A program made the translations under genes and the position numbers. A stretch of 64,000 nucleotides of DNA from Azolla caroliniana (lineage: Eukaryota > Plantae > Polypodiophyta), in assembly GCA_043228905.1 (NCBI GenBank), contig JBHGNT010000007.1, positions 11,036,001 through 11,100,000 of the forward strand. The letters are read 5' to 3'. The notes beneath the pieces were generated by a model that made no database searches, had not been told where the DNA came from, and saw only the letters and a program-made list of their open reading frames with translations. Shown piece by piece: positions 1 to 64,000 of this stretch (its first letter is position 1; the number at the start of each line of letters is the position of its first letter).

Positions 1-639
1 TCACATTCGTTGGGTTTCCCATTCGAATTCAAACGAATACGAATATGAATGGGTGGTCAAGTATTCGTTTAAGTCAAAAAAAAAAAAAAAAAAACTGTCT
101 TTTTTAATTTCTTAGGATAAAAAAAAAGCAACTTGACAATAAATAGGGATAATAAAAGAGGGACTTGGGGATTTGACACTACTAAAGTTTTATAATAAAT
201 ATATAACTTATAAGTTATAAGTATTCGTTTTATTTTTAATAAATAAATAAAATAAAATAAAGATTCATTAATTTCTCACTTTTTATTCCCCCAAAATTTA
301 TGGATATTTTTATTTTGATATTAAAAATAGTACTTCAAAATAATCATATCTTCAAAGTTCATACTAATCATATTTGTATAATAAATATAAAAATATTCGA
401 TTTTTAAAAATTAATTAATTGATTGATTAATTAAAATAAGTTTTATAAACTCTCTTGACACTATAATCTATTAATGAATAATTGTTCTTTTTTTGGTGAA
501 ATAAATTTATTTAAATAAATAAATAAATATTTTATATTTATTTTGCAAAACGAATCGTTTTTTAATATTCTTTGGGCCATTTCATATTCTCGAATATTGA
601 GAATATTGCGCATGGAGAATATCGCAAATATCACGCATG
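1..639. mobile_element. AT-rich probable DNA-transposon (hAT/MITE-like) end
   Basis: Clustered TATTCG/CGAATA motifs at 1-70 and 550-630 around an AT-rich core, ending ...CACGCATG; the other end and TSD are outside the window. Confidence 0.35.
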
Positions 640-916
640 CGTCAATCTATGGTGTCTGGTATGCTTGTCCACATTAATTAAAGCATTAAGCCTCCTCTTC
701 ATTCATCATTGCGCCATGTGTCAAGACACTAGGCAGCCTACTGTGAAGCAATCACACTCATCTTGTAAAAGCTATAAAAGCCACTTTGTAGTGTCTGGTA
801 TGCTTGTCCACATTAATTAAAGCATTACGCCTCCTCTTCTTGTCTCCCTAATTTTAATTAAGTGCTAAGACAAATTAATGATAGTGATTAGTAAGCCAAG
901 AGCTAATCTCACACCT

Positions 917-1363
917 TGTTGGTGCACAACCTCTTTACACCAAAAAGAATGTTGATAATAAGATATTGTCAGCAGCAAAATAGACACAACCAAGTTGTGA
1001 GAAGGTTGTTAGACAATAGTAGCAAAAATGGTTGCAAAGAGTAGAGACACAACCAAAGAGCAGAGCTTGTTTGCAAGTAGCAGCAAAAATAAAGTCTTTA
1101 CGAAAGAGGTTGGTATAGCCTATTTATACAAAATTGGGGAACGTGGGTGAAATGGTTGTTTGGTAGTTAAGTGACTCTTGTACTACTAAAGAGTTACAAT
1201 GAACTAGGAATAAGAGGGAATATCTTGGAAAAAGTGGAAGAGAGAGAAGGCATTTAAAGTGTTGCAAATTCTAGAGAGAGAAGAATCTAGGAAGAGAGAG
1301 AATGTAGAAGAGAGATAATAAAGATGAAAGAGAGTGCAAGTCTGGGGTTGCCACCCACCAACA
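917..1363 (-). mobile_element. LTR (probably the 5' LTR of a truncated element)
   Basis: Perfect 8-bp terminal inverted repeat TGTTGGTG...CACCAACA; TATAAATA on the minus strand near 1122; flanks do not match as a TSD. Confidence 0.5.
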
Positions 1364-3600
1364 TGAAGCACATAACAGCTTTAAGGACAAGGACAAAGGG
1401 CAAGCAAATGTAATCACTAGTATCATCATTGAGGAGCCATCAAATGCAAACGATATTCATTGTGCTACCATGGCAACGAATGATGCTATTTTTATTCATG
1501 TACAGGATATGCAAAGTACAAAGAGCGATATAATTGATGCCTTGCTTACATTGAATGACGCTTCGTCACAAACATGGATTGTGGATTCGAGTGCATCATT
1601 CCATGTTACTCCTATTAAGGAGTGTTTTACTACCTTTCATACAGGCAGCCATGGACATGTATATCTTGGAAATAACCATGCTAATTCTATTGAAGGTATT
1701 AAATAACCATGTTTATTCTATTGAAGGTATTGACACAATGCATCTCATTGTGGATGGTACTAATGAGCAGGTTTTCCATGACGTAAGGTAGTTACCAAGC
1801 ATCAAGAAAAGCTTATTGGCTATTGGATGAATTGATATGCATGGATATAGTACTTTGGGAAAGGGTCATAGAAGCTTATAAAAGACTCTAGCTAAATGTT
1901 AACGGTACAACGCAAGGGATTTTGTATTGCTTGCATGGTAAATCTTTGATAGGAAAGTTTATTGCATTGGCTGAACCCTCGGAATGCACTACATTTGGAT
2001 GGCAATAATAATGAGCCAATGATTATTCAGCCAGATGATGTTGGATAGCAAAATGACGCACCTGATGGCCATATGCAGCCACCTATTCATGCTGAAAACA
2101 GGGCTGGAAATGATGTACAGCAGCCCATTAACAATGAAGATGTCAATATACCTCCTGATGTAGATCCATTGCCAGATGATGTGGATCATTGGGTAAGAAG
2201 ATCCACACGTCCTAAGAGGCAAGTGAATAGATATGAGCCTTCTACACATTACATCATGTAATCAGATGACGGTGAGGCAAAACTACGTGAGCTAAGAAGA
2301 AGCGCATGCAAATGATACTTGGGATTTGGTTGAGTTGACCACTACATGTCTTGTTTGCTCTCACAGCTGCCTCGGATTTGGGATTATTCCAAATGGATGT
2401 TAAAACAGCCTTGGTTATTTAGACAAAGAACTGTACATGAAACAGTCAAAAGGATATGCCGTTCCTGGAAAAGAGCATCTGGTATGCAAGTTGAAAAGGA
2501 GCTTATCCGGGCTGAAACAGGGCCCCAAGCAATGGTATAAGAAGTTTGATGCATTTATGCTAAAATATGAGTTCAAATGAAGCCATCCAAACCACTGTTT
2601 GTACAGTAAAAAGGATGACGATGGCAGCCCAATTATTCTCGTACTCTATGTAGATGATATGCTGCTGGTAGGAAAGAAAAAGAGCACTCCGAATGCTCTA
2701 AAACAGAAGCTGAACTCTGCATTCTCAATGAAAGACCTTGGGGAAGCTCAGCATATTCTTGGTATACGAATAAATGGGGATAGGTAGCAGTATACTTAGC
2801 ATTTATCCCAAGAAAAGTACATTGAAAAAGTGCTGGACAGATTTAATGCGGCTGATGCTAAGTCTCTTGGAGTGCCACTACAGCCACATGTTAAGCTTTC
2901 CAAGGATGATTGTCCCAAAGATGATGATGCAGCCAATACATGAAGAATGTTTCATATGCATCAGTTTGTGGTTCACTTATGTATGCTATGGTTGCCGCTT
3001 GGCCAGATGCAGTCAGAGTTGTTAGCAGGTTCATGGCTAGTCCTAGTAGAGGTCATTTCAAGGCAATAAAATCTATATTAAAATATTTGAAGTGGACCAA
3101 AGGTAAATGCCTCTGTTATGGAAAGGGTCCATTAGAGTTAAAAGGATTTTGTGATTCAGACATGGCAGGTGATGTGGATACACACAAGTTCACAAGTGGT
3201 TATGTATACACTCTTGCAGTTGGAGCTATTTCATGGTGCTTTAGGCTTCAAAGAATAGTTGCACTATCTACTAGAGGCTGAATATATTTCAGCTACAGAG
3301 GCTTCTAAAGAAGCCATTTGGTTAGCCCGCTTGTGCAATGAGTTTGGGATGCCTTAAAAAGGAAACTGTTCTTTGATGTGATAGCCAGAGTGCAATATGT
3401 TTGGCAAAGAATGTAATGTTTCATGCTCACACAAAGCATATTGATGTGAGATACCACTTCATCAGAGAAGTGCTAGAAAATGGCCTAATCAATTTGATCA
3501 AGGTCAATACTTCATAGAATCCTGCAGATGCTCTCACAAAGTGTCTACCCAAGGCACAACATCAGCTATGCATAGAGATGGTGGAAGTTACTTAGCTTAA
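1364..3600 (+). pseudogene. Degenerate Ty1/Copia gag-pol remnant (protease, RT, RNase H; most of integrase deleted)
   Basis: WIVDSSASFHVTP protease motif, LYVDDML RT motif, YASVCGSLMYAM and FCDSDMAGD RNase H motifs, broken by many stops and frameshifts. Confidence 0.9.
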
Positions 3601-3899
3601 AGGAGCATCCTTGGTCCTTTGAGAGCTTTCTAGACACATCTTTACTATATTTTTGACCCCAATTTGGGGGTTTATAGGCATTTGCATTATCTTTATAACT
3701 TTTGGTCATTGGCCATGTGTGAACATGTCAAAATGACCTAACGTTACTTGTGAATAATAATTGGTCCCAAACCTCTCATAATGAGATAAGGGACTTTCCA
3801 TGGCTAGGGTTTCCTCTCCATTTTTTGCACTATCTTCTCTAGTTTCTCTCTCCTCACACAACAGCCCACTCCCTTGGTGCTTTGGATCTGACCTCACCA

Positions 3900-4772
3900 T
3901 CATCATCTCTCTTTATGGACATACATCTATCCTATGCGCTGCGTAGTGTGATAGGGCAGCTGCAAACTTCATCACATCAGCTACAGATTGAGGTAGGCAC
4001 ATATACACGACTACCTCTAGAAGAGAGAATTTGCCAATTGTGTCATCAAGGAGTGGAATCTGAAGAACACTATGTTTGTCATTGTAGTGTCTTTTATGAA
4101 ATCCGAGGGAGATACCATTGCCTCTTTAAACAAGGCTTTGGCCCACTCCGCAAGGTAATGGAATATGAGGACCAACGATGCCTAGGACTTTTCTTGCTAG
4201 AGCTCAAGAGACATCGGGAAAAGTTGTTGAAGAATACAGCAACACAAGCTCATCCACAAAGAACAATCACAACTTTCTTTAGCCCCATCACTCCTAATGC
4301 TAGATGTCAACCCCGAGATACACAAATGGGCTTCAGACCAGGACATAACAAAGGGGTTACAATTGATCAGGCAATGGCAATTTGCCGTGCACGTAGGCCT
4401 CAGCCCCATGGACCACGACCTCGACACCCTTGTCATCGACAGATAAAAGCCATTATCGCCCGCCATCGTAGGTGTTTCTCTCGCTTCAAAGACATTTCCA
4501 TTCTGGATCGACCTATGCTAGAGATCTTTTGAAGACAAAAGCTACAATATACCTAGCTTGAGGATCTCACATGTGCCAAAAACCAGATTCCCTCATTTCT
4601 TTTCTTTTCATGTTATTTACTTTTATATTTACTGTGTAATATTTATTTTATTTTGATTTGTTCTCAAAGACGAGACAACACTTAAGATGTAATCTCTTAT
4701 TTGGTCTTATAGGCCATTTTGGCCTCTTAAAAGACGTTAATATATCTTTCTTTCTTTCTTTCTTTCATTCTT
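3900..4772 (+). mobile_element. 5'-truncated non-LTR retrotransposon (LINE) 3' end, RTE-X/L2-like
   Basis: ORF 3882-4532 with SSHQLQIEVG...EERICQLC...VESEEHYVCHC C-terminal Cys/His motif, then a 3' UTR with a stem-loop (4704-4735) and a (CTTT)n tail at 4746-4772. Confidence 0.7.
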
Positions 4773-5961
4773 TTGCATGATAAGTTTAATCATACATTTG
4801 GGATGCAACACTTGGTATCAAAGCGAGAACACAAATTAGAAGGGGATATGCCAAAGGAGGAGAAGGCTCACGAGGAAAGAGAAGCGATGAAGAGATTGAA
4901 TCAGAATCGAAAGCAAGACACCATGGAGAAAAGAGGCACCACGAGACATTGCGATCAAGCAAGGAATGAGGAGCCATGCAAGGTGAGGGAACGAGTCACT
5001 TCCTCGACTGGAAGCAACATGCAAAAGACTTCCCAATTCGACCAAGGTTGTTTAGTTTGGAGGACCACACTTAGCTAAGAAGTGCCCTAAGAGAGAGGGT
5101 GGTTCCTCTCAAGTTGGCAGCTAAGTGGAGCTCAATGAAGACAAAGAAGATGAGCCGGTTATCGAGTTTCGAGCCAAGGCGTTTTTTATGAAGGTATGCT
5201 CGACCAAGGATGATGAGCAAAGTTCAAAGATAGAAGAAAGGCCTCGGAGGGCCTTAGAGCACAAGATCGAGAACAAGGTGGGTGACCATGAGGCAAAGGC
5301 AGAGGGACTCCTTCACAGAGCCATGGTACGAAGAATCGGAATCGGTCTAAGTGAGGTGAACTCAACGGAGGAGGTTGACCAAGAAGTGAAGATGAAGCAA
5401 TTTCCTCTAAGGTACATAGAAGAGAAGTTTGAGAGCGGCTGGGACAGCACAAAACGGAGTGCCCAAAACTTCGAAGCACTTGAAGCAGTTTTGTGAGCTT
5501 GATGGGACTCAACCTCTAGAGGACTTGGGTGAATGTGGTGTCCCTATTCTGTCCCAACTGTGACACAGTTCCAAAATTGACTGGGCTCACCAAGGAGCCC
5601 ACAACCAGTCCCAAAAGGGGCGACACCATGTTCTGCCCCAACGGGTAGTCCCAAGGGACATCTGTGGCCTTATAAAAGGAGGAGATCACTCCTCATTCTC
5701 TCATTCTCAGATTCACTCATTTTGCTCAAAGGAGTGTGGTAGTGCTCTCTCTCCCTCCAATAAGTTTTGGAGTTGTCCCGACTTGTACCGAATCGTCCCA
5801 ACTCATGTTTTGATTTTGTCCCAATATTGGGACTTGTAATATTTTGAGTTGTGAACCTCACAACCTAATATAAGAGCATTTCTGTCCCATGTTTATTTCC
5901 AATGTGTGTCTTGTGTGTGATAAGTTTAATCTTGGTTTTGGGACGTACGTCTTTGTCATCA
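4773..5961 (+). mobile_element. Non-coding LTR-element remnant (PBS, degenerate internal region, 3' LTR about 5534-5961)
   Basis: ...CAACA followed by tRNA-Met-type PBS TGGTATCAAAGC at 4813; TG...CA segment 5534-5961 containing TATAAAA at 5672. Confidence 0.5.
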
Positions 5962-6027
5962 AAAAATATATCTAGTAGCCCAAACAAAGAATATATCTAT
6001 TACACATATTTTTCACTATGGACAAGT

Positions 6028-6250
6028 TTCCCCCTCATTAATTTCCTTGTCACTGAAATCTGTAAGCACCACCTCTAATACATAAATCACAACATCTCAT
6101 CCATCTTCATAAATATCCATGTAATACAACCCAATCATTCCCCTCACTAATTTCCCTGCTGCTGATTTCCCTAAGCACCACCCCTAGTACATAAATCCCA
6201 ACATCTCATCCATCTTCTGAAATATCCATGTGATACAACTCAATCATTCC
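6028..6250. repeat. Diverged tandem duplication of about 110 bp (intronic)
   Basis: Two copies of TTCCCCTCA...TAAGCACCAC...ACATAAATC...CATCTCATCCATCTTC...CAATCATTCC. Confidence 0.8.
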
Positions 6251-6295
6251 ATCCACAAAAACGGTAACTAACTTAGAGACAGTTGGATAACTCAC

Positions 6296-9200
6296 GGGAA
6301 CAAGTGCTGGAGACAACGTATCATATCCACCAAAAGCTTGGAACTGAGGTTATCCTTGAATAGATTTGGCAAGTTAGATGGTTTTACAATCTGTACAATA
6401 TAAATTGAGATCATAAGTTAATTTTGCTTTCTAGTAGACTATAATAAACAAGACAAGTTGACATCAAAACACATGCAACTATTTCTGAAACATACAAACC
6501 TTTAAAATACCAGATTGTTGAACCGGACTACTGGAAAAGCTTTTCCAAGCAGCTTCAAATTCATAAAATGACCTTGGTGCTTCGACCACAGTGTGTGTAG
6601 AGACACGCACAGCAGAAGCCTGAGCTACGGCAGCTTGTAAAGTATCCATTTTCTCCGATAGCTAATTTAAAATTATACCCCATCAGAATGTCAGCTTTAA
6701 AATCTTGGTACTTTAATTAGGTTGTATCTTCTGCTATAATATCCAACTGTTAACTTCATCTTAGAGATGAACTTGAGCAATCAGAAGGTGGTGTAAAATT
6801 AGAGACAGGGGCTTATCAGCATCCTCAAAGGCCAAATGTGGCCTATGGCAATTAGGGAGCAAGAAACATATATTACCATCTCTAGAAGATCATGATGACC
6901 TATTAGATCTGATCAATGAATAACATCATTTATGGTCACAGACCAAGGCAAGCAACGAAAGCAAAAAACGATAAACCAATCTAAATTCGAAAGAGAAGAA
7001 GCTTTAAGAAAGACAACTGATATTAATCAGAATCAGAATGCTTTATTGACAATAAACAGGCCTAGGCACAATGGGTCTAATCAACCTAATACAACTATGA
7101 CATAATCTTGAATTACCTGTACATGGCTTTTTATCCGGATTCTGATGTGCAATTAAAAAAAATCTAAGCTTGCATTTGTAGATTATTAGCCTCATTGGCT
7201 TAATTACCAGAATCTCAATACCTGTTGTGATACTAATGGTTTTTTGGAAATATATCGATGAGATTCATCTCTTGATAATGCATCCTTCTGATCACTGCTA
7301 TCTGGTATATCTTTACATTCAGCACCAGTGGTTTCCTCTCTTTTTATTTCTTCAATAGGAACTGGATGCTTTTTTTCTATATGCTTCATATCTGTTATCT
7401 GCATAAAATATATTTTTTAAGTTCGGATCCTTTCAATTTGTCAGTTAGAACCTACATATACAATTCCAAATTACCTCCCAATTAATCCCTATGTTGTACC
7501 ATTATATGACACAAAACCATCCATACAGATACTAAGGGCAATATTAAGAACAGGGAACAACTAACAATATGTTTCTTAATCTACAATTGTATAAAACAAG
7601 CAAAATCTACTATATTTAGATATGATATTGAGACCCAGAATGGGCATTTGCATGTGTTGGAAATACATTTGAATCAAATACATGCTGGATTTTACAGACA
7701 TCAAAACATTTCCTGCCAATCTCCGGGATTTCATGCCTTAAGAACATCAATGGCTCAGATTTTCATTTTGGGTGTGATTTGCTATAAAGGACAACTGCTG
7801 CCATAGTGGACCCATTCTTGGAAGACAGATGGGTGTCTAATAATTATGTAACTCATAACCTTGAAGATTAATTCAATCTGGCTATAGAAATGAAATTCAG
7901 ACAATAATAATGGGTGTCTGTAATAATTATGTAAGGTTCATTCAAACAAAGGTATCATATAATTTTAATTTACTAATAGTTTGCTAAAAGAAAAGCATCA
8001 TAGAATCTGGCAAGCATTAAAAGTTGTCATCAAGATGATTTAATAATTGAATGCATGAGAAATGGCTTTTTGCCATGAAAACTTTCACAACTCTCGGATC
8101 ATGACTCTCTTTCCATGCATTGGCAGCTTGATCAGTTTACATATACCATTCTGAAATCACTGATCTACAATCCTTAACCGTTAATTCCTGCACTCATCTC
8201 CATCAACTAGGTATTTGTTACAGGCATGACCATAATTTACCCCATGGTAGTTTGTACCATAGTATTCCACACGCGAGGATAAAAGTGTGAGGGTTAACCG
8301 AGGGTGTCAAGAATTGAGGATTACTTTTAATCCTAGGAATTGAGACAACCCATAAGGCCCAAGTGTGAACTTGCCTTGGAGCTTTAGGTCTAGCTATAAA
8401 TATGAGACCTAGATACCCTCATTACACACATTATTTGACAACGTCGAGATTGTGACCTTGTGGTGCACAAACTCTTGTGGCTGGCGCATGCCAATACCAG
8501 GTACAACTCAATGTCATGGGGTGACTAGGGTTAGTCTCGATCCCTTCACTCAGGGGTGGTCAGGTGGATAGGCACCCTTATTTCTCTCTCTTCCTCTTTA
8601 TTATCTATTATTTAATTCCTTGTTTTATGCTTACATTAGAAATAATCTCTAACAGCATTATAGGCATGCATGAGCACCATGAGGAACATGACACAGTCGC
8701 ACTTGTTCCCATCTAAACACGAAAGGCTTGAAGTGAGTAGTCCCAAACATAATGAGATCATATCTCTTATTGGTGTTCCTCATGTTAGTTGTGTGTTATG
8801 ATTTTGTACATTTCTTTCTTACTGACTTTATCTCCATTTTGATTGTCCCATCTTCCATAGATGCGTGAGAAGTAGCAGAATCGAACGTGGTAGGCAGGAA
8901 GGTAGCATCAGAGAGAGCTCATAAATACATAACACATGCAGAAAATGTCATAAAAAGGGCATTGCATTTAAAAGACCTTCTTGCACATTTCTTTTACTGT
9001 TGCATACTGCTCTTTGAGAAGTAGCAGAATCGAAAGTGGTAGGCAGGAAGGTAGCATCAGAGAGAGCTCATAAATACATAACACATGCAGAAAATGAAGG
9101 GCATTGCATTTAAAAGACCTTCTTGCACATTTCTTTTACTGTTGCATACTGCTCTTTGAGTTCCTTGTTGTCTGGCTCTAATCGCAATGCGAATTCAGCA

Positions 9201-12200
9201 TCTGCCATTATAAGAAATGTATCCATCAAGATTCAGCACCTAGTTTCCATAATTCCTTTTGTGATTGATGAAGCACAAAGACATATTTCAATAACAAAAA
9301 AACAACCTAAATCAAAATGATGGAAGGAACTATCAAACATGCTTCAAAATAGGTGTCAGAATGAGGTGGATAAATTTCTGAAGGTCAATCTTCGATCCAA
9401 CTAACAGTAACACTTAACTTGAGATTTATCTGCCCACTGCATTATGGACATTATTAAATATTGACTTTCAGGAGAGGAGAACGTAGAACAATTATCTTTA
9501 AGAACATATACAGCCTCCAGCCTACATGAATCTGGTGTAACTTAGCCAAGCTAAACATGCCTACAATACAAGAGGCAATTATCTTAAAAACACGTACCGC
9601 ATCCACACTACCTGAAACACATGAGGTCACAAAACAGACAGTAAGAAAATGCTTTAATTGCTGAATCTTACTTCCAGGTATGTTGCATACTTTGAATGAT
9701 TCAACTATGACCAAATATAGCTATAGAAAAACTCCAAAATACTCCTGAGTTTTCTTTATTTGCCTAATGCACTTTATCAGCCCATTGCATTATGGCCATC
9801 ATTGATTATTAGCTTTTAATAAAAGAGATCATCCAAGCTATATATCCATACATTGCAAGAGATTATTATCTTTAAGAAAGTTTAAGGCCTCCAGATCATA
9901 TGAATATGGGGTTATAGATAGGCTATGGAACATATGAACCCACAAAATGGATAGGCTGACAAAGATTTAGTTACTGAATCTTACTTAAATGTGTGTTGCA
10001 TACTTTGAATGAATGCATTGTGACCAAATATAGTTAGAGAAAAACTCTGAAACACCTGAGTCTTCATTATTTCCCCAATATAGCGGAGTTTTCATTATTT
10101 CTGAAATGCCACTGTCTAAATCCCAGAAGAATGTCAACGGGGGAGAGTTGATCATATGCTTGCTCAAATAGCATACATAATTGAGAAACGGATAAACTGA
10201 CTACACAATTTCTAAATTAGCATATATGATTACTCCTTTGGGAGGTGGCAAAGGGCATTCAAGAAAATAGCAAAATCTTTAGGGACATTTGGCTAAAGGG
10301 AAAAAAACTCAGGGATATTTCAACATTTTGCCCTCATAGTTACCTTCAAGTGCCCCTAGATAGTTCCCTAATTCTTTCCGTGCTGTGCTTCTCCGCGCAT
10401 ATGCCTTCACATAATGATCATCCAACGCAATTGCCTCTGTACAATCTAATTCAGCTTCTTTGAACCTGGTTCAGACATGAGTAATGAGCTTAACTAAAGA
10501 GCTAATTCAATATTCCCTAATATGCAGCCATATGAAAAGTTTTTAATTTAAAATGAAACATAAAAATAAAGAGTAGAAACCTCCTGATTTTGATATATGC
10601 CATAGCCCTGTTTGCGTATGCAACACTAGACGGCTGCAAACCTATGCTTCTAGAGTAGCAATCAATAGCTTGCACAAACTTCTTCTCTTTGAAGTATTTG
10701 TTACCCTGAAAGAATAAAAAATAAAGAAAACTAGAAGCACTCAAAAAATTTCCAGATTACTACCATTGAATCATTAAATTGTCACACATATGAGCCCTTC
10801 TAACCAAATCTTTCTCTGAAGTAGAATCAGTAAAGGAATCTGATGGTGATGGTTTAAAAGCCACAGGGAAAACACTTGCAGTCCCCGACTTTGTTGATGG
10901 TATCTGTTCCATTTTCTTCAATTTCTTTTCCTCCTCATTACCTACTTCTTTGGCCAACTCATCTCCGTCAGCTTCTCTTAATGCAGCCTCCTTCAGAATA
11001 TAAACAAGTATATAGGTATATATAAAGAGATTCAGCTCAGAATCACCAAAGAGAACCATAATTATCCACAGGAAAGGACTAATTCTTAAATTATTTAAAA
11101 GATACCACATCAAATTTGGCCCATTTGGCATGAGACTTGTCATATGTGTGCTGGGCAGCTGTTTTGTATGATGTCCCTCCATTGATAGTTCTCTTCGACT
11201 GTTCTAATGCTTGAATCTCTGGTGTTATTTTGATATGTTTCCTTTGTAATTGCTCACGTTTGAGTCCTGCCTGGGGTACACTTTCACTGCGGCCACGTAT
11301 AGGAGGTGTATCCTGCACTTTAGAACACAAACCGGAAACCCACATTCACACACTAGGCATTATTTGTTAGACCACCTAAATAAAGGTGGTTACATAGGTA
11401 TCTTCCCGTTAAGAAAGCACTGTATCGAATAAGTTGATAAAGAGTAGTTATCCAAATAACAGCTCTTCAGGTAATTATCTTATTGAAATAATGTTTTCTT
11501 CTCAATAGTTTGGCCAAATACCTCTCTAACCACTTTCATTTACTGCCAAGAAAACAACTATTATTCACCATCTTATTGAAAACATGCTCTCTCTCACACA
11601 GACATGGATCTATGAATATGTAATAGACTCAAGCTAAATTTCACTCATTGTAGGTAATAAATATTTAAAATAATCGCCAAACTAGCAAAAGATGTGAGAC
11701 AACCATAACATAGATATCATATACAATAGGATTCTTATTAAACTTCCAAGAAGTGAAAAGATTCAGTAATACACTCAGTTACATCAAAACTTTAGACTAT
11801 GGAAAAGAGTCTATTACGCTATGGTATAGCAAGAATTTATAATATAGAACGCATTCGAAACAAACAAGAAATCCATCTGAAAATGTGTACAAAATGTGTA
11901 ATGCGTACCGAAACACCATCACGAGGTTTGCTCTTAAGTTCTTTATCTTTTTCTTTCACTCGTGTTTCCCACTGGTTCAAATCCTTTAGAAACTCTTGAA
12001 GCTCCTGTGAAAGAATAAGCAAACACAGACAGACATAAAAATGAGTATACAGAAAGACATCAAGAGAGAGATATGGAGACTTATGCATGAATTAAATTAG
12101 AAAGATTAAGTATATAGACAAGCAATCTCATTGGAAGAAATGATCATATAACATTATGGTGCATAACAGTGATTTTCAAAACAGAAAATGTGCTATGTTC

Positions 12201-12553
12201 TAAGTGATGTTTTCTGTTAATACAAACGAATATTTGTGTTTTTACTTCTCAGATACAAACAAAGATTATGTAGGGTTCCTCCGTTTGACCAAAAACAGAA
12301 ACTGAAGTTTTTTGGCGAAGCATACGTAAATCAGAACACTGATGATAAGAATCAACAAAAATATGAAAATTTAACCTGAAAAATATGAAGGAGAATGAAA
12401 AAGGAGGACAGGACTGATGTGTTTTTCTACTATGAAGAAACAACAACAACATGAACAACGAAAAATAAACCTTTCAAAAACACGAAGAGATGAAGCAAGA
12501 AGGAATCCAACCATGGTATTCTCACGAATCTGTTTCTGAGCTTCGAACGACAT
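6296..12553 (-). CDS. RPAP3: RNA polymerase II-associated protein 3 (RPAP3/Spaghetti/Tah1-like TPR co-chaperone of the R2TP complex), 3'-incomplete
   Basis: Ten phase-consistent GT-AG exons: 12553-12512, 12004-11909, 11312-11106, 10990-10805, 10705-10581, 10465-10344, 9201-9119, 7398-7222, 6661-6500, 6390-6296 (1295 nt). They encode the RPAP3 N-terminal motif (QKQIRENTMELQEFLKDLNQWE), a carboxylate-clamp TPR triad (GNKYFKEKKFVQAIDCYSRSI...YANRAMAY...YVKAYARRSTARKELG) and the start of RPAP3_C (APRSFYEFEAAWKSF...LPNLFKDNL). Confidence 0.9.
8216..8654 (+). mobile_element. Solo LTR in RPAP3 intron 7
   Basis: TGTTA...TAACA termini, TATAAAT near 8395, near-perfect 5-bp TSD GTATT/GCATT. Confidence 0.7.
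8866..9160. repeat. Tandem duplication of about 150 bp covering the 3' half of RPAP3 exon 7 and its splice donor
   Basis: 8866-9018 and 9016-9160 are near-identical apart from a small indel and a substitution. Confidence 0.9.
9426..10065. repeat. Old diverged intronic duplication (about 300-330 bp units)
   Basis: Collinear shared blocks GCCCA.TGCATTATGG, ATTATCTTTAAGAA, CTGAATCTTACTT, TGTTGCATACTTTGAATGA, TGACCAAATATAG. Confidence 0.7.
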
Positions 12554-12603
12554 CACTGGAGAATGAAGAAGGAAAGGCAGATGAAAGTCGTCAGCTTCTG
12601 CCT

Positions 12604-12708
12604 GTTCGTTCGTTCGTTCGTTCGTTCGTTCTTGCTCTTCTTTCTTTTCACTTCCCAAAGAATTCTCTCTCTCTCTCTCTCTCCCTCTCCCTCTCCCTCT
12701 CCCTCTCT
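12604..12708. repeat. (TTCG)n and (CT)n/(CCCTCT)n microsatellites in the RPAP3 5' leader/promoter
   Basis: Directly visible. Confidence 0.9.
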
Positions 12709-12723
12709 ATGTGCCCTTCCAAG

Positions 12724-13393
12724 CATAGTATGAACCATCCGAACCATTCGTGCATTCGTGTTCGAGAACGATTCAATCATTCGAGAAGGGTAAACCCTCG
12801 AAGAATAATAAATACCATACTTTTGGTTAAATTATTTACTATAAGATAAATATTTTTTCAAGGTAAAAAAAATTTTAAAAATTGAAAAAAAAACACATTA
12901 CCTTCTTAATAACAATATGCATTTTTTCGTAAATTCTAATAACAACTATCCAAAATGCCTACTCTTCAAAAAAATTCTCAATGAGGTGTTAATCAAAACG
13001 AACATTCCTAATCTTCATTCAAGGTAAAGGTAATATCATCATCATCAAAATCATCATCCTCATCATCATCTTGTGATATCATCATCCTCATCTCTGAAAT
13101 TTCATCACTGAAATTTAAACCCTAATACCTATTATTAAACCTAATTATACCTGAATGTCGTGAGTCGTTGGTATGCACTGTGCAGATCGTTCGAGGCTAA
13201 GTGGGAGAGGAGAGGAGAGCGTAATGTTACATGTAGAGGAGAAGGGGGAAAATGAGGGGAAAATGAAAACAAAAATGAAAAAAGGAAAAAAAAGGAAAAA
13301 AAAACACACGAATTTTTTAATATCATTCGTGTTCGTTTTCCAACGTAGGAAAACGAATGATATGGCTGACGAACACGAATTTTACGTACTATG
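12724..13393 (+). mobile_element. Non-autonomous hAT-type MITE, copy 1
   Basis: TIRs CATAGTATG...CGTACTATG with a perfect 8-bp TSD CTTCCAAG (12716-12723 and 13394-13401). Confidence 0.85.
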
Positions 13394-13799
13394 CTTCCAA
13401 GTTCCTACAAACAACACGAAATACTACGGTACGCGTATGGCTCATGTCTATTTTGCATCAAATCATAAAGAGGGTTGGTGGGGGGATCGCGGGCACAAAC
13501 GGTGCAGGTTGCTCAGAGGAAGTCGTGTGCGATCTGCACCATCAGATTTCGATAAGAAAGAACGCGCCAAAAAAAAAGTTGTGAGAGGTCGCCCAACTCT
13601 TACCATTGCAAGTCACCCAACCATTGTAGGTTGCCCAACCGTTGCAGGTCACCCAACCAAATGTATCATTTCGACCAAAATCTTCAACTAAGCTTGATCA
13701 TTACTCTTAAAACTTACAATAACATATCAAACAGTCACAAAATCCAACCTTAAATTATTCAAAATCGACAATCTTCACCATACTTAAAATAAAAACAAA

Positions 13800-14340
13800 T
13801 GATTATTTTAAAACATAAAAGTTAAAACTTAAAACAGAGATCAACTTATAACATACTTGAAACATGAATCAAAATATGACATACTTGAAACATAAATCTA
13901 CATCCAACATATTTGAAACATAAAACATATGACATACTTCAAAAATAAATCAACATATGACATCCTTTGAACGTAAATCCACTTTTAAAAAAATGATCAT
14001 TTTAAAACATAAAAGTTAAAACTTAAAACAAAGATCAACTTATAACATACTTGAAACATGAATCAAAATATGACATACTTGAAACATAAATCTACATCCA
14101 ACATATTTGAAACATAAAACATATAACATACTTCAAAAATAAATCAACATATGACATCCTTTGAACGTAAATCCACTTTAAAAATCGTAAACCCAAATCA
14201 AAATATGACATACTTGAAACATGAAACTTAAACATAAATCAACATATGACATACGTGAAACATAAAACTTAAAACATAAATCAACATATGACATACGTGA
14301 AACATAAAACTTAAAACATAAATCAACATATGACATACTC
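13800..14340. repeat. AT-rich tandem repeat array (duplication of about 195 bp plus about 39-bp ATATGACATAC.TGAAACATAA units)
   Basis: Directly visible; probably a subterminal region of the adjacent Mutator-like remnant. Confidence 0.8.
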
Positions 14341-14399
14341 CTAAATGCACTCATAAATTAACATAAATCCACTTTAAACATTGTAAAACCAAATGCACT

Positions 14400-15134
14400 G
14401 GTCCGCAAAACCACTCGAGCTATGTTTATGGCACATCAGGAGATGATGGCAAGATGCGGCCACAATTCTTGCAACAATCAACATTTGAGTCCCTTGACAA
14501 GCATCGCAATGCAAGCATCGAATCTTCTCTGTCGCACATATTGGCAAACCGCCTCCTAGCTCGACTTGCACCTCTTTGCATTTTTCCGGTGTATGCCTTG
14601 GAAGTGTTTGGGGAGTTGCCAATAAGATATTGTGAAATGTTGACTGATGCTCCCCTTTTTGCACCAATTGTTTGCTTACGCCTTATGGATCCATAGTCTT
14701 CTTCATTGGTTGGTTTTAGTGCACTTGCATGATACACCACCGTCTAACTCATTTCTTCAATGGACTCCATACATGCCAAAATTGTTGCACAGTCGAGGGA
14801 TCGTAACCCTTGCCTAAGACATTGAATAGCTCCCTTAGCCGTTTGTAATTTCAACTCCCATTCCTCTATTTGTGATGTTATAGGGTTTGTCTCCTCAACC
14901 GGTTCTACCTCTATCTCCACTTCCGTCTCTTTGAAATGGTCATTGCACATATGGGTTGCATGATCTATAAAAGGCAACGACCACCCACATAGATGTGGCA
15001 TGTGCCTCTCAATAATCATCTTGATGCTGAGTATATGCTTACATTTACTCGTTGGGTCTTGGTAATCACAATATGAGCATTAGAGCGATACATTATACCA
15101 TACATTCGGTTTTGTCAAGCTCAATATTTTAAAC
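14400..15134 (-). pseudogene. Mutator-like (MULE) transposase C-terminal remnant with SWIM zinc finger
   Basis: Minus-strand translation VWYNVSL*CSYCDYQDPTSKCKHILSIK (SWIM-like, with the CKH end) continuing into ORFs 14744-15019 and 14426-14740. Confidence 0.6.
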
Positions 15135-15185
15135 CATAGTATGTAAAAATCGTGTTCGTCTGCTATATCATTCGTTTTCCTACGT

Positions 15186-15939
15186 TGTCGTGCCTTTCGG
15201 CTCCGGATCGTTGCGTGAGTCGGGTGGGAACCACTGAGGTTTTGGACTAGGAGAAAAGAAAATTCTAAGGCAATGAAGAATATGAAATATGTTGTAAGAA
15301 AGAAACATATGAAAAACTCTTGAATCCCACGAGTATAGTGTGTATTAGTGAGTACTCAAATTAAGAGAGAAAAATAGTTAGCAAATTCGTGAATCCCACA
15401 ATAATATTATATTAATCCACCCTTATAAAATAAGCAACAACCACTACGTATCTTTCTCTCTCCCTTATATAGTGTTGGAAGAGTCTAAGTTTCTCACATG
15501 CAAGCATCATACTTTTCCTAACTTTAGTTTTCATGCACGCTGCATTTGCATGATTAGCTTTCCTAACTTTAGTTTTCATGCACGCTGCATTTGCATGATT
15601 AGCTTTCCTAACTTTAGTTTTCATGCACACTGCATGTGCATGATTAGCTTTCTATCCCATCTTTTTCTTTTTTTAACTCGAGTGTGTATGCATAAATAAC
15701 TTGTTGTACCATGCATATCTAGGATATTTACATGGGATAAAGTTTACTATAGCTTTAAAATTTATAATATGCTAGTATAGTGGTAAGGTTGGGGTTTGTC
15801 TACGTGGAGGTACAGGGTTCGAACCTTGCCCTATGCACATAATAAATATTTTTAGTATTTAATTTAATTTATTATACGTACTTTAAATCGGATATAGTAT
15901 TTTACATATTTCACGTAGTGTGTGATTCACACTACGACA
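15186..15939 (-). mobile_element. Solo LTR with 45-bp tandem repeats and a tRNA-like cassette
   Basis: TGTCGT...ACGACA termini; 4-bp TSD ACGT whose removal restores the MITE sequence; CTATATAAG on the minus strand at about 15464-15472; three 45-bp repeats at 15513-15650. Confidence 0.75.
15773..15825 (+). promoter_or_regulatory. tRNA-like Pol III A-box/B-box cassette
   Basis: A-box TAGTATAGTGG (15773), B-box GGTTCGAACC (15816), 43-bp spacing, T5 run at about 15849. Confidence 0.55.
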
Positions 15940-16753
15940 ACGTTGGAAAACGAACACGAATAATATTCAAATATTCGTGTTTTTTTTTCCTTTTCTCCCC
16001 CTTTCCCCCCCTTTTCCTTTGCACATCAACGCTACACTCTCCTCTCCTCCCCTTTTCCCCTATTTTCTTGAACGATCTGCTGGTTGCATCGCGCACACTA
16101 GTCACTAGTGAGTCAGTGACTACACATCTTCTCCCGACATACCAACGAGATTTAGGTATGTTTAGGGTTAATAATAGGGTTTTAAGTTGTTTAAACTTTA
16201 GGTCATGGTATGTAGTATGTAGTATGTGCTATGTAGTACAGAAATTTTTGTAATTTTTCACTAATTTCTATAATGTTTTTATAATTTTTGTAATTGTTTT
16301 GTATTTTTTGTAATTTCATTGTAAATTTTGTAATGTTTTTGTAATTTTTGTAATTTTGGTAATTTCTTTGTAATTTCTATCATTTCTGTAATTTCTTTAT
16401 AATTTTTGTAAATTCTACGCCATTTCTTTGTAATTTTTGTAATTTTTCTTTTATTTGCTCTATAATTTCTGTAATTTTTCTATAAAGCTCATAATTGCTA
16501 TCATTTTGAAGTAATTCGTGTAATTTCTATCATTTTTCTATATTGTTATTAAAAAGGTAATGTGTTTTTTTTTTCAATTTTAAATTTCTTTTAGCTTGAA
16601 TAAATATTTACCTTATAGTAAATAATTTATCCAAAAGTATGGTATTTATCATGCTTCGAGGGTGTTTACCATTCTTGAATGATTGAATATGTAAAGAATC
16701 GATGGTGATTCTTGTACAACGGAATAGGTTAGAGATGTGCGTTATGTGTGTGC

Positions 16754-16797
<44 letters not shown>

Positions 16798-17655
16798 ACA
16801 AAAGATAGATTTTTGAGAGACAATAGAATACTCAAGAGGATGTATGTTACAAAGGAGACTAATCGACCTAATTACAAAGTAGGAGGAGAGTGCTTAATAT
16901 AGACACTCTCTCTCTTCATTAACTACCGAAACTCATGGGTCACGGGGAATGTGAAAACTCATTAGTTATGTGTCACAGAATATGAGTCTATGACACATAG
17001 TTAATGTGTAGAAGATAAGAGTGGTGACTTTTGACCTTTGAGTGCACACTCTCAAGGGTGTGTTCACACACTAGACTTTTGTTAGCTTGATTCTCAACAC
17101 ACCCCCTCAAGTTCAACTTTGGTCGGCTACTTCGGTTGATGTTCGCTTCGGGTCGTATTCGGTTCGGACGGTATCCGGTACATCCAGCTCGTATCCGGTT
17201 TTCGCTTGTACTCCCCCTCAAGCTTGGCAAGTCAAGGACCGTCAATCCAAGGTCTGACAAGAATTGCCAAAGTTTGTCGGCTCCTAGGGCTTTGGTGAAT
17301 ATGTCGGTTGTCTGAAGATTCGTAGTGATATGTTGAAGGTCGACATCACCAACCTGAACACGCTCTCGAATGAAGTGATAGCGCACTTCGATATGCTTTG
17401 TGCATGCGTGGAACACTAGGTTCCGAGCCAGATAAATACTGCTCATGTTGTCGCAGTAAAGGAGAATCAAATCTTTGATGGGAACACCCAAATCCTTTAA
17501 TATCCTCTTGAGCCATACGGCTTACATGCAGCCACCATCGTGCCCCTGTATTTGTCAGGAACAGTACTAAGACAGAGAAGGAATTAGTACTAAAAGAAGT
17601 ATTAGTACTAAGAGAGGTGAAGAACTCTCGAGAGAAGGAAAGAGTGAGTGAGAGG

Positions 17656-17753
<98 letters not shown>

Positions 17754-17881
17754 TGATAAGAAAAGATATATATTATGTGAAGAAACTGTACAGTAGCTAG
17801 GAGGCTTAAGATTGGCGTTGAACCGATTTGGTTTGAAATAATGCCTTGTGCCTCCTTTTATAGTGTTCTAAGGAATACTCC

Positions 17882-17901
17882 TGAAGTTTCTAGAATGTTC
17901 C
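17882..17901. promoter_or_regulatory. Heat-shock element (four perfect alternating nGAAn units) in chromovirus LTR U3
   Basis: tGAAg-tTTCt-aGAAt-gTTCc; also at 23107-23126 and 34209-34228, and with one unit mutated at 38329-38348; about 20 bp upstream of the LTR TATAAAA. Confidence 0.7.
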
Positions 17902-17976
17902 AGAGAAATCTGGAATATATATCAATTTTCTATAATAAAATATAAATGAAAATAATATTTTATGTATTACAATGTA

Positions 17977-18030
17977 TAGTCTAATGGTCAAGAGCTCGAC
18001 CCATGTAGTATAAGGTCATGGGTTCGAGTC
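17977..18030 (+). promoter_or_regulatory. tRNA-like Pol III A-box/B-box cassette in chromovirus LTR (antisense to the element)
   Basis: A-box TAGTCTAATGG (17977), B-box GGTTCGAGTC (18021), 44-bp spacing; also at 28938-28991 (+) and about 34080-34133 (-). Confidence 0.6.
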
Positions 18031-18038
18031 TTACCATA

Positions 18039-21000
18039 TCATGACACTATCCCCCCTTTAAAACGACGAGTGTAACGAGTCGTTTTGGATTGAGGACCCG
18101 GTTTGTCTGGATATTGACGATGGAAGTCTTCAAGAAGAGCACGAGCATTGGTGACATTCTCTATCGGTTCCCAAGTACGCTCGCTGGGACTATATCCTAG
18201 CCAGTCGACTAGATAGTAGAGCTTGTTGCGAACAAGCTTGGAATCAAGGATGGCGGCAACCTTGTACTCAGGTCCATCTTCAAGCTCAATCGGAGGTGGA
18301 GGCTGTGTAATACGTTCTGGGATGGTGCTTTCTTGATAGGGTTCGAGGAGAGAACTATGAAACACCGGATGTATCCGAAGTTGTGGAGGTAGATCAAGTC
18401 GAAAAGCGACATCATTAATCTTTCCGATAATACGGAAAGGACCTAATCGCCGATAATCCAACTTCTCGCATGGGCGAGTAGTCTTGATGTGTCGTCGGAG
18501 TAGCCATACCCGATCTCCAATGTTAAAACTAGATGGGAGTCGATGACGATCCGCATAAACCTTGTGTGTTTGTTGAGCTTGTTGGAGATGAGTAGATAAA
18601 TCCGCTTGTATCTTGCGTAACCTCTCCAAATGATCCTCTGCGCAAGGATTTGTGGACACCTCTGGGGTTTCAAGTACACACCACCGGGGGTGACATCCCA
18701 TATAAGCATAAAATGGCGTAACTTTCGTGGATGCGTGGATAGAGTTGTTATAGGCAAATTCGGCGAAGTGGAGAATATCTGCCCAGTCATCCTGATGATA
18801 ACTGAGAAAGCACCGCAGATACTGCTCCAGCATTTAATAGGTTCGTTCGGCTTGGCCGTCGGTTTGTGGGTGGTAGCCGGAGGAGAGGTTACAAGTGACC
18901 TTGAGCATGTTAAAAAGGTGCTTCCAGAATTTTGACACGAACTGGGGTCCACGGTCGTTGATGATACTATCGGGATGTCCATGATGTCGACATACTTCAC
19001 GCATGACAATTTCGGCAGTGTCTTCACTGGAGATCTCCTTAGTACATGGCAAGAAATGAGCCATCTTCGTATATCGATCGACCACCGTTAGAATCGCATT
19101 GAACCCCTTAGAGATTGGAAGATCTGTGATGAAGTCTAGAGCAATGGATTGCCACGGCTTGCTTGGAATTGGTAATGGTTCTAATAAACCATATGGATGA
19201 TGCCTTGGCATTTTCGCTCTGCAGCATGTATCACAAGTCCGAACAAAATCCTCGACAAATTGTCGCATACAGGGCCACCAGAATGATCGTTGTACTAAAT
19301 GTAGTGTTTTAGTACTACCAAAATGCCCAGTTGTATATGTGTCATGACAGTTTTGTACTACTTGAAGGCGGCAAGAACCATTAGGAACATACAAAAGTTC
19401 TTTAAAGAAGAGTAATCCACCATGGTATTTGAATTGCTGATAGTCCGTACCTGGTGGTTGCGACTGTGAACACGACGCTCGAGAGGGATCAATTTGTGCT
19501 AGTATAGCTTGGGCGAATGCATCTGTCTTCAAGTCTTCGTGTATGGTATCGATAATGCGGGAATCCATGGGCATGTCAAAGATCTTTGTTGCTTGTAGTC
19601 GTGCCAGTCCCAAGATGACTTGTTTTTGGTTATCGAAAGCTGGCTCGCCGGGACGGGGTGCTAGATACGAACGCCGTGATAATGCATATGCCTTCCCTTG
19701 GTGCTTCCCCGGACGATATGTAATTTTGAAGTCGAAACGCGTGAGGAAGTGGGCCCACCGAGCTTGACGTCGATTCAACACACGAGCATCCTGAAAGTAG
19801 GCAAGGTTCTTGTGGTCACTAAATACGGTGACCGGATGAGAAGATCCCTCCAGAAAATGCCTCCATTGCATAAAAGAATCCACTATTGCCAATAGCTCCT
19901 TATCATGAATTTCGTAGTTGATTTCGGCGGTGTCAAACTTGCGTGAGTGAAAAGACACAAGATGTAGCTTCTCATCATTCCCCTATTGTGACAGAATGCT
20001 CCCCAATGCAAAATCCGATGCGTCAGCTTCGATAATAAATGGTTTTTCCGGATCGACATGAGCTAGAATTGGAGCCGATGTAAATGCCTTTTTAAGACTC
20101 TCGAAAGCCACGTCCGTTTCTTCAGACCAAATGGACGGTTGTCCCTTCCTGGTAAGTTGTGTGAGAGGTAGAACGATCTTTGAGTAATCTTGTATGAACT
20201 TCCGGTAAAAATTGGCAAAGCCTAGGAAGCATTGCACATCCCGCATCGAACGTGGAGTCTACCATTCTACCACCGTTTTGACCTTAGCTGGGTCCATGGA
20301 GATGCCTTCTGACGAAATGATGTAGCCGAGAAATTCCACTTGGTTGCACCCGAAACTACATTTTTCCAGCTTTGCATATAGACCATGTTCTCGAAGTCGT
20401 TTTAGTACTAATAGTACATGAGAATCATATTCTTCTTGGGTCTTTGAATAAACCAGTAGATCATCCAAATAGATGATCAAACAATCATCCAATAGATCTC
20501 GGAATATATCATTAGCCATGTGCTGGAAGACTGCCAATGCATTAGTGAGGCCGAACGACATGACCGTATACTCGAAGTGCCCATATTTGGTGCGGAACGC
20601 GGTCTTCCATTCATCTCCTGGTTGGATCCGTACGAGGTTATATGCTCCCCGTAAGTCGATCTTCGTGAAGAACCTGGCACCATTGATCCGTTCTAAAAGA
20701 CTTGAGATAAGGGGAAGAGCATACCTATTCCTGATTGTAACCTTATTCAGGCCACGGTAATCTACAACAAGACGGAGCGATCCATCCTTTTTCTTAACGA
20801 AGAAAATGGGCGCGCCGGCTGGAGATTTCAAATGCCGGATGAAACCATTTTCCAAATTCTCCTCTATATAGGCCCGAAGGACTTCTAGCTCGGTTGGTGA
20901 CAAATTGTAGATCGGTCCCCATGGCGGCTCTTTTCCCGGTTGTAAATCGATGGGGTAATCGTACGGTCGATGATGAGGAAGTGTGTTGGCTTGTACTTTA

Positions 21001-21635
21001 TCGAACACATCGACGTAATGATGATACTTCTCGGGAAGTTGAATGGTGGATCCTTCTTTAGTGGTGCTGGAGGGGTTTACTGATATTGCAAAGAGGAACA
21101 TTTCCTCCTTGTGCCCTTCTTTACGCAACTGACGTAGCGAAATGGTTGCCATCTTCTGAGTTAACCCTTGGGTTTGTCGGCACCGGATTTCTCTTGTTCT
21201 CCAATCTATGTCTGGGTTATGTAACTCGAACCACGGTAATCCTAAAACTATGGGATGTTTTGGGATACTAATAATATTAAATGATACTACACATGCTAAG
21301 TTATCTAGGACAATATTAATGGGCTCTGACTCTTCTATGATATTTCTGGAAGCAATGGGACGTCCATCAATGTCTACTACAGAGGTTGGACACTGGAGTT
21401 TTCTTAGGGATATCTTATGAGCTTGAGCAAATTTCTTATCCATAAAGCAAGAGTTAGCTCCGGAATCTAGGAGTGCTAGGACATGTACTGGAGGGGTACT
21501 TTTAGTACTAACTATTACTTGGGCTACAAACACATCACTAACTTGCTTAGAGAGAATGGAACCACTAATGGGCTGCACAGATCTAGGTCTGTCCAACCAA
21601 ACGGCTCCTATTTTGGCTGGACTTAGTCGTTTAAC
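18039..21635 (-). pseudogene. Chromovirus pol (protease, RT, RNase H, integrase, chromodomain), three in-frame stops
   Basis: LLDSGA, IYLDDLL, YEIHDKELLAI, HHCC and core integrase, LGPF and chromodomain (EYKVAAILD...YYLVDWLGYSPSERTWEP); ORFs 20259-21596, 19983-20246, 18834-19958 and 18039-18833 share one frame. Confidence 0.92.
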
Positions 21636-22774
21636 TCTTCTTCTAACTCACTAAGGACATCAAATCTGTTTGCTAGATCTGGGCTATTAGTACTATTAGG
21701 ACTATCAGATATCCCTACTGAAATAGGCTCGGGTTTAGTACAATTAGAACTAGCGACTATTTGGTTTACCTGTCTTCTTGGCCTATGGGGGCAATTTATT
21801 GCAATATGTCCTGGTCCATTGCAGTAAAGACATAGTCGATTTGTACGACATCGCTGCTTTTCTTCTTCGGATAATGGCCCTCGACGACGTGTAGTGTCAA
21901 TCTCCATCGGAGTCGGAGTATTCGTTGGAGGCGCATTATATGACTCCCTCTGAAAAGGTCTTGCTACCACTGAGGTGTAGGTGGGCTCTGATCTTGCCCT
22001 CGGCATTTGTAGTTGTCGTTCCGAACGTCGCTCAAAGAGGCGATTGTCACATCTCACCGCGCGACTGATTGCTTCTGTTAAGGACTTTGGCTCTTCGGGG
22101 AAGGTCAAGAGTAAATCCTTGACGTAATTGCGTAAACCATAACGGAATTGCTCCATCAATGCTTGATCATCCCAAGGGATATCGGCGGCGAGTAGGCGAA
22201 AATCTGCAGCATATGCGGAGGTTGGACGGTCACCTTGGCGTAATCGCCGAATTTTGTTGATTGCGGTCCTGATGCTGTCAGTATCTCCGAAACATGCTTT
22301 AAACTCACCTAGAAACTCTTCAAAATTGTTGAGTAACGGGGATTCCTTTTCTAATAGTGGAGCGAACCATGCCAACGCTGAGCCACTTAACAAAGTGCAT
22401 ACTAAACCCACTCGTGATGCATCGGTGGGATACCGGGAAGGATGCATTTGAATAACTAATCGTACCTGGTTAAGGAACCCTCTAAACTGCGATCGTGTTC
22501 CATCAAACTTCGTGGGAAGGCCAATCTTGGGTTCTTTATGAATCCCTTGTGTTTCGGGCCCTTGTTGTTGCATCGCTACGATGGTTGCTTCGAGTTGTTG
22601 CATGCGTAACGCAAGTTCCCCATGTTGTTGTTGCGTTTGCTGCTTTTCTAAGGAGATTTGCTGAAGATCCCCCAACAACCGTTGATTTTCTTGTTCCAAA
22701 GCATGGAACTTCTCTTTCAAGCATTGAAATTCCGAGAAAACAGATTGATATTCTTCAGCGCTAACAGTGGCCAT
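21623..22774 (-). CDS. Chromovirus Gag (coiled coil, capsid, CCHC knuckle), intact, 383 aa
   Basis: KFDGTRSQFRGF, LRQG, PTPMEID and CLYCNGPGHIAINC motifs. Confidence 0.9.
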   Translation of the reverse strand: MATVSAEEYQSVFSEFQCLKEKFHALEQENQRLLGDLQQISLEKQQTQQQHGELALRMQQLEATIVAMQQQGPETQGIHKEPKIGLPTKFDGTRSQFRGFLNQVRLVIQMHPSRYPTDASRVGLVCTLLSGSALAWFAPLLEKESPLLNNFEEFLGEFKACFGDTDSIRTAINKIRRLRQGDRPTSAYAADFRLLAADIPWDDQALMEQFRYGLRNYVKDLLLTFPEEPKSLTEAISRAVRCDNRLFERRSERQLQMPRARSEPTYTSVVARPFQRESYNAPPTNTPTPMEIDTTRRRGPLSEEEKQRCRTNRLCLYCNGPGHIAINCPHRPRRQVNQIVASSNCTKPEPISVGISDSPNSTNSPDLANRFDVLSELEEELND

Positions 22775-22935
22775 GGGATGAAAGAAAAGAGGAATAAGAG
22801 ATTAGTAGGAAATGAGAGAGACAGAAGGTAGGAAAATCGGTTCAAACTGTCAGGAACAGTACTAAGACAGAGAAGGAATTAGTACTAAAAGAAGTATTAG
22901 TACTAAGAGAGGTGAAGAACTCTCGAGAGAAGGAA

Positions 22936-22978
<43 letters not shown>

Positions 22979-23270
22979 TGATAAGAAAAGATATATATTA
23001 TGTGAAGAAACTGTACAGTAGCTCGGAGGCTTAAGACTGGCGTTGAACCGATTTGGTTCGAAATAATGCCTTGTGCCTCCTTTTATAGTGTTCTAAGGAA
23101 TACTCCTGAAGTTTCTAGAATGTTCCAGAGAAATCTGGAATATACATCAATTTTCTATAATAAAACATAAATGAAAATAATATTCTATGTATTACAATGT
23201 ATAGTCTGTTGGGATTTACGGTCCCTCCGGATGGGATGTCCGGAGATGGATGACGGCAAGCCCGGTTGCG

Positions 23271-23524
23271 GTTACGGAACCGGAGGATGAAGAGTACCCG
23301 GCTACGGAACCGGATGACGAAGACCCGGCTATGGAGCCGGATGATGAAGATCCCGGCTACGGAGCCGGATGATGAAGATCCCGGCTACGGAGCCGGATGA
23401 TGAAGATCCCGGCTACGGAGCCGGATGATGAAGATCCCGGCTACGGAGCCGGATGATGAAGATCCCGGTTACGGAGCCGGATGATGAAGACCCCGGTTAC
23501 GGAGCCGGATGACGAATGTACCCG
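23271..23524 (+). repeat. 27-30 bp tandem array in Copia A U3 (9 units; 10 units at about 28180-28460)
   Basis: Consensus GCTACGGAGCCGGATGATGAAGATCCCG. Confidence 0.92.
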
Positions 23525-24031
23525 GAGAGAGAGATCCGGATGCGGGGACATATTTGTGAATATGTTTGCCAAGGGCCCTTGAGGCTATATTTGTAAATAG
23601 CCCGAAAGTCATATGTGTATAAATATGACTTAGGGCAAACTGTTTATTGTGCTGTAAGTTGTTGCTCATTTTCTGTTCTCACTTAGAGAGAGTGAAGAGA
23701 GCCTCCGAGAGAGAGAGAGAGAGAAAGACGAAGAGGTCGTTGCCTCTGTGTAATACCGCCGCCTGTGGCGAGGACAGCGAGCTCAAGGTCGTTGCCTTGC
23801 AGCTCGCCATTGTATATTTCTTTGTGCATAGTTTTGGTTTGGAGTCTTGCACTCCCGTGGTTTTTTCCCGTATAGGGTTTTCCACGTTAATCCCTGTGTC
23901 ATCGTGTCTCTCTCAGTGTTTCCTATTTTCTGCTGCATTGATTCGCGACTACTCGGTTGTGGCCGAGTGGTGAAGGTTAATCGGAGCATCGATTCGCAAC
24001 AAGTGGTATCAGAGCGACGGTAACACAGAAA

Positions 24032-27000
24032 ATGGAAGGCGGCGGTAGTGGGCCTCCGGGTATGATGGTGCTGAATGCGCAGAACTACGCCGACTGGAAG
24101 ATCAAGATGGAAGATCTTCTAATTGTTCGGGACCTGTACGAACCGATTGACAGGTCGGAAATACCGAAGGGAGTACTTGAGTCAGAATGGAAGCTTTTGA
24201 ACCGGAAAGCCGTAGCGACGATCCGGCAATATGTTGATGTAAGTGTCCTGCAACATGTGGCGAACGATACGAACGCCTATGAGATGTGGCGGAGGCTGTC
24301 CGGACTGTATGAGAGGAAGAATGCGCTGAACCGGACCTCCCTGATGAGGAAGATAGTGAATCTTAAGTACCGGGACGGCGAGAGCATGGTCGAACACGTA
24401 AGCACGTTCATGGGATTCGTGAACCAGCTTGCGGCGATCAAGTTCCCGTTGGAGGATGCAATGCAAGCCATCATTCTGATGTGTACATTGCCGGAAAGCT
24501 GGGAGAACTTGGTGGTGACCCTCAGCACCTCCTGCACCGAAGATAACTTGTCTCTACAAACGGTAAAGACAAGTATTTTGAATGAAGAAGCGCGTCGGAG
24601 AGATAAAGAACCGGCCTCCGACACGAAGGCGCTGCTTACCGAATCGGAACGGGGAAGACAATGGAACCGGAGTCCGCAAAGACGGGAGAAGTCGGGGACC
24701 CGGTCGCAGTCAAGAGGAAGGCCCACATGCTTCCACTGTGGGAAGCCGGGGCACTTCCGAAAGAATTGTCGGCATTACCGAAAAGACAACGGAGCCGTCG
24801 ACACCGATTTGAAGAAGTCACCGGAGAGAAACGGTGCATACCGGGGAGCCACGGACCGGAGAGGTTCGGATCGGCGAGGGCAGGACCGGAAAGGAACAAC
24901 GGCACTTGCGGCAAGTGAGGAAGAAATCATGCTCATCACCGAAGAAGGTGAACTAAACGTTGCCGGCGATGAGACGACCTGGGTGGTCGATTCCGGAGCA
25001 TCGTTCCACCTGACCCCGGAGAGAAGATACTTCTCATCCTACACAGCCGGTGAGCATGGCTGTGTCCGGATGGGAAATGAAGGTACGTGCCGGATTGCCG
25101 GCATAGGAGACGTGTGGCTGATGACATCAACCGGATGCAAAATGCTGCTGAAGGATGTCCGACACGTTCCGGAGGTTCGACTGAATCTGATTTCGGCCGG
25201 AAGGCTAGACGATGAAGGCTACACAGGTAGCATCCGGAACGGCGAAATGAAGTTCAGCAAGGGGAGCTTGATAGTGGCTCGGGCCCGGAAGGTCAACACA
25301 CTGTACCTGATGAATTCCCGGCTATGTCCGGAGGAGCTGAACGTGGCAGCCGACACTGCCGGTGAGCTGTGGCACAAGAGACTGTGCCACATGAGTGAGA
25401 AGGGGATGAAGAGGCTTGCAGAAGACAACCTTATTCCAGTGAAGCATGTGCACCTGGAGAAGTGCACCGACTGCCTGGCCGGTAAGCAAAACCGGACCTC
25501 CTTCCACTCAAGGCCACCGACGAGACGTAGTGCACCATTGGAGCTGGTGCACACTGACGTGTGTCAAGTAGAAACGAAGTCACATGGCGGAGCCCAGTAC
25601 TTCGTAACATTCATAGATGATCACAGCCGGAAGCTGTGGACGGCACCGTTGAAGACAAAGGACCAAGTGTTGGGCGTCTTCAAAGAACTCCACGCGAGAG
25701 TGGAAAGGGAATCCGGCAAGAAGCTGAAAGCGATACGAGCGGATAACGGAGGGGAATACCGGGGGCAGTTCCAGGAGTACTGTCGCTCGAAGGGAATCCG
25801 ACTCGAGTTTACTGTGCCGAAGACGCCGGAACTGAACGGGCTAGCCGAGAGGATGAACCGGACCATAATGGAGAGGGTCCGGAGTATGCTGGTGCATGCG
25901 AAATTACCCAAGGGGTTCTGGGCTGAGGCAATGTCGACGGCGACATACGTGATAAACAGATCACCCTCAGTACCTTTGGACGGAGACACGCCGCAAAAAG
26001 TGTGGACCGGTAAGGAAGTGTCCTACCGGCATCTGAAGGTGTTCGGATGTCTCGCATATGTGCATGTGGCAAAGGACCGGAGAGGAAAGCTAGATCCAAA
26101 GACCCGGCCATGCATATTCCTCGGTTACGGCGACGACGAGTTCGGCTACCGAGTATGGGACCCGGTCGACAAGAAGATATTCAGGAGTCGAGATATCATC
26201 TTCATGGAGGACAAGACACTCGCCGACTGGGAGTCGGAGAAGAAGATGAAGAGCTCCAAGTCGACCGGTGAGAATCAACTCTACGAGGAGCAGTCCCGAC
26301 CGGCAAGGGACCGGTTAACACTCGAAGATCCGGCCGAAGACGGTGAAGAAACAGAACCGGCCGAAGAAGATGAAAATGATACCGGAACCGGCCCCGATCC
26401 CGAAATGGATTCGGATGAAGAAGAATCGGAAGAACCGGTTACCGAAGCTCCGGAACGGAGATATCCTCTAAGAGTGAGAAGGGCCCCCCGGAGATTTCCG
26501 GAACCAGAGCACGTGCTACTAACCGACGAGGGGGAGCCGGAGAGCTTTGAAGAAGCAAAGCATGACACCCAGAGCCGCAGGTGGTTGAGTGCCATGCAGG
26601 ACGAGATGGATTCCCTGCATGAGAACCACACATATGAACTTGTGGTGTTGCCGAAAGGAAAGCGGGCACTACGAAACAAGTGGGTGTTCAAGCTGAAACC
26701 GGGAGATGCCGGAAACCCCCCGAGATACAAAGCCAGGATCGTGGTGAAGGGGTTTCAGCAGAAGAAGGGCGTCGACTTCAACGAGATATTTGCCCCGGTA
26801 GTGAAGATGACCTCCATCCGGACGGTGCTGAGCATAGCGGCAAGCATGGACCTCGAGGTAGAACAGATGGACGTGAAGACGGCATTCCTTCACGGTGACC
26901 TCGAAGAAGAGATCTACATGCAGCAACCGGAAGGATTCGAGAAGGAAGGGAAGGAGCACCTGGTATGCCGGTTGAAGAAGAGCCTCTACGGTCTGAAGCA

Positions 27001-28105
27001 GGCTCCCCGGCAATGGTACCGGAAGTTCGACTCCTTCATGACAGACGAAGGGTACCACAAAACGCAGTCCGATCACTGCGTGTTTGTGAAGAAGTTCGAA
27101 GGAGGAGACTTTCTAATACTCCTCCTGTACGTGGACGACATGTTGATCGTCGGACGGGACCAGGTCAAGATACGGATGCTGAAGAAGGCTCTTCACCGAA
27201 CCTTCTCAATGAAGGACCTGGGTCCGGCGAGGCAAATACTAGGGATGCACATCATCCGGGACCGGAAGAAGAAGCAGTTGTGGCTGTCACAGGAGAAGTA
27301 CGTGACAAAGGTACTTCACCGGTTCAACATGTCGGAAGCAAGGCCGGTCGGATCAACCCTCCCGGCAAACTGCAAGTTGTCCAGCAAGCAAAGCCCCAGG
27401 ACAAAGGCTGAGAAAGAGGACATGATGAAAGTACCATATGCCTCTGCCGTCGGAAGCTTGATGTACGCAATGGTGTGTACAAGACCAGACATAGGATACG
27501 CAGTCGGAGTGGTGAGCAGGTACATGAGCAATCCCGGCAAAGAGCACTGGAGCGCGGTCAAGTGGATACTCCGATACCTGAAGGGCACGGCAAACGTGTG
27601 CCTCCGATTCGGCTCCGGTAAGCCCGAACTCGACGGATTCACCGATTCGGATATGTCGGCTGATGCAGATACCAGCCGGTCCACATCAGGGTATGTGATG
27701 ACGTATGCAGGGGGAGCTGTTTCATGGCAGTCGAGGCTGCAGAAGACGGTTGCGTTGTCAACCACGGAGGCGGAGTACATGGCGGCTGTTGAAGCCGGCA
27801 AGGAAATAATATGGATGAAGGACTTCATTAGAGAGCTCGGTATCCGGCAGGAGGAGTACCGACTCTACTGCGACAGTCAGAGTGCCATCCACCTTGCGAA
27901 GAACGCGGCCTATCACTCCCGGACGAAGCACATCCAGCGAAGATATCACTGGATCCGGGAAAGGATAGAAGACCAGGAGTTCGTGCTGACGAAGATCCAC
28001 ACGGACGAGAACGGGTCAGATATGCTGACCAAAGTGCTCACACCCGACAAGCTAGAAGCGTGCCGGAAGAGGGTCGGACTGGAAAGACATCCCATGCCGA
28101 AGTGA
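24032..28105 (+). CDS. Copia A Gag-Pol polyprotein, 1357 aa, uninterrupted
   Basis: [14 protein letters not shown] knuckle, WVVDSGAS protease, HHCC and D,D(35)E integrase, LYVDDML RT, FTDSDMSAD and TKHIQRRYHWIRE RNase H. Confidence 0.96.
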   Translation: MEGGGSGPPGMMVLNAQNYADWKIKMEDLLIVRDLYEPIDRSEIPKGVLESEWKLLNRKAVATIRQYVDVSVLQHVANDTNAYEMWRRLSGLYERKNALNRTSLMRKIVNLKYRDGESMVEHVSTFMGFVNQLAAIKFPLEDAMQAIILMCTLPESWENLVVTLSTSCTEDNLSLQTVKTSILNEEARRRDKEPASDTKALLTESERGRQWNRSPQRREKSGTRSQSRGRPTCFHCGKPGHFRKNCRHYRKDNGAVDTDLKKSPERNGAYRGATDRRGSDRRGQDRKGTTALAASEEEIMLITEEGELNVAGDETTWVVDSGASFHLTPERRYFSSYTAGEHGCVRMGNEGTCRIAGIGDVWLMTSTGCKMLLKDVRHVPEVRLNLISAGRLDDEGYTGSIRNGEMKFSKGSLIVARARKVNTLYLMNSRLCPEELNVAADTAGELWHKRLCHMSEKGMKRLAEDNLIPVKHVHLEKCTDCLAGKQNRTSFHSRPPTRRSAPLELVHTDVCQVETKSHGGAQYFVTFIDDHSRKLWTAPLKTKDQVLGVFKELHARVERESGKKLKAIRADNGGEYRGQFQEYCRSKGIRLEFTVPKTPELNGLAERMNRTIMERVRSMLVHAKLPKGFWAEAMSTATYVINRSPSVPLDGDTPQKVWTGKEVSYRHLKVFGCLAYVHVAKDRRGKLDPKTRPCIFLGYGDDEFGYRVWDPVDKKIFRSRDIIFMEDKTLADWESEKKMKSSKSTGENQLYEEQSRPARDRLTLEDPAEDGEETEPAEEDENDTGTGPDPEMDSDEEESEEPVTEAPERRYPLRVRRAPRRFPEPEHVLLTDEGEPESFEEAKHDTQSRRWLSAMQDEMDSLHENHTYELVVLPKGKRALRNKWVFKLKPGDAGNPPRYKARIVVKGFQQKKGVDFNEIFAPVVKMTSIRTVLSIAASMDLEVEQMDVKTAFLHGDLEEEIYMQQPEGFEKEGKEHLVCRLKKSLYGLKQAPRQWYRKFDSFMTDEGYHKTQSDHCVFVKKFEGGDFLILLLYVDDMLIVGRDQVKIRMLKKALHRTFSMKDLGPARQILGMHIIRDRKKKQLWLSQEKYVTKVLHRFNMSEARPVGSTLPANCKLSSKQSPRTKAEKEDMMKVPYASAVGSLMYAMVCTRPDIGYAVGVVSRYMSNPGKEHWSAVKWILRYLKGTANVCLRFGSGKPELDGFTDSDMSADADTSRSTSGYVMTYAGGAVSWQSRLQKTVALSTTEAEYMAAVEAGKEIIWMKDFIRELGIRQEEYRLYCDSQSAIHLAKNAAYHSRTKHIQRRYHWIRERIEDQEFVLTKIHTDENGSDMLTKVLTPDKLEACRKRVGLERHPMPK

Positions 28106-31100
28106 AGGGGGAGTTTGTTGGGATTTACGGTCCCTCCGGATGGGATGTCCGGAGATGGATGACGGCAAGCCCGGTTGCGGTTACGGAACCGGAGGATGAA
28201 GAGTACCCGGCTACGGAACCGGATGACGAAGACCCGGCTACGGAACCGGATGACGAAGACCCGGCTACGGAGCCGGATGATGAAGACCCCGGTTACGGAG
28301 CCAGATGATGAAGATCCCGGCTACGGAGCCGGATGATGAAGATCCCGGCTACGGAGCCGGATGATGAAGATCCCGGCTACGGAGCCGGATGATGAAGATC
28401 CCGGTTACGGAGCCGGATGATGAAGACCCCGGTTACGGAGCCGGATGACGAATGTACCCGGAGAGAGAGATCCGGATGCGGGGACATATTTGTGAATATG
28501 TTTGCCAAGGGCCCTTGAGGCTATATTTGTAAATAGCCCGAAAGTCATATGTGTATAAATATGACTTAGGGCAAACTGTTTATTGTGCTGTAAGTTGTTG
28601 CTCATTTTCTGTTCTCACTTAGAGAGAGTGAAGAGAGCCTCCGAGAGAGAGAGAGAGAGAAAGACGAAGAGGTCGTTGCCTCTGTGTAATACCGCCGCCT
28701 GTGGCGAGGACAGCGAGCTCAAGGTCGTTGCCTTGCAGCTCGCCATTGTATATTTCTCTGTGCATAGTTTTGGTTTGGAGTCTTGCACTCCCGTGGTTTT
28801 TTCCCGTATAGGGTTTTCCACGTTAATCCCTGTGTCATCGTGTCTCTCTCAGTGTTTCCTATTTTCTGCTGCATTGATTCGCGACTACTCGGTTGTGGCC
28901 GAGTGGTGAAGGTTAATCGGAGCATCGATTCGCAACATAGTCTAATGGTCAAGAGCTCGACCCATGTAGTATAAGGTCATGGGTTCAAGTCTTGGCATAT
29001 CATGACAGTATTCGGCCTCTGTGCTCGAAAGAGCGACGATAGGTTGTTTCTTGCTACTCCAGGACATGGCTCCACTTCCGAGGGAGAAGATGAAACTAGA
29101 GGTTGATCGTCAGTTGGCTTTGTAGCCTACCCAGTCGGCATCTGTGTACCCCTCGAGTTGAATTGGCATGGCTAACTTATAGAGAATGCCATAGTCCATT
29201 GTTCCGCTCACGTATCGTAGCACTCTCTTAGCACAATCCAAATGGATATCTCGTAGCGTTTGCATGAACTGGCTAAGAAGGCCAACCAGATAGCTCAGGT
29301 CACAGGTCGAGTGATCATGAGGTAGATAAGACTACCGATCAGTTGTCAATATGAGTCGGCTCACACTCTGTGGTGCGGGAATTGGCATCTAGTTTGAAGT
29401 TTTGGTCGAGCGTTGCTACAGACTTGCACTCAGTCATCCCAAACTTGTATATCAAGTTGAGAATGTAGTGCCATTGGGAGATCATAATCCCGACTGGAGT
29501 CCGAATTACCTCGATGCCAATGAAGTAGTGGAGCTCTTTCATGTCCATCATCTCGAATTTGTTGGAAAGGAGGGATTTGACCTTGTTGATGTTGACTAGA
29601 TGCTCACCTCCAATGACCAAATCATCCACGTATAGGATGATGATGATCAAACTTTCGGAATTGCTTCTTACATAGAGAGAATTGTCGGATTTTGACATTC
29701 GGAAGTTGATTCGATGAAGATATTGTGTTATCTTCGAGTGCCAAGCACGTGGTGCTTGCTTAAGGCCGTAGAGAGGCTTCTTGAGTCGGCAAATGGCTTT
29801 CGGATGAATGTTGGATTTAAAGCCGGGTGGTTGTATCATGTACACCTCCTCTTCTAATTCGCCTTAAAGAAAAGCGTTCTTGACATCCATCTGGTGGAGG
29901 TGCGATCCTTTCACTGCTGCAAGCGCTATCATGGCTCACACAGTTGTCATCTTTGCCACCGGGGCAAAGGTCTCTTCATAGTCAACGCCCTATGTTTGTG
30001 CGTAGCCCTTTGCTACGAGTCGAGCTTTGTAGCGGTTGACGGAACCGTCGGCATTATACTTCACTTTGTATATCCATTTGCAGCCAATCGCCTTCTTGTG
30101 CGGTGAGTGAGGGACGAGATCCCATGTCTCATTCTTGCTGAGAGCTTGCGTCTCCTTGTTCATCGCTTTGACCCATCGCGGATCTTTAGCGGCTTCGGCA
30201 AAGCTCTTTGGTTCTCGAAATGTTGCCACCTTCATCATAAAGGCATAGTGGTATGCCATATAATCGTTGTAGCTGAATCAGCTAACCGAATTCTTCTCTC
30301 GGGTGGAGTGATGGAGTTTCTCATTTGCTGATGTGAGTGCTTTCTCAACTCTGGGTGACTTCATAAGAGGCACATCAAAGCCATCGAACTCACTATTGAG
30401 TGAATGAGTCGATTTGTTGTTGTCGAAGTATTCGTCTTCATATTTCGGCATTTTGGCCTTCCCTTTGTCCATCTTTGGACTTGGCCGAGATAAGCTTTGG
30501 TTGCTCAGAGGCTCTTGTGGTTCGCTCAATCTGGTTGAGATTGGACTCTCTTCGAGTATTGACCTTAGTTGATCATCGTCTTCTGTGTTGTCGAGGTCGT
30601 TCGTAGATGGTTCGGGAGGAGTCGGCTCGGGTTTGTACCATGATATCGATTCATCAAAGACGACATCCCGACTTACACAAGTCTTCCAAGTAGAGGGGTT
30701 GAAGCACTTGTACCCCTTTTGCTCGAGTGAGTACCCCACGAGGATGCACTTCTCTGATTTTGGGTCAAGCTTCTGCCGCTTCTCATCAGGAATGTGCACG
30801 TATGCAATGGAGCCGAATATCCCTACATGGGATAGATCCAGCTTCTTCTCATAGTATTTCTCGTGTGGGGTGACCTCGTGCACTCCGGATGTTGTGCACC
30901 GGTTCATGAGGTAGACGACGATATTTGTAGCTTCTGCCCAATATGACTTGGGCATATGCTTCTCATTTAGCATGGCCCTTGCTACTTTGAGGATGTGCCT
31001 ATTCTTGCGTTTGGCTACACCTTCTGTTGCGGTGTGTGTCGGCAAGTGAATTCTCGCCAAATTCCTTCTTGTCGAAGGTATGCCGTGAACGCATCGGAGA

Positions 31101-31115
31101 AGTATTCCTTCGTTT

Positions 31116-31604
31116 GACTGAAGACATCGTACATGATGCCCAGTTGTCTTTTCGACTTCGCTTTTGAATTTTTGGAAATGTGTAAACACTTCGCTCTTCA
31201 TCCTCATGAGAAAGATCCATGTGTATCTAGAGAAGTCGTCGATAAAGGTAACATAGTACTGACATCCTCCGAACGTAGTCGTTTGTGCCGGTCCCTACAC
31301 ATCCGCGTGGACTACGTCCAATAGGCCTTTGCTCACGTTCCTCTCCTTCGGGAATGGGTGACCGAAGACATCGTACATGACGCCTAGTTGTCTTTTCGAC
31401 TTCGCTTTTGAAATTTTGGAAGTGTGTAAACACTTTGCTCTTCATCCTCATGGGAAAGATCCATGTGTATCTAGAGAAGTCGTCGATAAAGGTAACATAG
31501 TACTGACATCCTCTGAACGTAGCCGTTTGTGCCGGTCCTCACACATCCGCGTGGACTACGTCCAATAGGCCTTTGCTCACGTTCCTCTCCTTTGGGAATG
31601 GGTG
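31116..31604. repeat. 244-bp tandem duplication inside Copia C integrase
   Basis: 31116-31359 and 31360-31604 are near-identical; MRMKS.VFTHFQ.FKSEVEKTT appears twice in the ORF track. Confidence 0.9.
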
Positions 31605-33794
31605 CCGATGTTGCTTGCTAAATTGGCATGCTTCACATACTCCTTCAATCTCTTTCTCTTTGAAGGTCGGGAGCCCGATGATGACTCCTTTCGATTGCAT
31701 CACCTTGAGTTTGTTGAGATTGATATGGCCGATTCTTTTATGCCATAGCTCTATGTCGGTGTTGAATTTGAGGCCCTTTGCAAACATGGCCGATTTTACG
31801 TCGTTCACTTCGAGGATAAACATTCGGCCTTCCCTTCGACCACGAGCAATTAGTCGGCCTTCCTTCTCGATGAAGCAACCTCCTTGGTTAAATCGAACTT
31901 GCATCCCTTGCTCCACAATTTGGCTGACCGAGACCAAATTCTTCGTTATGGTGGGTACATGTAAGACATTTTTTATGCAAGTTTGTTCACCTTCTTTCCC
32001 AAATGGGACATTGCCGACATGCCAAATCGGATGAGTGGTGTCATCTCCGGTCTCTACATAACCGGGTCGATCCGGCTCTCAAAGGTCTTTGAACCATTCT
32101 TGATGGGACGCCATATGGTTCGAAGCACCGGAGTCGATGAACCATACATCTTCTGGATTGGAGGCATTAGTCGAAGTAGAGGCCGACATAGAATTTGCTC
32201 TATGTCTCATTACAAACATTCCGCCATGATCTTCATAGTCGGAGTTGATGGCGTAATTGGTGAGTTGTTAGCTTGTGGAAGCCGAATCATGCTTCTTCTT
32301 TCGACACTCTTCTTTATGGTGGCCAATTTTTCCACAATAACCACATTCGATCGAGGTTTGTTGGCTTGGACCGGAATGGAAGCTCCCCCTTCTTCCGAAG
32401 GTTCCTCGATGGCTTCCGTCTTGATGCCGAAATTGTGAGTTGTTTTCATAAGTCGGGCCTCGTCCGCCTCGTCCTTGGCCGAATTAGCCTCTTCTTGCAC
32501 GACTGCGTCCTCTTCCTCCGTCCGAATGCGTGTAGAGCATGTGGCCTTCTGAGGCGTTGCTCCTTGTTCGAACATGATTTTCTTTGACCAACAACATGGA
32601 TTGAAGATCGAAGAAGGAGGGCGGATTCTCTCGTGCTAGTACGATGGTCCGCATCACGCCGAACTGTGGTGCAAGGCCGCGGAGGCATATTTGCACCATT
32701 TCATCATCCTCCACATTGATGCTTATCGAGCCGAGTGCATCACAAAGCTCCTTGATCTTCAAGGTGTAGCTTGTGATGGACATATCCCGTTGTTGGATGT
32801 TGTTCAACTCTTGGCGGAGTTGAAGCTTCCTCGCGGTCATGTTGGCGGCAAAAATCTTTCGTAGATTCTCCCATGCTCCCTTTGGCGTCATGGCTTCTCA
32901 AATGTAGTCAAGCATGTGATCATGAACACATGTCGCCAAGCAATACATTACTCGACTCGCCGCTTGCTCCAATGTTGAATAGTCGGTGTCTTCCGGTGTC
33001 GTGTTGTTACGTTCTTGCATAGGAAACTAAGGTGGGACCACATGGGCCCTAAACTGAGGAATACCCGAAACAGAGGGAGGAGCAAGGTGAAACAATGGGC
33101 CGACAAGTACCGGCTACCGACAAGTAGGTACGTTGTGCTCACCGGGTGAGCGATCCTCGATTTGTGCTTGCCGGCTCAATGACTACCGCGGCAACATACG
33201 AAGAATGAACAATAACTCACGCTCGTCTAATTTCGTGCCAACAATAGGCTGAGACACACACACACAAATACGTAGAGGACCCACAAACAAGGAATCAATT
33301 AAGACAACTAGGCGAATACAAAGCTTTCAAGATTACAACCGGCAAGCTAGTGAGCGACCACGCGCAAACATGCACACACGCACAGAGCACGCAGTGGAGC
33401 CTTTGCCAAAGCGCACGGGCTTCTCCCTCGAGCAGAGGCAACCGACCAAAACCTGCAGAGCTCAACGAAGAAAAGCGAGAAGAGTGTTGGTTCCCAGTCC
33501 GACAACACTTCGTCCTCCCAAAACGCGATAGATGTTTCAGCCATCTCCCCTTTTCTTTTGTAGGCCGCCGAGGAGGGCCGTTACATCCTGAATACATCGT
33601 CTTTATTCTCTATCCCTTCAGATAGAGATACGCATCGATTTCCTAGCTAATAAATGTGTACTACCTAGTATATTTACATAAGCCGACCTATTCTTAATTA
33701 TGTACATCTTATCAAGACTTGTGCCCGCGCGTAAGGGTCGGTTCATGTGCCTTATTCATCGATTCCTCCTAATGCCGGTTTTCTTCACGACATC

Positions 33795-34354
33795 TGATAG
33801 GAATACGCTTCTCTAAGCTATGCTCGGCCACAACCGGGACGTCGGATCAATCACAGAGGATGTGGAGAGATGTATCTACACACGAAATAGTAGAGAAGAG
33901 AGTGCACTGGATGTTAACGTGGAAAACCCAAATATAGGAAAAACCACGACAACCCTTAGACTGCAAAATATCACTATATCAAGATTACAACAATGGGGCA
34001 CAGAGACAACGACCTCTTGCTCCCTCGCTTCGCCACCAGGCGGTTACAACGGAGGCAACAACCTGTCATGATATGGCAAGACTCGAACCCATGACCTTAT
34101 GCTACATGGGTCGAGCTCTTGACCATTAGACCATACATTGTAATACGTAGAATATTATTTTCATTTATATTTTATTATAGAAAATTGATGTATATTCCAG
34201 ATTTCTCTGGAACATTCTAGAAACTTCAGGAGTATTCCTCAGAACACTATAAAAGGAGGCACGAGGCATTATTTCGAACCAAATCGGTTCAACGCCAGTC
34301 TTAAGCCTCCTAGCTACTACTGTACATTCTCTTCACATAATATATATATTTTCT

Positions 34355-34393
<39 letters not shown>

Positions 34394-37300
34394 CCTCTCA
34401 CTCACTCTTTCCTTCTCTCGAGAGTTCTCCACCTCTCTTAGTACTAATACTTCTTTTAGTACTAATTCCTTCTCTATCTTAGTATTGTTCCTGACAGTTT
34501 GAACCGATTTTTGGTCGATCTTCCTTTCCTCCTTTTCCTTTTATCTTCTTATTAATCCTCTTATCCTCCCTAGTAAAATGGAAACTGTTAGCGCTCAGGA
34601 ATACCAATCTGTTTTCTCGGAGCTCTAGTGCTTAAAAGAGAAATTTGTAGCACTAGAACAAGAAAATCATCGCTTGTTGGGGGATCTTCAACAAATAGCG
34701 TTGGAAAAACAACAACAACACGGGGAGCTGACACTACGTGTACAACAACTCGAAGTGACTATCATATCATTACAACAACAAGGATCAAGCACTCAAGGGA
34801 TTCACAAAGAACCCAAGATCGGTCTTCCTGCAAAATTTGATGGGACCCGATCACAGTTTAGAGGGTTTTTGAATCAGGTACGTTTAGTGATACAAATGCA
34901 TCCTTCTCGATATCCCACCGATGCATCATGAGTGGGACTAGTAGGCACTCTCCTTAGTGGCTCAGCGTTAGCATGGTTTGCTCCATTGTTGGAAAAGGAT
35001 TCTCCATTATTAAACAGTTTTGAAGAATTTGTAAGTGAGTTTAAGGCCTGTTTTGGAGATACTGACAGCATAAGGACTGCAATCAACAAAATCTGGCGAT
35101 TACGCCAAGGTGATTGTCTAGCTTCCGCATACGCTGCAGATTTCTGCCTACTCGCTGCCGATATCCCTTGGGATGATCACGCATTGATGGAGCAATTCCG
35201 TTATGGCTTACGCAACGATGTCAAGGATTTACTCTTGACCTTCCCCGAAGAGCCAAAGTCATTAACAGAAGCAATTAGTTGCGCGGTGAGATGCAACAAC
35301 CGCCTCTTCGAACGACGTTCGGAACGACAATTCCAGATTCCGAGGGCAAGATCAGAGCCTACCTATGCCTCAGTGGTAGCGAAACCTTTTCCGAGGGAGT
35401 CATATAATGCGCCTCCAGCAAGTACTCCAACTCCGATGGAAATTGACACCACACGTCGTTGTGGACCGCTATCAGAAGAAGAAAAGCAACGATGCCGAGC
35501 AAACCGACTATGTCTTTATTGCGGTGGACCAGGGCATATCGCGGTAAACTGTCCCCATAGGCCAAGAAGGTAGGTAAACCAAATAGTTGCTAGTTCTGAT
35601 TGTACTAAACCCGAGTCTATTTTAGTAGGGATATCTGATAGTCCTAATAGTATTAATAGCCCAAATCTAGCGAACAAATTTGATGTCCTTAGTCAGTTAG
35701 AAGAAGAGTTAAACGACTAAGTCTAGCCAAAATAGGAGTCGTTTGGTTGGACAACCCTAGATCTGTGCAGCCCATTAGTGGTTCCATTCCCTCTAAGCAA
35801 GTTAGCAATGTGTTCGTAGCCCAAGTAACAGTTAGTACTAAAAGTACTCCTCCAGTACATGTCTTAGCACTTCTAGATTCCGGAGCTAATTCTTGCTTCA
35901 TGGATAGGAAATTTGCCCAAGCTCATCAGATATCTCTCAGAAAACTCTCGTGTCCTGCCCTTGTAGTAGTCGTCGATGGTCGTCCCATTGCTTCAGGAAA
36001 TATCATAGAAGAGTCAGAGCCCGTTAATATTGCCCTAGATAATCTAGCATGTGTCATATCATTTAATATAATTAGCATCCCAGAACACCCCATTGTCTTA
36101 GGATTACCATGGTTCGAATTACATAACCCAGACATAGATTGGTGGACAAGAGAAATCCGGCATCGAAAAGCCCGAGGGTCTAGTCATGAAATTGCAACGA
36201 TTTCACTACATAAGTTGCGTGAGGAAGGATACAAGGAAGAAATGTTCCTCTTCGCAATATCAGTAAACCCCTCCAGCACCACTAAAGAGGATTCCACCGT
36301 TCAACTTCCAGAGAAGTATCATCAGTATGCCGATGTGTTTGATAAAGTACAAGCCAGTACGCTTCCTCACCATCGACCATATGATTGCCCCATCGATTTA
36401 CAACCGGGGAAAGAGCCACCTTGGGGACCAATCTACAATTTTTCACCAACCAAACTGGAAGTCCTTCGAGCCTATATAGAGGAGAATTTGGAGAATGGTT
36501 TCATACGACATTCGAAATCTCCAGCCGGTGCACCCATTTTCTTCGTCAAGAAAAAGGATGGCTCACTTCGGCTCGTTGTAGATTACCGTGGCTTGAATAA
36601 GGTTACAATCCGAAATAGGTATGCACTCCCCCTTATCTCAAGTCTTTTAGAACGGATCAATGGTGCCAGGTTCTTCACGAAGATCGACTTACGGGGAGCC
36701 TATAACCTCGTACGGATCCGACCAGGAGATGAATGGAAGACCGCGTTCCGCACCAGATATGGGCACTTCGAGTATACGGTCATGCCGTTCGGCCTCACTA
36801 ATGCGCCAACAGTCTTCCAGCACATGGCAAATGATATTTTCCGAGATCTCTTGGATGTGTGTCTAATCATCTATTTGGATGATCTACTGGTTTACTCGAA
36901 GACCCAAGAAGAGCATGATTCTAATGTACTGTTAGTACTAAAACGACTTCGAGAACATGGTCTCTATGCAAAGCTGGAAAAATGTAGTTTCAGGTGCAAC
37001 CAGGTGGAGTTTCTCGGCTATGTCATTTCGTCAGAAGGCATCTCCATGGACCCAGCTAAGGTCAAAACGGTGGTAGAATGGCAGTTTCCGCGTTTGGTGC
37101 GGGATGTGCAATGCTTTCTAGGCTTTGCCAATTTTTACCGGAAGTTTATAAAGGATTACTCAAAACTCATTTTGCCTCTTACACAACTTACTAGGAAGGG
37201 ACAATCGTTCATTTGGTTTGAAGAAGCGGACATGGCTTTTGAGAATCTTAAACAGGCATTTACATCGGCTCCGATTCTAGCTCACGTTGATCCATAAAAA

Positions 37301-39068
37301 CCATTCATCATCGAAACGGACACATCGGATTTTGCATTGGGAAGCATTCTATCACAACGAGGTAATGATGAAAAGCTACATCCTGTGGCTTTTCACTCAC
37401 ACAAGTTTGACGCCGCCGAAATCAACTACGAAATTCATGATAAAGAGCTATTGGCTATAGTGGACTCTTTTATGCAATGGAGGCATTTTCTAGAGGGATC
37501 TTCTCATCAAGTCACTGTATTCAGTGACCACAAAAACCTCGCCTATTTTCAAGTCGCTCGTGTGTTAAATCGACGTCAAGCTCGGTGGGCCCATTTTCCC
37601 ACGCGTTTCGACTTCAAGATTACATATCGACTTGGGAAACATCAAGGGAAGGCAGATACATTATCACGGCGTTCGTACCTAGCACCGCGTCCCAGCGAGC
37701 CAGCTTTCGATAACCAAAAGCAAGTAATCTTGGGACCGGCACGACTACAAGTAACACAAGTCTTTGGCATGCCCATGGATTCCCACGTTATCGATATCAT
37801 ACATGTGGACCTGAAGACAGATGCTTTCGCCCAAGCTATACTAGCACAAATTGATCCCTCTCGAGCGTCGTGTTCACAGTCGCAACCACCAGGTACGAAC
37901 TATCGGCAATTCAAATACCATGATGGATTACTCTTCTTTAAAGAACTTTTGTATGTTCCTAATGGTTCTTGCCGCCTTCAAGTAGTACAAAACTGTCATG
38001 ACACATATACAACTGGGCATTTTGGTAGTACTAAAACATTAGATTTAGTACAACGATCATTCTGGTGGCCCCGTATGTGACAATTTGTCGAAGATTTTGT
38101 TCGGACTTGTGACACATGCTGCAGAGCGAAAATGCCAAGGCATCATCCATATGGTTTATTAGAACCATTACCAATTCCAAGCAAGCCATGGCAATCCATT
38201 GCTCTAGACTTCATCACAGATCTTCCGGTCTCTAAGGGGTTCAATGCGATTCTAACATTGTAATACATAGAATATTATTTTCATTTATGTTTTATTATAG
38301 AAAATTGATGTATATTCCAGATTTCTCTGGAACATTCTAGAAACTTTAGGAGTATTCCTTAGAACACTATAAAAGGAGGCACGAGGCATTATTTCGAACC
38401 AAATCGGTTCAACGCCAGTCTTAAGCCTCCTAGCTACTACTGTACATTCTCTTCACATAATATATATATTTTCTTATCATCTCTCTTTCTCTCTCTCGAT
38501 CTCTCTCTCCCTCCCTCTCACTCACTGTTTCCTTCTCTCGAGAGTTCTCCACCTATCTTAGTACTAATACTTCTTTTAGCACTAATTCCTTCTCTATCTT
38601 AGTACTGTTCCTGACACAACCTCTTCCTCTCTTGTCCTCTCTCTCTCTCTCTCTGTACACAGTTACGCACAGAATTATCGCGACAACGATAATCACACAC
38701 AACTACTATATCATGTTTGCCCTAGGTCATATTTATACTAATATGACTTTCGGGTTATTTACAAATATAGCCCCAATGGGCTCTCTGGAACATATTTACA
38801 TATATGTCCCCTCCATCCGATGAGAGGTTCTCACTAGGCTTGCAACATCCGGTTCTCACCCTGTCTTCGTTGCCGGGGACTCCACATCCGGTTCTCACCG
38901 GGTCTTCCGTTGCCGGGGACTCCACATCTGGTTCTCATCGGGTCTTCCGTTGCCGGGACTCCACATTCGGTTCTCACCGGGTCTGCAACATCCGGATTCG
39001 GCCTCGACCGAGTTGCTCATCAACATAGTTCTTCTCACTTCCCATCCGGAGGGACCTGTTTCCTAACA
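33795..39068 (-). mobile_element. Solo LTR E (Copia A/B/G-related), split by chromovirus copy 2
   Basis: TGATAGG...CCTAACA termini, TSD ACATC (33790-33794 and 39069-39073); shares CTCGGCCACAACC, ACGTGGAAAACCC and CCGGAGGGACC blocks with the Copia B and G LTRs; repeats of about 37 bp at 38845-38990. Confidence 0.88.
34064..38616 (+). mobile_element. Ty3/Gypsy chromovirus, copy 2, internally deleted
   Basis: 5' LTR 34064-34496, TSD CAACC; gag with stops (34578-35720), pol 35708-38255 with stops; a deletion at about 38255 joins integrase to about nt 72 of the 3' LTR. Confidence 0.93.
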
Positions 39069-39678
39069 ACATCCACCCCCACCAAACCGCCCATCCACCG
39101 GTATGCGCCAGAGAGGGACAAATACTGGAGAAAACCGGCTCGCGGTCACCCGTCGCTCTCCGAACCGTCGTCCGCTCCGGTATAGTCGTTGTCGACGCCT
39201 GCGCTTACCGGGTCCGGTTCGCCTTCATGCCACTTCTTACGGCGTAGGGCCCGAACCACCTCCTTGCGAACTTACGCACCGCCTTGTGCTGGTTGTCGAG
39301 GCTGCTGTAATACACCAACACCCAGTCGCCTTCCTTGATCTTCTTTGGTCGTAGTCGACGCATTCGGTCGAACCAGCCTTTGTTCCTTTCCCTTGCCGCA
39401 TGCAACTTCGCCTTTGCCCGCTCCACATCCTCTAGTCTTTGCTCGAGCTGTCGAATCCACGCCGCTAGTAATGCCTTCACAATCGGCTCGTGCCCGCACT
39501 CTACCTTCCCGTTCGCCTTCGGATTGTACGCCGTAGTGAGGGAAAGCTTAACCCCTAGCCAGTTGAACAGGTCGTCGGCCTTTTGCGCATCCAGCTCCCT
39601 CCGGTCAGCCATGATCTTTCCCACGCACCCATTCCGGCACACCACTTCCTCAATTAGGAACCGACACACGACTGTAGT

Positions 39679-39705
39679 TGTCACGGACACGTTCGAATCT
39701 TGACA
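39679..39705. mobile_element. 27-bp micro-LTR remnant
   Basis: TGTCACGGACACGTTCGAATCTTGACA flanked by a perfect TSD GTAGT; frameshifts Gypsy F integrase. Confidence 0.8.
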
Positions 39706-40508
39706 GTAGTCGTCTTGTTCGGCAATGCCCGACCCTCCTCTTGGTTCGTCAAATCCTCTCTTGCCAACACCAGGTACCGCATCTGCCCTACCCCCATCGA
39801 CATTGTCACCAAGTCCACTATCCACTTGAAGTGGACGGCCGGTGGGTAAGTCGAGTGTAGCTCGTCTCGATGCCAGATTACAGAATGCATCTGGCAGCTC
39901 TCACAAGTTGTCACGAACTGATGAACGTCCCGGTACAGTCCTGGGCACCAATACTTCTCCTTCAGCTTTTCGAACGTGGCCCAAGGACTCTCGTGATATG
40001 TTGTTAGCAACGCCTCTTGCTCTTCCTTCTTCGCCACTACCCGGAGTGGGATGCCGCCTCGCTTCTTCGGGTGTTTCCATATGCTTCTGTTCTGTAGGAA
40101 GAACTGGTACGCTTTCTTCCGAATCCGGTTAGCCTCTTCTCTCGTCCACGCCGCGTCCGGTTTCATCGTCTTTAGGAACCCACTGATTTGGAGCCACTCC
40201 CCGCCGTACTCGCCTTCGTCAAACTCATTAAGCGCCAGGGTGCTCCCTTCCCTCGACGTCACATAAGCCGACTCGAAGAAGTCCACGCCGACTTCCTCGT
40301 CCTCCGAAACCATGTCGTCTTCGTCATCAAACCGCGCTCTCGAAAGCATGTCGGCCATCGCGTTGTCCTTCTTGGAGATGTGCCGTATCTCCGGATTCAT
40401 GGACTTAATGTACGCGATCCACCTGAGCATCGCCAGGTCCGGCGTCGCGCATCCGGAAACCATACTGAGGATCGGTAAGCAGTCCGTCTCAATTATCACC
40501 TCCGTCCC

Positions 40509-43500
40509 TGTTGGAAAACAGTGCTCGGCCACAACCGAGGAATAGGACCAACTCACAGAAAACGGGAAATACAAAAAAAAATGCACGAAGACAATAGAGA
40601 GAAAAAATACACAGGATGTTTTACGTGGAAAACCCTAAATGGGAAAAACCACGGGAGTCCTCAAACTCCAACTATCACTATGAACAGAGATGTACAATGG
40701 TGAAGCCACAAGGCAACAACCTTGAGCTCACTGTCTTCGCCACAGGCGGCGGTAATACACAGAGGCGACGACCTCTTCGTCTTTCTCTCTCTCTCTCTCT
40801 CTCTCTCGGCTGCTCTCTTCACTCTCTCTAAGTGAAAACAGAAAATGAGCAACAACTAACTAAACTGTTTGCCCTAAGTCATATTTATACACATATGACT
40901 TTCGGACTATTTACAAATATAGTCTCCGCATCCGGATCTCTCTCCGGGTACTTCGTCATCCGGCTCCGTAACCGGGGTCTTCATCATCCGGCTCCGTAGC
41001 CGGGTCTTCGTCATCCGGCTCCGTAGCCGGGGTCTTCATCATCCGGCTCCGTAGCCGGGTCTTCTTCATCCTCCGGTTCTGTAACCGCAACCGGGCTTGC
41101 CGTCATTCATCTCCGGACATCCCATCCGGAGGGACCGACATCCCAACAAACTCCCCCTTCACTTCGGCATGGGATGTCTCTCCAATCCGACCCTCTTCCG
41201 GCATGCTTCCAGCTTGTCGGGTGTAAGTACCTTGGTCAGCATATCCGACCCGTTCTCGTCCGTGTGGATCTTCGTCAGCACGAACTCCTTGTCTTCTATC
41301 CTTTCCCGGATCCAGTGGTATCTACGCTGGATGTGCTTCGTCCGGGAGTGATAGGCCGCATTCTTCGCAAGGTGGATGGCACTCTGACTGTCGCAGTAGA
41401 GTCGGTACTCCTCCTGCCGGATACCGAGCTCTCTAATGAAGTCCTTCATCCATATTATTTCCTTGCCGGCTTCAACAGCCGCCATGTACTCCGCCTCCGT
41501 GGTTGATAGTGCAACCGTCTTCTGCAACCTTGACTGCCACGAAACAGCTCCCCCTGCATACGTCATCACATACCCTGATGTGGACCGGCTGGTATCTGCA
41601 TCAGCCGACATATCCGAATCGGTAAAGCCGTCGAGTTCGGGCTTTCCGGAGCCGAATCGGAGGCACACGTTTGCCGTGCCCTTCAGGTATCGGAGTATCC
41701 ACTTGACCGCGTTCCAGTGCTCTTTGCCGGGATTGCTCATGTACCGGCTCACCACTCCGACTGCGTATCCTATGTCCGGTCTTGTACACACCATTGCATA
41801 CATCAAGCTTCCGACGGCTGAGGCATACGGCACTTTCATCATATCCTCCTTTTCAGCCTTTGTCTTGGGACTTTGCTTGTTGGACAGCTTGCAGTTTGCT
41901 GGGAGGGTCGATCCGACCGGCCTTGCTTCCGACATGTTGAACCGTTTAAGCACCTTTGTCACGTACTTCTCCTGTGACAGCCACAACTGCTTCTTGCTCC
42001 GGTCCCGGATGATGTGCATCCCTAGTATTTGTCTCGCCGGACCCAAGTCCTTCATTGAGAAGGTTCGGTGAAGAGCCTTCTTCAGCATCCGTATCTTGAC
42101 CTGGTCCCGTCCGACGATCAACATGTCGTCCGCGTACAGGAGGAGTATTAGAAAGTCTCCTCCTTCGAACTTCTTCACAAACACGCAGTGATCGGACTGC
42201 GTTTTGTGGTACCCTTCGTCAGTCATGAAGGAGTCGAACTTCCGGTACCACTACCGGGGAGCCTGCTTCAGTCCGTAAAGGCTCTTCTTCAACCGGCATA
42301 CCAGGTGCTCCTTCCCTTTCTTCTCGAATCCTTCCGGTTGCTGCATGTAGATCTCTTCTTCGAGGTCACCGTGAAGGAATGCCGTCTTCACGTCCATCTG
42401 TTCTACCTCGAGGTCCATGCTTGCCGCTATGCTCAGCACCGTCCGGATGGAGGTCATCTTCACTACCGGGGCAAATATCTCGTCGAAGTCGACGCCCTTC
42501 TTCTGCTGAAACCCCTTCACCACGATCCTGGCTTTGTATCTCGGGGGGTTTCCGGCATCTCCCGGTTTCAGCTTGAACACCCACTTGTTTCGAAGTGCAC
42601 GCTTTCCTTTCGGCAACTCCACAAGTTCATATGTGTGGTTCTCATGCAGGGAATCCATCTCCTCCTGCATGGCACTTAACCACCTGCGGCTATGGATGTC
42701 ATGCTTTGCTTCTTCAAAGCTCTCCGGCTCCCCCTCGTCAGTTAGCAGCACGTGCTCTGGTTCCGGAAATCTCCGGGGGGCCCTTCTCTCCCTTAGAGGA
42801 TATCTCCGTTCCGGAGCTTCGGTAACCGGTTCTTCCGATTCTTCTTCATCCGAGTCCATTTCGGGATCGGGGCCGGTTCCGGTATCATTTTCATCTTCTT
42901 CGGCCGGTTCTGTTTCTTCACCGTCTTCGGCCGGATCCTCGAGTGCTAACCGGTCCCTTGCCGGTCGGGACTGCTCCTCGTAGAGTTTATCCTCACCGGT
43001 CGACTTGGAGCTCTTCATCTTCTTCTCCGACTCCCAGTCGGCGAGTGTCTTGTCCTCCATGAAGATGATGTCTCGACTCCTGAATATCTTCTTGTCGACC
43101 GGGTCCCATACTCGGTAGCCGAACTCGTCGTCGCCGTAACCGAGGAATATGCATGGCCGGGTCTTTGGGTCTAACTTTCCTCTCCGGTCCTTTGCCACAT
43201 GCACGTATGCGAGACACCCGAACACCTTCAGATGCCGGTAGGATACTTCCCTACCGGTCCACACTCTCTGCGGCGTGTCTCCGTCCAAAGGTACTGAGGG
43301 TGATCTGTTTATCACGTATGTCGCCGTCGACATTGCCTCAGCCCAAAACCCCTTGGGTAATTTCGCATGCGCCAGCATACTCCGGACCCTCTCCATTATG
43401 GTCCGGTTCATCCTCTCGGCCAGCCCGTTCAGTTCCGGCGTCTTCGGCACAGTAAACTCGAGCCGGATTCCCTTCGAGCGACAGTACTCCTGGAACTGCC

Positions 43501-45903
43501 CCCGGTATTCCCCTCCGTTATCCGCTCGTATCGCTTTCAGCTTCTTGCCGGATTCCCTTTCCACTCTCGCGTGGAGTTCTTTGAAGACGCACAACACTTG
43601 GTCCTTTGTCTTCAACGGTGCCGTCCACAGCTTCCGGCTGTGGTCATCAATGAATGTCACGAAGTACTTGGCTCCTCCATGTGACTTCGTTTCTACTTGA
43701 CACACGTCAGTGTGCACCAACTCCAATGGTGCGCTACGTCTCGTCGGTGGCCTTGAGTGGAAGGAGGTCCGGTTTTGCTTACCGGCCAGACAGTCGGTAC
43801 ACTTCCCCAAGTGTACATGCTTTACCGGTATCAGGTTGTCTTCGGCAAGCCTCTTCATCCCCTTCTCGCTCATGTGGCACAGTCTCTTGTGCCACAGCTC
43901 ACCGGCAGTGTCAGCTGCCACGTTCAGCTCCTCCGGACATAGCCGGGAATTCATCAGGTACAGAGTGTTGACCTTCCGGGCCCGAGCCACTATCAGGCTC
44001 CCTTTGCTGAACTTCATGACACCGTTCCGGATGCTACCCGTGTAGCCTTCATCGTCTAGCCTCCCGGCCGAAATCAGGTTCAATCGAACCTCCGGAATGT
44101 GTCGAACATCCTTCAACAGCATCTTGCATCCGGTTGATGTCATCAGCCACACGTCTCCTATGCCGGCAATCCGGCATGTTCCTTCATTTCCCATCCGGAC
44201 ACAGCCGTGCTCACCGGCTGTGTAGGATGAGAAGTATTTCTTCTCCGGGGTCAGGTGGAACGACGCTCCGGAATCGACCACCCAGGTCATCTCTACACCG
44301 GCAAGGTTCAGCTCCCTCTCTTCGGTAATGAGCATTATCTCTTCTTCACTTGCCGCGAGTGCCGTCGTTCCTTTCCGGTCCTGTCCTCGCCGATCCGGAC
44401 CTCTCCGGTCCGTGGCTCCCCGGTATGCACCGTTTCTCTCCGGTGACTTCTTCGAATCGGTGTCGTCGGCTCCGTTGTCTTTTCGGTAATGCCGACAATT
44501 CTTTCGGAAGTGCCCCGGCTTCCCACAGTGGAAGCATGTGGGTCTTCCTCTTGACTGCGACCGGGTCCCCGACTTCTCCCGTCTTTGCGGACTCCGGTTC
44601 CATTGTCTTCCCCGTTCCGATTCGGTAAGCAGCGCCTTCGAGTCGGAGGCCGGTTCTTTATCTCTCCGACGCGCTTCTTCGTTCAAAATGCTTGTCTTTA
44701 CCGTTTGTAGAGACAAGTTATCTTCGGTGCAGGAGGTGCTGAGAGTCACCACCAAGTTCTCCCAGCTTTCCGGCAATGTACACATCAGAATGATGGCTTG
44801 CATTGCATCCTCCAACGGGAACTTGATCGCCGCAAGCTGGTTCACAAATCCCATGAACGTGCTCACGTGTTCCACCATATTCTCGCCGTCCCGGTACTTG
44901 AGGTTCACTATCTTCCTCATCAGGGAGGTCCGGTTCAACGCATTCTTCCTCTCGTAGAGGCCCGACAGCTTCTTCCACATCTCATATGCGTTGGTGTCAT
45001 TCGCCACATGTTGTAGAACGCTTACATCGACATATTGCCGGATCGTCGCTACGGCTTTCCGGTTCAGGAGCTTCCACTCCGACTCTATTACCCCCTTGGG
45101 TATCTCGGCATTGTCGATTGGTTCATACAGGTCTCGGACGATGAGAAGTTCTTCCATCTTTATCTTCCAGTCGGCGTAGTTCTGTGAGTTCAACACCATC
45201 ATGCCCGGAGGCCCACTACCGCCGCCTTCCATTTTTTGTGTTAACCGTGCTCTGATACCAGTTTGTTGGAAAACAGTGCTCGGCCACAACCGAGGAATAG
45301 GACCAACTCACAGAAAACGGGAAATACAAAAAAAAATGCACGAAGACAATAGAGAGAAAAAATACACAGGATGTTTTACGTGGAAAACCCTAAATGGGAA
45401 AAACCACGGGAGTCCTCAAACTCCAACTATCACTATGAACAGAGATGTACAATGGTGAAGCCACAAGGCAACAACCTTGAGCTCACTGTCTTCGCCACAG
45501 GCGGCGGTAATACACAGAGGCGACGACCTCTTCGTCTTTCTCTCTCTCTCTCTCTCTCTCTCGGCTGCTCTCTTCACTCTCTCTAAGTGAAAACAGAAAA
45601 TGAGCAACAACTAACTAAACTGTTTGCCCTAAGTCATATTTATACACATATGACTTTCGGACTATTTACAAATATAGTCTCCGCATCCGGATCTCTCTCC
45701 GGGTACTTCGTCATCCGGCTCCGTAACCGGGGTCTTCATCATCCGGCTCCGTAGCCGGGTCTTCGTCATCCGGCTCCGTAGCCGGGGTCTTCATCATCCG
45801 GCTCCGTAGCCGGGTCTTCTTCATCCTCCGGTTCTGTAACCGCAACCGGGCTTGCCGTCATTCATCTCCGGACATCCCATCCGGAGGGACCGACATCCCA
45901 ACA
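40509..45903 (-). mobile_element. Copia B, full-length close relative of Copia A
   Basis: 640-bp LTRs 40509-41148 and 45264-45903 that appear identical, TSD GTCCC, PBS at 45249-45260, PPT at about 41151-41160. Confidence 0.97.
41159..45232 (-). pseudogene. Copia B Gag-Pol with one premature stop in RT
   Basis: Collinear with the Copia A ORF; TAG at 42251-42253 (KQAPR*WY) and YADD in place of YVDD. Confidence 0.9.
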
Positions 45904-48900
45904 GTCCCGATCAAGTAGTCTTTGTCGGCCTTGAGCGCCGAAACGATACCCCAGAGTTTGCGTTTAACCTGGGCATATCCTCGTTGTTGCTCTCTAAGTA
46001 CTTTTGCCCCGAACCGGATGGCGAACCTCGTGCCGTTCTTGTCCTCCTGGTTGATCACCCATCCTATCCCGGTTGGGCTCGTGTCTACGGTCACGTAAAT
46101 CAGGACCTCCTTACCGTAAACCGCTTTCCGGAGTGTCGGTGCCACGGTAAGTGCTTCTTTCAATCTCTGGACTGACCCTGTATGTTCCCCACTCCACTCG
46201 AACTTGCGCCCTTCCTTCAACAACCCATAGAGCGGCTCCGCGACGTGTGCGTAGTGAGGAATCCAGATGTGGTAGAACACGCACGCGCCCAAGAACCTCC
46301 AGACTTCCGTAACCGAGTTGCAGTCTTCCTTCATTGTGGAGATGGCTTCTACCTTTGTTGGGGATGGTTTCCGGCCATAAGGTTTGCAAGGTGACCGACG
46401 ACCATGATCTTTAACTGCCTGAAAGCTGATTTTTCTCCGGAGAAGGTGAGTCGCGTGCTCTCGAGTCTCTGTAGCACCTTCTCGCAGTCGTCGATGTGGT
46501 CCGCCACGAATCTCCGGCAATCGTCCGGCCCAACCGATTTGTCCTCATCTTCCATTAGGCATCCTTTGATCGGGATGTCGTCCATGAATGGCATGGTGAT
46601 GTCTGGGATGCAGTCCCTCGACACTTTGTTCATTGCATTCACCATGTGCGCCACCGAGTTGGTCCCTCCTTGCGGTAGCGATCATATCCACACTAGTCCG
46701 AGAGGAGTTCGCATCGTCGTAATATCCCTGCTCTCCATGGCTATTTGGAACTGATCATACCCCGAGTACAGGTCATTGACCGAATAGATCGACCTTCCGG
46801 CGAAGGCCTCCGCGAACTCATCAATGGTCGGTCCGATTCCTGCGTTATGAATGGTCACTTTATTGACCGGTTGCAGGTCCTGAATGAAGCGCAACGTGCC
46901 GTTCTTCTTCGGCACGATAAACCACTGATTCGAATACGGGGCACTCGACGACTCAAGGATGCCCATCTCCACCTTCTCCTTCAACAGCTCCATCAACTTT
47001 GGGATGTGAACTCTTGGTACCAGAATCGGCTTGAGATTCCACGACACACGCGGTACCGTGAAAATCACCATTGGTTCCACGATCGTCGGGTCTATGCACC
47101 CGATCTCCTCTAGTGAGAATGCGAAGGCCTTCCCGTGCCTTTTGAGCATTCTCCGAAACTGCTCCTCCTCCGCCGACAGTAGGAAGCCACCCTCACCGAC
47201 CTTGAGCTCCCGTAACGTTTTGTCGGTGAACCGGTGTCCTATGTCGGCTAGATTCCGCAAACTTGGGTCCGACGCGACCCCTTTCATCCGTTCCTCGCTT
47301 CCCTCCGGTAAGGGTGCCGCCACTGGCCTCACCTTCCGGTCCACAGTCTTGTACCTCGTATCCACGCGGGCCGTTCGATCCAACTCGACCCTTTCCCCGA
47401 AGTCGGCAATGACTTCGTACATCTCCATCGAGTTAAGCGGAATCACCCGGTCTTCACTGAGGCCTTCTTCGATCACCTTTCCCATTTTCCCCAGGGTGTC
47501 GTCAAAAGAGACCGCCGCCTCCACGGCGCTGCTAATTTCTTTGTCGGGCTGAGGACTCCGCACTCTCTGAAATGCTTCTCGGCCCTCTTCTTCTCCCGGC
47601 CACCAACGCCAACTATCGTACAACCTCCATCGTCGAAGACCCAAAACTTCCTACCTATAGCACAAAACTTCCTTCCTATGGTACACTTGTGGGGTTCGAT
47701 CGGGGTGTCCGGACTATCGCGGCCCCACGCCTTGATAGCCCCCTCCAAAAATTCCCTCGGCTATTGCCGCCGAGGGTCTCGTGGTTATTCTCATGGTTTG
47801 GTCACATTATCAGAAATTGGACGGAGTGTCGCCCATCTTGGTTCTTCACGCGTGTGTATGCCGAACCATTATCCAACACCTTTGTCTCCATGCGTTCCGC
47901 CATAATGTACGGTTCGCCGAGTATCACCGGGTGCGAGGATGTCTCCTGCACAAAGAAGTGTTGATCAATCTCAACATCGCTGATTTTCACATGTACATTC
48001 GGGCAATCCCCGTGCAACTCCTCCGTGGTGTGCGTCGCCACGCGTATCTTCCACCCGTGCTTGGTGTTGATTGGCCACTTTCCCTTCTTATAGAAGTCCA
48101 TATACATCAGGTTGATCTCCGATCTATGGTTGATCAGTGCCACTACCGGCTCCTGGACATCCCTGACCCAAGCGGGGGTTTCCGTAGTAGCCCTTGCCCA
48201 ATGCAACTTCGAATAGTAGCTCTCCGCCAACTCGTCTTCTAGGGCCACGTCCTCTAGGTGTGTCATCTGCACCTCCACGGGCTTCTCCGGTTTCGGCTCC
48301 GTTGAGAGCTATTTTCGCTTCACCAAGTCCACAATGGAATCATGGAACTCCTTTGCAAATCCTTAGCACCTCCCTTAGCGACAACTCCACCTTGTTGTCG
48401 AGAATCCATTCCTCGAGGACCTTCCGTAGGTCCATCGTCCTCTCAATCTCCGGGCTCAGCCGGTAACTGGCCCGCTTCGTTCTATCCGGTGCGCCGGTGT
48501 TACTGTCATCATTCGGCTTCAACCTGAACCGGGTCTCATACCGTTGGGAAGGTCTGGCCCCTCCGGCCTTTCCCTCACACTTGTCTTCTACCAGAACCTC
48601 GTAGTTTTGGCACGCCGCTTCCACGAATCCGGTTTTCTCCTCGACTGGGTCGTCCCATCCGGTAACCTCTCGGATCCGCTTCTCCGCACGGTCCTCTTCT
48701 TCCTTAGCCATACGCTAGTGAGGCCTTCTAGCACCAACAACCAGAATACAAAGTCTTTCATTTTTCGGCCTTCGTCGCTTCCGACCCAGATTCCTGCCAA
48801 TGTCGAGTAGTGGACGGCCTCTGCATGGCGCGTCGCTACTTCTTCCATCAGCCGCTTCATTCCTCCGTGCTCGGTATTCAACTCCAAGGCTTTCCAGGTG

Positions 48901-51152
48901 TCGTCGGCGTGCACTCGCCCGTTCCACAAATACACTGACACGAACTACACGCTCCTGATGAACAACGCTCGGCCACAACCGAGCGTAGAATAAAACACAG
49001 AAAACAGGGAATGAAAGCCCAACACGATAGAGAGAAGAGTACACAGGATGTTTACGTGGAAAACCCCAACTCGGGAAAAACCACTTGCTCTATGTCTCAT
49101 TACAAACATTCCGCCATGATCTTCATAGTCGGAGTTGATGGCGTAATTGGTGAGTTGTCGACTTGTGGAAGCTGAATCATGCTTCTTCTTTCGACACTCT
49201 TCTCACCAGGTCTGCACCATCCGGCTCTCCGTAGGCGGGTACTCTTCATCCGGTTCTCACCGGGTCATCCGTAGCCGGGTACTCTTCATACAGTTCTCAC
49301 CGAGTCTGCACCATCCGGAGGGACCTGTTTCCTAACAAATTCCCCCTTCACTCCAGCATGGGATGTCTTACTAGTCCGACCTGCTTCCGACATGAATCCA
49401 GCTTGTTAGGTGTCAGTACTTTGGTCAGCATATCTGACCCGTTCTTGGCCGTGTGGATCTTCGTCAGCGTGAACTACTGGTCATCTACTCTTTCTAGGAT
49501 CCAGTGATACCTTCGCTGGATATACTTTGTTCGGGAATGGTAGGCCGTATTCTTAGCAAGGTGGATGGCAGTTTGACTATCGCAGTAGAGCCGGTATTCA
49601 TCTTGCCGGATACCGAGCTCTCCGATGAAGTCCTTCATCCATAATATTTCCTTGCCGGCTTCCACATCCGCCATGTACTCCGCTTCCGTGGTTGACAACG
49701 CAACCGTCTTCTGCAGCCTCGACTGCCACGAAACAACTCCCCCTGCATATGTCATTACATACCCGGATGTAGACCGGATGGTATCCACATCAGCCGACAT
49801 GTCCGAATCGGTAAAAGAGTCTAGTTGAGGTTTACCGGAGCTGAATTGGAGACACATGTTCGAAGTGCCCTTCAAGTACCAGAGTATCCATTTGACCGCG
49901 TTCCAATGCTCATTGTCGGGATTGCTCATAAACCAGCTCACCACTCCAACTACGTATCCAATATTTGGTCGACTACACACCATTGCGTACAACAGAGGCA
50001 TATGGAACCTTCATCATATCCGCCTTCTCTGATTTCGTCTTTGGGCTTTGCTTACAGGATAACCTGCAGTTTGCCGGAAGTGTCGATTCGACCGGTTTCG
50101 CATCTGAAATGTTGAACCATTGAAGCACCTTTGTCACGTACTTCTCCTGTGACAACCACAATTGCTTCACTGACCGGTTCCGAATCATATGCATCCCCAA
50201 CATCTGTCATGCCGGACCCAAGTCTTTCATTGAGAAGGTCCGGTTAAGAGCCTTCTTCAGCATCCGTATTTTGGCTTGGTCCCGTCCGACGATCAACATG
50301 TCGTCCACGTACAGAAGGAGTATTAGGAAGTCGCCTCCTTCGAACTTCTTCACGAACACGCAGTGATCGGCCTGCGTCTTGTGGTACCCTTGATCGGTCA
50401 TGAAGGAGTCGATCTTCCGGTACCATTTCCGGGGGGCCTGCTTCAACCCGTAGAGGCTTTTCTTCAACCGGCAAACTAGGTGCTCCTTCCCTTTCTCCAC
50501 GAATCCTTCCGGTTGCTGCATGTAGATCTCCTCTTCGAGGTCACCGTGAAGGAATGCCGTCTTCACATCCAACTGCTCTACCTCGAGCTCCATGCTTGCT
50601 GCTATACTCAGCACCGTCCGGATGGAGGTCATCTTTACTACTGGGGCAAATATCTTGTCGAAGTTCACACCCTTCTTCTGCTGGAACCCCTTCACCACGA
50701 TCCTAGCTTTGTATCTCGGGGGGTTGCCGGCATCTCCCGGTTTCAACTTGTACACCCACTTATTTCAGAGTGCTCGCTTTCCTTTCGGCAACTCCACCAA
50801 TTCGTACGTATGGTTCTCATGCAGGGAATCCATATCATCCTGCTTGGCACTTAACTATTTGCGGCTGTGGGTGTCATCCTTCGCCTCTACGAAGCTTTTT
50901 GGCTCCCCCTCATCGGTTAACAACACATGCTCTACATCTGGAAATCTCAGGGGGGCCCTTCTCTCTCTGAGAGGATATCTCCGTCTTTGGCCTTCGGTAA
51001 CCGGCTCCTCCATTTGCTCTTCATCCGAATCCGATTCAGGTTCTTGACCGGTTCTGGTTTCAGCTTCCTCTACTTCTTCTTCTGCCGATTCGGTATCCTC
51101 ACCGTAACCGGCTGGTTCCTCAAGTGCTAACCGGTCTCTTGCCGGTTGGGTC

Positions 51153-51340
51153 TGTCGAATACAAGTGTATAATGGACGTATTCACACTATCCCTTTGTAT
51201 AGCTCAAGTTTGGGCCATTTGTGTAATTAGCATAAATGGTAGTTGCCCTAAGTTTGTCGCTATATAAAGTGACCTAGTAACCTTTTTGTAAGGTTGGTTG
51301 TATTATTGTTTCTATTGAATAGAAAGAGTCTTTTTTGTGC

Positions 51341-51377
<37 letters not shown>

Positions 51378-54300
51378 ACGATCTCAGAAACTGTCATACG
51401 CAGGTACTCAACCCCAATTGAATGCTACTTGATCTTCCGCATTGACGGCCTTGTCTACAACATTTGGTATCAGAGCCTGCACAGTACTCGGTTCCTCAAC
51501 CCGCTGTCGGCCGTCGTCTCAGCCTGCACAACATTCGGTTTCCTGCGTCATTCGAAGAAAAAGAGAAGAAAATAGGCAAACACAAGCTTGAATCTCGCTG
51601 CGTTAGATCATCACTCGGAGTAAGCCAGTCGGCTGTACTCTACTTTCTTGATCGTAACTGCTTGAGGTGGGCTTCCTGCACAACGACGACTTCAAGGACA
51701 ACCCCAGTTCACGTTTCATTCGATTGGACAATAATCGGAAGGACCAGTCGGTTCCATTGCTCTCACCGTTGCAGTCAACCGAAACCGAATCGGCTTGAAG
51801 TACTGTCGGGTCGTTAAATCTAGGTTCAACTCGACTAAGACAGTTGTCGGTAGTCAATCCGAACCAAATCCCCGATTCTCCGTAATCGACATCACTTGTG
51901 TCCAACTTCGGCTAGAACGACACTGAGTGGGCCAAACCGCTGCACTTCACCAAAGTTCATAGCCGACTTAGGGCAGAGTCATGACATCAACATCCGGCTC
52001 GTCAGAAATGAGTCTACGAAAGTTCGATGGATTGAACTTCAACTTCTGGAAGGAGCAAATGCAGGACTATCTCATAGTCAAGGGGCAAATCGATCCCATC
52101 GAAAATGAAGAACCTCCAGAAGGATACAAACCAATTGAGTGGCAGAAGCTGGACAGAATCGTCCGCGCCACGATTCGGATGCACCTATCGGAATCGGTAT
52201 ACTTTACGGTGCAATCGTGTACGACAGCATTCGAACTGTGGAAAACACTGTCGGACACCTACGAAAAGAAGGTCGCTGCAACAAAGATGTTTCTGATCCG
52301 GCGCCTCTACAACTTGCGGATGAAAGAATCATATTCGGTTCAAGCACATCTCAATGAGTACGAAAGCATAAGTTCCCAAATCTCATCTCAGGGGACGGCA
52401 ATCGAGGATGAACTCAGAGCAATGATACTCATGAGCAGCCTTCCCTCATCATGGGAAACTTTCGTCACAACCGTGTGCAACGCGTCAACCACGGCTGTTA
52501 AATACTCCGCAGTCACGAGCGCAATCCTGACCGAAGCAGATCGGAGAAAGTCTTTCGCCAAAGACTCAACAGACGACGCTTATGTAGTACAAGGTTCGAC
52601 AGAACGACCGAACATACGAGGAAGAGATTCCTCACGGCAGCCGAACAATCAGCGAAGACGGAGCCAGTCACGGGATAATCGAATCTGCAACTATTGCAAG
52701 AAACCCGGACACATCAAAGCCGACTGCCGCGCACTCAAGAACAAGAATGACAAGTCTCAGAAATCAGACAAGAAGAGTGGCCGGCATGAGGAGATCAACT
52801 ACGTCAGCTTCTCAGCTGATGTGCTACCAAACGACCCGAATATACTATCAATCGAAAATCCAGTCGGATCAGAAGTTCTGCTCACGTCTGAAGAATCGAG
52901 CACATGGCTCTTAGATTCGGGCGCGTCATTTCACGTGACTCCTCATCGATCCCAATTTCGGCAATATACGATCCGTCACTCCGACTCAGTTCGAGTCGGC
53001 AACTCGCAACACTGTGACATCATTGGAATCGGCACAGTAGAGCTCAACCTTGCGGGTGGCTCTACACTTGTACTTCACAATGTCCGACATGTACTCGAGC
53101 TCTCAAGGCCATTGATCTCAGTCGGACAACTAGACGAAGACGGCATTCGTGCTGGTTTTTCTTCGGGAGGGTGGACACTCCACAGGGGGAACCTCCTGCT
53201 TGCTAGAGGACCCAAGATACACTCACTGTATCCGTTACATGTTACGCTCAGAGAGGGTAACCTGTTTTTGGTGGATATTCCTGTGTCATCACTATGGCAC
53301 AGAAGATTAGGACACCTCAGCAAGGCCGGCATTACGCACCTATCTAGAGCCGGATACATCCCTAAACTCTCCTTCTCGGACCATCAATTCTGCGAACATT
53401 GCCAGTATGGCAAACAAGCAGCCGCATCACACCCGACATCAGCACCAAGAGAAACGAGACCTCTCGATTTAGTCCACTCGGACGTCTGTGGCCCAATGCC
53501 GCATCAGTCTCTCGGCGGTGCCTCTTACTTCGTCAGTTTTATTGACGATTCGACTCGAAAGGTGTGGGCTTATCCAATTCGCACCAAAGATCGTGTCTTC
53601 TTGATCTTCTCCGATTGGCTCGCTATGGTAGAAAATCAAACTGACCGAAAACTGAAATGCTTTCGGACTGACAATGGGGGAGAGTTCAAATCAGAAGAAT
53701 TCGTCAAATTCTGCCGAGAACGCGGCATCCGATGTGAATTTACGACACGACACAGTCCGGAGCAAAACGGGATTGCAGAACGCATGAATCGGACAATCCA
53801 AGAACGGATAGTTTCCATGCTCCAACACTCCGGACTGTCGGATGGCTTCTGGGCAGAGGCTCTACTCACGGCAGTACACATAATGAATATGTCGCCAAGC
53901 AGACCTCTAGGACTTCAAATTCCTCAGGAACTATGGATCGGCAGTAAGCCGAATTACGACAAGCTGAGGATCTTCGGATGCGAGGCGTACGCCCTTATTC
54001 CGAAAGATGATCGCCGAAAACTTGCACCTCGGTCCAGGAAATGCATTTTCCTTGGATATGGATCAGACGGCGAAATGGGATACCGACTCTGGGACCCCGA
54101 ACGCAGACAAATCGTTCGAAGTTCGGACGTTGTGTTCAACGAGTCGGCTATGAATCCATCAGTCGAAACACCGATCGAAGTCCGAAGGGTAACATTTTCC
54201 GATGTGCCGACCCTTCAAGAAGGCCCCGCTCCTAACACACGGTCAGCTTCACGGGTAGCTGAACCTTACACTACCGACTCGGACAACTCTGACTCGGCAT

Positions 54301-56393
54301 AGCAGAATAATTCGCTTTCGGACCATCCGACCTCGATACCCGATACGACCAGTCCAATTATACCTCGACGATCCGAGAGACTGTCGCAACCTCCGGAGAG
54401 GTATTCTCCTGGAATTTTCTTCACCGACGCCGGCGAACCGACGTCTTACGAAGAAGCATCGACATCTGTCGATTCAGCCACCTGGCATCTGGCGATGGAG
54501 TCGGAAATGCACTCCATTCGGGCAAACAAGACTTGGGATCTGGTCGAATTACCTAAGAATCGACGTGCTCTTCCTTGCAAGTGGGTTTATCGACTAAAGG
54601 AGACGTCTGATTCGACCACCCCAAAGTACAAGGCCAGATTAGTTGCGAAGGGCTTCCGACAAGAATATGGCGTCGACTTCGACGAGATTTTTTCACCAGT
54701 GGTGAAAATGACAACCCTTCGTTTTCTACTCGGCGTAGTGGCAGCCGACAACTTGGAGTTGATTCAGCTAGATGTCAAAACAGCCTTCCTCCATGGTGAT
54801 CTTGAAGAGGAAATTTATATGGAGCAGCCAAAAGGCTTCGTGGCAACTGGCCAAGAACATCTAGTCTGCCGACTTAGGAAGAGTCTATACGGCCTCAAAC
54901 AGGCACCGCGACAATGGTACAAGAAGTTCGACGACTTCATCCAATCGATCGGCTTCTCCAAAAGCGATGAGGACCATTGTCTTTTTACCAACACAGCTCA
55001 AGATGGATCACCCATCTTCCTCATCATTTACGTGGACGACATGCTAATTTCTGGACGCCACGCGGGCGAACTTGCCGATCTCATTCGGCAATTGCGGTTG
55101 AAGTTTGCAATGAAGGACCTCGGTCCGGCACGACACATACTTGGCATGAAGATTAGTCGGCATCGCGATAAACGACATCTTTTTTTGTCTCAGACCGACT
55201 ATATCGGACGTGTCTTGGAACGCTTCAACATGCAATCAGCCAAATCTGCTTCAACCCCGCTCCCCATGAATCTTCGGCTCTCTCAGCGAGACTGCCCGAC
55301 ATCCGGTCCGGAGGGGGAAGATATGAAGTCGGTACCGTATGCACCGGCAGTCGGCTCCCTTATGTACCTGATGGTCGCGACACGGCCTGATATTTCTCAT
55401 GCCGTAGGAGTCGTTAGCAGATTTATGCACAATCCTGGCCGATCGCATTGGAACGCAGTCAAGCATGTGTTCAAATATCTGGCTGGCACAAAAGACCACG
55501 GCATTCTTTTCGGTCCGAACTCAACCTCAGGCGTAGTCGGTTACACCGACTCGGACTTCGCCGGCTGTATAGACAGTCGGAAATCAACAACTGGATACTG
55601 CTTCAAATTCGGCAATGGAGCAATTTCGTGGAAGTCGAAACTTCAGGAGTGCACAGCGACCTCAACGACCGAAGCAGAATATGTAGCTGCGTCCGACGCT
55701 GCAAAAGAAGCTTTGTGGCTCGGCCGGCTGGCGCACACGTTTCGACAAGTCGACCATGACTCGGCCCCAGTTGTCTATAGCGACAGTCAAGGTGCTGTTG
55801 CCTTGTCGAAAAATCCGGTTCACCACAACGCCTCCAAACATATCAACGTTTGATATCACTTCGTTCGGGACTGCGTCATTTCAGGGAAAATCGGTCTAGA
55901 GAAAATATCCACAACCGACAATGTCGCAGATGGAATGACCAAGTGTCTTTCGGCAGACCGCTTTCGGTCCCTTCGGCATCAGATGGGCGTAACGACAAAC
56001 CAGTCCGGTTAGAGCCGGACACAGCGTAGGATGGTTTCAGACAACCGACATCAGTTCCTTAATGATCGGCTTCAACTCTTCCGACCTGACCAGTCCGGTC
56101 TTCTGCCTTCGGACCCTGCCGACTCGAACAAAACTGATATGTCCGAGAACCTAGGTTTATACCTGTAATCTTAGATAACCCATGTATACGCCCATTACGG
56201 GGGAGTGTCGAATACAAGTGTATAATGGACGTATTCACACTATCCCTTTGTATAGCTCAAGTTTGGGCCATTTGTGTAATTAGCATAAATGGTAGTTGCC
56301 CTAAGTTTGTCACTATATAAAGTGACCTAGTAACCTTTTTGTAAGGTTGGTTGTATTATTGTTTCTATTGAATAGAAAGAGTCTTTTTTGTGC

Positions 56394-56438
<45 letters not shown>

Positions 56439-56523
56439 ACGATCTCAGAAACTGTCATACGCAGGTACTCAACCCCAATCGAATGCTACTTGATCTTCCG
56501 CATTGACGGCCTTGTCTACAACA
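51153..56523 (+). mobile_element. Copia D, full-length Ty1/Copia of a different family
   Basis: LTRs 51153-51462 and 56206-56523, TSD GGGTC, PBS TGGTATCAGAGC at 51465, PPT GGGGGAG. Confidence 0.96.
51981..56011 (+). pseudogene. Copia D Gag-Pol, single frame with two nonsense codons
   Basis: ORFs 51981-54302 and 54495-55853 are in the same frame; TAG at 54300 and TGA at 55851; CNYCKKPGHIKADC, WLLDSGAS and IYVDDML motifs. Confidence 0.9.
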
Positions 56524-59500
56524 GGGTCTGCTCATTGTGGAATCGATCCTTACCTGTCGACTCGGAGTTCATTATCTTCTTCTCCGACTCCCAGTCCGCG
56601 AGCGTCTTGTCCTCCATGAAGATAATATCTCGACTCTGGAATACCTTCTTGTCGACCAGGTCCCACACTCGGTAGACGAACTCATCGTCGCCGTAACCGA
56701 GGAATATACATGGCCGGGTCTTTGGATCCAACTTTCCTCTCCAGTCCTTAGTTACATGCACGTACGCGAGACACCCGAATACCTTCAGATGCCAGTAGGA
56801 CACTTCCTTACCGGTCCAGACTCTCTGTGGCGTGTCTCCGTCCAAGGGTACTGAGGGTGATCTGTTTATCACACACGTCGCCATCGATAGTGCCTCAGCC
56901 CAAAACTTCTTGGGTAGTTTTGCATGTGCCAACATACTCCGGACCCTCTCCATTATGGTCCGGTTCATCCTCTTGGCCAGCTCGTTTAGTTCCGGCGTCT
57001 TCGGCACGGTAAATTCGAGCCGAATTCCCTTCGAGTGACAGTAATCCTCGAACTGCCCCGGGTATTCAGCTCCGTTATCTGCTCAAACCACCTTCAGCTT
57101 CCGGCCGGTTTCTCTTTCCACTCTCGCGTGGAGCTCTTTGAAGACAGATAGCACCTGATCCTTCGTCTTCAACGGTATGGCCCACAGCTTCCGGCTATGG
57201 TCATCTATGAACGTCACGAAGTACTGCGATCCGGCATGTGACTTCGTATCCACTTGACATACATCAGTATGCACCAACTCCAATGGTGCATTACATCTCA
57301 TCGGTGGCCTCAATCGGAAGGAGGTCAGGTTTTGTTTACTGGCCAGACAATTAGTGCACTTCTCCAAGTGCACGTTCTTCACTGGAATGAGGTTGTCGTC
57401 TGCAAGCCTCTTCATCCCCTTCTCGCTCATGTGGCACAATCTATTGTGCCACAACTTACCGGCAGTGTCGGATGCCACGTTCACTTCTTCCGGGCATAAC
57501 CGGGCATTCATCAGGTACAACGTGTTGACCTTCCGGGCCCGAGCCACAATCAGGCTCCCTTTGCTGAACTTCATAACACCGTTCCGAATGCTACCCGTGT
57601 AGCCTTCATCATCTAGCCGACCGCCTGATATCAGGTTCAGACGAACCTCCGGAACGTGTCGGACATCCTTCAGGAACAGGTTGCATCCGGTTCGTATTGT
57701 CAACCACACGTCTCCTATGCCGACAATTCGGCATGTACCTTCATTCCCCATTCGGACACAGCCATGATCACCAGTTGAGTAGGATGAGAAGCATTTCCGG
57801 TCCGAGGTAAGGTGGAACGACGCTCCGGAGTCGACCACCCAGGTCATCTCGTCGCCGGCAAGGTTTATCTCACTGTCCTCGGTGATGAGCATCAACTCTT
57901 CTTCACTTGCCGCGATTGCCGTCGTTCCCTTTCGGTCCGTTCCCCTCCGGTCTTTACCGTTCTTGTCCGGTGTCCGCTTCGAATCGGTACCGTCGGTTTC
58001 CTTGTCTTTTCGGAAATGCCGACAGTTCTTCTAGAAGTGTCCCGGCTTGCCGCACTAGAAGCAAGTAGGCCTCCCTCTTGACTTTGACCGTGTCCCCGAC
58101 TTTTCCCGGTTCTGGGGACTACGGTTTCTATGTCTTCCGCGTTCTGATTCGGTAAGGAGCGCTTTGGAGTCGGAGCTCGTATCCTTATCTTTCCGACGCG
58201 CCTCCTCATCTAGCAAGCTCAACTTCACTCTTGCTAGGGATAACCGTTTCCCTTCCGGCCCGGCGTTGCCCAAAGTGACAACCAACGTCTCCCAGCTATC
58301 CGGGAGGGAATCGAGCAGGAGTAGCGCTAGTACCTCATTGGCGAGAGGTACTTCCAATGATGTTTCCTGGTGGATCAGCCCCTGGAAGGCATTCATGTGC
58401 TCCGCCATGCTGGAGCCATCTTGGTACCGGAGTCTTACTAGCTTCCGGAATACCGAAACCTGATTAACAACATTTTTGTTTTGAAACATAATGCCGATCT
58501 TCTCCCAAAGCTCATGAGCCTTGCTCTCTTCATTGAAGTTTTTGTATAGGCTCATGTCGATGAAGCACCGTATGTACGCCGTTGTCTTCATGTGCATCAC
58601 CTCCCATATCGTGGCGTCGATTTTGTCCCGTCTCTTGTCCCCGAACTGAACCAGCAACCAAAGATCTTTAACCATGAGCATGTCCCTCATCTTCGACTTC
58701 CACATCGAATAGTTGGAGCCGGTGAGCTTGAACTTGCCTCCCAACGAATCGTCCATTTTCTGTGTCGTTTCGCTCTTATACCACTTTGACAGGAACTACA
58801 CGCTCTCGATGAACAACGCTTAGCCACAACCGAGCCTAGAATAAAACATAGAAAACAGGGAATGAAAGCACAACACGATAGAGAGAAGAGTACACAGGAT
58901 GTTTACGTGGAAAACCCAAACTCGGGAAAAACCTCGGCAGCCCACAGACCGCAAATTATCTCTATATCAGAATGTACAATAAGAAAGCACCGAGGCCACA
59001 ACCTCGAGCTTGCTATCTTTGCCACAGGCGACGGTTACAATCAAAGGCAACGACCTCTTCCTCTCTCGCACTCTCTCTATACACAGTTGCGCGCTCTAAT
59101 CTTGCGCCAACAAGAATGGCAACAACATCACAGACATCAACAACAGTTTGCCCGAAGTCATATTTATACTAAAATGACTTTTTGGCTATTTACAATTATA
59201 GCCCCGATGGACTCTCAGAAACATATTTACGAATATGTCCCTTTATCCGGTGAGCACTCTTCTCATAGGGTCTGCACCATCCGGCTCTCTGTAGCCGGGT
59301 ACTCGTCATCCGGTTCTCATCGGGTCATCCGTAACCGGGTACTCTTCATCCGGTTCTCACCGGGTCATCCGTAGCCGGGTACTCTTCATCCGGTTCTCAC
59401 CGGGTTTGCACCATCCGGAGTGACCTGTTTCCTAACATACACCACATTGCTTCAAAGTGTGTTTGCAAAATCTGCGCACTCTCTCTAGTCGTGGCCGACC

Positions 59501-59555
59501 GCGTCGCACCACATGCACCGCTGCCCAACCGGAGGCCTCCGGTCGTGGGTCTATT

Positions 59556-60680
59556 TGTTGGGGACAAGGTCGTCAGTGTGGAAGAACAAACAACATCTAT
59601 GATGTTGAAGGACCTGTGTATGAGAATGAACAAGATACACACAGATAGAGAGAGAGAGAGATAGGCACAAAGAAACGTTTTATCTCTTAATAACAACAGT
59701 TGCAAATGACAACTGACGTTCACTAAAGGTTACAAAGTCACTTTATATAGTGACTATCCTAGGGCAACTGCCCGTTATGCTATTTACAGAAATAGCCCAA
59801 ACTTGGGCTGTCCAAAGGGATAGTGTGAATATGGCCATTATACACTCATATTCGTCGTTCTAGTCGGTCTTGAACCCGAGTCGGTTTGGTTTCAGATACT
59901 TGTTTGCTGAACCTTCTTGGAGTGACTCCTGTTAGCTTCCGATTGTATGCCGAATACCAATCACAAAGGAAACCGATTGTTTAGGTCGATTATGCTTCGG
60001 ATGACTGCAATGATGAGAGGGACAAATCCAACTGATCCTCCCGAATGAAGCACGAATTTGGTTGTTGCTTGGAGACCAATTTGCAGCGGGTGGTTACAAC
60101 AAGCGGGTGAATAGCGTCCGGTGACCTATTTGGATGTTGTTTAACCAAATGAAGCACGATTGGGTTGGGTGTTGCACAAGGAGCTCACCTCAAGTGGTTA
60201 CAATCACAGGAATAGAGTATAGCCGATTAGCTTACTCCAATTAGTGATTTAACACAGTGAGATGCAGACTTCTTGTTTGTCTTCTCTCTTCTCTGTTCTT
60301 CAAGAAAAACAGAAACAGAGTGTTGTGTGGTGTACTATGACGGCCGACGGCAGGTTCAAGAACCTCCAACGCTCTGATACCAAATGTTGGGGACAAGGTC
60401 GTCAGTGCGGAAGAACAAACAACATCTGTGATGTTGAAGGGCCTATGTATGAGAATGAACAAGATACACAGATAGAGAGAGAGATAGGCACAAAGAAACA
60501 TTTTATCTCTTAATAGCAACAGTTGCAAATGACAACCGACGTTCACTAAAGGTTACAAAGTCACTTTATATAGTGACTATCCTAGGGCAACTGCCCTTTA
60601 TGCTATTTACAAAAATAGCCCAAACTTGGGCCGTCCAAAGGGACAGTGTGAATACAGCCATTATACACTCGTATTCGACA
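59556..60680 (-). mobile_element. Element H, 1.1-kb two-LTR deletion derivative related to Copia D
   Basis: LTRs 59556-about 59854 and 60385-60680, PBS at 60371-60382, TSD CTATT/CTGTT; only the non-coding leader is retained; LTR start TGTCGAATAC.AGTGTATAATGG matches Copia D. Confidence 0.88.
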
Positions 60681-60747
60681 CTGTTCGCCGTTGTCTCTCC
60701 GGGCCTGCGCGATCTCCAGATCGCACACCATTTGTGTCAGCTCTTCC

Positions 60748-63700
60748 AGAGCTAGCCTGAATCGGTTCAGATAGAAGATGGCGAGCTGGAGACTCTAGAA
60801 GAGAGTCCGGAATCATTTCGGTTGAGCGGACCGAACGAGCGACTGGGTCAAAGTGACCAATTGGATGAAGAACCAGCAAGTAGTGGAGACTCTGTCATGC
60901 TCTCCCCGAGCAAGGAATTGAGGAGATGGTTCACGCGCAAAGAGAAGGGGAAGAAGAAGATGTCGGAATACAAAACCAGCAACGTTGAGTCGGATCGGAG
61001 CGAACCCGACTCCGGAAAGGATGAAGGCGGATCTTCGGGAACGAAGTCTGAACCGGCCAAGAAGGGCCCCAAACCGGGTGATGACAAGTTACGCCGGTCT
61101 TCCCGCTAGAAGAACCTGGTTACGCAGTAGGTGTACAATGAGTACATGGCGCATCACTATGCGTACATGACCAAAGTGGAGGAAGTGCATGAGCCTGAGA
61201 GCTACGCAAAAGCGGCAAAGGACGCAAATTGGCGTGCCGCTATTGAAGAAGAAATGCAGGCACTCGATGCCAACGACACATGGGACCTCGTTGACCCTCC
61301 CTGACACTGTAAACCGATCGGTTGCAAATGGGTGTACAAGGTAAAGTACAATGCCGACGGTTCGGTTAACCGGTACAAGGCCTGGTTAGTGGCAAAGGGA
61401 TACGCACAGACCCACGTCATCGACTACGACGAGACCTTCGTTCTGGTAGCGAAGATGACGACGGGTCGTGTGGTACTAGCGGTTGTTGCGACAAGGGGGT
61501 GGCATCTTCACCAGATGGACATGAAGAATGTGTTTCTTCAAGGTGACCTTGAAGAACGGGTCTATATGATCCAACCTCCCAGTTTTCAGTCGGATATGAA
61601 CAAGTCTACAGTGTGCTGGCTTAAGAAGTCGCTTTACGGTCTGAAACAAGCCCCTCGAGCTTGGAATGCGAAGATCACACACCAGTTGCATAAGATGGGG
61701 TTTGTGACCTATAAATCCGACTCATTGTTGTTCATTTGGTAAGGTTCGGACAGTCCGGTTTGCATCTTGCTTTATGTAGATGATTTAGTCATCACCGGAC
61801 CCGTACTCAATGAAATCGGCCGAGTAAAGTCCCAGTTGTCAAGCACATTTGAAATGAAGGACCTGGGGGACCTTCATTATTTTCTTGGGATCGAGGTGAT
61901 CCAAACCCCCGATGGCATATTGCTCTCACAATGCCATTATGTGTTGAATATGTTCTACAAGTTCGGCATGACGGAATGCCGACTGATCTCCACACCCCTA
62001 GACCAGAACCAGAAGCTCTGTCTTGACTTTGAACCGGCCTCCGATGAGAAACAGTTCCAACAAATAGTCGGATGCCTGATATACTTGACAATCACCCGAC
62101 CCGACATCAGTTATCCGGTCAAAGTGATCAGCCAATTCATGCAAAAGCCGACCGTCGAGCACCTTTAGTGCGCACACCGGATATTCTTGTATGTTAGCGG
62201 CACGAAGGACCGGGGATTGTTATACTGACACGGTATAACTAAAGAGCTAGTCAAATACACAGATGCCGATTGGGCTGGTGATGCATCGGATTGCCGATCC
62301 ACCTCCGGATATATGTTTTCCCTTGGTAGCGCAGTTGTTGCGTGGAGCAGTAAAAAGCAGCCAACACTAGCTCTATCGAGCACTGAGGCTGAATACTAGG
62401 GCGCTACCAATGCCACTTGTGAAGCCATCTGGCTTCGGTGACTACTGCGAGATCTCCAGATCGAGGTGTCGACCCCGATCCTAATCTACTGCGACAACAT
62501 AAGCAACATACAACTCGCCAAGAATCCCGACTTCCATGCTCGCACAAAGCACATAGAAGTGCATTATCACTTCGTGCGTGAGCGGATCCTGTGCGGTGAA
62601 GTCGAACTTCGGTATGTTCAGACGGATTGGCAGGTTGCCGATATCTTCACCAAACCACTCGGATCTGACAAGTTGCAACACTTCACCGAAATACTTGGTG
62701 TTCAGCATCTCGACGTCCAACACTTGAGGGGGAGAACGGGCAAAGGCAAAGAAACTATTGACTGCATCAAACAAGGAACCGGAATGGGAAGAACCAACAA
62801 AAGGGGGAGACAAGAGGAAAAAGAAGGCCGAGTCGACGAAGGAAGTTGGCACATCCGAACAAGTCGGAACGAGCGACAACGGCGACAGAGTCAAGAAGGA
62901 GAGAGCTGATCAGAGGAGAAGGCCAAGACCCGGACATAGTCTGATTTGGTGAAGGGCCTGAAACCAGAAGACGAGTTGGAGAACACCAACTCAGACAAGA
63001 GCGGGAACGAATCGGAGACAACCGATTCGCTTCAACAGTTGGATTCAGAGGAGCTGGATCAACTAAAGGCCAAGTGGACACAGACGCATCGAAAGTCGAC
63101 GCACACACAAAGGAAACGATGGGTCGACAAGCGTCGGAGTCGCAACAGTGAGGGAGCTGAAATGGGCCGGTTGAGCAAACAAGCCGACTGAGGAGGTCGA
63201 GGTGCGTAGAACCAGAAGGGTCGCGGCAAACAGGACCGGACCGGACGAGGAGCGCGAGCAAGGCGGAACAACGCCACAAGGAGCCGAGTAGAAGAACTGG
63301 CTGCCACGAACACTAACACCACGATCCAACCTCAAGTTGAGCTTGAGGGGGAGAGTTGAGTGAGCAAGCTCAACTGGATCCGGATCAATTGAATAAACTT
63401 GAGCCGGATCGGTATTTGGAAACAACCGGCCGGATCGGGGAGATGGATCGGAGAGCCTGATTCGAGCGGGAATTGGAGGCCTAGTAGTAGCCTAGACTAC
63501 TAGGTAATCATTGTCTCGTAGTTAGTGTCAGTCGCTCGTATGAGCATTGAAGTACCTGTCAGTCCTTTATGGACTTTGTATAAATAATGTTGTTATAGCA
63601 CATTGTAGGTACAGAGTTTTAGAGTTATTTTGAATTGAGTTTATGTTCTACTCTCTCTGTGTCTCCTGCGTATACTCTCTGTGTATTAAGCTTCTCCATT

Positions 63701-63765
63701 AAACCTCTTATTCTCTGTTGCTATCCGGTTGAGCCGGTTCTGTCTAACGCTTCCGCATGTTAACA
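60748..63765 (+). mobile_element. Copia I, 5'-truncated degenerate Copia of the Copia C lineage (RT, RNase H, 3' LTR about 63354-63765)
   Basis: MAHHYAYM...EPESY, YKVKYNADGSVNRYKA, LYVDDL and TKHIEVHYHFVRE motifs; PPT GAGGGGGAG at about 63345; LTR ends TTAACA. Confidence 0.87.
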
Positions 63766-64000
63766 TTCGCACGTAAGAATATACGGGGAGGCATAAGGGG
63801 TGGGGTGGAACACGATAATGTGGTTGATGTGTATGTGTAATATGAATGAGTGTATGAGGATGAGTATGTATGTGTATGAACACATGCACATTTGGGTGCA
63901 TGTGTGCAAAGGTGAGAAAGTGGGTAAGTAATGTAACTCCCTACTTGTCTCATGCTTTATTTGTAACGGTTATCTCTTCTACTGTATAAACCCCACCCAT

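Follow-up and report, generated by a model that had tools for sequence, protein, structure and literature searches.

The long terminal repeats (LTRs) of a family of Tcn1-like chromoviruses begin, at the edge of U3, with a conserved tRNA-gene-type promoter cassette whose A-box and B-box point away from the element. From the pattern of conservation, we assign a probability of roughly 45% to the reading that this cassette is a landing site for TFIIIC and TFIIIB, which would form a portable chromatin barrier ahead of the element's Pol II promoter.

The window, meaning the whole 64 kb stretch of DNA that was analysed, contains two copies of the family (Table 1). Element 1, a minus-strand Ty3/gypsy element, lies in a retrotransposon nest and measures 5719 bp when its nested Copia is subtracted. 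A chromodomain was recognised at the C-terminus of the integrase (PF00385, E 4e-14), with Y, W and Y at what we take to be the aromatic cage positions. Element 1 was inserted in the RNase H coding sequence of a Copia element, and the sister copy, as judged by eye, in a Copia-LTR-like stretch. A deletion in the sister copy took away the 3' end of pol together with the initial 71 nt of the 3' LTR, and with them the cassette of that LTR. The Copia nested in element 1 is young, its LTRs differing at 5 of 791 positions; with target duplications at 23202-23206 and 28938-28942, it puts 5.7 kb between the boxes and the Pol II promoter. The U5 part (17553-17750) contains a GA/TC microsatellite whose length is strongly different among LTR copies, and a short hairpin lies directly upstream of the polypurine tract (PPT) at 18060-18086, with arms that recur in many relatives. 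The family is high-copy, since 2736-6770 contigs per sequencing run matched a 621-bp stretch. Runs with sequences of the family include leaf and plant metagenomes, and the host is likely a non-seed plant. Of two runs presumed to be RNA, X22 gave 3 matching contigs and X23 none, which speaks neither for nor against expression.

The sequence-only reading had proposed that the element needs no tRNA primer. This was borne out: the primer-binding site (PBS) is self-complementary, and no tRNA PBS was found after the 5' LTR. A B-box-like motif in the R region was considered as a second promoter and rejected; it is the self-primer, lacks an A-box and varies in its core.

Table 1. Coordinates of the cassette, its host element and the sister copy in the window.
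Feature	Position	Strand	Basis or remark
A-box TAGTCTAATGG	17977..17987	+	In the 3' LTR (U3), reading antisense to the element; sequence and column conservation
GGTC followed by B-box GGTTCGAGTC (B-box 18021-18030)	18014..18030	+	Fits GTCnnnnGTTCRAnYC
TATA-like motif at 17941 (TATAAAT) and CAA at 17970	17941..17972	+	Not conserved above chance in relatives
First T4 downstream of the B-box of the window copy	18083..18086	+	Position not kept in relatives
3' LTR of element 1	17553..18046	-	494 bp, TG..CA, runs from 18046 to 17553
Pol II TATA in the 3' LTR of element 1	LTR position 184	-	Self-primer about 34 nt past the TATA
PPT preceding the 3' LTR	18047..18061	-	Sequence
gag and pol (protease, RT, RNase H, integrase, chromodomain)	18039..22801	-	Several broken ORFs here; Pfam
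PBS, complementary to the element's own R start	22834..22845	-	Duplex -13.5 kcal/mol; boundaries approximate
5' LTR of element 1, inner part	22848..23206	-	LTR comparison
Nested Copia inside the A-box	23207..28937	+	Its 5-bp target duplication consists of A-box bases 1-5
5' LTR of element 1, outermost 70 bp, with cassette	28938..29007	-	5-bp element TSD matches at both ends
Sister copy	34064..38616	+	5' LTR 34064-34496, cassette on the minus strand; 5-bp TSD intact

The element features fit the Tcn1 clade of chromoviruses, which is known from mosses and clubmosses (PMC6317226, in part), the proteins being near those of Selaginella SM-Tcn1 by eye. Shared with the clade are a chromodomain integrase, self-priming, a 5-bp target-site duplication (TSD), a length of about 5.7 kb and the gag/pol overlap; the PBS type, the TSD and the 5719 bp all fall within the published Tcn1 ranges (self-priming PBS, 5-bp TSD, 5.5-9.4 kb; PMC6317226 supplement, in part). 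The proteins and LTR ends of SM-Tcn1 are visibly close to those of the window element (by eye; PMC2864245 supplement, in part), whereas its U3 has tandem repeats in place of the Pol III cassette (PMC2864245, in part). No A/B cassette was seen by eye in the SM-Tcn1 LTR given in that supplement (in part), and a Pol III cassette is not mentioned in the available text of PMC2864245, where 'polymerase III' has no match, or in that of PMC6317226. Because SM-Tcn1 is without the cassette, it was probably gained inside the Tcn1 lineage, and a SINE or tRNA pseudogene is its likely source. In the same supplement (in part), a stretch after the 5' LTR of SM-Tcn1 appears by eye to be complementary to part of the LTR, and in comparison with the window element both partners of this pairing carry base changes. 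Such a pattern points to self-priming in SM-Tcn1, which PMC2864245 (in part) did not find. A homolog search gave few named matches.

In the 3' LTR of element 1, the A-box and B-box were located where the sequence-only reading had placed them, antisense at the start of U3. On the + strand the A-box starts 44 nt before the B-box, as in tRNA genes whose variable loop is short. The B-box scores 10/10 against GTTCRAnYC and has an A-box upstream at tRNA-like spacing, which supports the proposed type-2 Pol III promoter geometry. An invariant T, five bases ahead of the B-box, also agrees with GTCnnnnGTTCRAnYC, the consensus internal to tRNA genes (PMC3159450, in part). The residual D- and T-arm pairing is present in the window copy (3/4 and 4/5 pairs), and its RNA folds as one long hairpin (z -4.4). 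The cassette is not a tRNA; neither ARAGORN nor Rfam called one on it, in the window or in 16 loci. The upstream TATA and CAA that had been described both exist, but they stand about 5-10 nt closer than in plant tRNA genes, where TATA is at -35 and CAA at -7 to -3 (PMC3082873, in part). Likewise, the cassette does recur at 28938-28991 and 34080-34133, but the three window cassettes are not independent copies, because they belong to the two LTRs of element 1 and to a close sister, which is 96% identical over the first 80 nt of the LTR. On both strands of the 64 kb window, 8 B-box matches were found, 4 of them with an A-box 43-44 nt upstream; three of the paired sites are the chromovirus LTRs, and one is at 15773. 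The A/B pairs of the window exceed chance.

To compare relatives, the best 80 of 167 related loci were taken with a chromodomain query (48-97% identical). All 80 come from one accession series. Low-coverage contigs are decayed single copies. Sixty loci were kept, with PPT, TG and at least 130 nt of LTR present, and 20 were dropped (8 with less than 130 nt of LTR, 12 without PPT and TG). Together with the two window LTRs, the 60 loci formed 30 clusters at 80% identity. The strict test required a B-box of at least 9/10 and YGG 32-33 nt upstream. Column statistics were calculated on 27 clusters, with the three of weak B-box excluded; one locus (L193) was outside the tree. Protein-pattern scans of viral and genomic contig sets gave no relatives, and no outgroup past about 48% identity.

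On the antisense strand, 20 of the 30 clusters passed the strict test, as did 45 of 62 single LTR starts, compared to 0/30 clusters on the sense strand and a mean of 0.07 (maximum 1) in 200 dinucleotide shuffles; these counts overstate independence, because the clusters are related on the tree and come from a single accession series. A B-box of at least 9/10 was present in 27 of 30 clusters, and the ten that failed the strict test included the three with a weak B-box. Mean pairwise identity among the 27 clusters was 0.75 at the consensus positions of the A-box (0.60 for the whole box) and 0.79 for GGTC. The B-box also reached 0.79, a value that is partly circular since these clusters were chosen for a B-box of at least 9/10. 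Identity was 0.38 in the spacer and 0.36 both in the leader and downstream. The boxes were thus better conserved than neighbouring U3 (0.75-0.79 vs 0.36-0.38), as the sequence-only reading required. The alignment was nearly gap-free. The A-B spacing was 43 or 44 nt in 26 of 27 clusters, and the distance from GG to the B-box was 33 in 18 and 32 in 8, with one cluster unassigned. The cassette lies 17-64 nt from the LTR edge, depending on the cluster. G10 of the A-box was retained in only 9/27 clusters.

The C56/R57 dinucleotide of the B-box was counted with boxes anchored without those two positions (n = 62), giving CG 32, CA 26, TG 3 and TC 1. The CpG change that breaks the consensus (TG) was found in 3/62, and the one that keeps it (CA) in 26/62. 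In genomic contigs of two runs, by contrast, the box-breaking C>T was the commoner change, with 4.8% and 6.4% of depth, and G>A was below the 3% listing threshold. Of the two CpG changes in the LTR starts, the box-breaking one is purged and the box-keeping one is tolerated.

When the same filter was applied to 169,224 bp of loci, 35 of its 39 matches were at mapped LTR starts; the other four comprised two from loci that had been excluded over PPT damage, plus two genuine tRNA genes of locus L152. These tRNA genes (Asn-GTT and Thr-AGT, L152:552-906) are intact and lie about 150-250 bp from a truncated element copy, a single case. A sequence profile (R1) built from the 27 clusters matched 63 of 80 loci, always in antisense; 37 of these loci had played no part in training, and 5 were among the 20 dropped loci. 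Tandem duplication of the cassette, partial or whole, was seen in L147, L156, L179 and one contig of run X22. Instead of being confined to a minor subset of copies by passive SINE capture, the cassette is present in most lineages of the family. Spacing, orientation and sequence are kept while the surroundings drift, and on this pattern the boxes are evidently under selection.

The RNA predicted from the cassette fared differently. The sequence-only reading had expected an antisense RNA of about 115 nt ending at 18083-18086; neither its terminator position nor its structure is shared by the relatives. In the 27 clusters, the terminator stands 1 nt to more than 200 nt away, or none is within reach. 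A T4 after the B-box lies within the LTR in 12/27 (null 5.56, p 0.002; AAAA 2). This state is found mostly in two or three clades, the window subfamily not among them, with 6 changes on the tree. The other 15 clusters have their T4 just past the PPT, far off, or not within reach. Within the A-to-B body, T4 occurs in 2/27 (null 9.3), and depletion in the spacer alone was not significant (2 vs 4.7, P 0.10; AAAA alike). Upstream of the A-box, CAA was present in 7/27 clusters (3.8 expected, p 0.067) and YAA in 21/27 (15.7 expected, p 0.017). TATA was at chance level, in 5/27 clusters against 5.2 expected.

The long hairpin was rejected as a conserved feature, with a mean fold z of -0.37 over 27 clusters. 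The cloverleaf was also rejected (49.2% paired vs 47.2% shuffled; 0 pairs by RNAalifold), its covariation being weak (0.251 vs 0.216 shuffled, 14/500 shuffles as high). No single parent tRNA was found: 100 of the 122 matches to the 17-nt GGTC/B-box motif were in ARAGORN-called tRNAs, of many isotypes. Because cloverleaf, hairpin, TATA and terminator position are not conserved, the 115-nt RNA is unsupported as a selected product, and it is at best restricted to the subfamily of the window copy.

The features that TFIIIC reads are kept, and those that an RNA would require vary. For this reason we infer that, given binding, the bound complex probably matters and not its RNA; binding of TFIIIC to the cassette is itself highly probable. 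The outward-facing A/B pair would bind TFIIIC, which would load TFIIIB and perhaps Pol III, and the complex at the U3 edge would form a chromatin barrier fronting the Pol II promoter. The chromodomain integrase would place the element among silenced repeats, where the barrier would keep the 5' LTR promoter open. For moss RLG1, the chromodomain has been proposed to direct insertion to TE islands in heterochromatin (PMC7466625, in part), and in S. pombe a centromeric tDNA barrier works in either orientation and depends on TFIIIC, Pol III and the A box (PMC2040200, in part). The insulator role suggested in the sequence-only reading is plausible. The cassette cannot make genomic RNA because it points away from the element. 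It is divergent from the Pol II TATA and lies 103-207 bp upstream of it in the 15 of 30 clusters with a TATA found. Both window copies are located inside other retroelements, which was counted for the barrier reading. Against it are the retention of G10 in 9/27 clusters and the failure of 10/30 clusters in the strict test. As SM-Tcn1 is without the cassette, Tcn1 elements do not strictly need it. A barrier that works in either orientation leaves the fixed antisense direction unexplained; this direction may avoid collision with Pol II. Moreover, the T4 inside the LTR in 12/27 clusters hints at real transcription units in some clades.

On a rival reading, the cassette is a genuine Pol III gene that serves through its product, a short antisense RNA; this would pair with the element's own RNA at the U3/PPT end and act in copy number control, as an siRNA seed or as a decoy. 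Both boxes are kept, which goes beyond the need of TFIIIC-only sites such as B-box barriers (PMC2040200, in part), and Pol III miRNA cassettes are expressed from the U3 of foamy virus (PMC6950176, in part). The T4 counts (12/27 in the LTR against a null of 5.56, 2/27 in the A-to-B body), the YAA ahead of the A-box (21/27, null 15.7) and the strong hairpin of the window subfamily point the same way. However, the relatives share neither transcript length nor spacer sequence nor structure (z -0.37; RNAalifold 0 pairs), 15/27 clusters have no T4 in the LTR, and transcription from the window 5' LTRs would continue into the flanks for 393 and 96 nt. The T4 state is also clustered on the tree, and the spacer-only depletion was not significant. 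We consider an RNA-producing gene unlikely.

It is quite unlikely that TFIIIC and TFIIIB serve for positioning, by tethering the element to Pol III clusters or by making the LTR a landing pad for the integrase of its own or another clade. A Copia was inserted exactly in the A-box of element 1, and B boxes are integration targets of TRE5-A (PMC3159450, in part), but this is a single insertion. The breaks in 12 interrupted or unmatched loci scatter from -85 to +174 from the A-box, and several of these are divergent LTRs. Furthermore, neither window element has Pol III boxes next to its insertion site, and being a target brings the element no evident benefit.

The motifs might instead be kept for a reason outside Pol III, as a Pol II activator or a signal for reverse transcription or integration, with the likeness to boxes due to ancestry. 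The location at the LTR end, where replication signals sit, and the loss of G10 in most clusters would agree with this. It is made very doubtful by the conserved columns, which track the consensus of tRNA promoters down to the upstream GTC and the choice of G or A allowed at 57, and by the A-B spacing, which is constant although the distance to the LTR edge varies nearly four-fold. Finally, it is highly improbable, and largely refuted, that an old SINE or tRNA pseudogene inserted in the ancestral LTR persists as a passive remnant with no present role: a SINE insertion is the proposed origin of Helenus (PMC10886601, in part) and probably the origin here too, and SM-Tcn1 is without the cassette (PMC2864245, in part), but a relic should erode evenly, whereas the boxes stand at 0.75-0.79 against 0.38 for the spacer among loci with chromodomain regions 48-97% identical, and the CpG change is one-sided.

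The barrier reading was compared with known systems. The TRIMp3 elements Helenus, Ajax and Cassandra are short, non-coding, tRNA-primed TRIMs (Kojima 2024, PMC10886601, in part). Helenus has, as here, tRNA-like LTR sequence that is conserved chiefly around boxes A and B and is not a functional tRNA. In contrast to TRIMp3, the element here is about 5.7 kb long with gag, PR, RT, RH, INT and chromodomain, self-primes and has a Pol II TATA. Pol III is proposed to make the RNA of TRIMp3 elements themselves (shown for Cassandra), whereas the cassette here faces away, being antisense; the three Helenus LTRs examined, including the one from Selaginella, carry theirs in sense. Kojima considered Pol II to be obligatory for autonomous partners and LTR sequence in common with them to be improbable, and stated that 'not a few' Repbase LTRs have tRNA-like parts, which were not analysed there (PMC10886601, in part). 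The tRNA copies at the PBS described in PMC3286476 (in part) are unrelated.

In the S. pombe cen1 tDNA-Ala barrier, A and B boxes act via the bound complex in either orientation (PMC2040200, in part). That barrier consists of true tRNA genes at fixed host loci, whereas the putative barrier here is mobile, non-tRNA and parasite-borne. The nearest autonomous case is the foamy virus, in which Pol III miRNA cassettes form a unit in the U3 of an autonomous LTR element (PMC6950176, in part). The conserved product in foamy virus is a dumbbell RNA with a terminator; the element here is a retrotransposon, in which neither structure nor terminator is kept. No description of such a cassette in an autonomous LTR element was found in the open-access literature; Repbase annotations were outside this scope, so a prior mention is possible.

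A second A/B cassette was observed in the window at 15763-15830 on the + strand, with 43 nt spacing. It scores 27.7 bits (E 1e-7) with the LTR-cassette profile, and a real tRNA-Thr gene scores 13.5 bits, below it. This cassette lies in antisense orientation where a 550-bp candidate solo LTR begins (15290-15839; TG..CA, TATA, flanks matching at 4/5), which sits in a MULE-like element with long inverted repeats. The candidate solo LTR is single-copy in the window and has no match among the 80 loci. A cassette at a candidate solo LTR of another family suggests that capture may have arisen more than once.

With these results, Pol III promoter capture would no longer be confined to non-coding TRIMs and SINEs but would include protein-coding LTR elements. 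A conserved putative TFIIIC site offers a precise and mutable target for asking how chromoviruses stay expressed after insertion in heterochromatin. If the family is very abundant, thousands of Pol III-type sites would be scattered by it, and these could shape chromatin domains and compete for TFIIIC. More broadly, we put forward, tentatively and at somewhat less than even odds, that heterochromatin-targeting retrotransposons carry their own tRNA-gene-type insulator: the chromodomain would send the element to silent chromatin, and the captured Pol III promoter at the LTR edge would open it, carving an open island in the silent chromatin.
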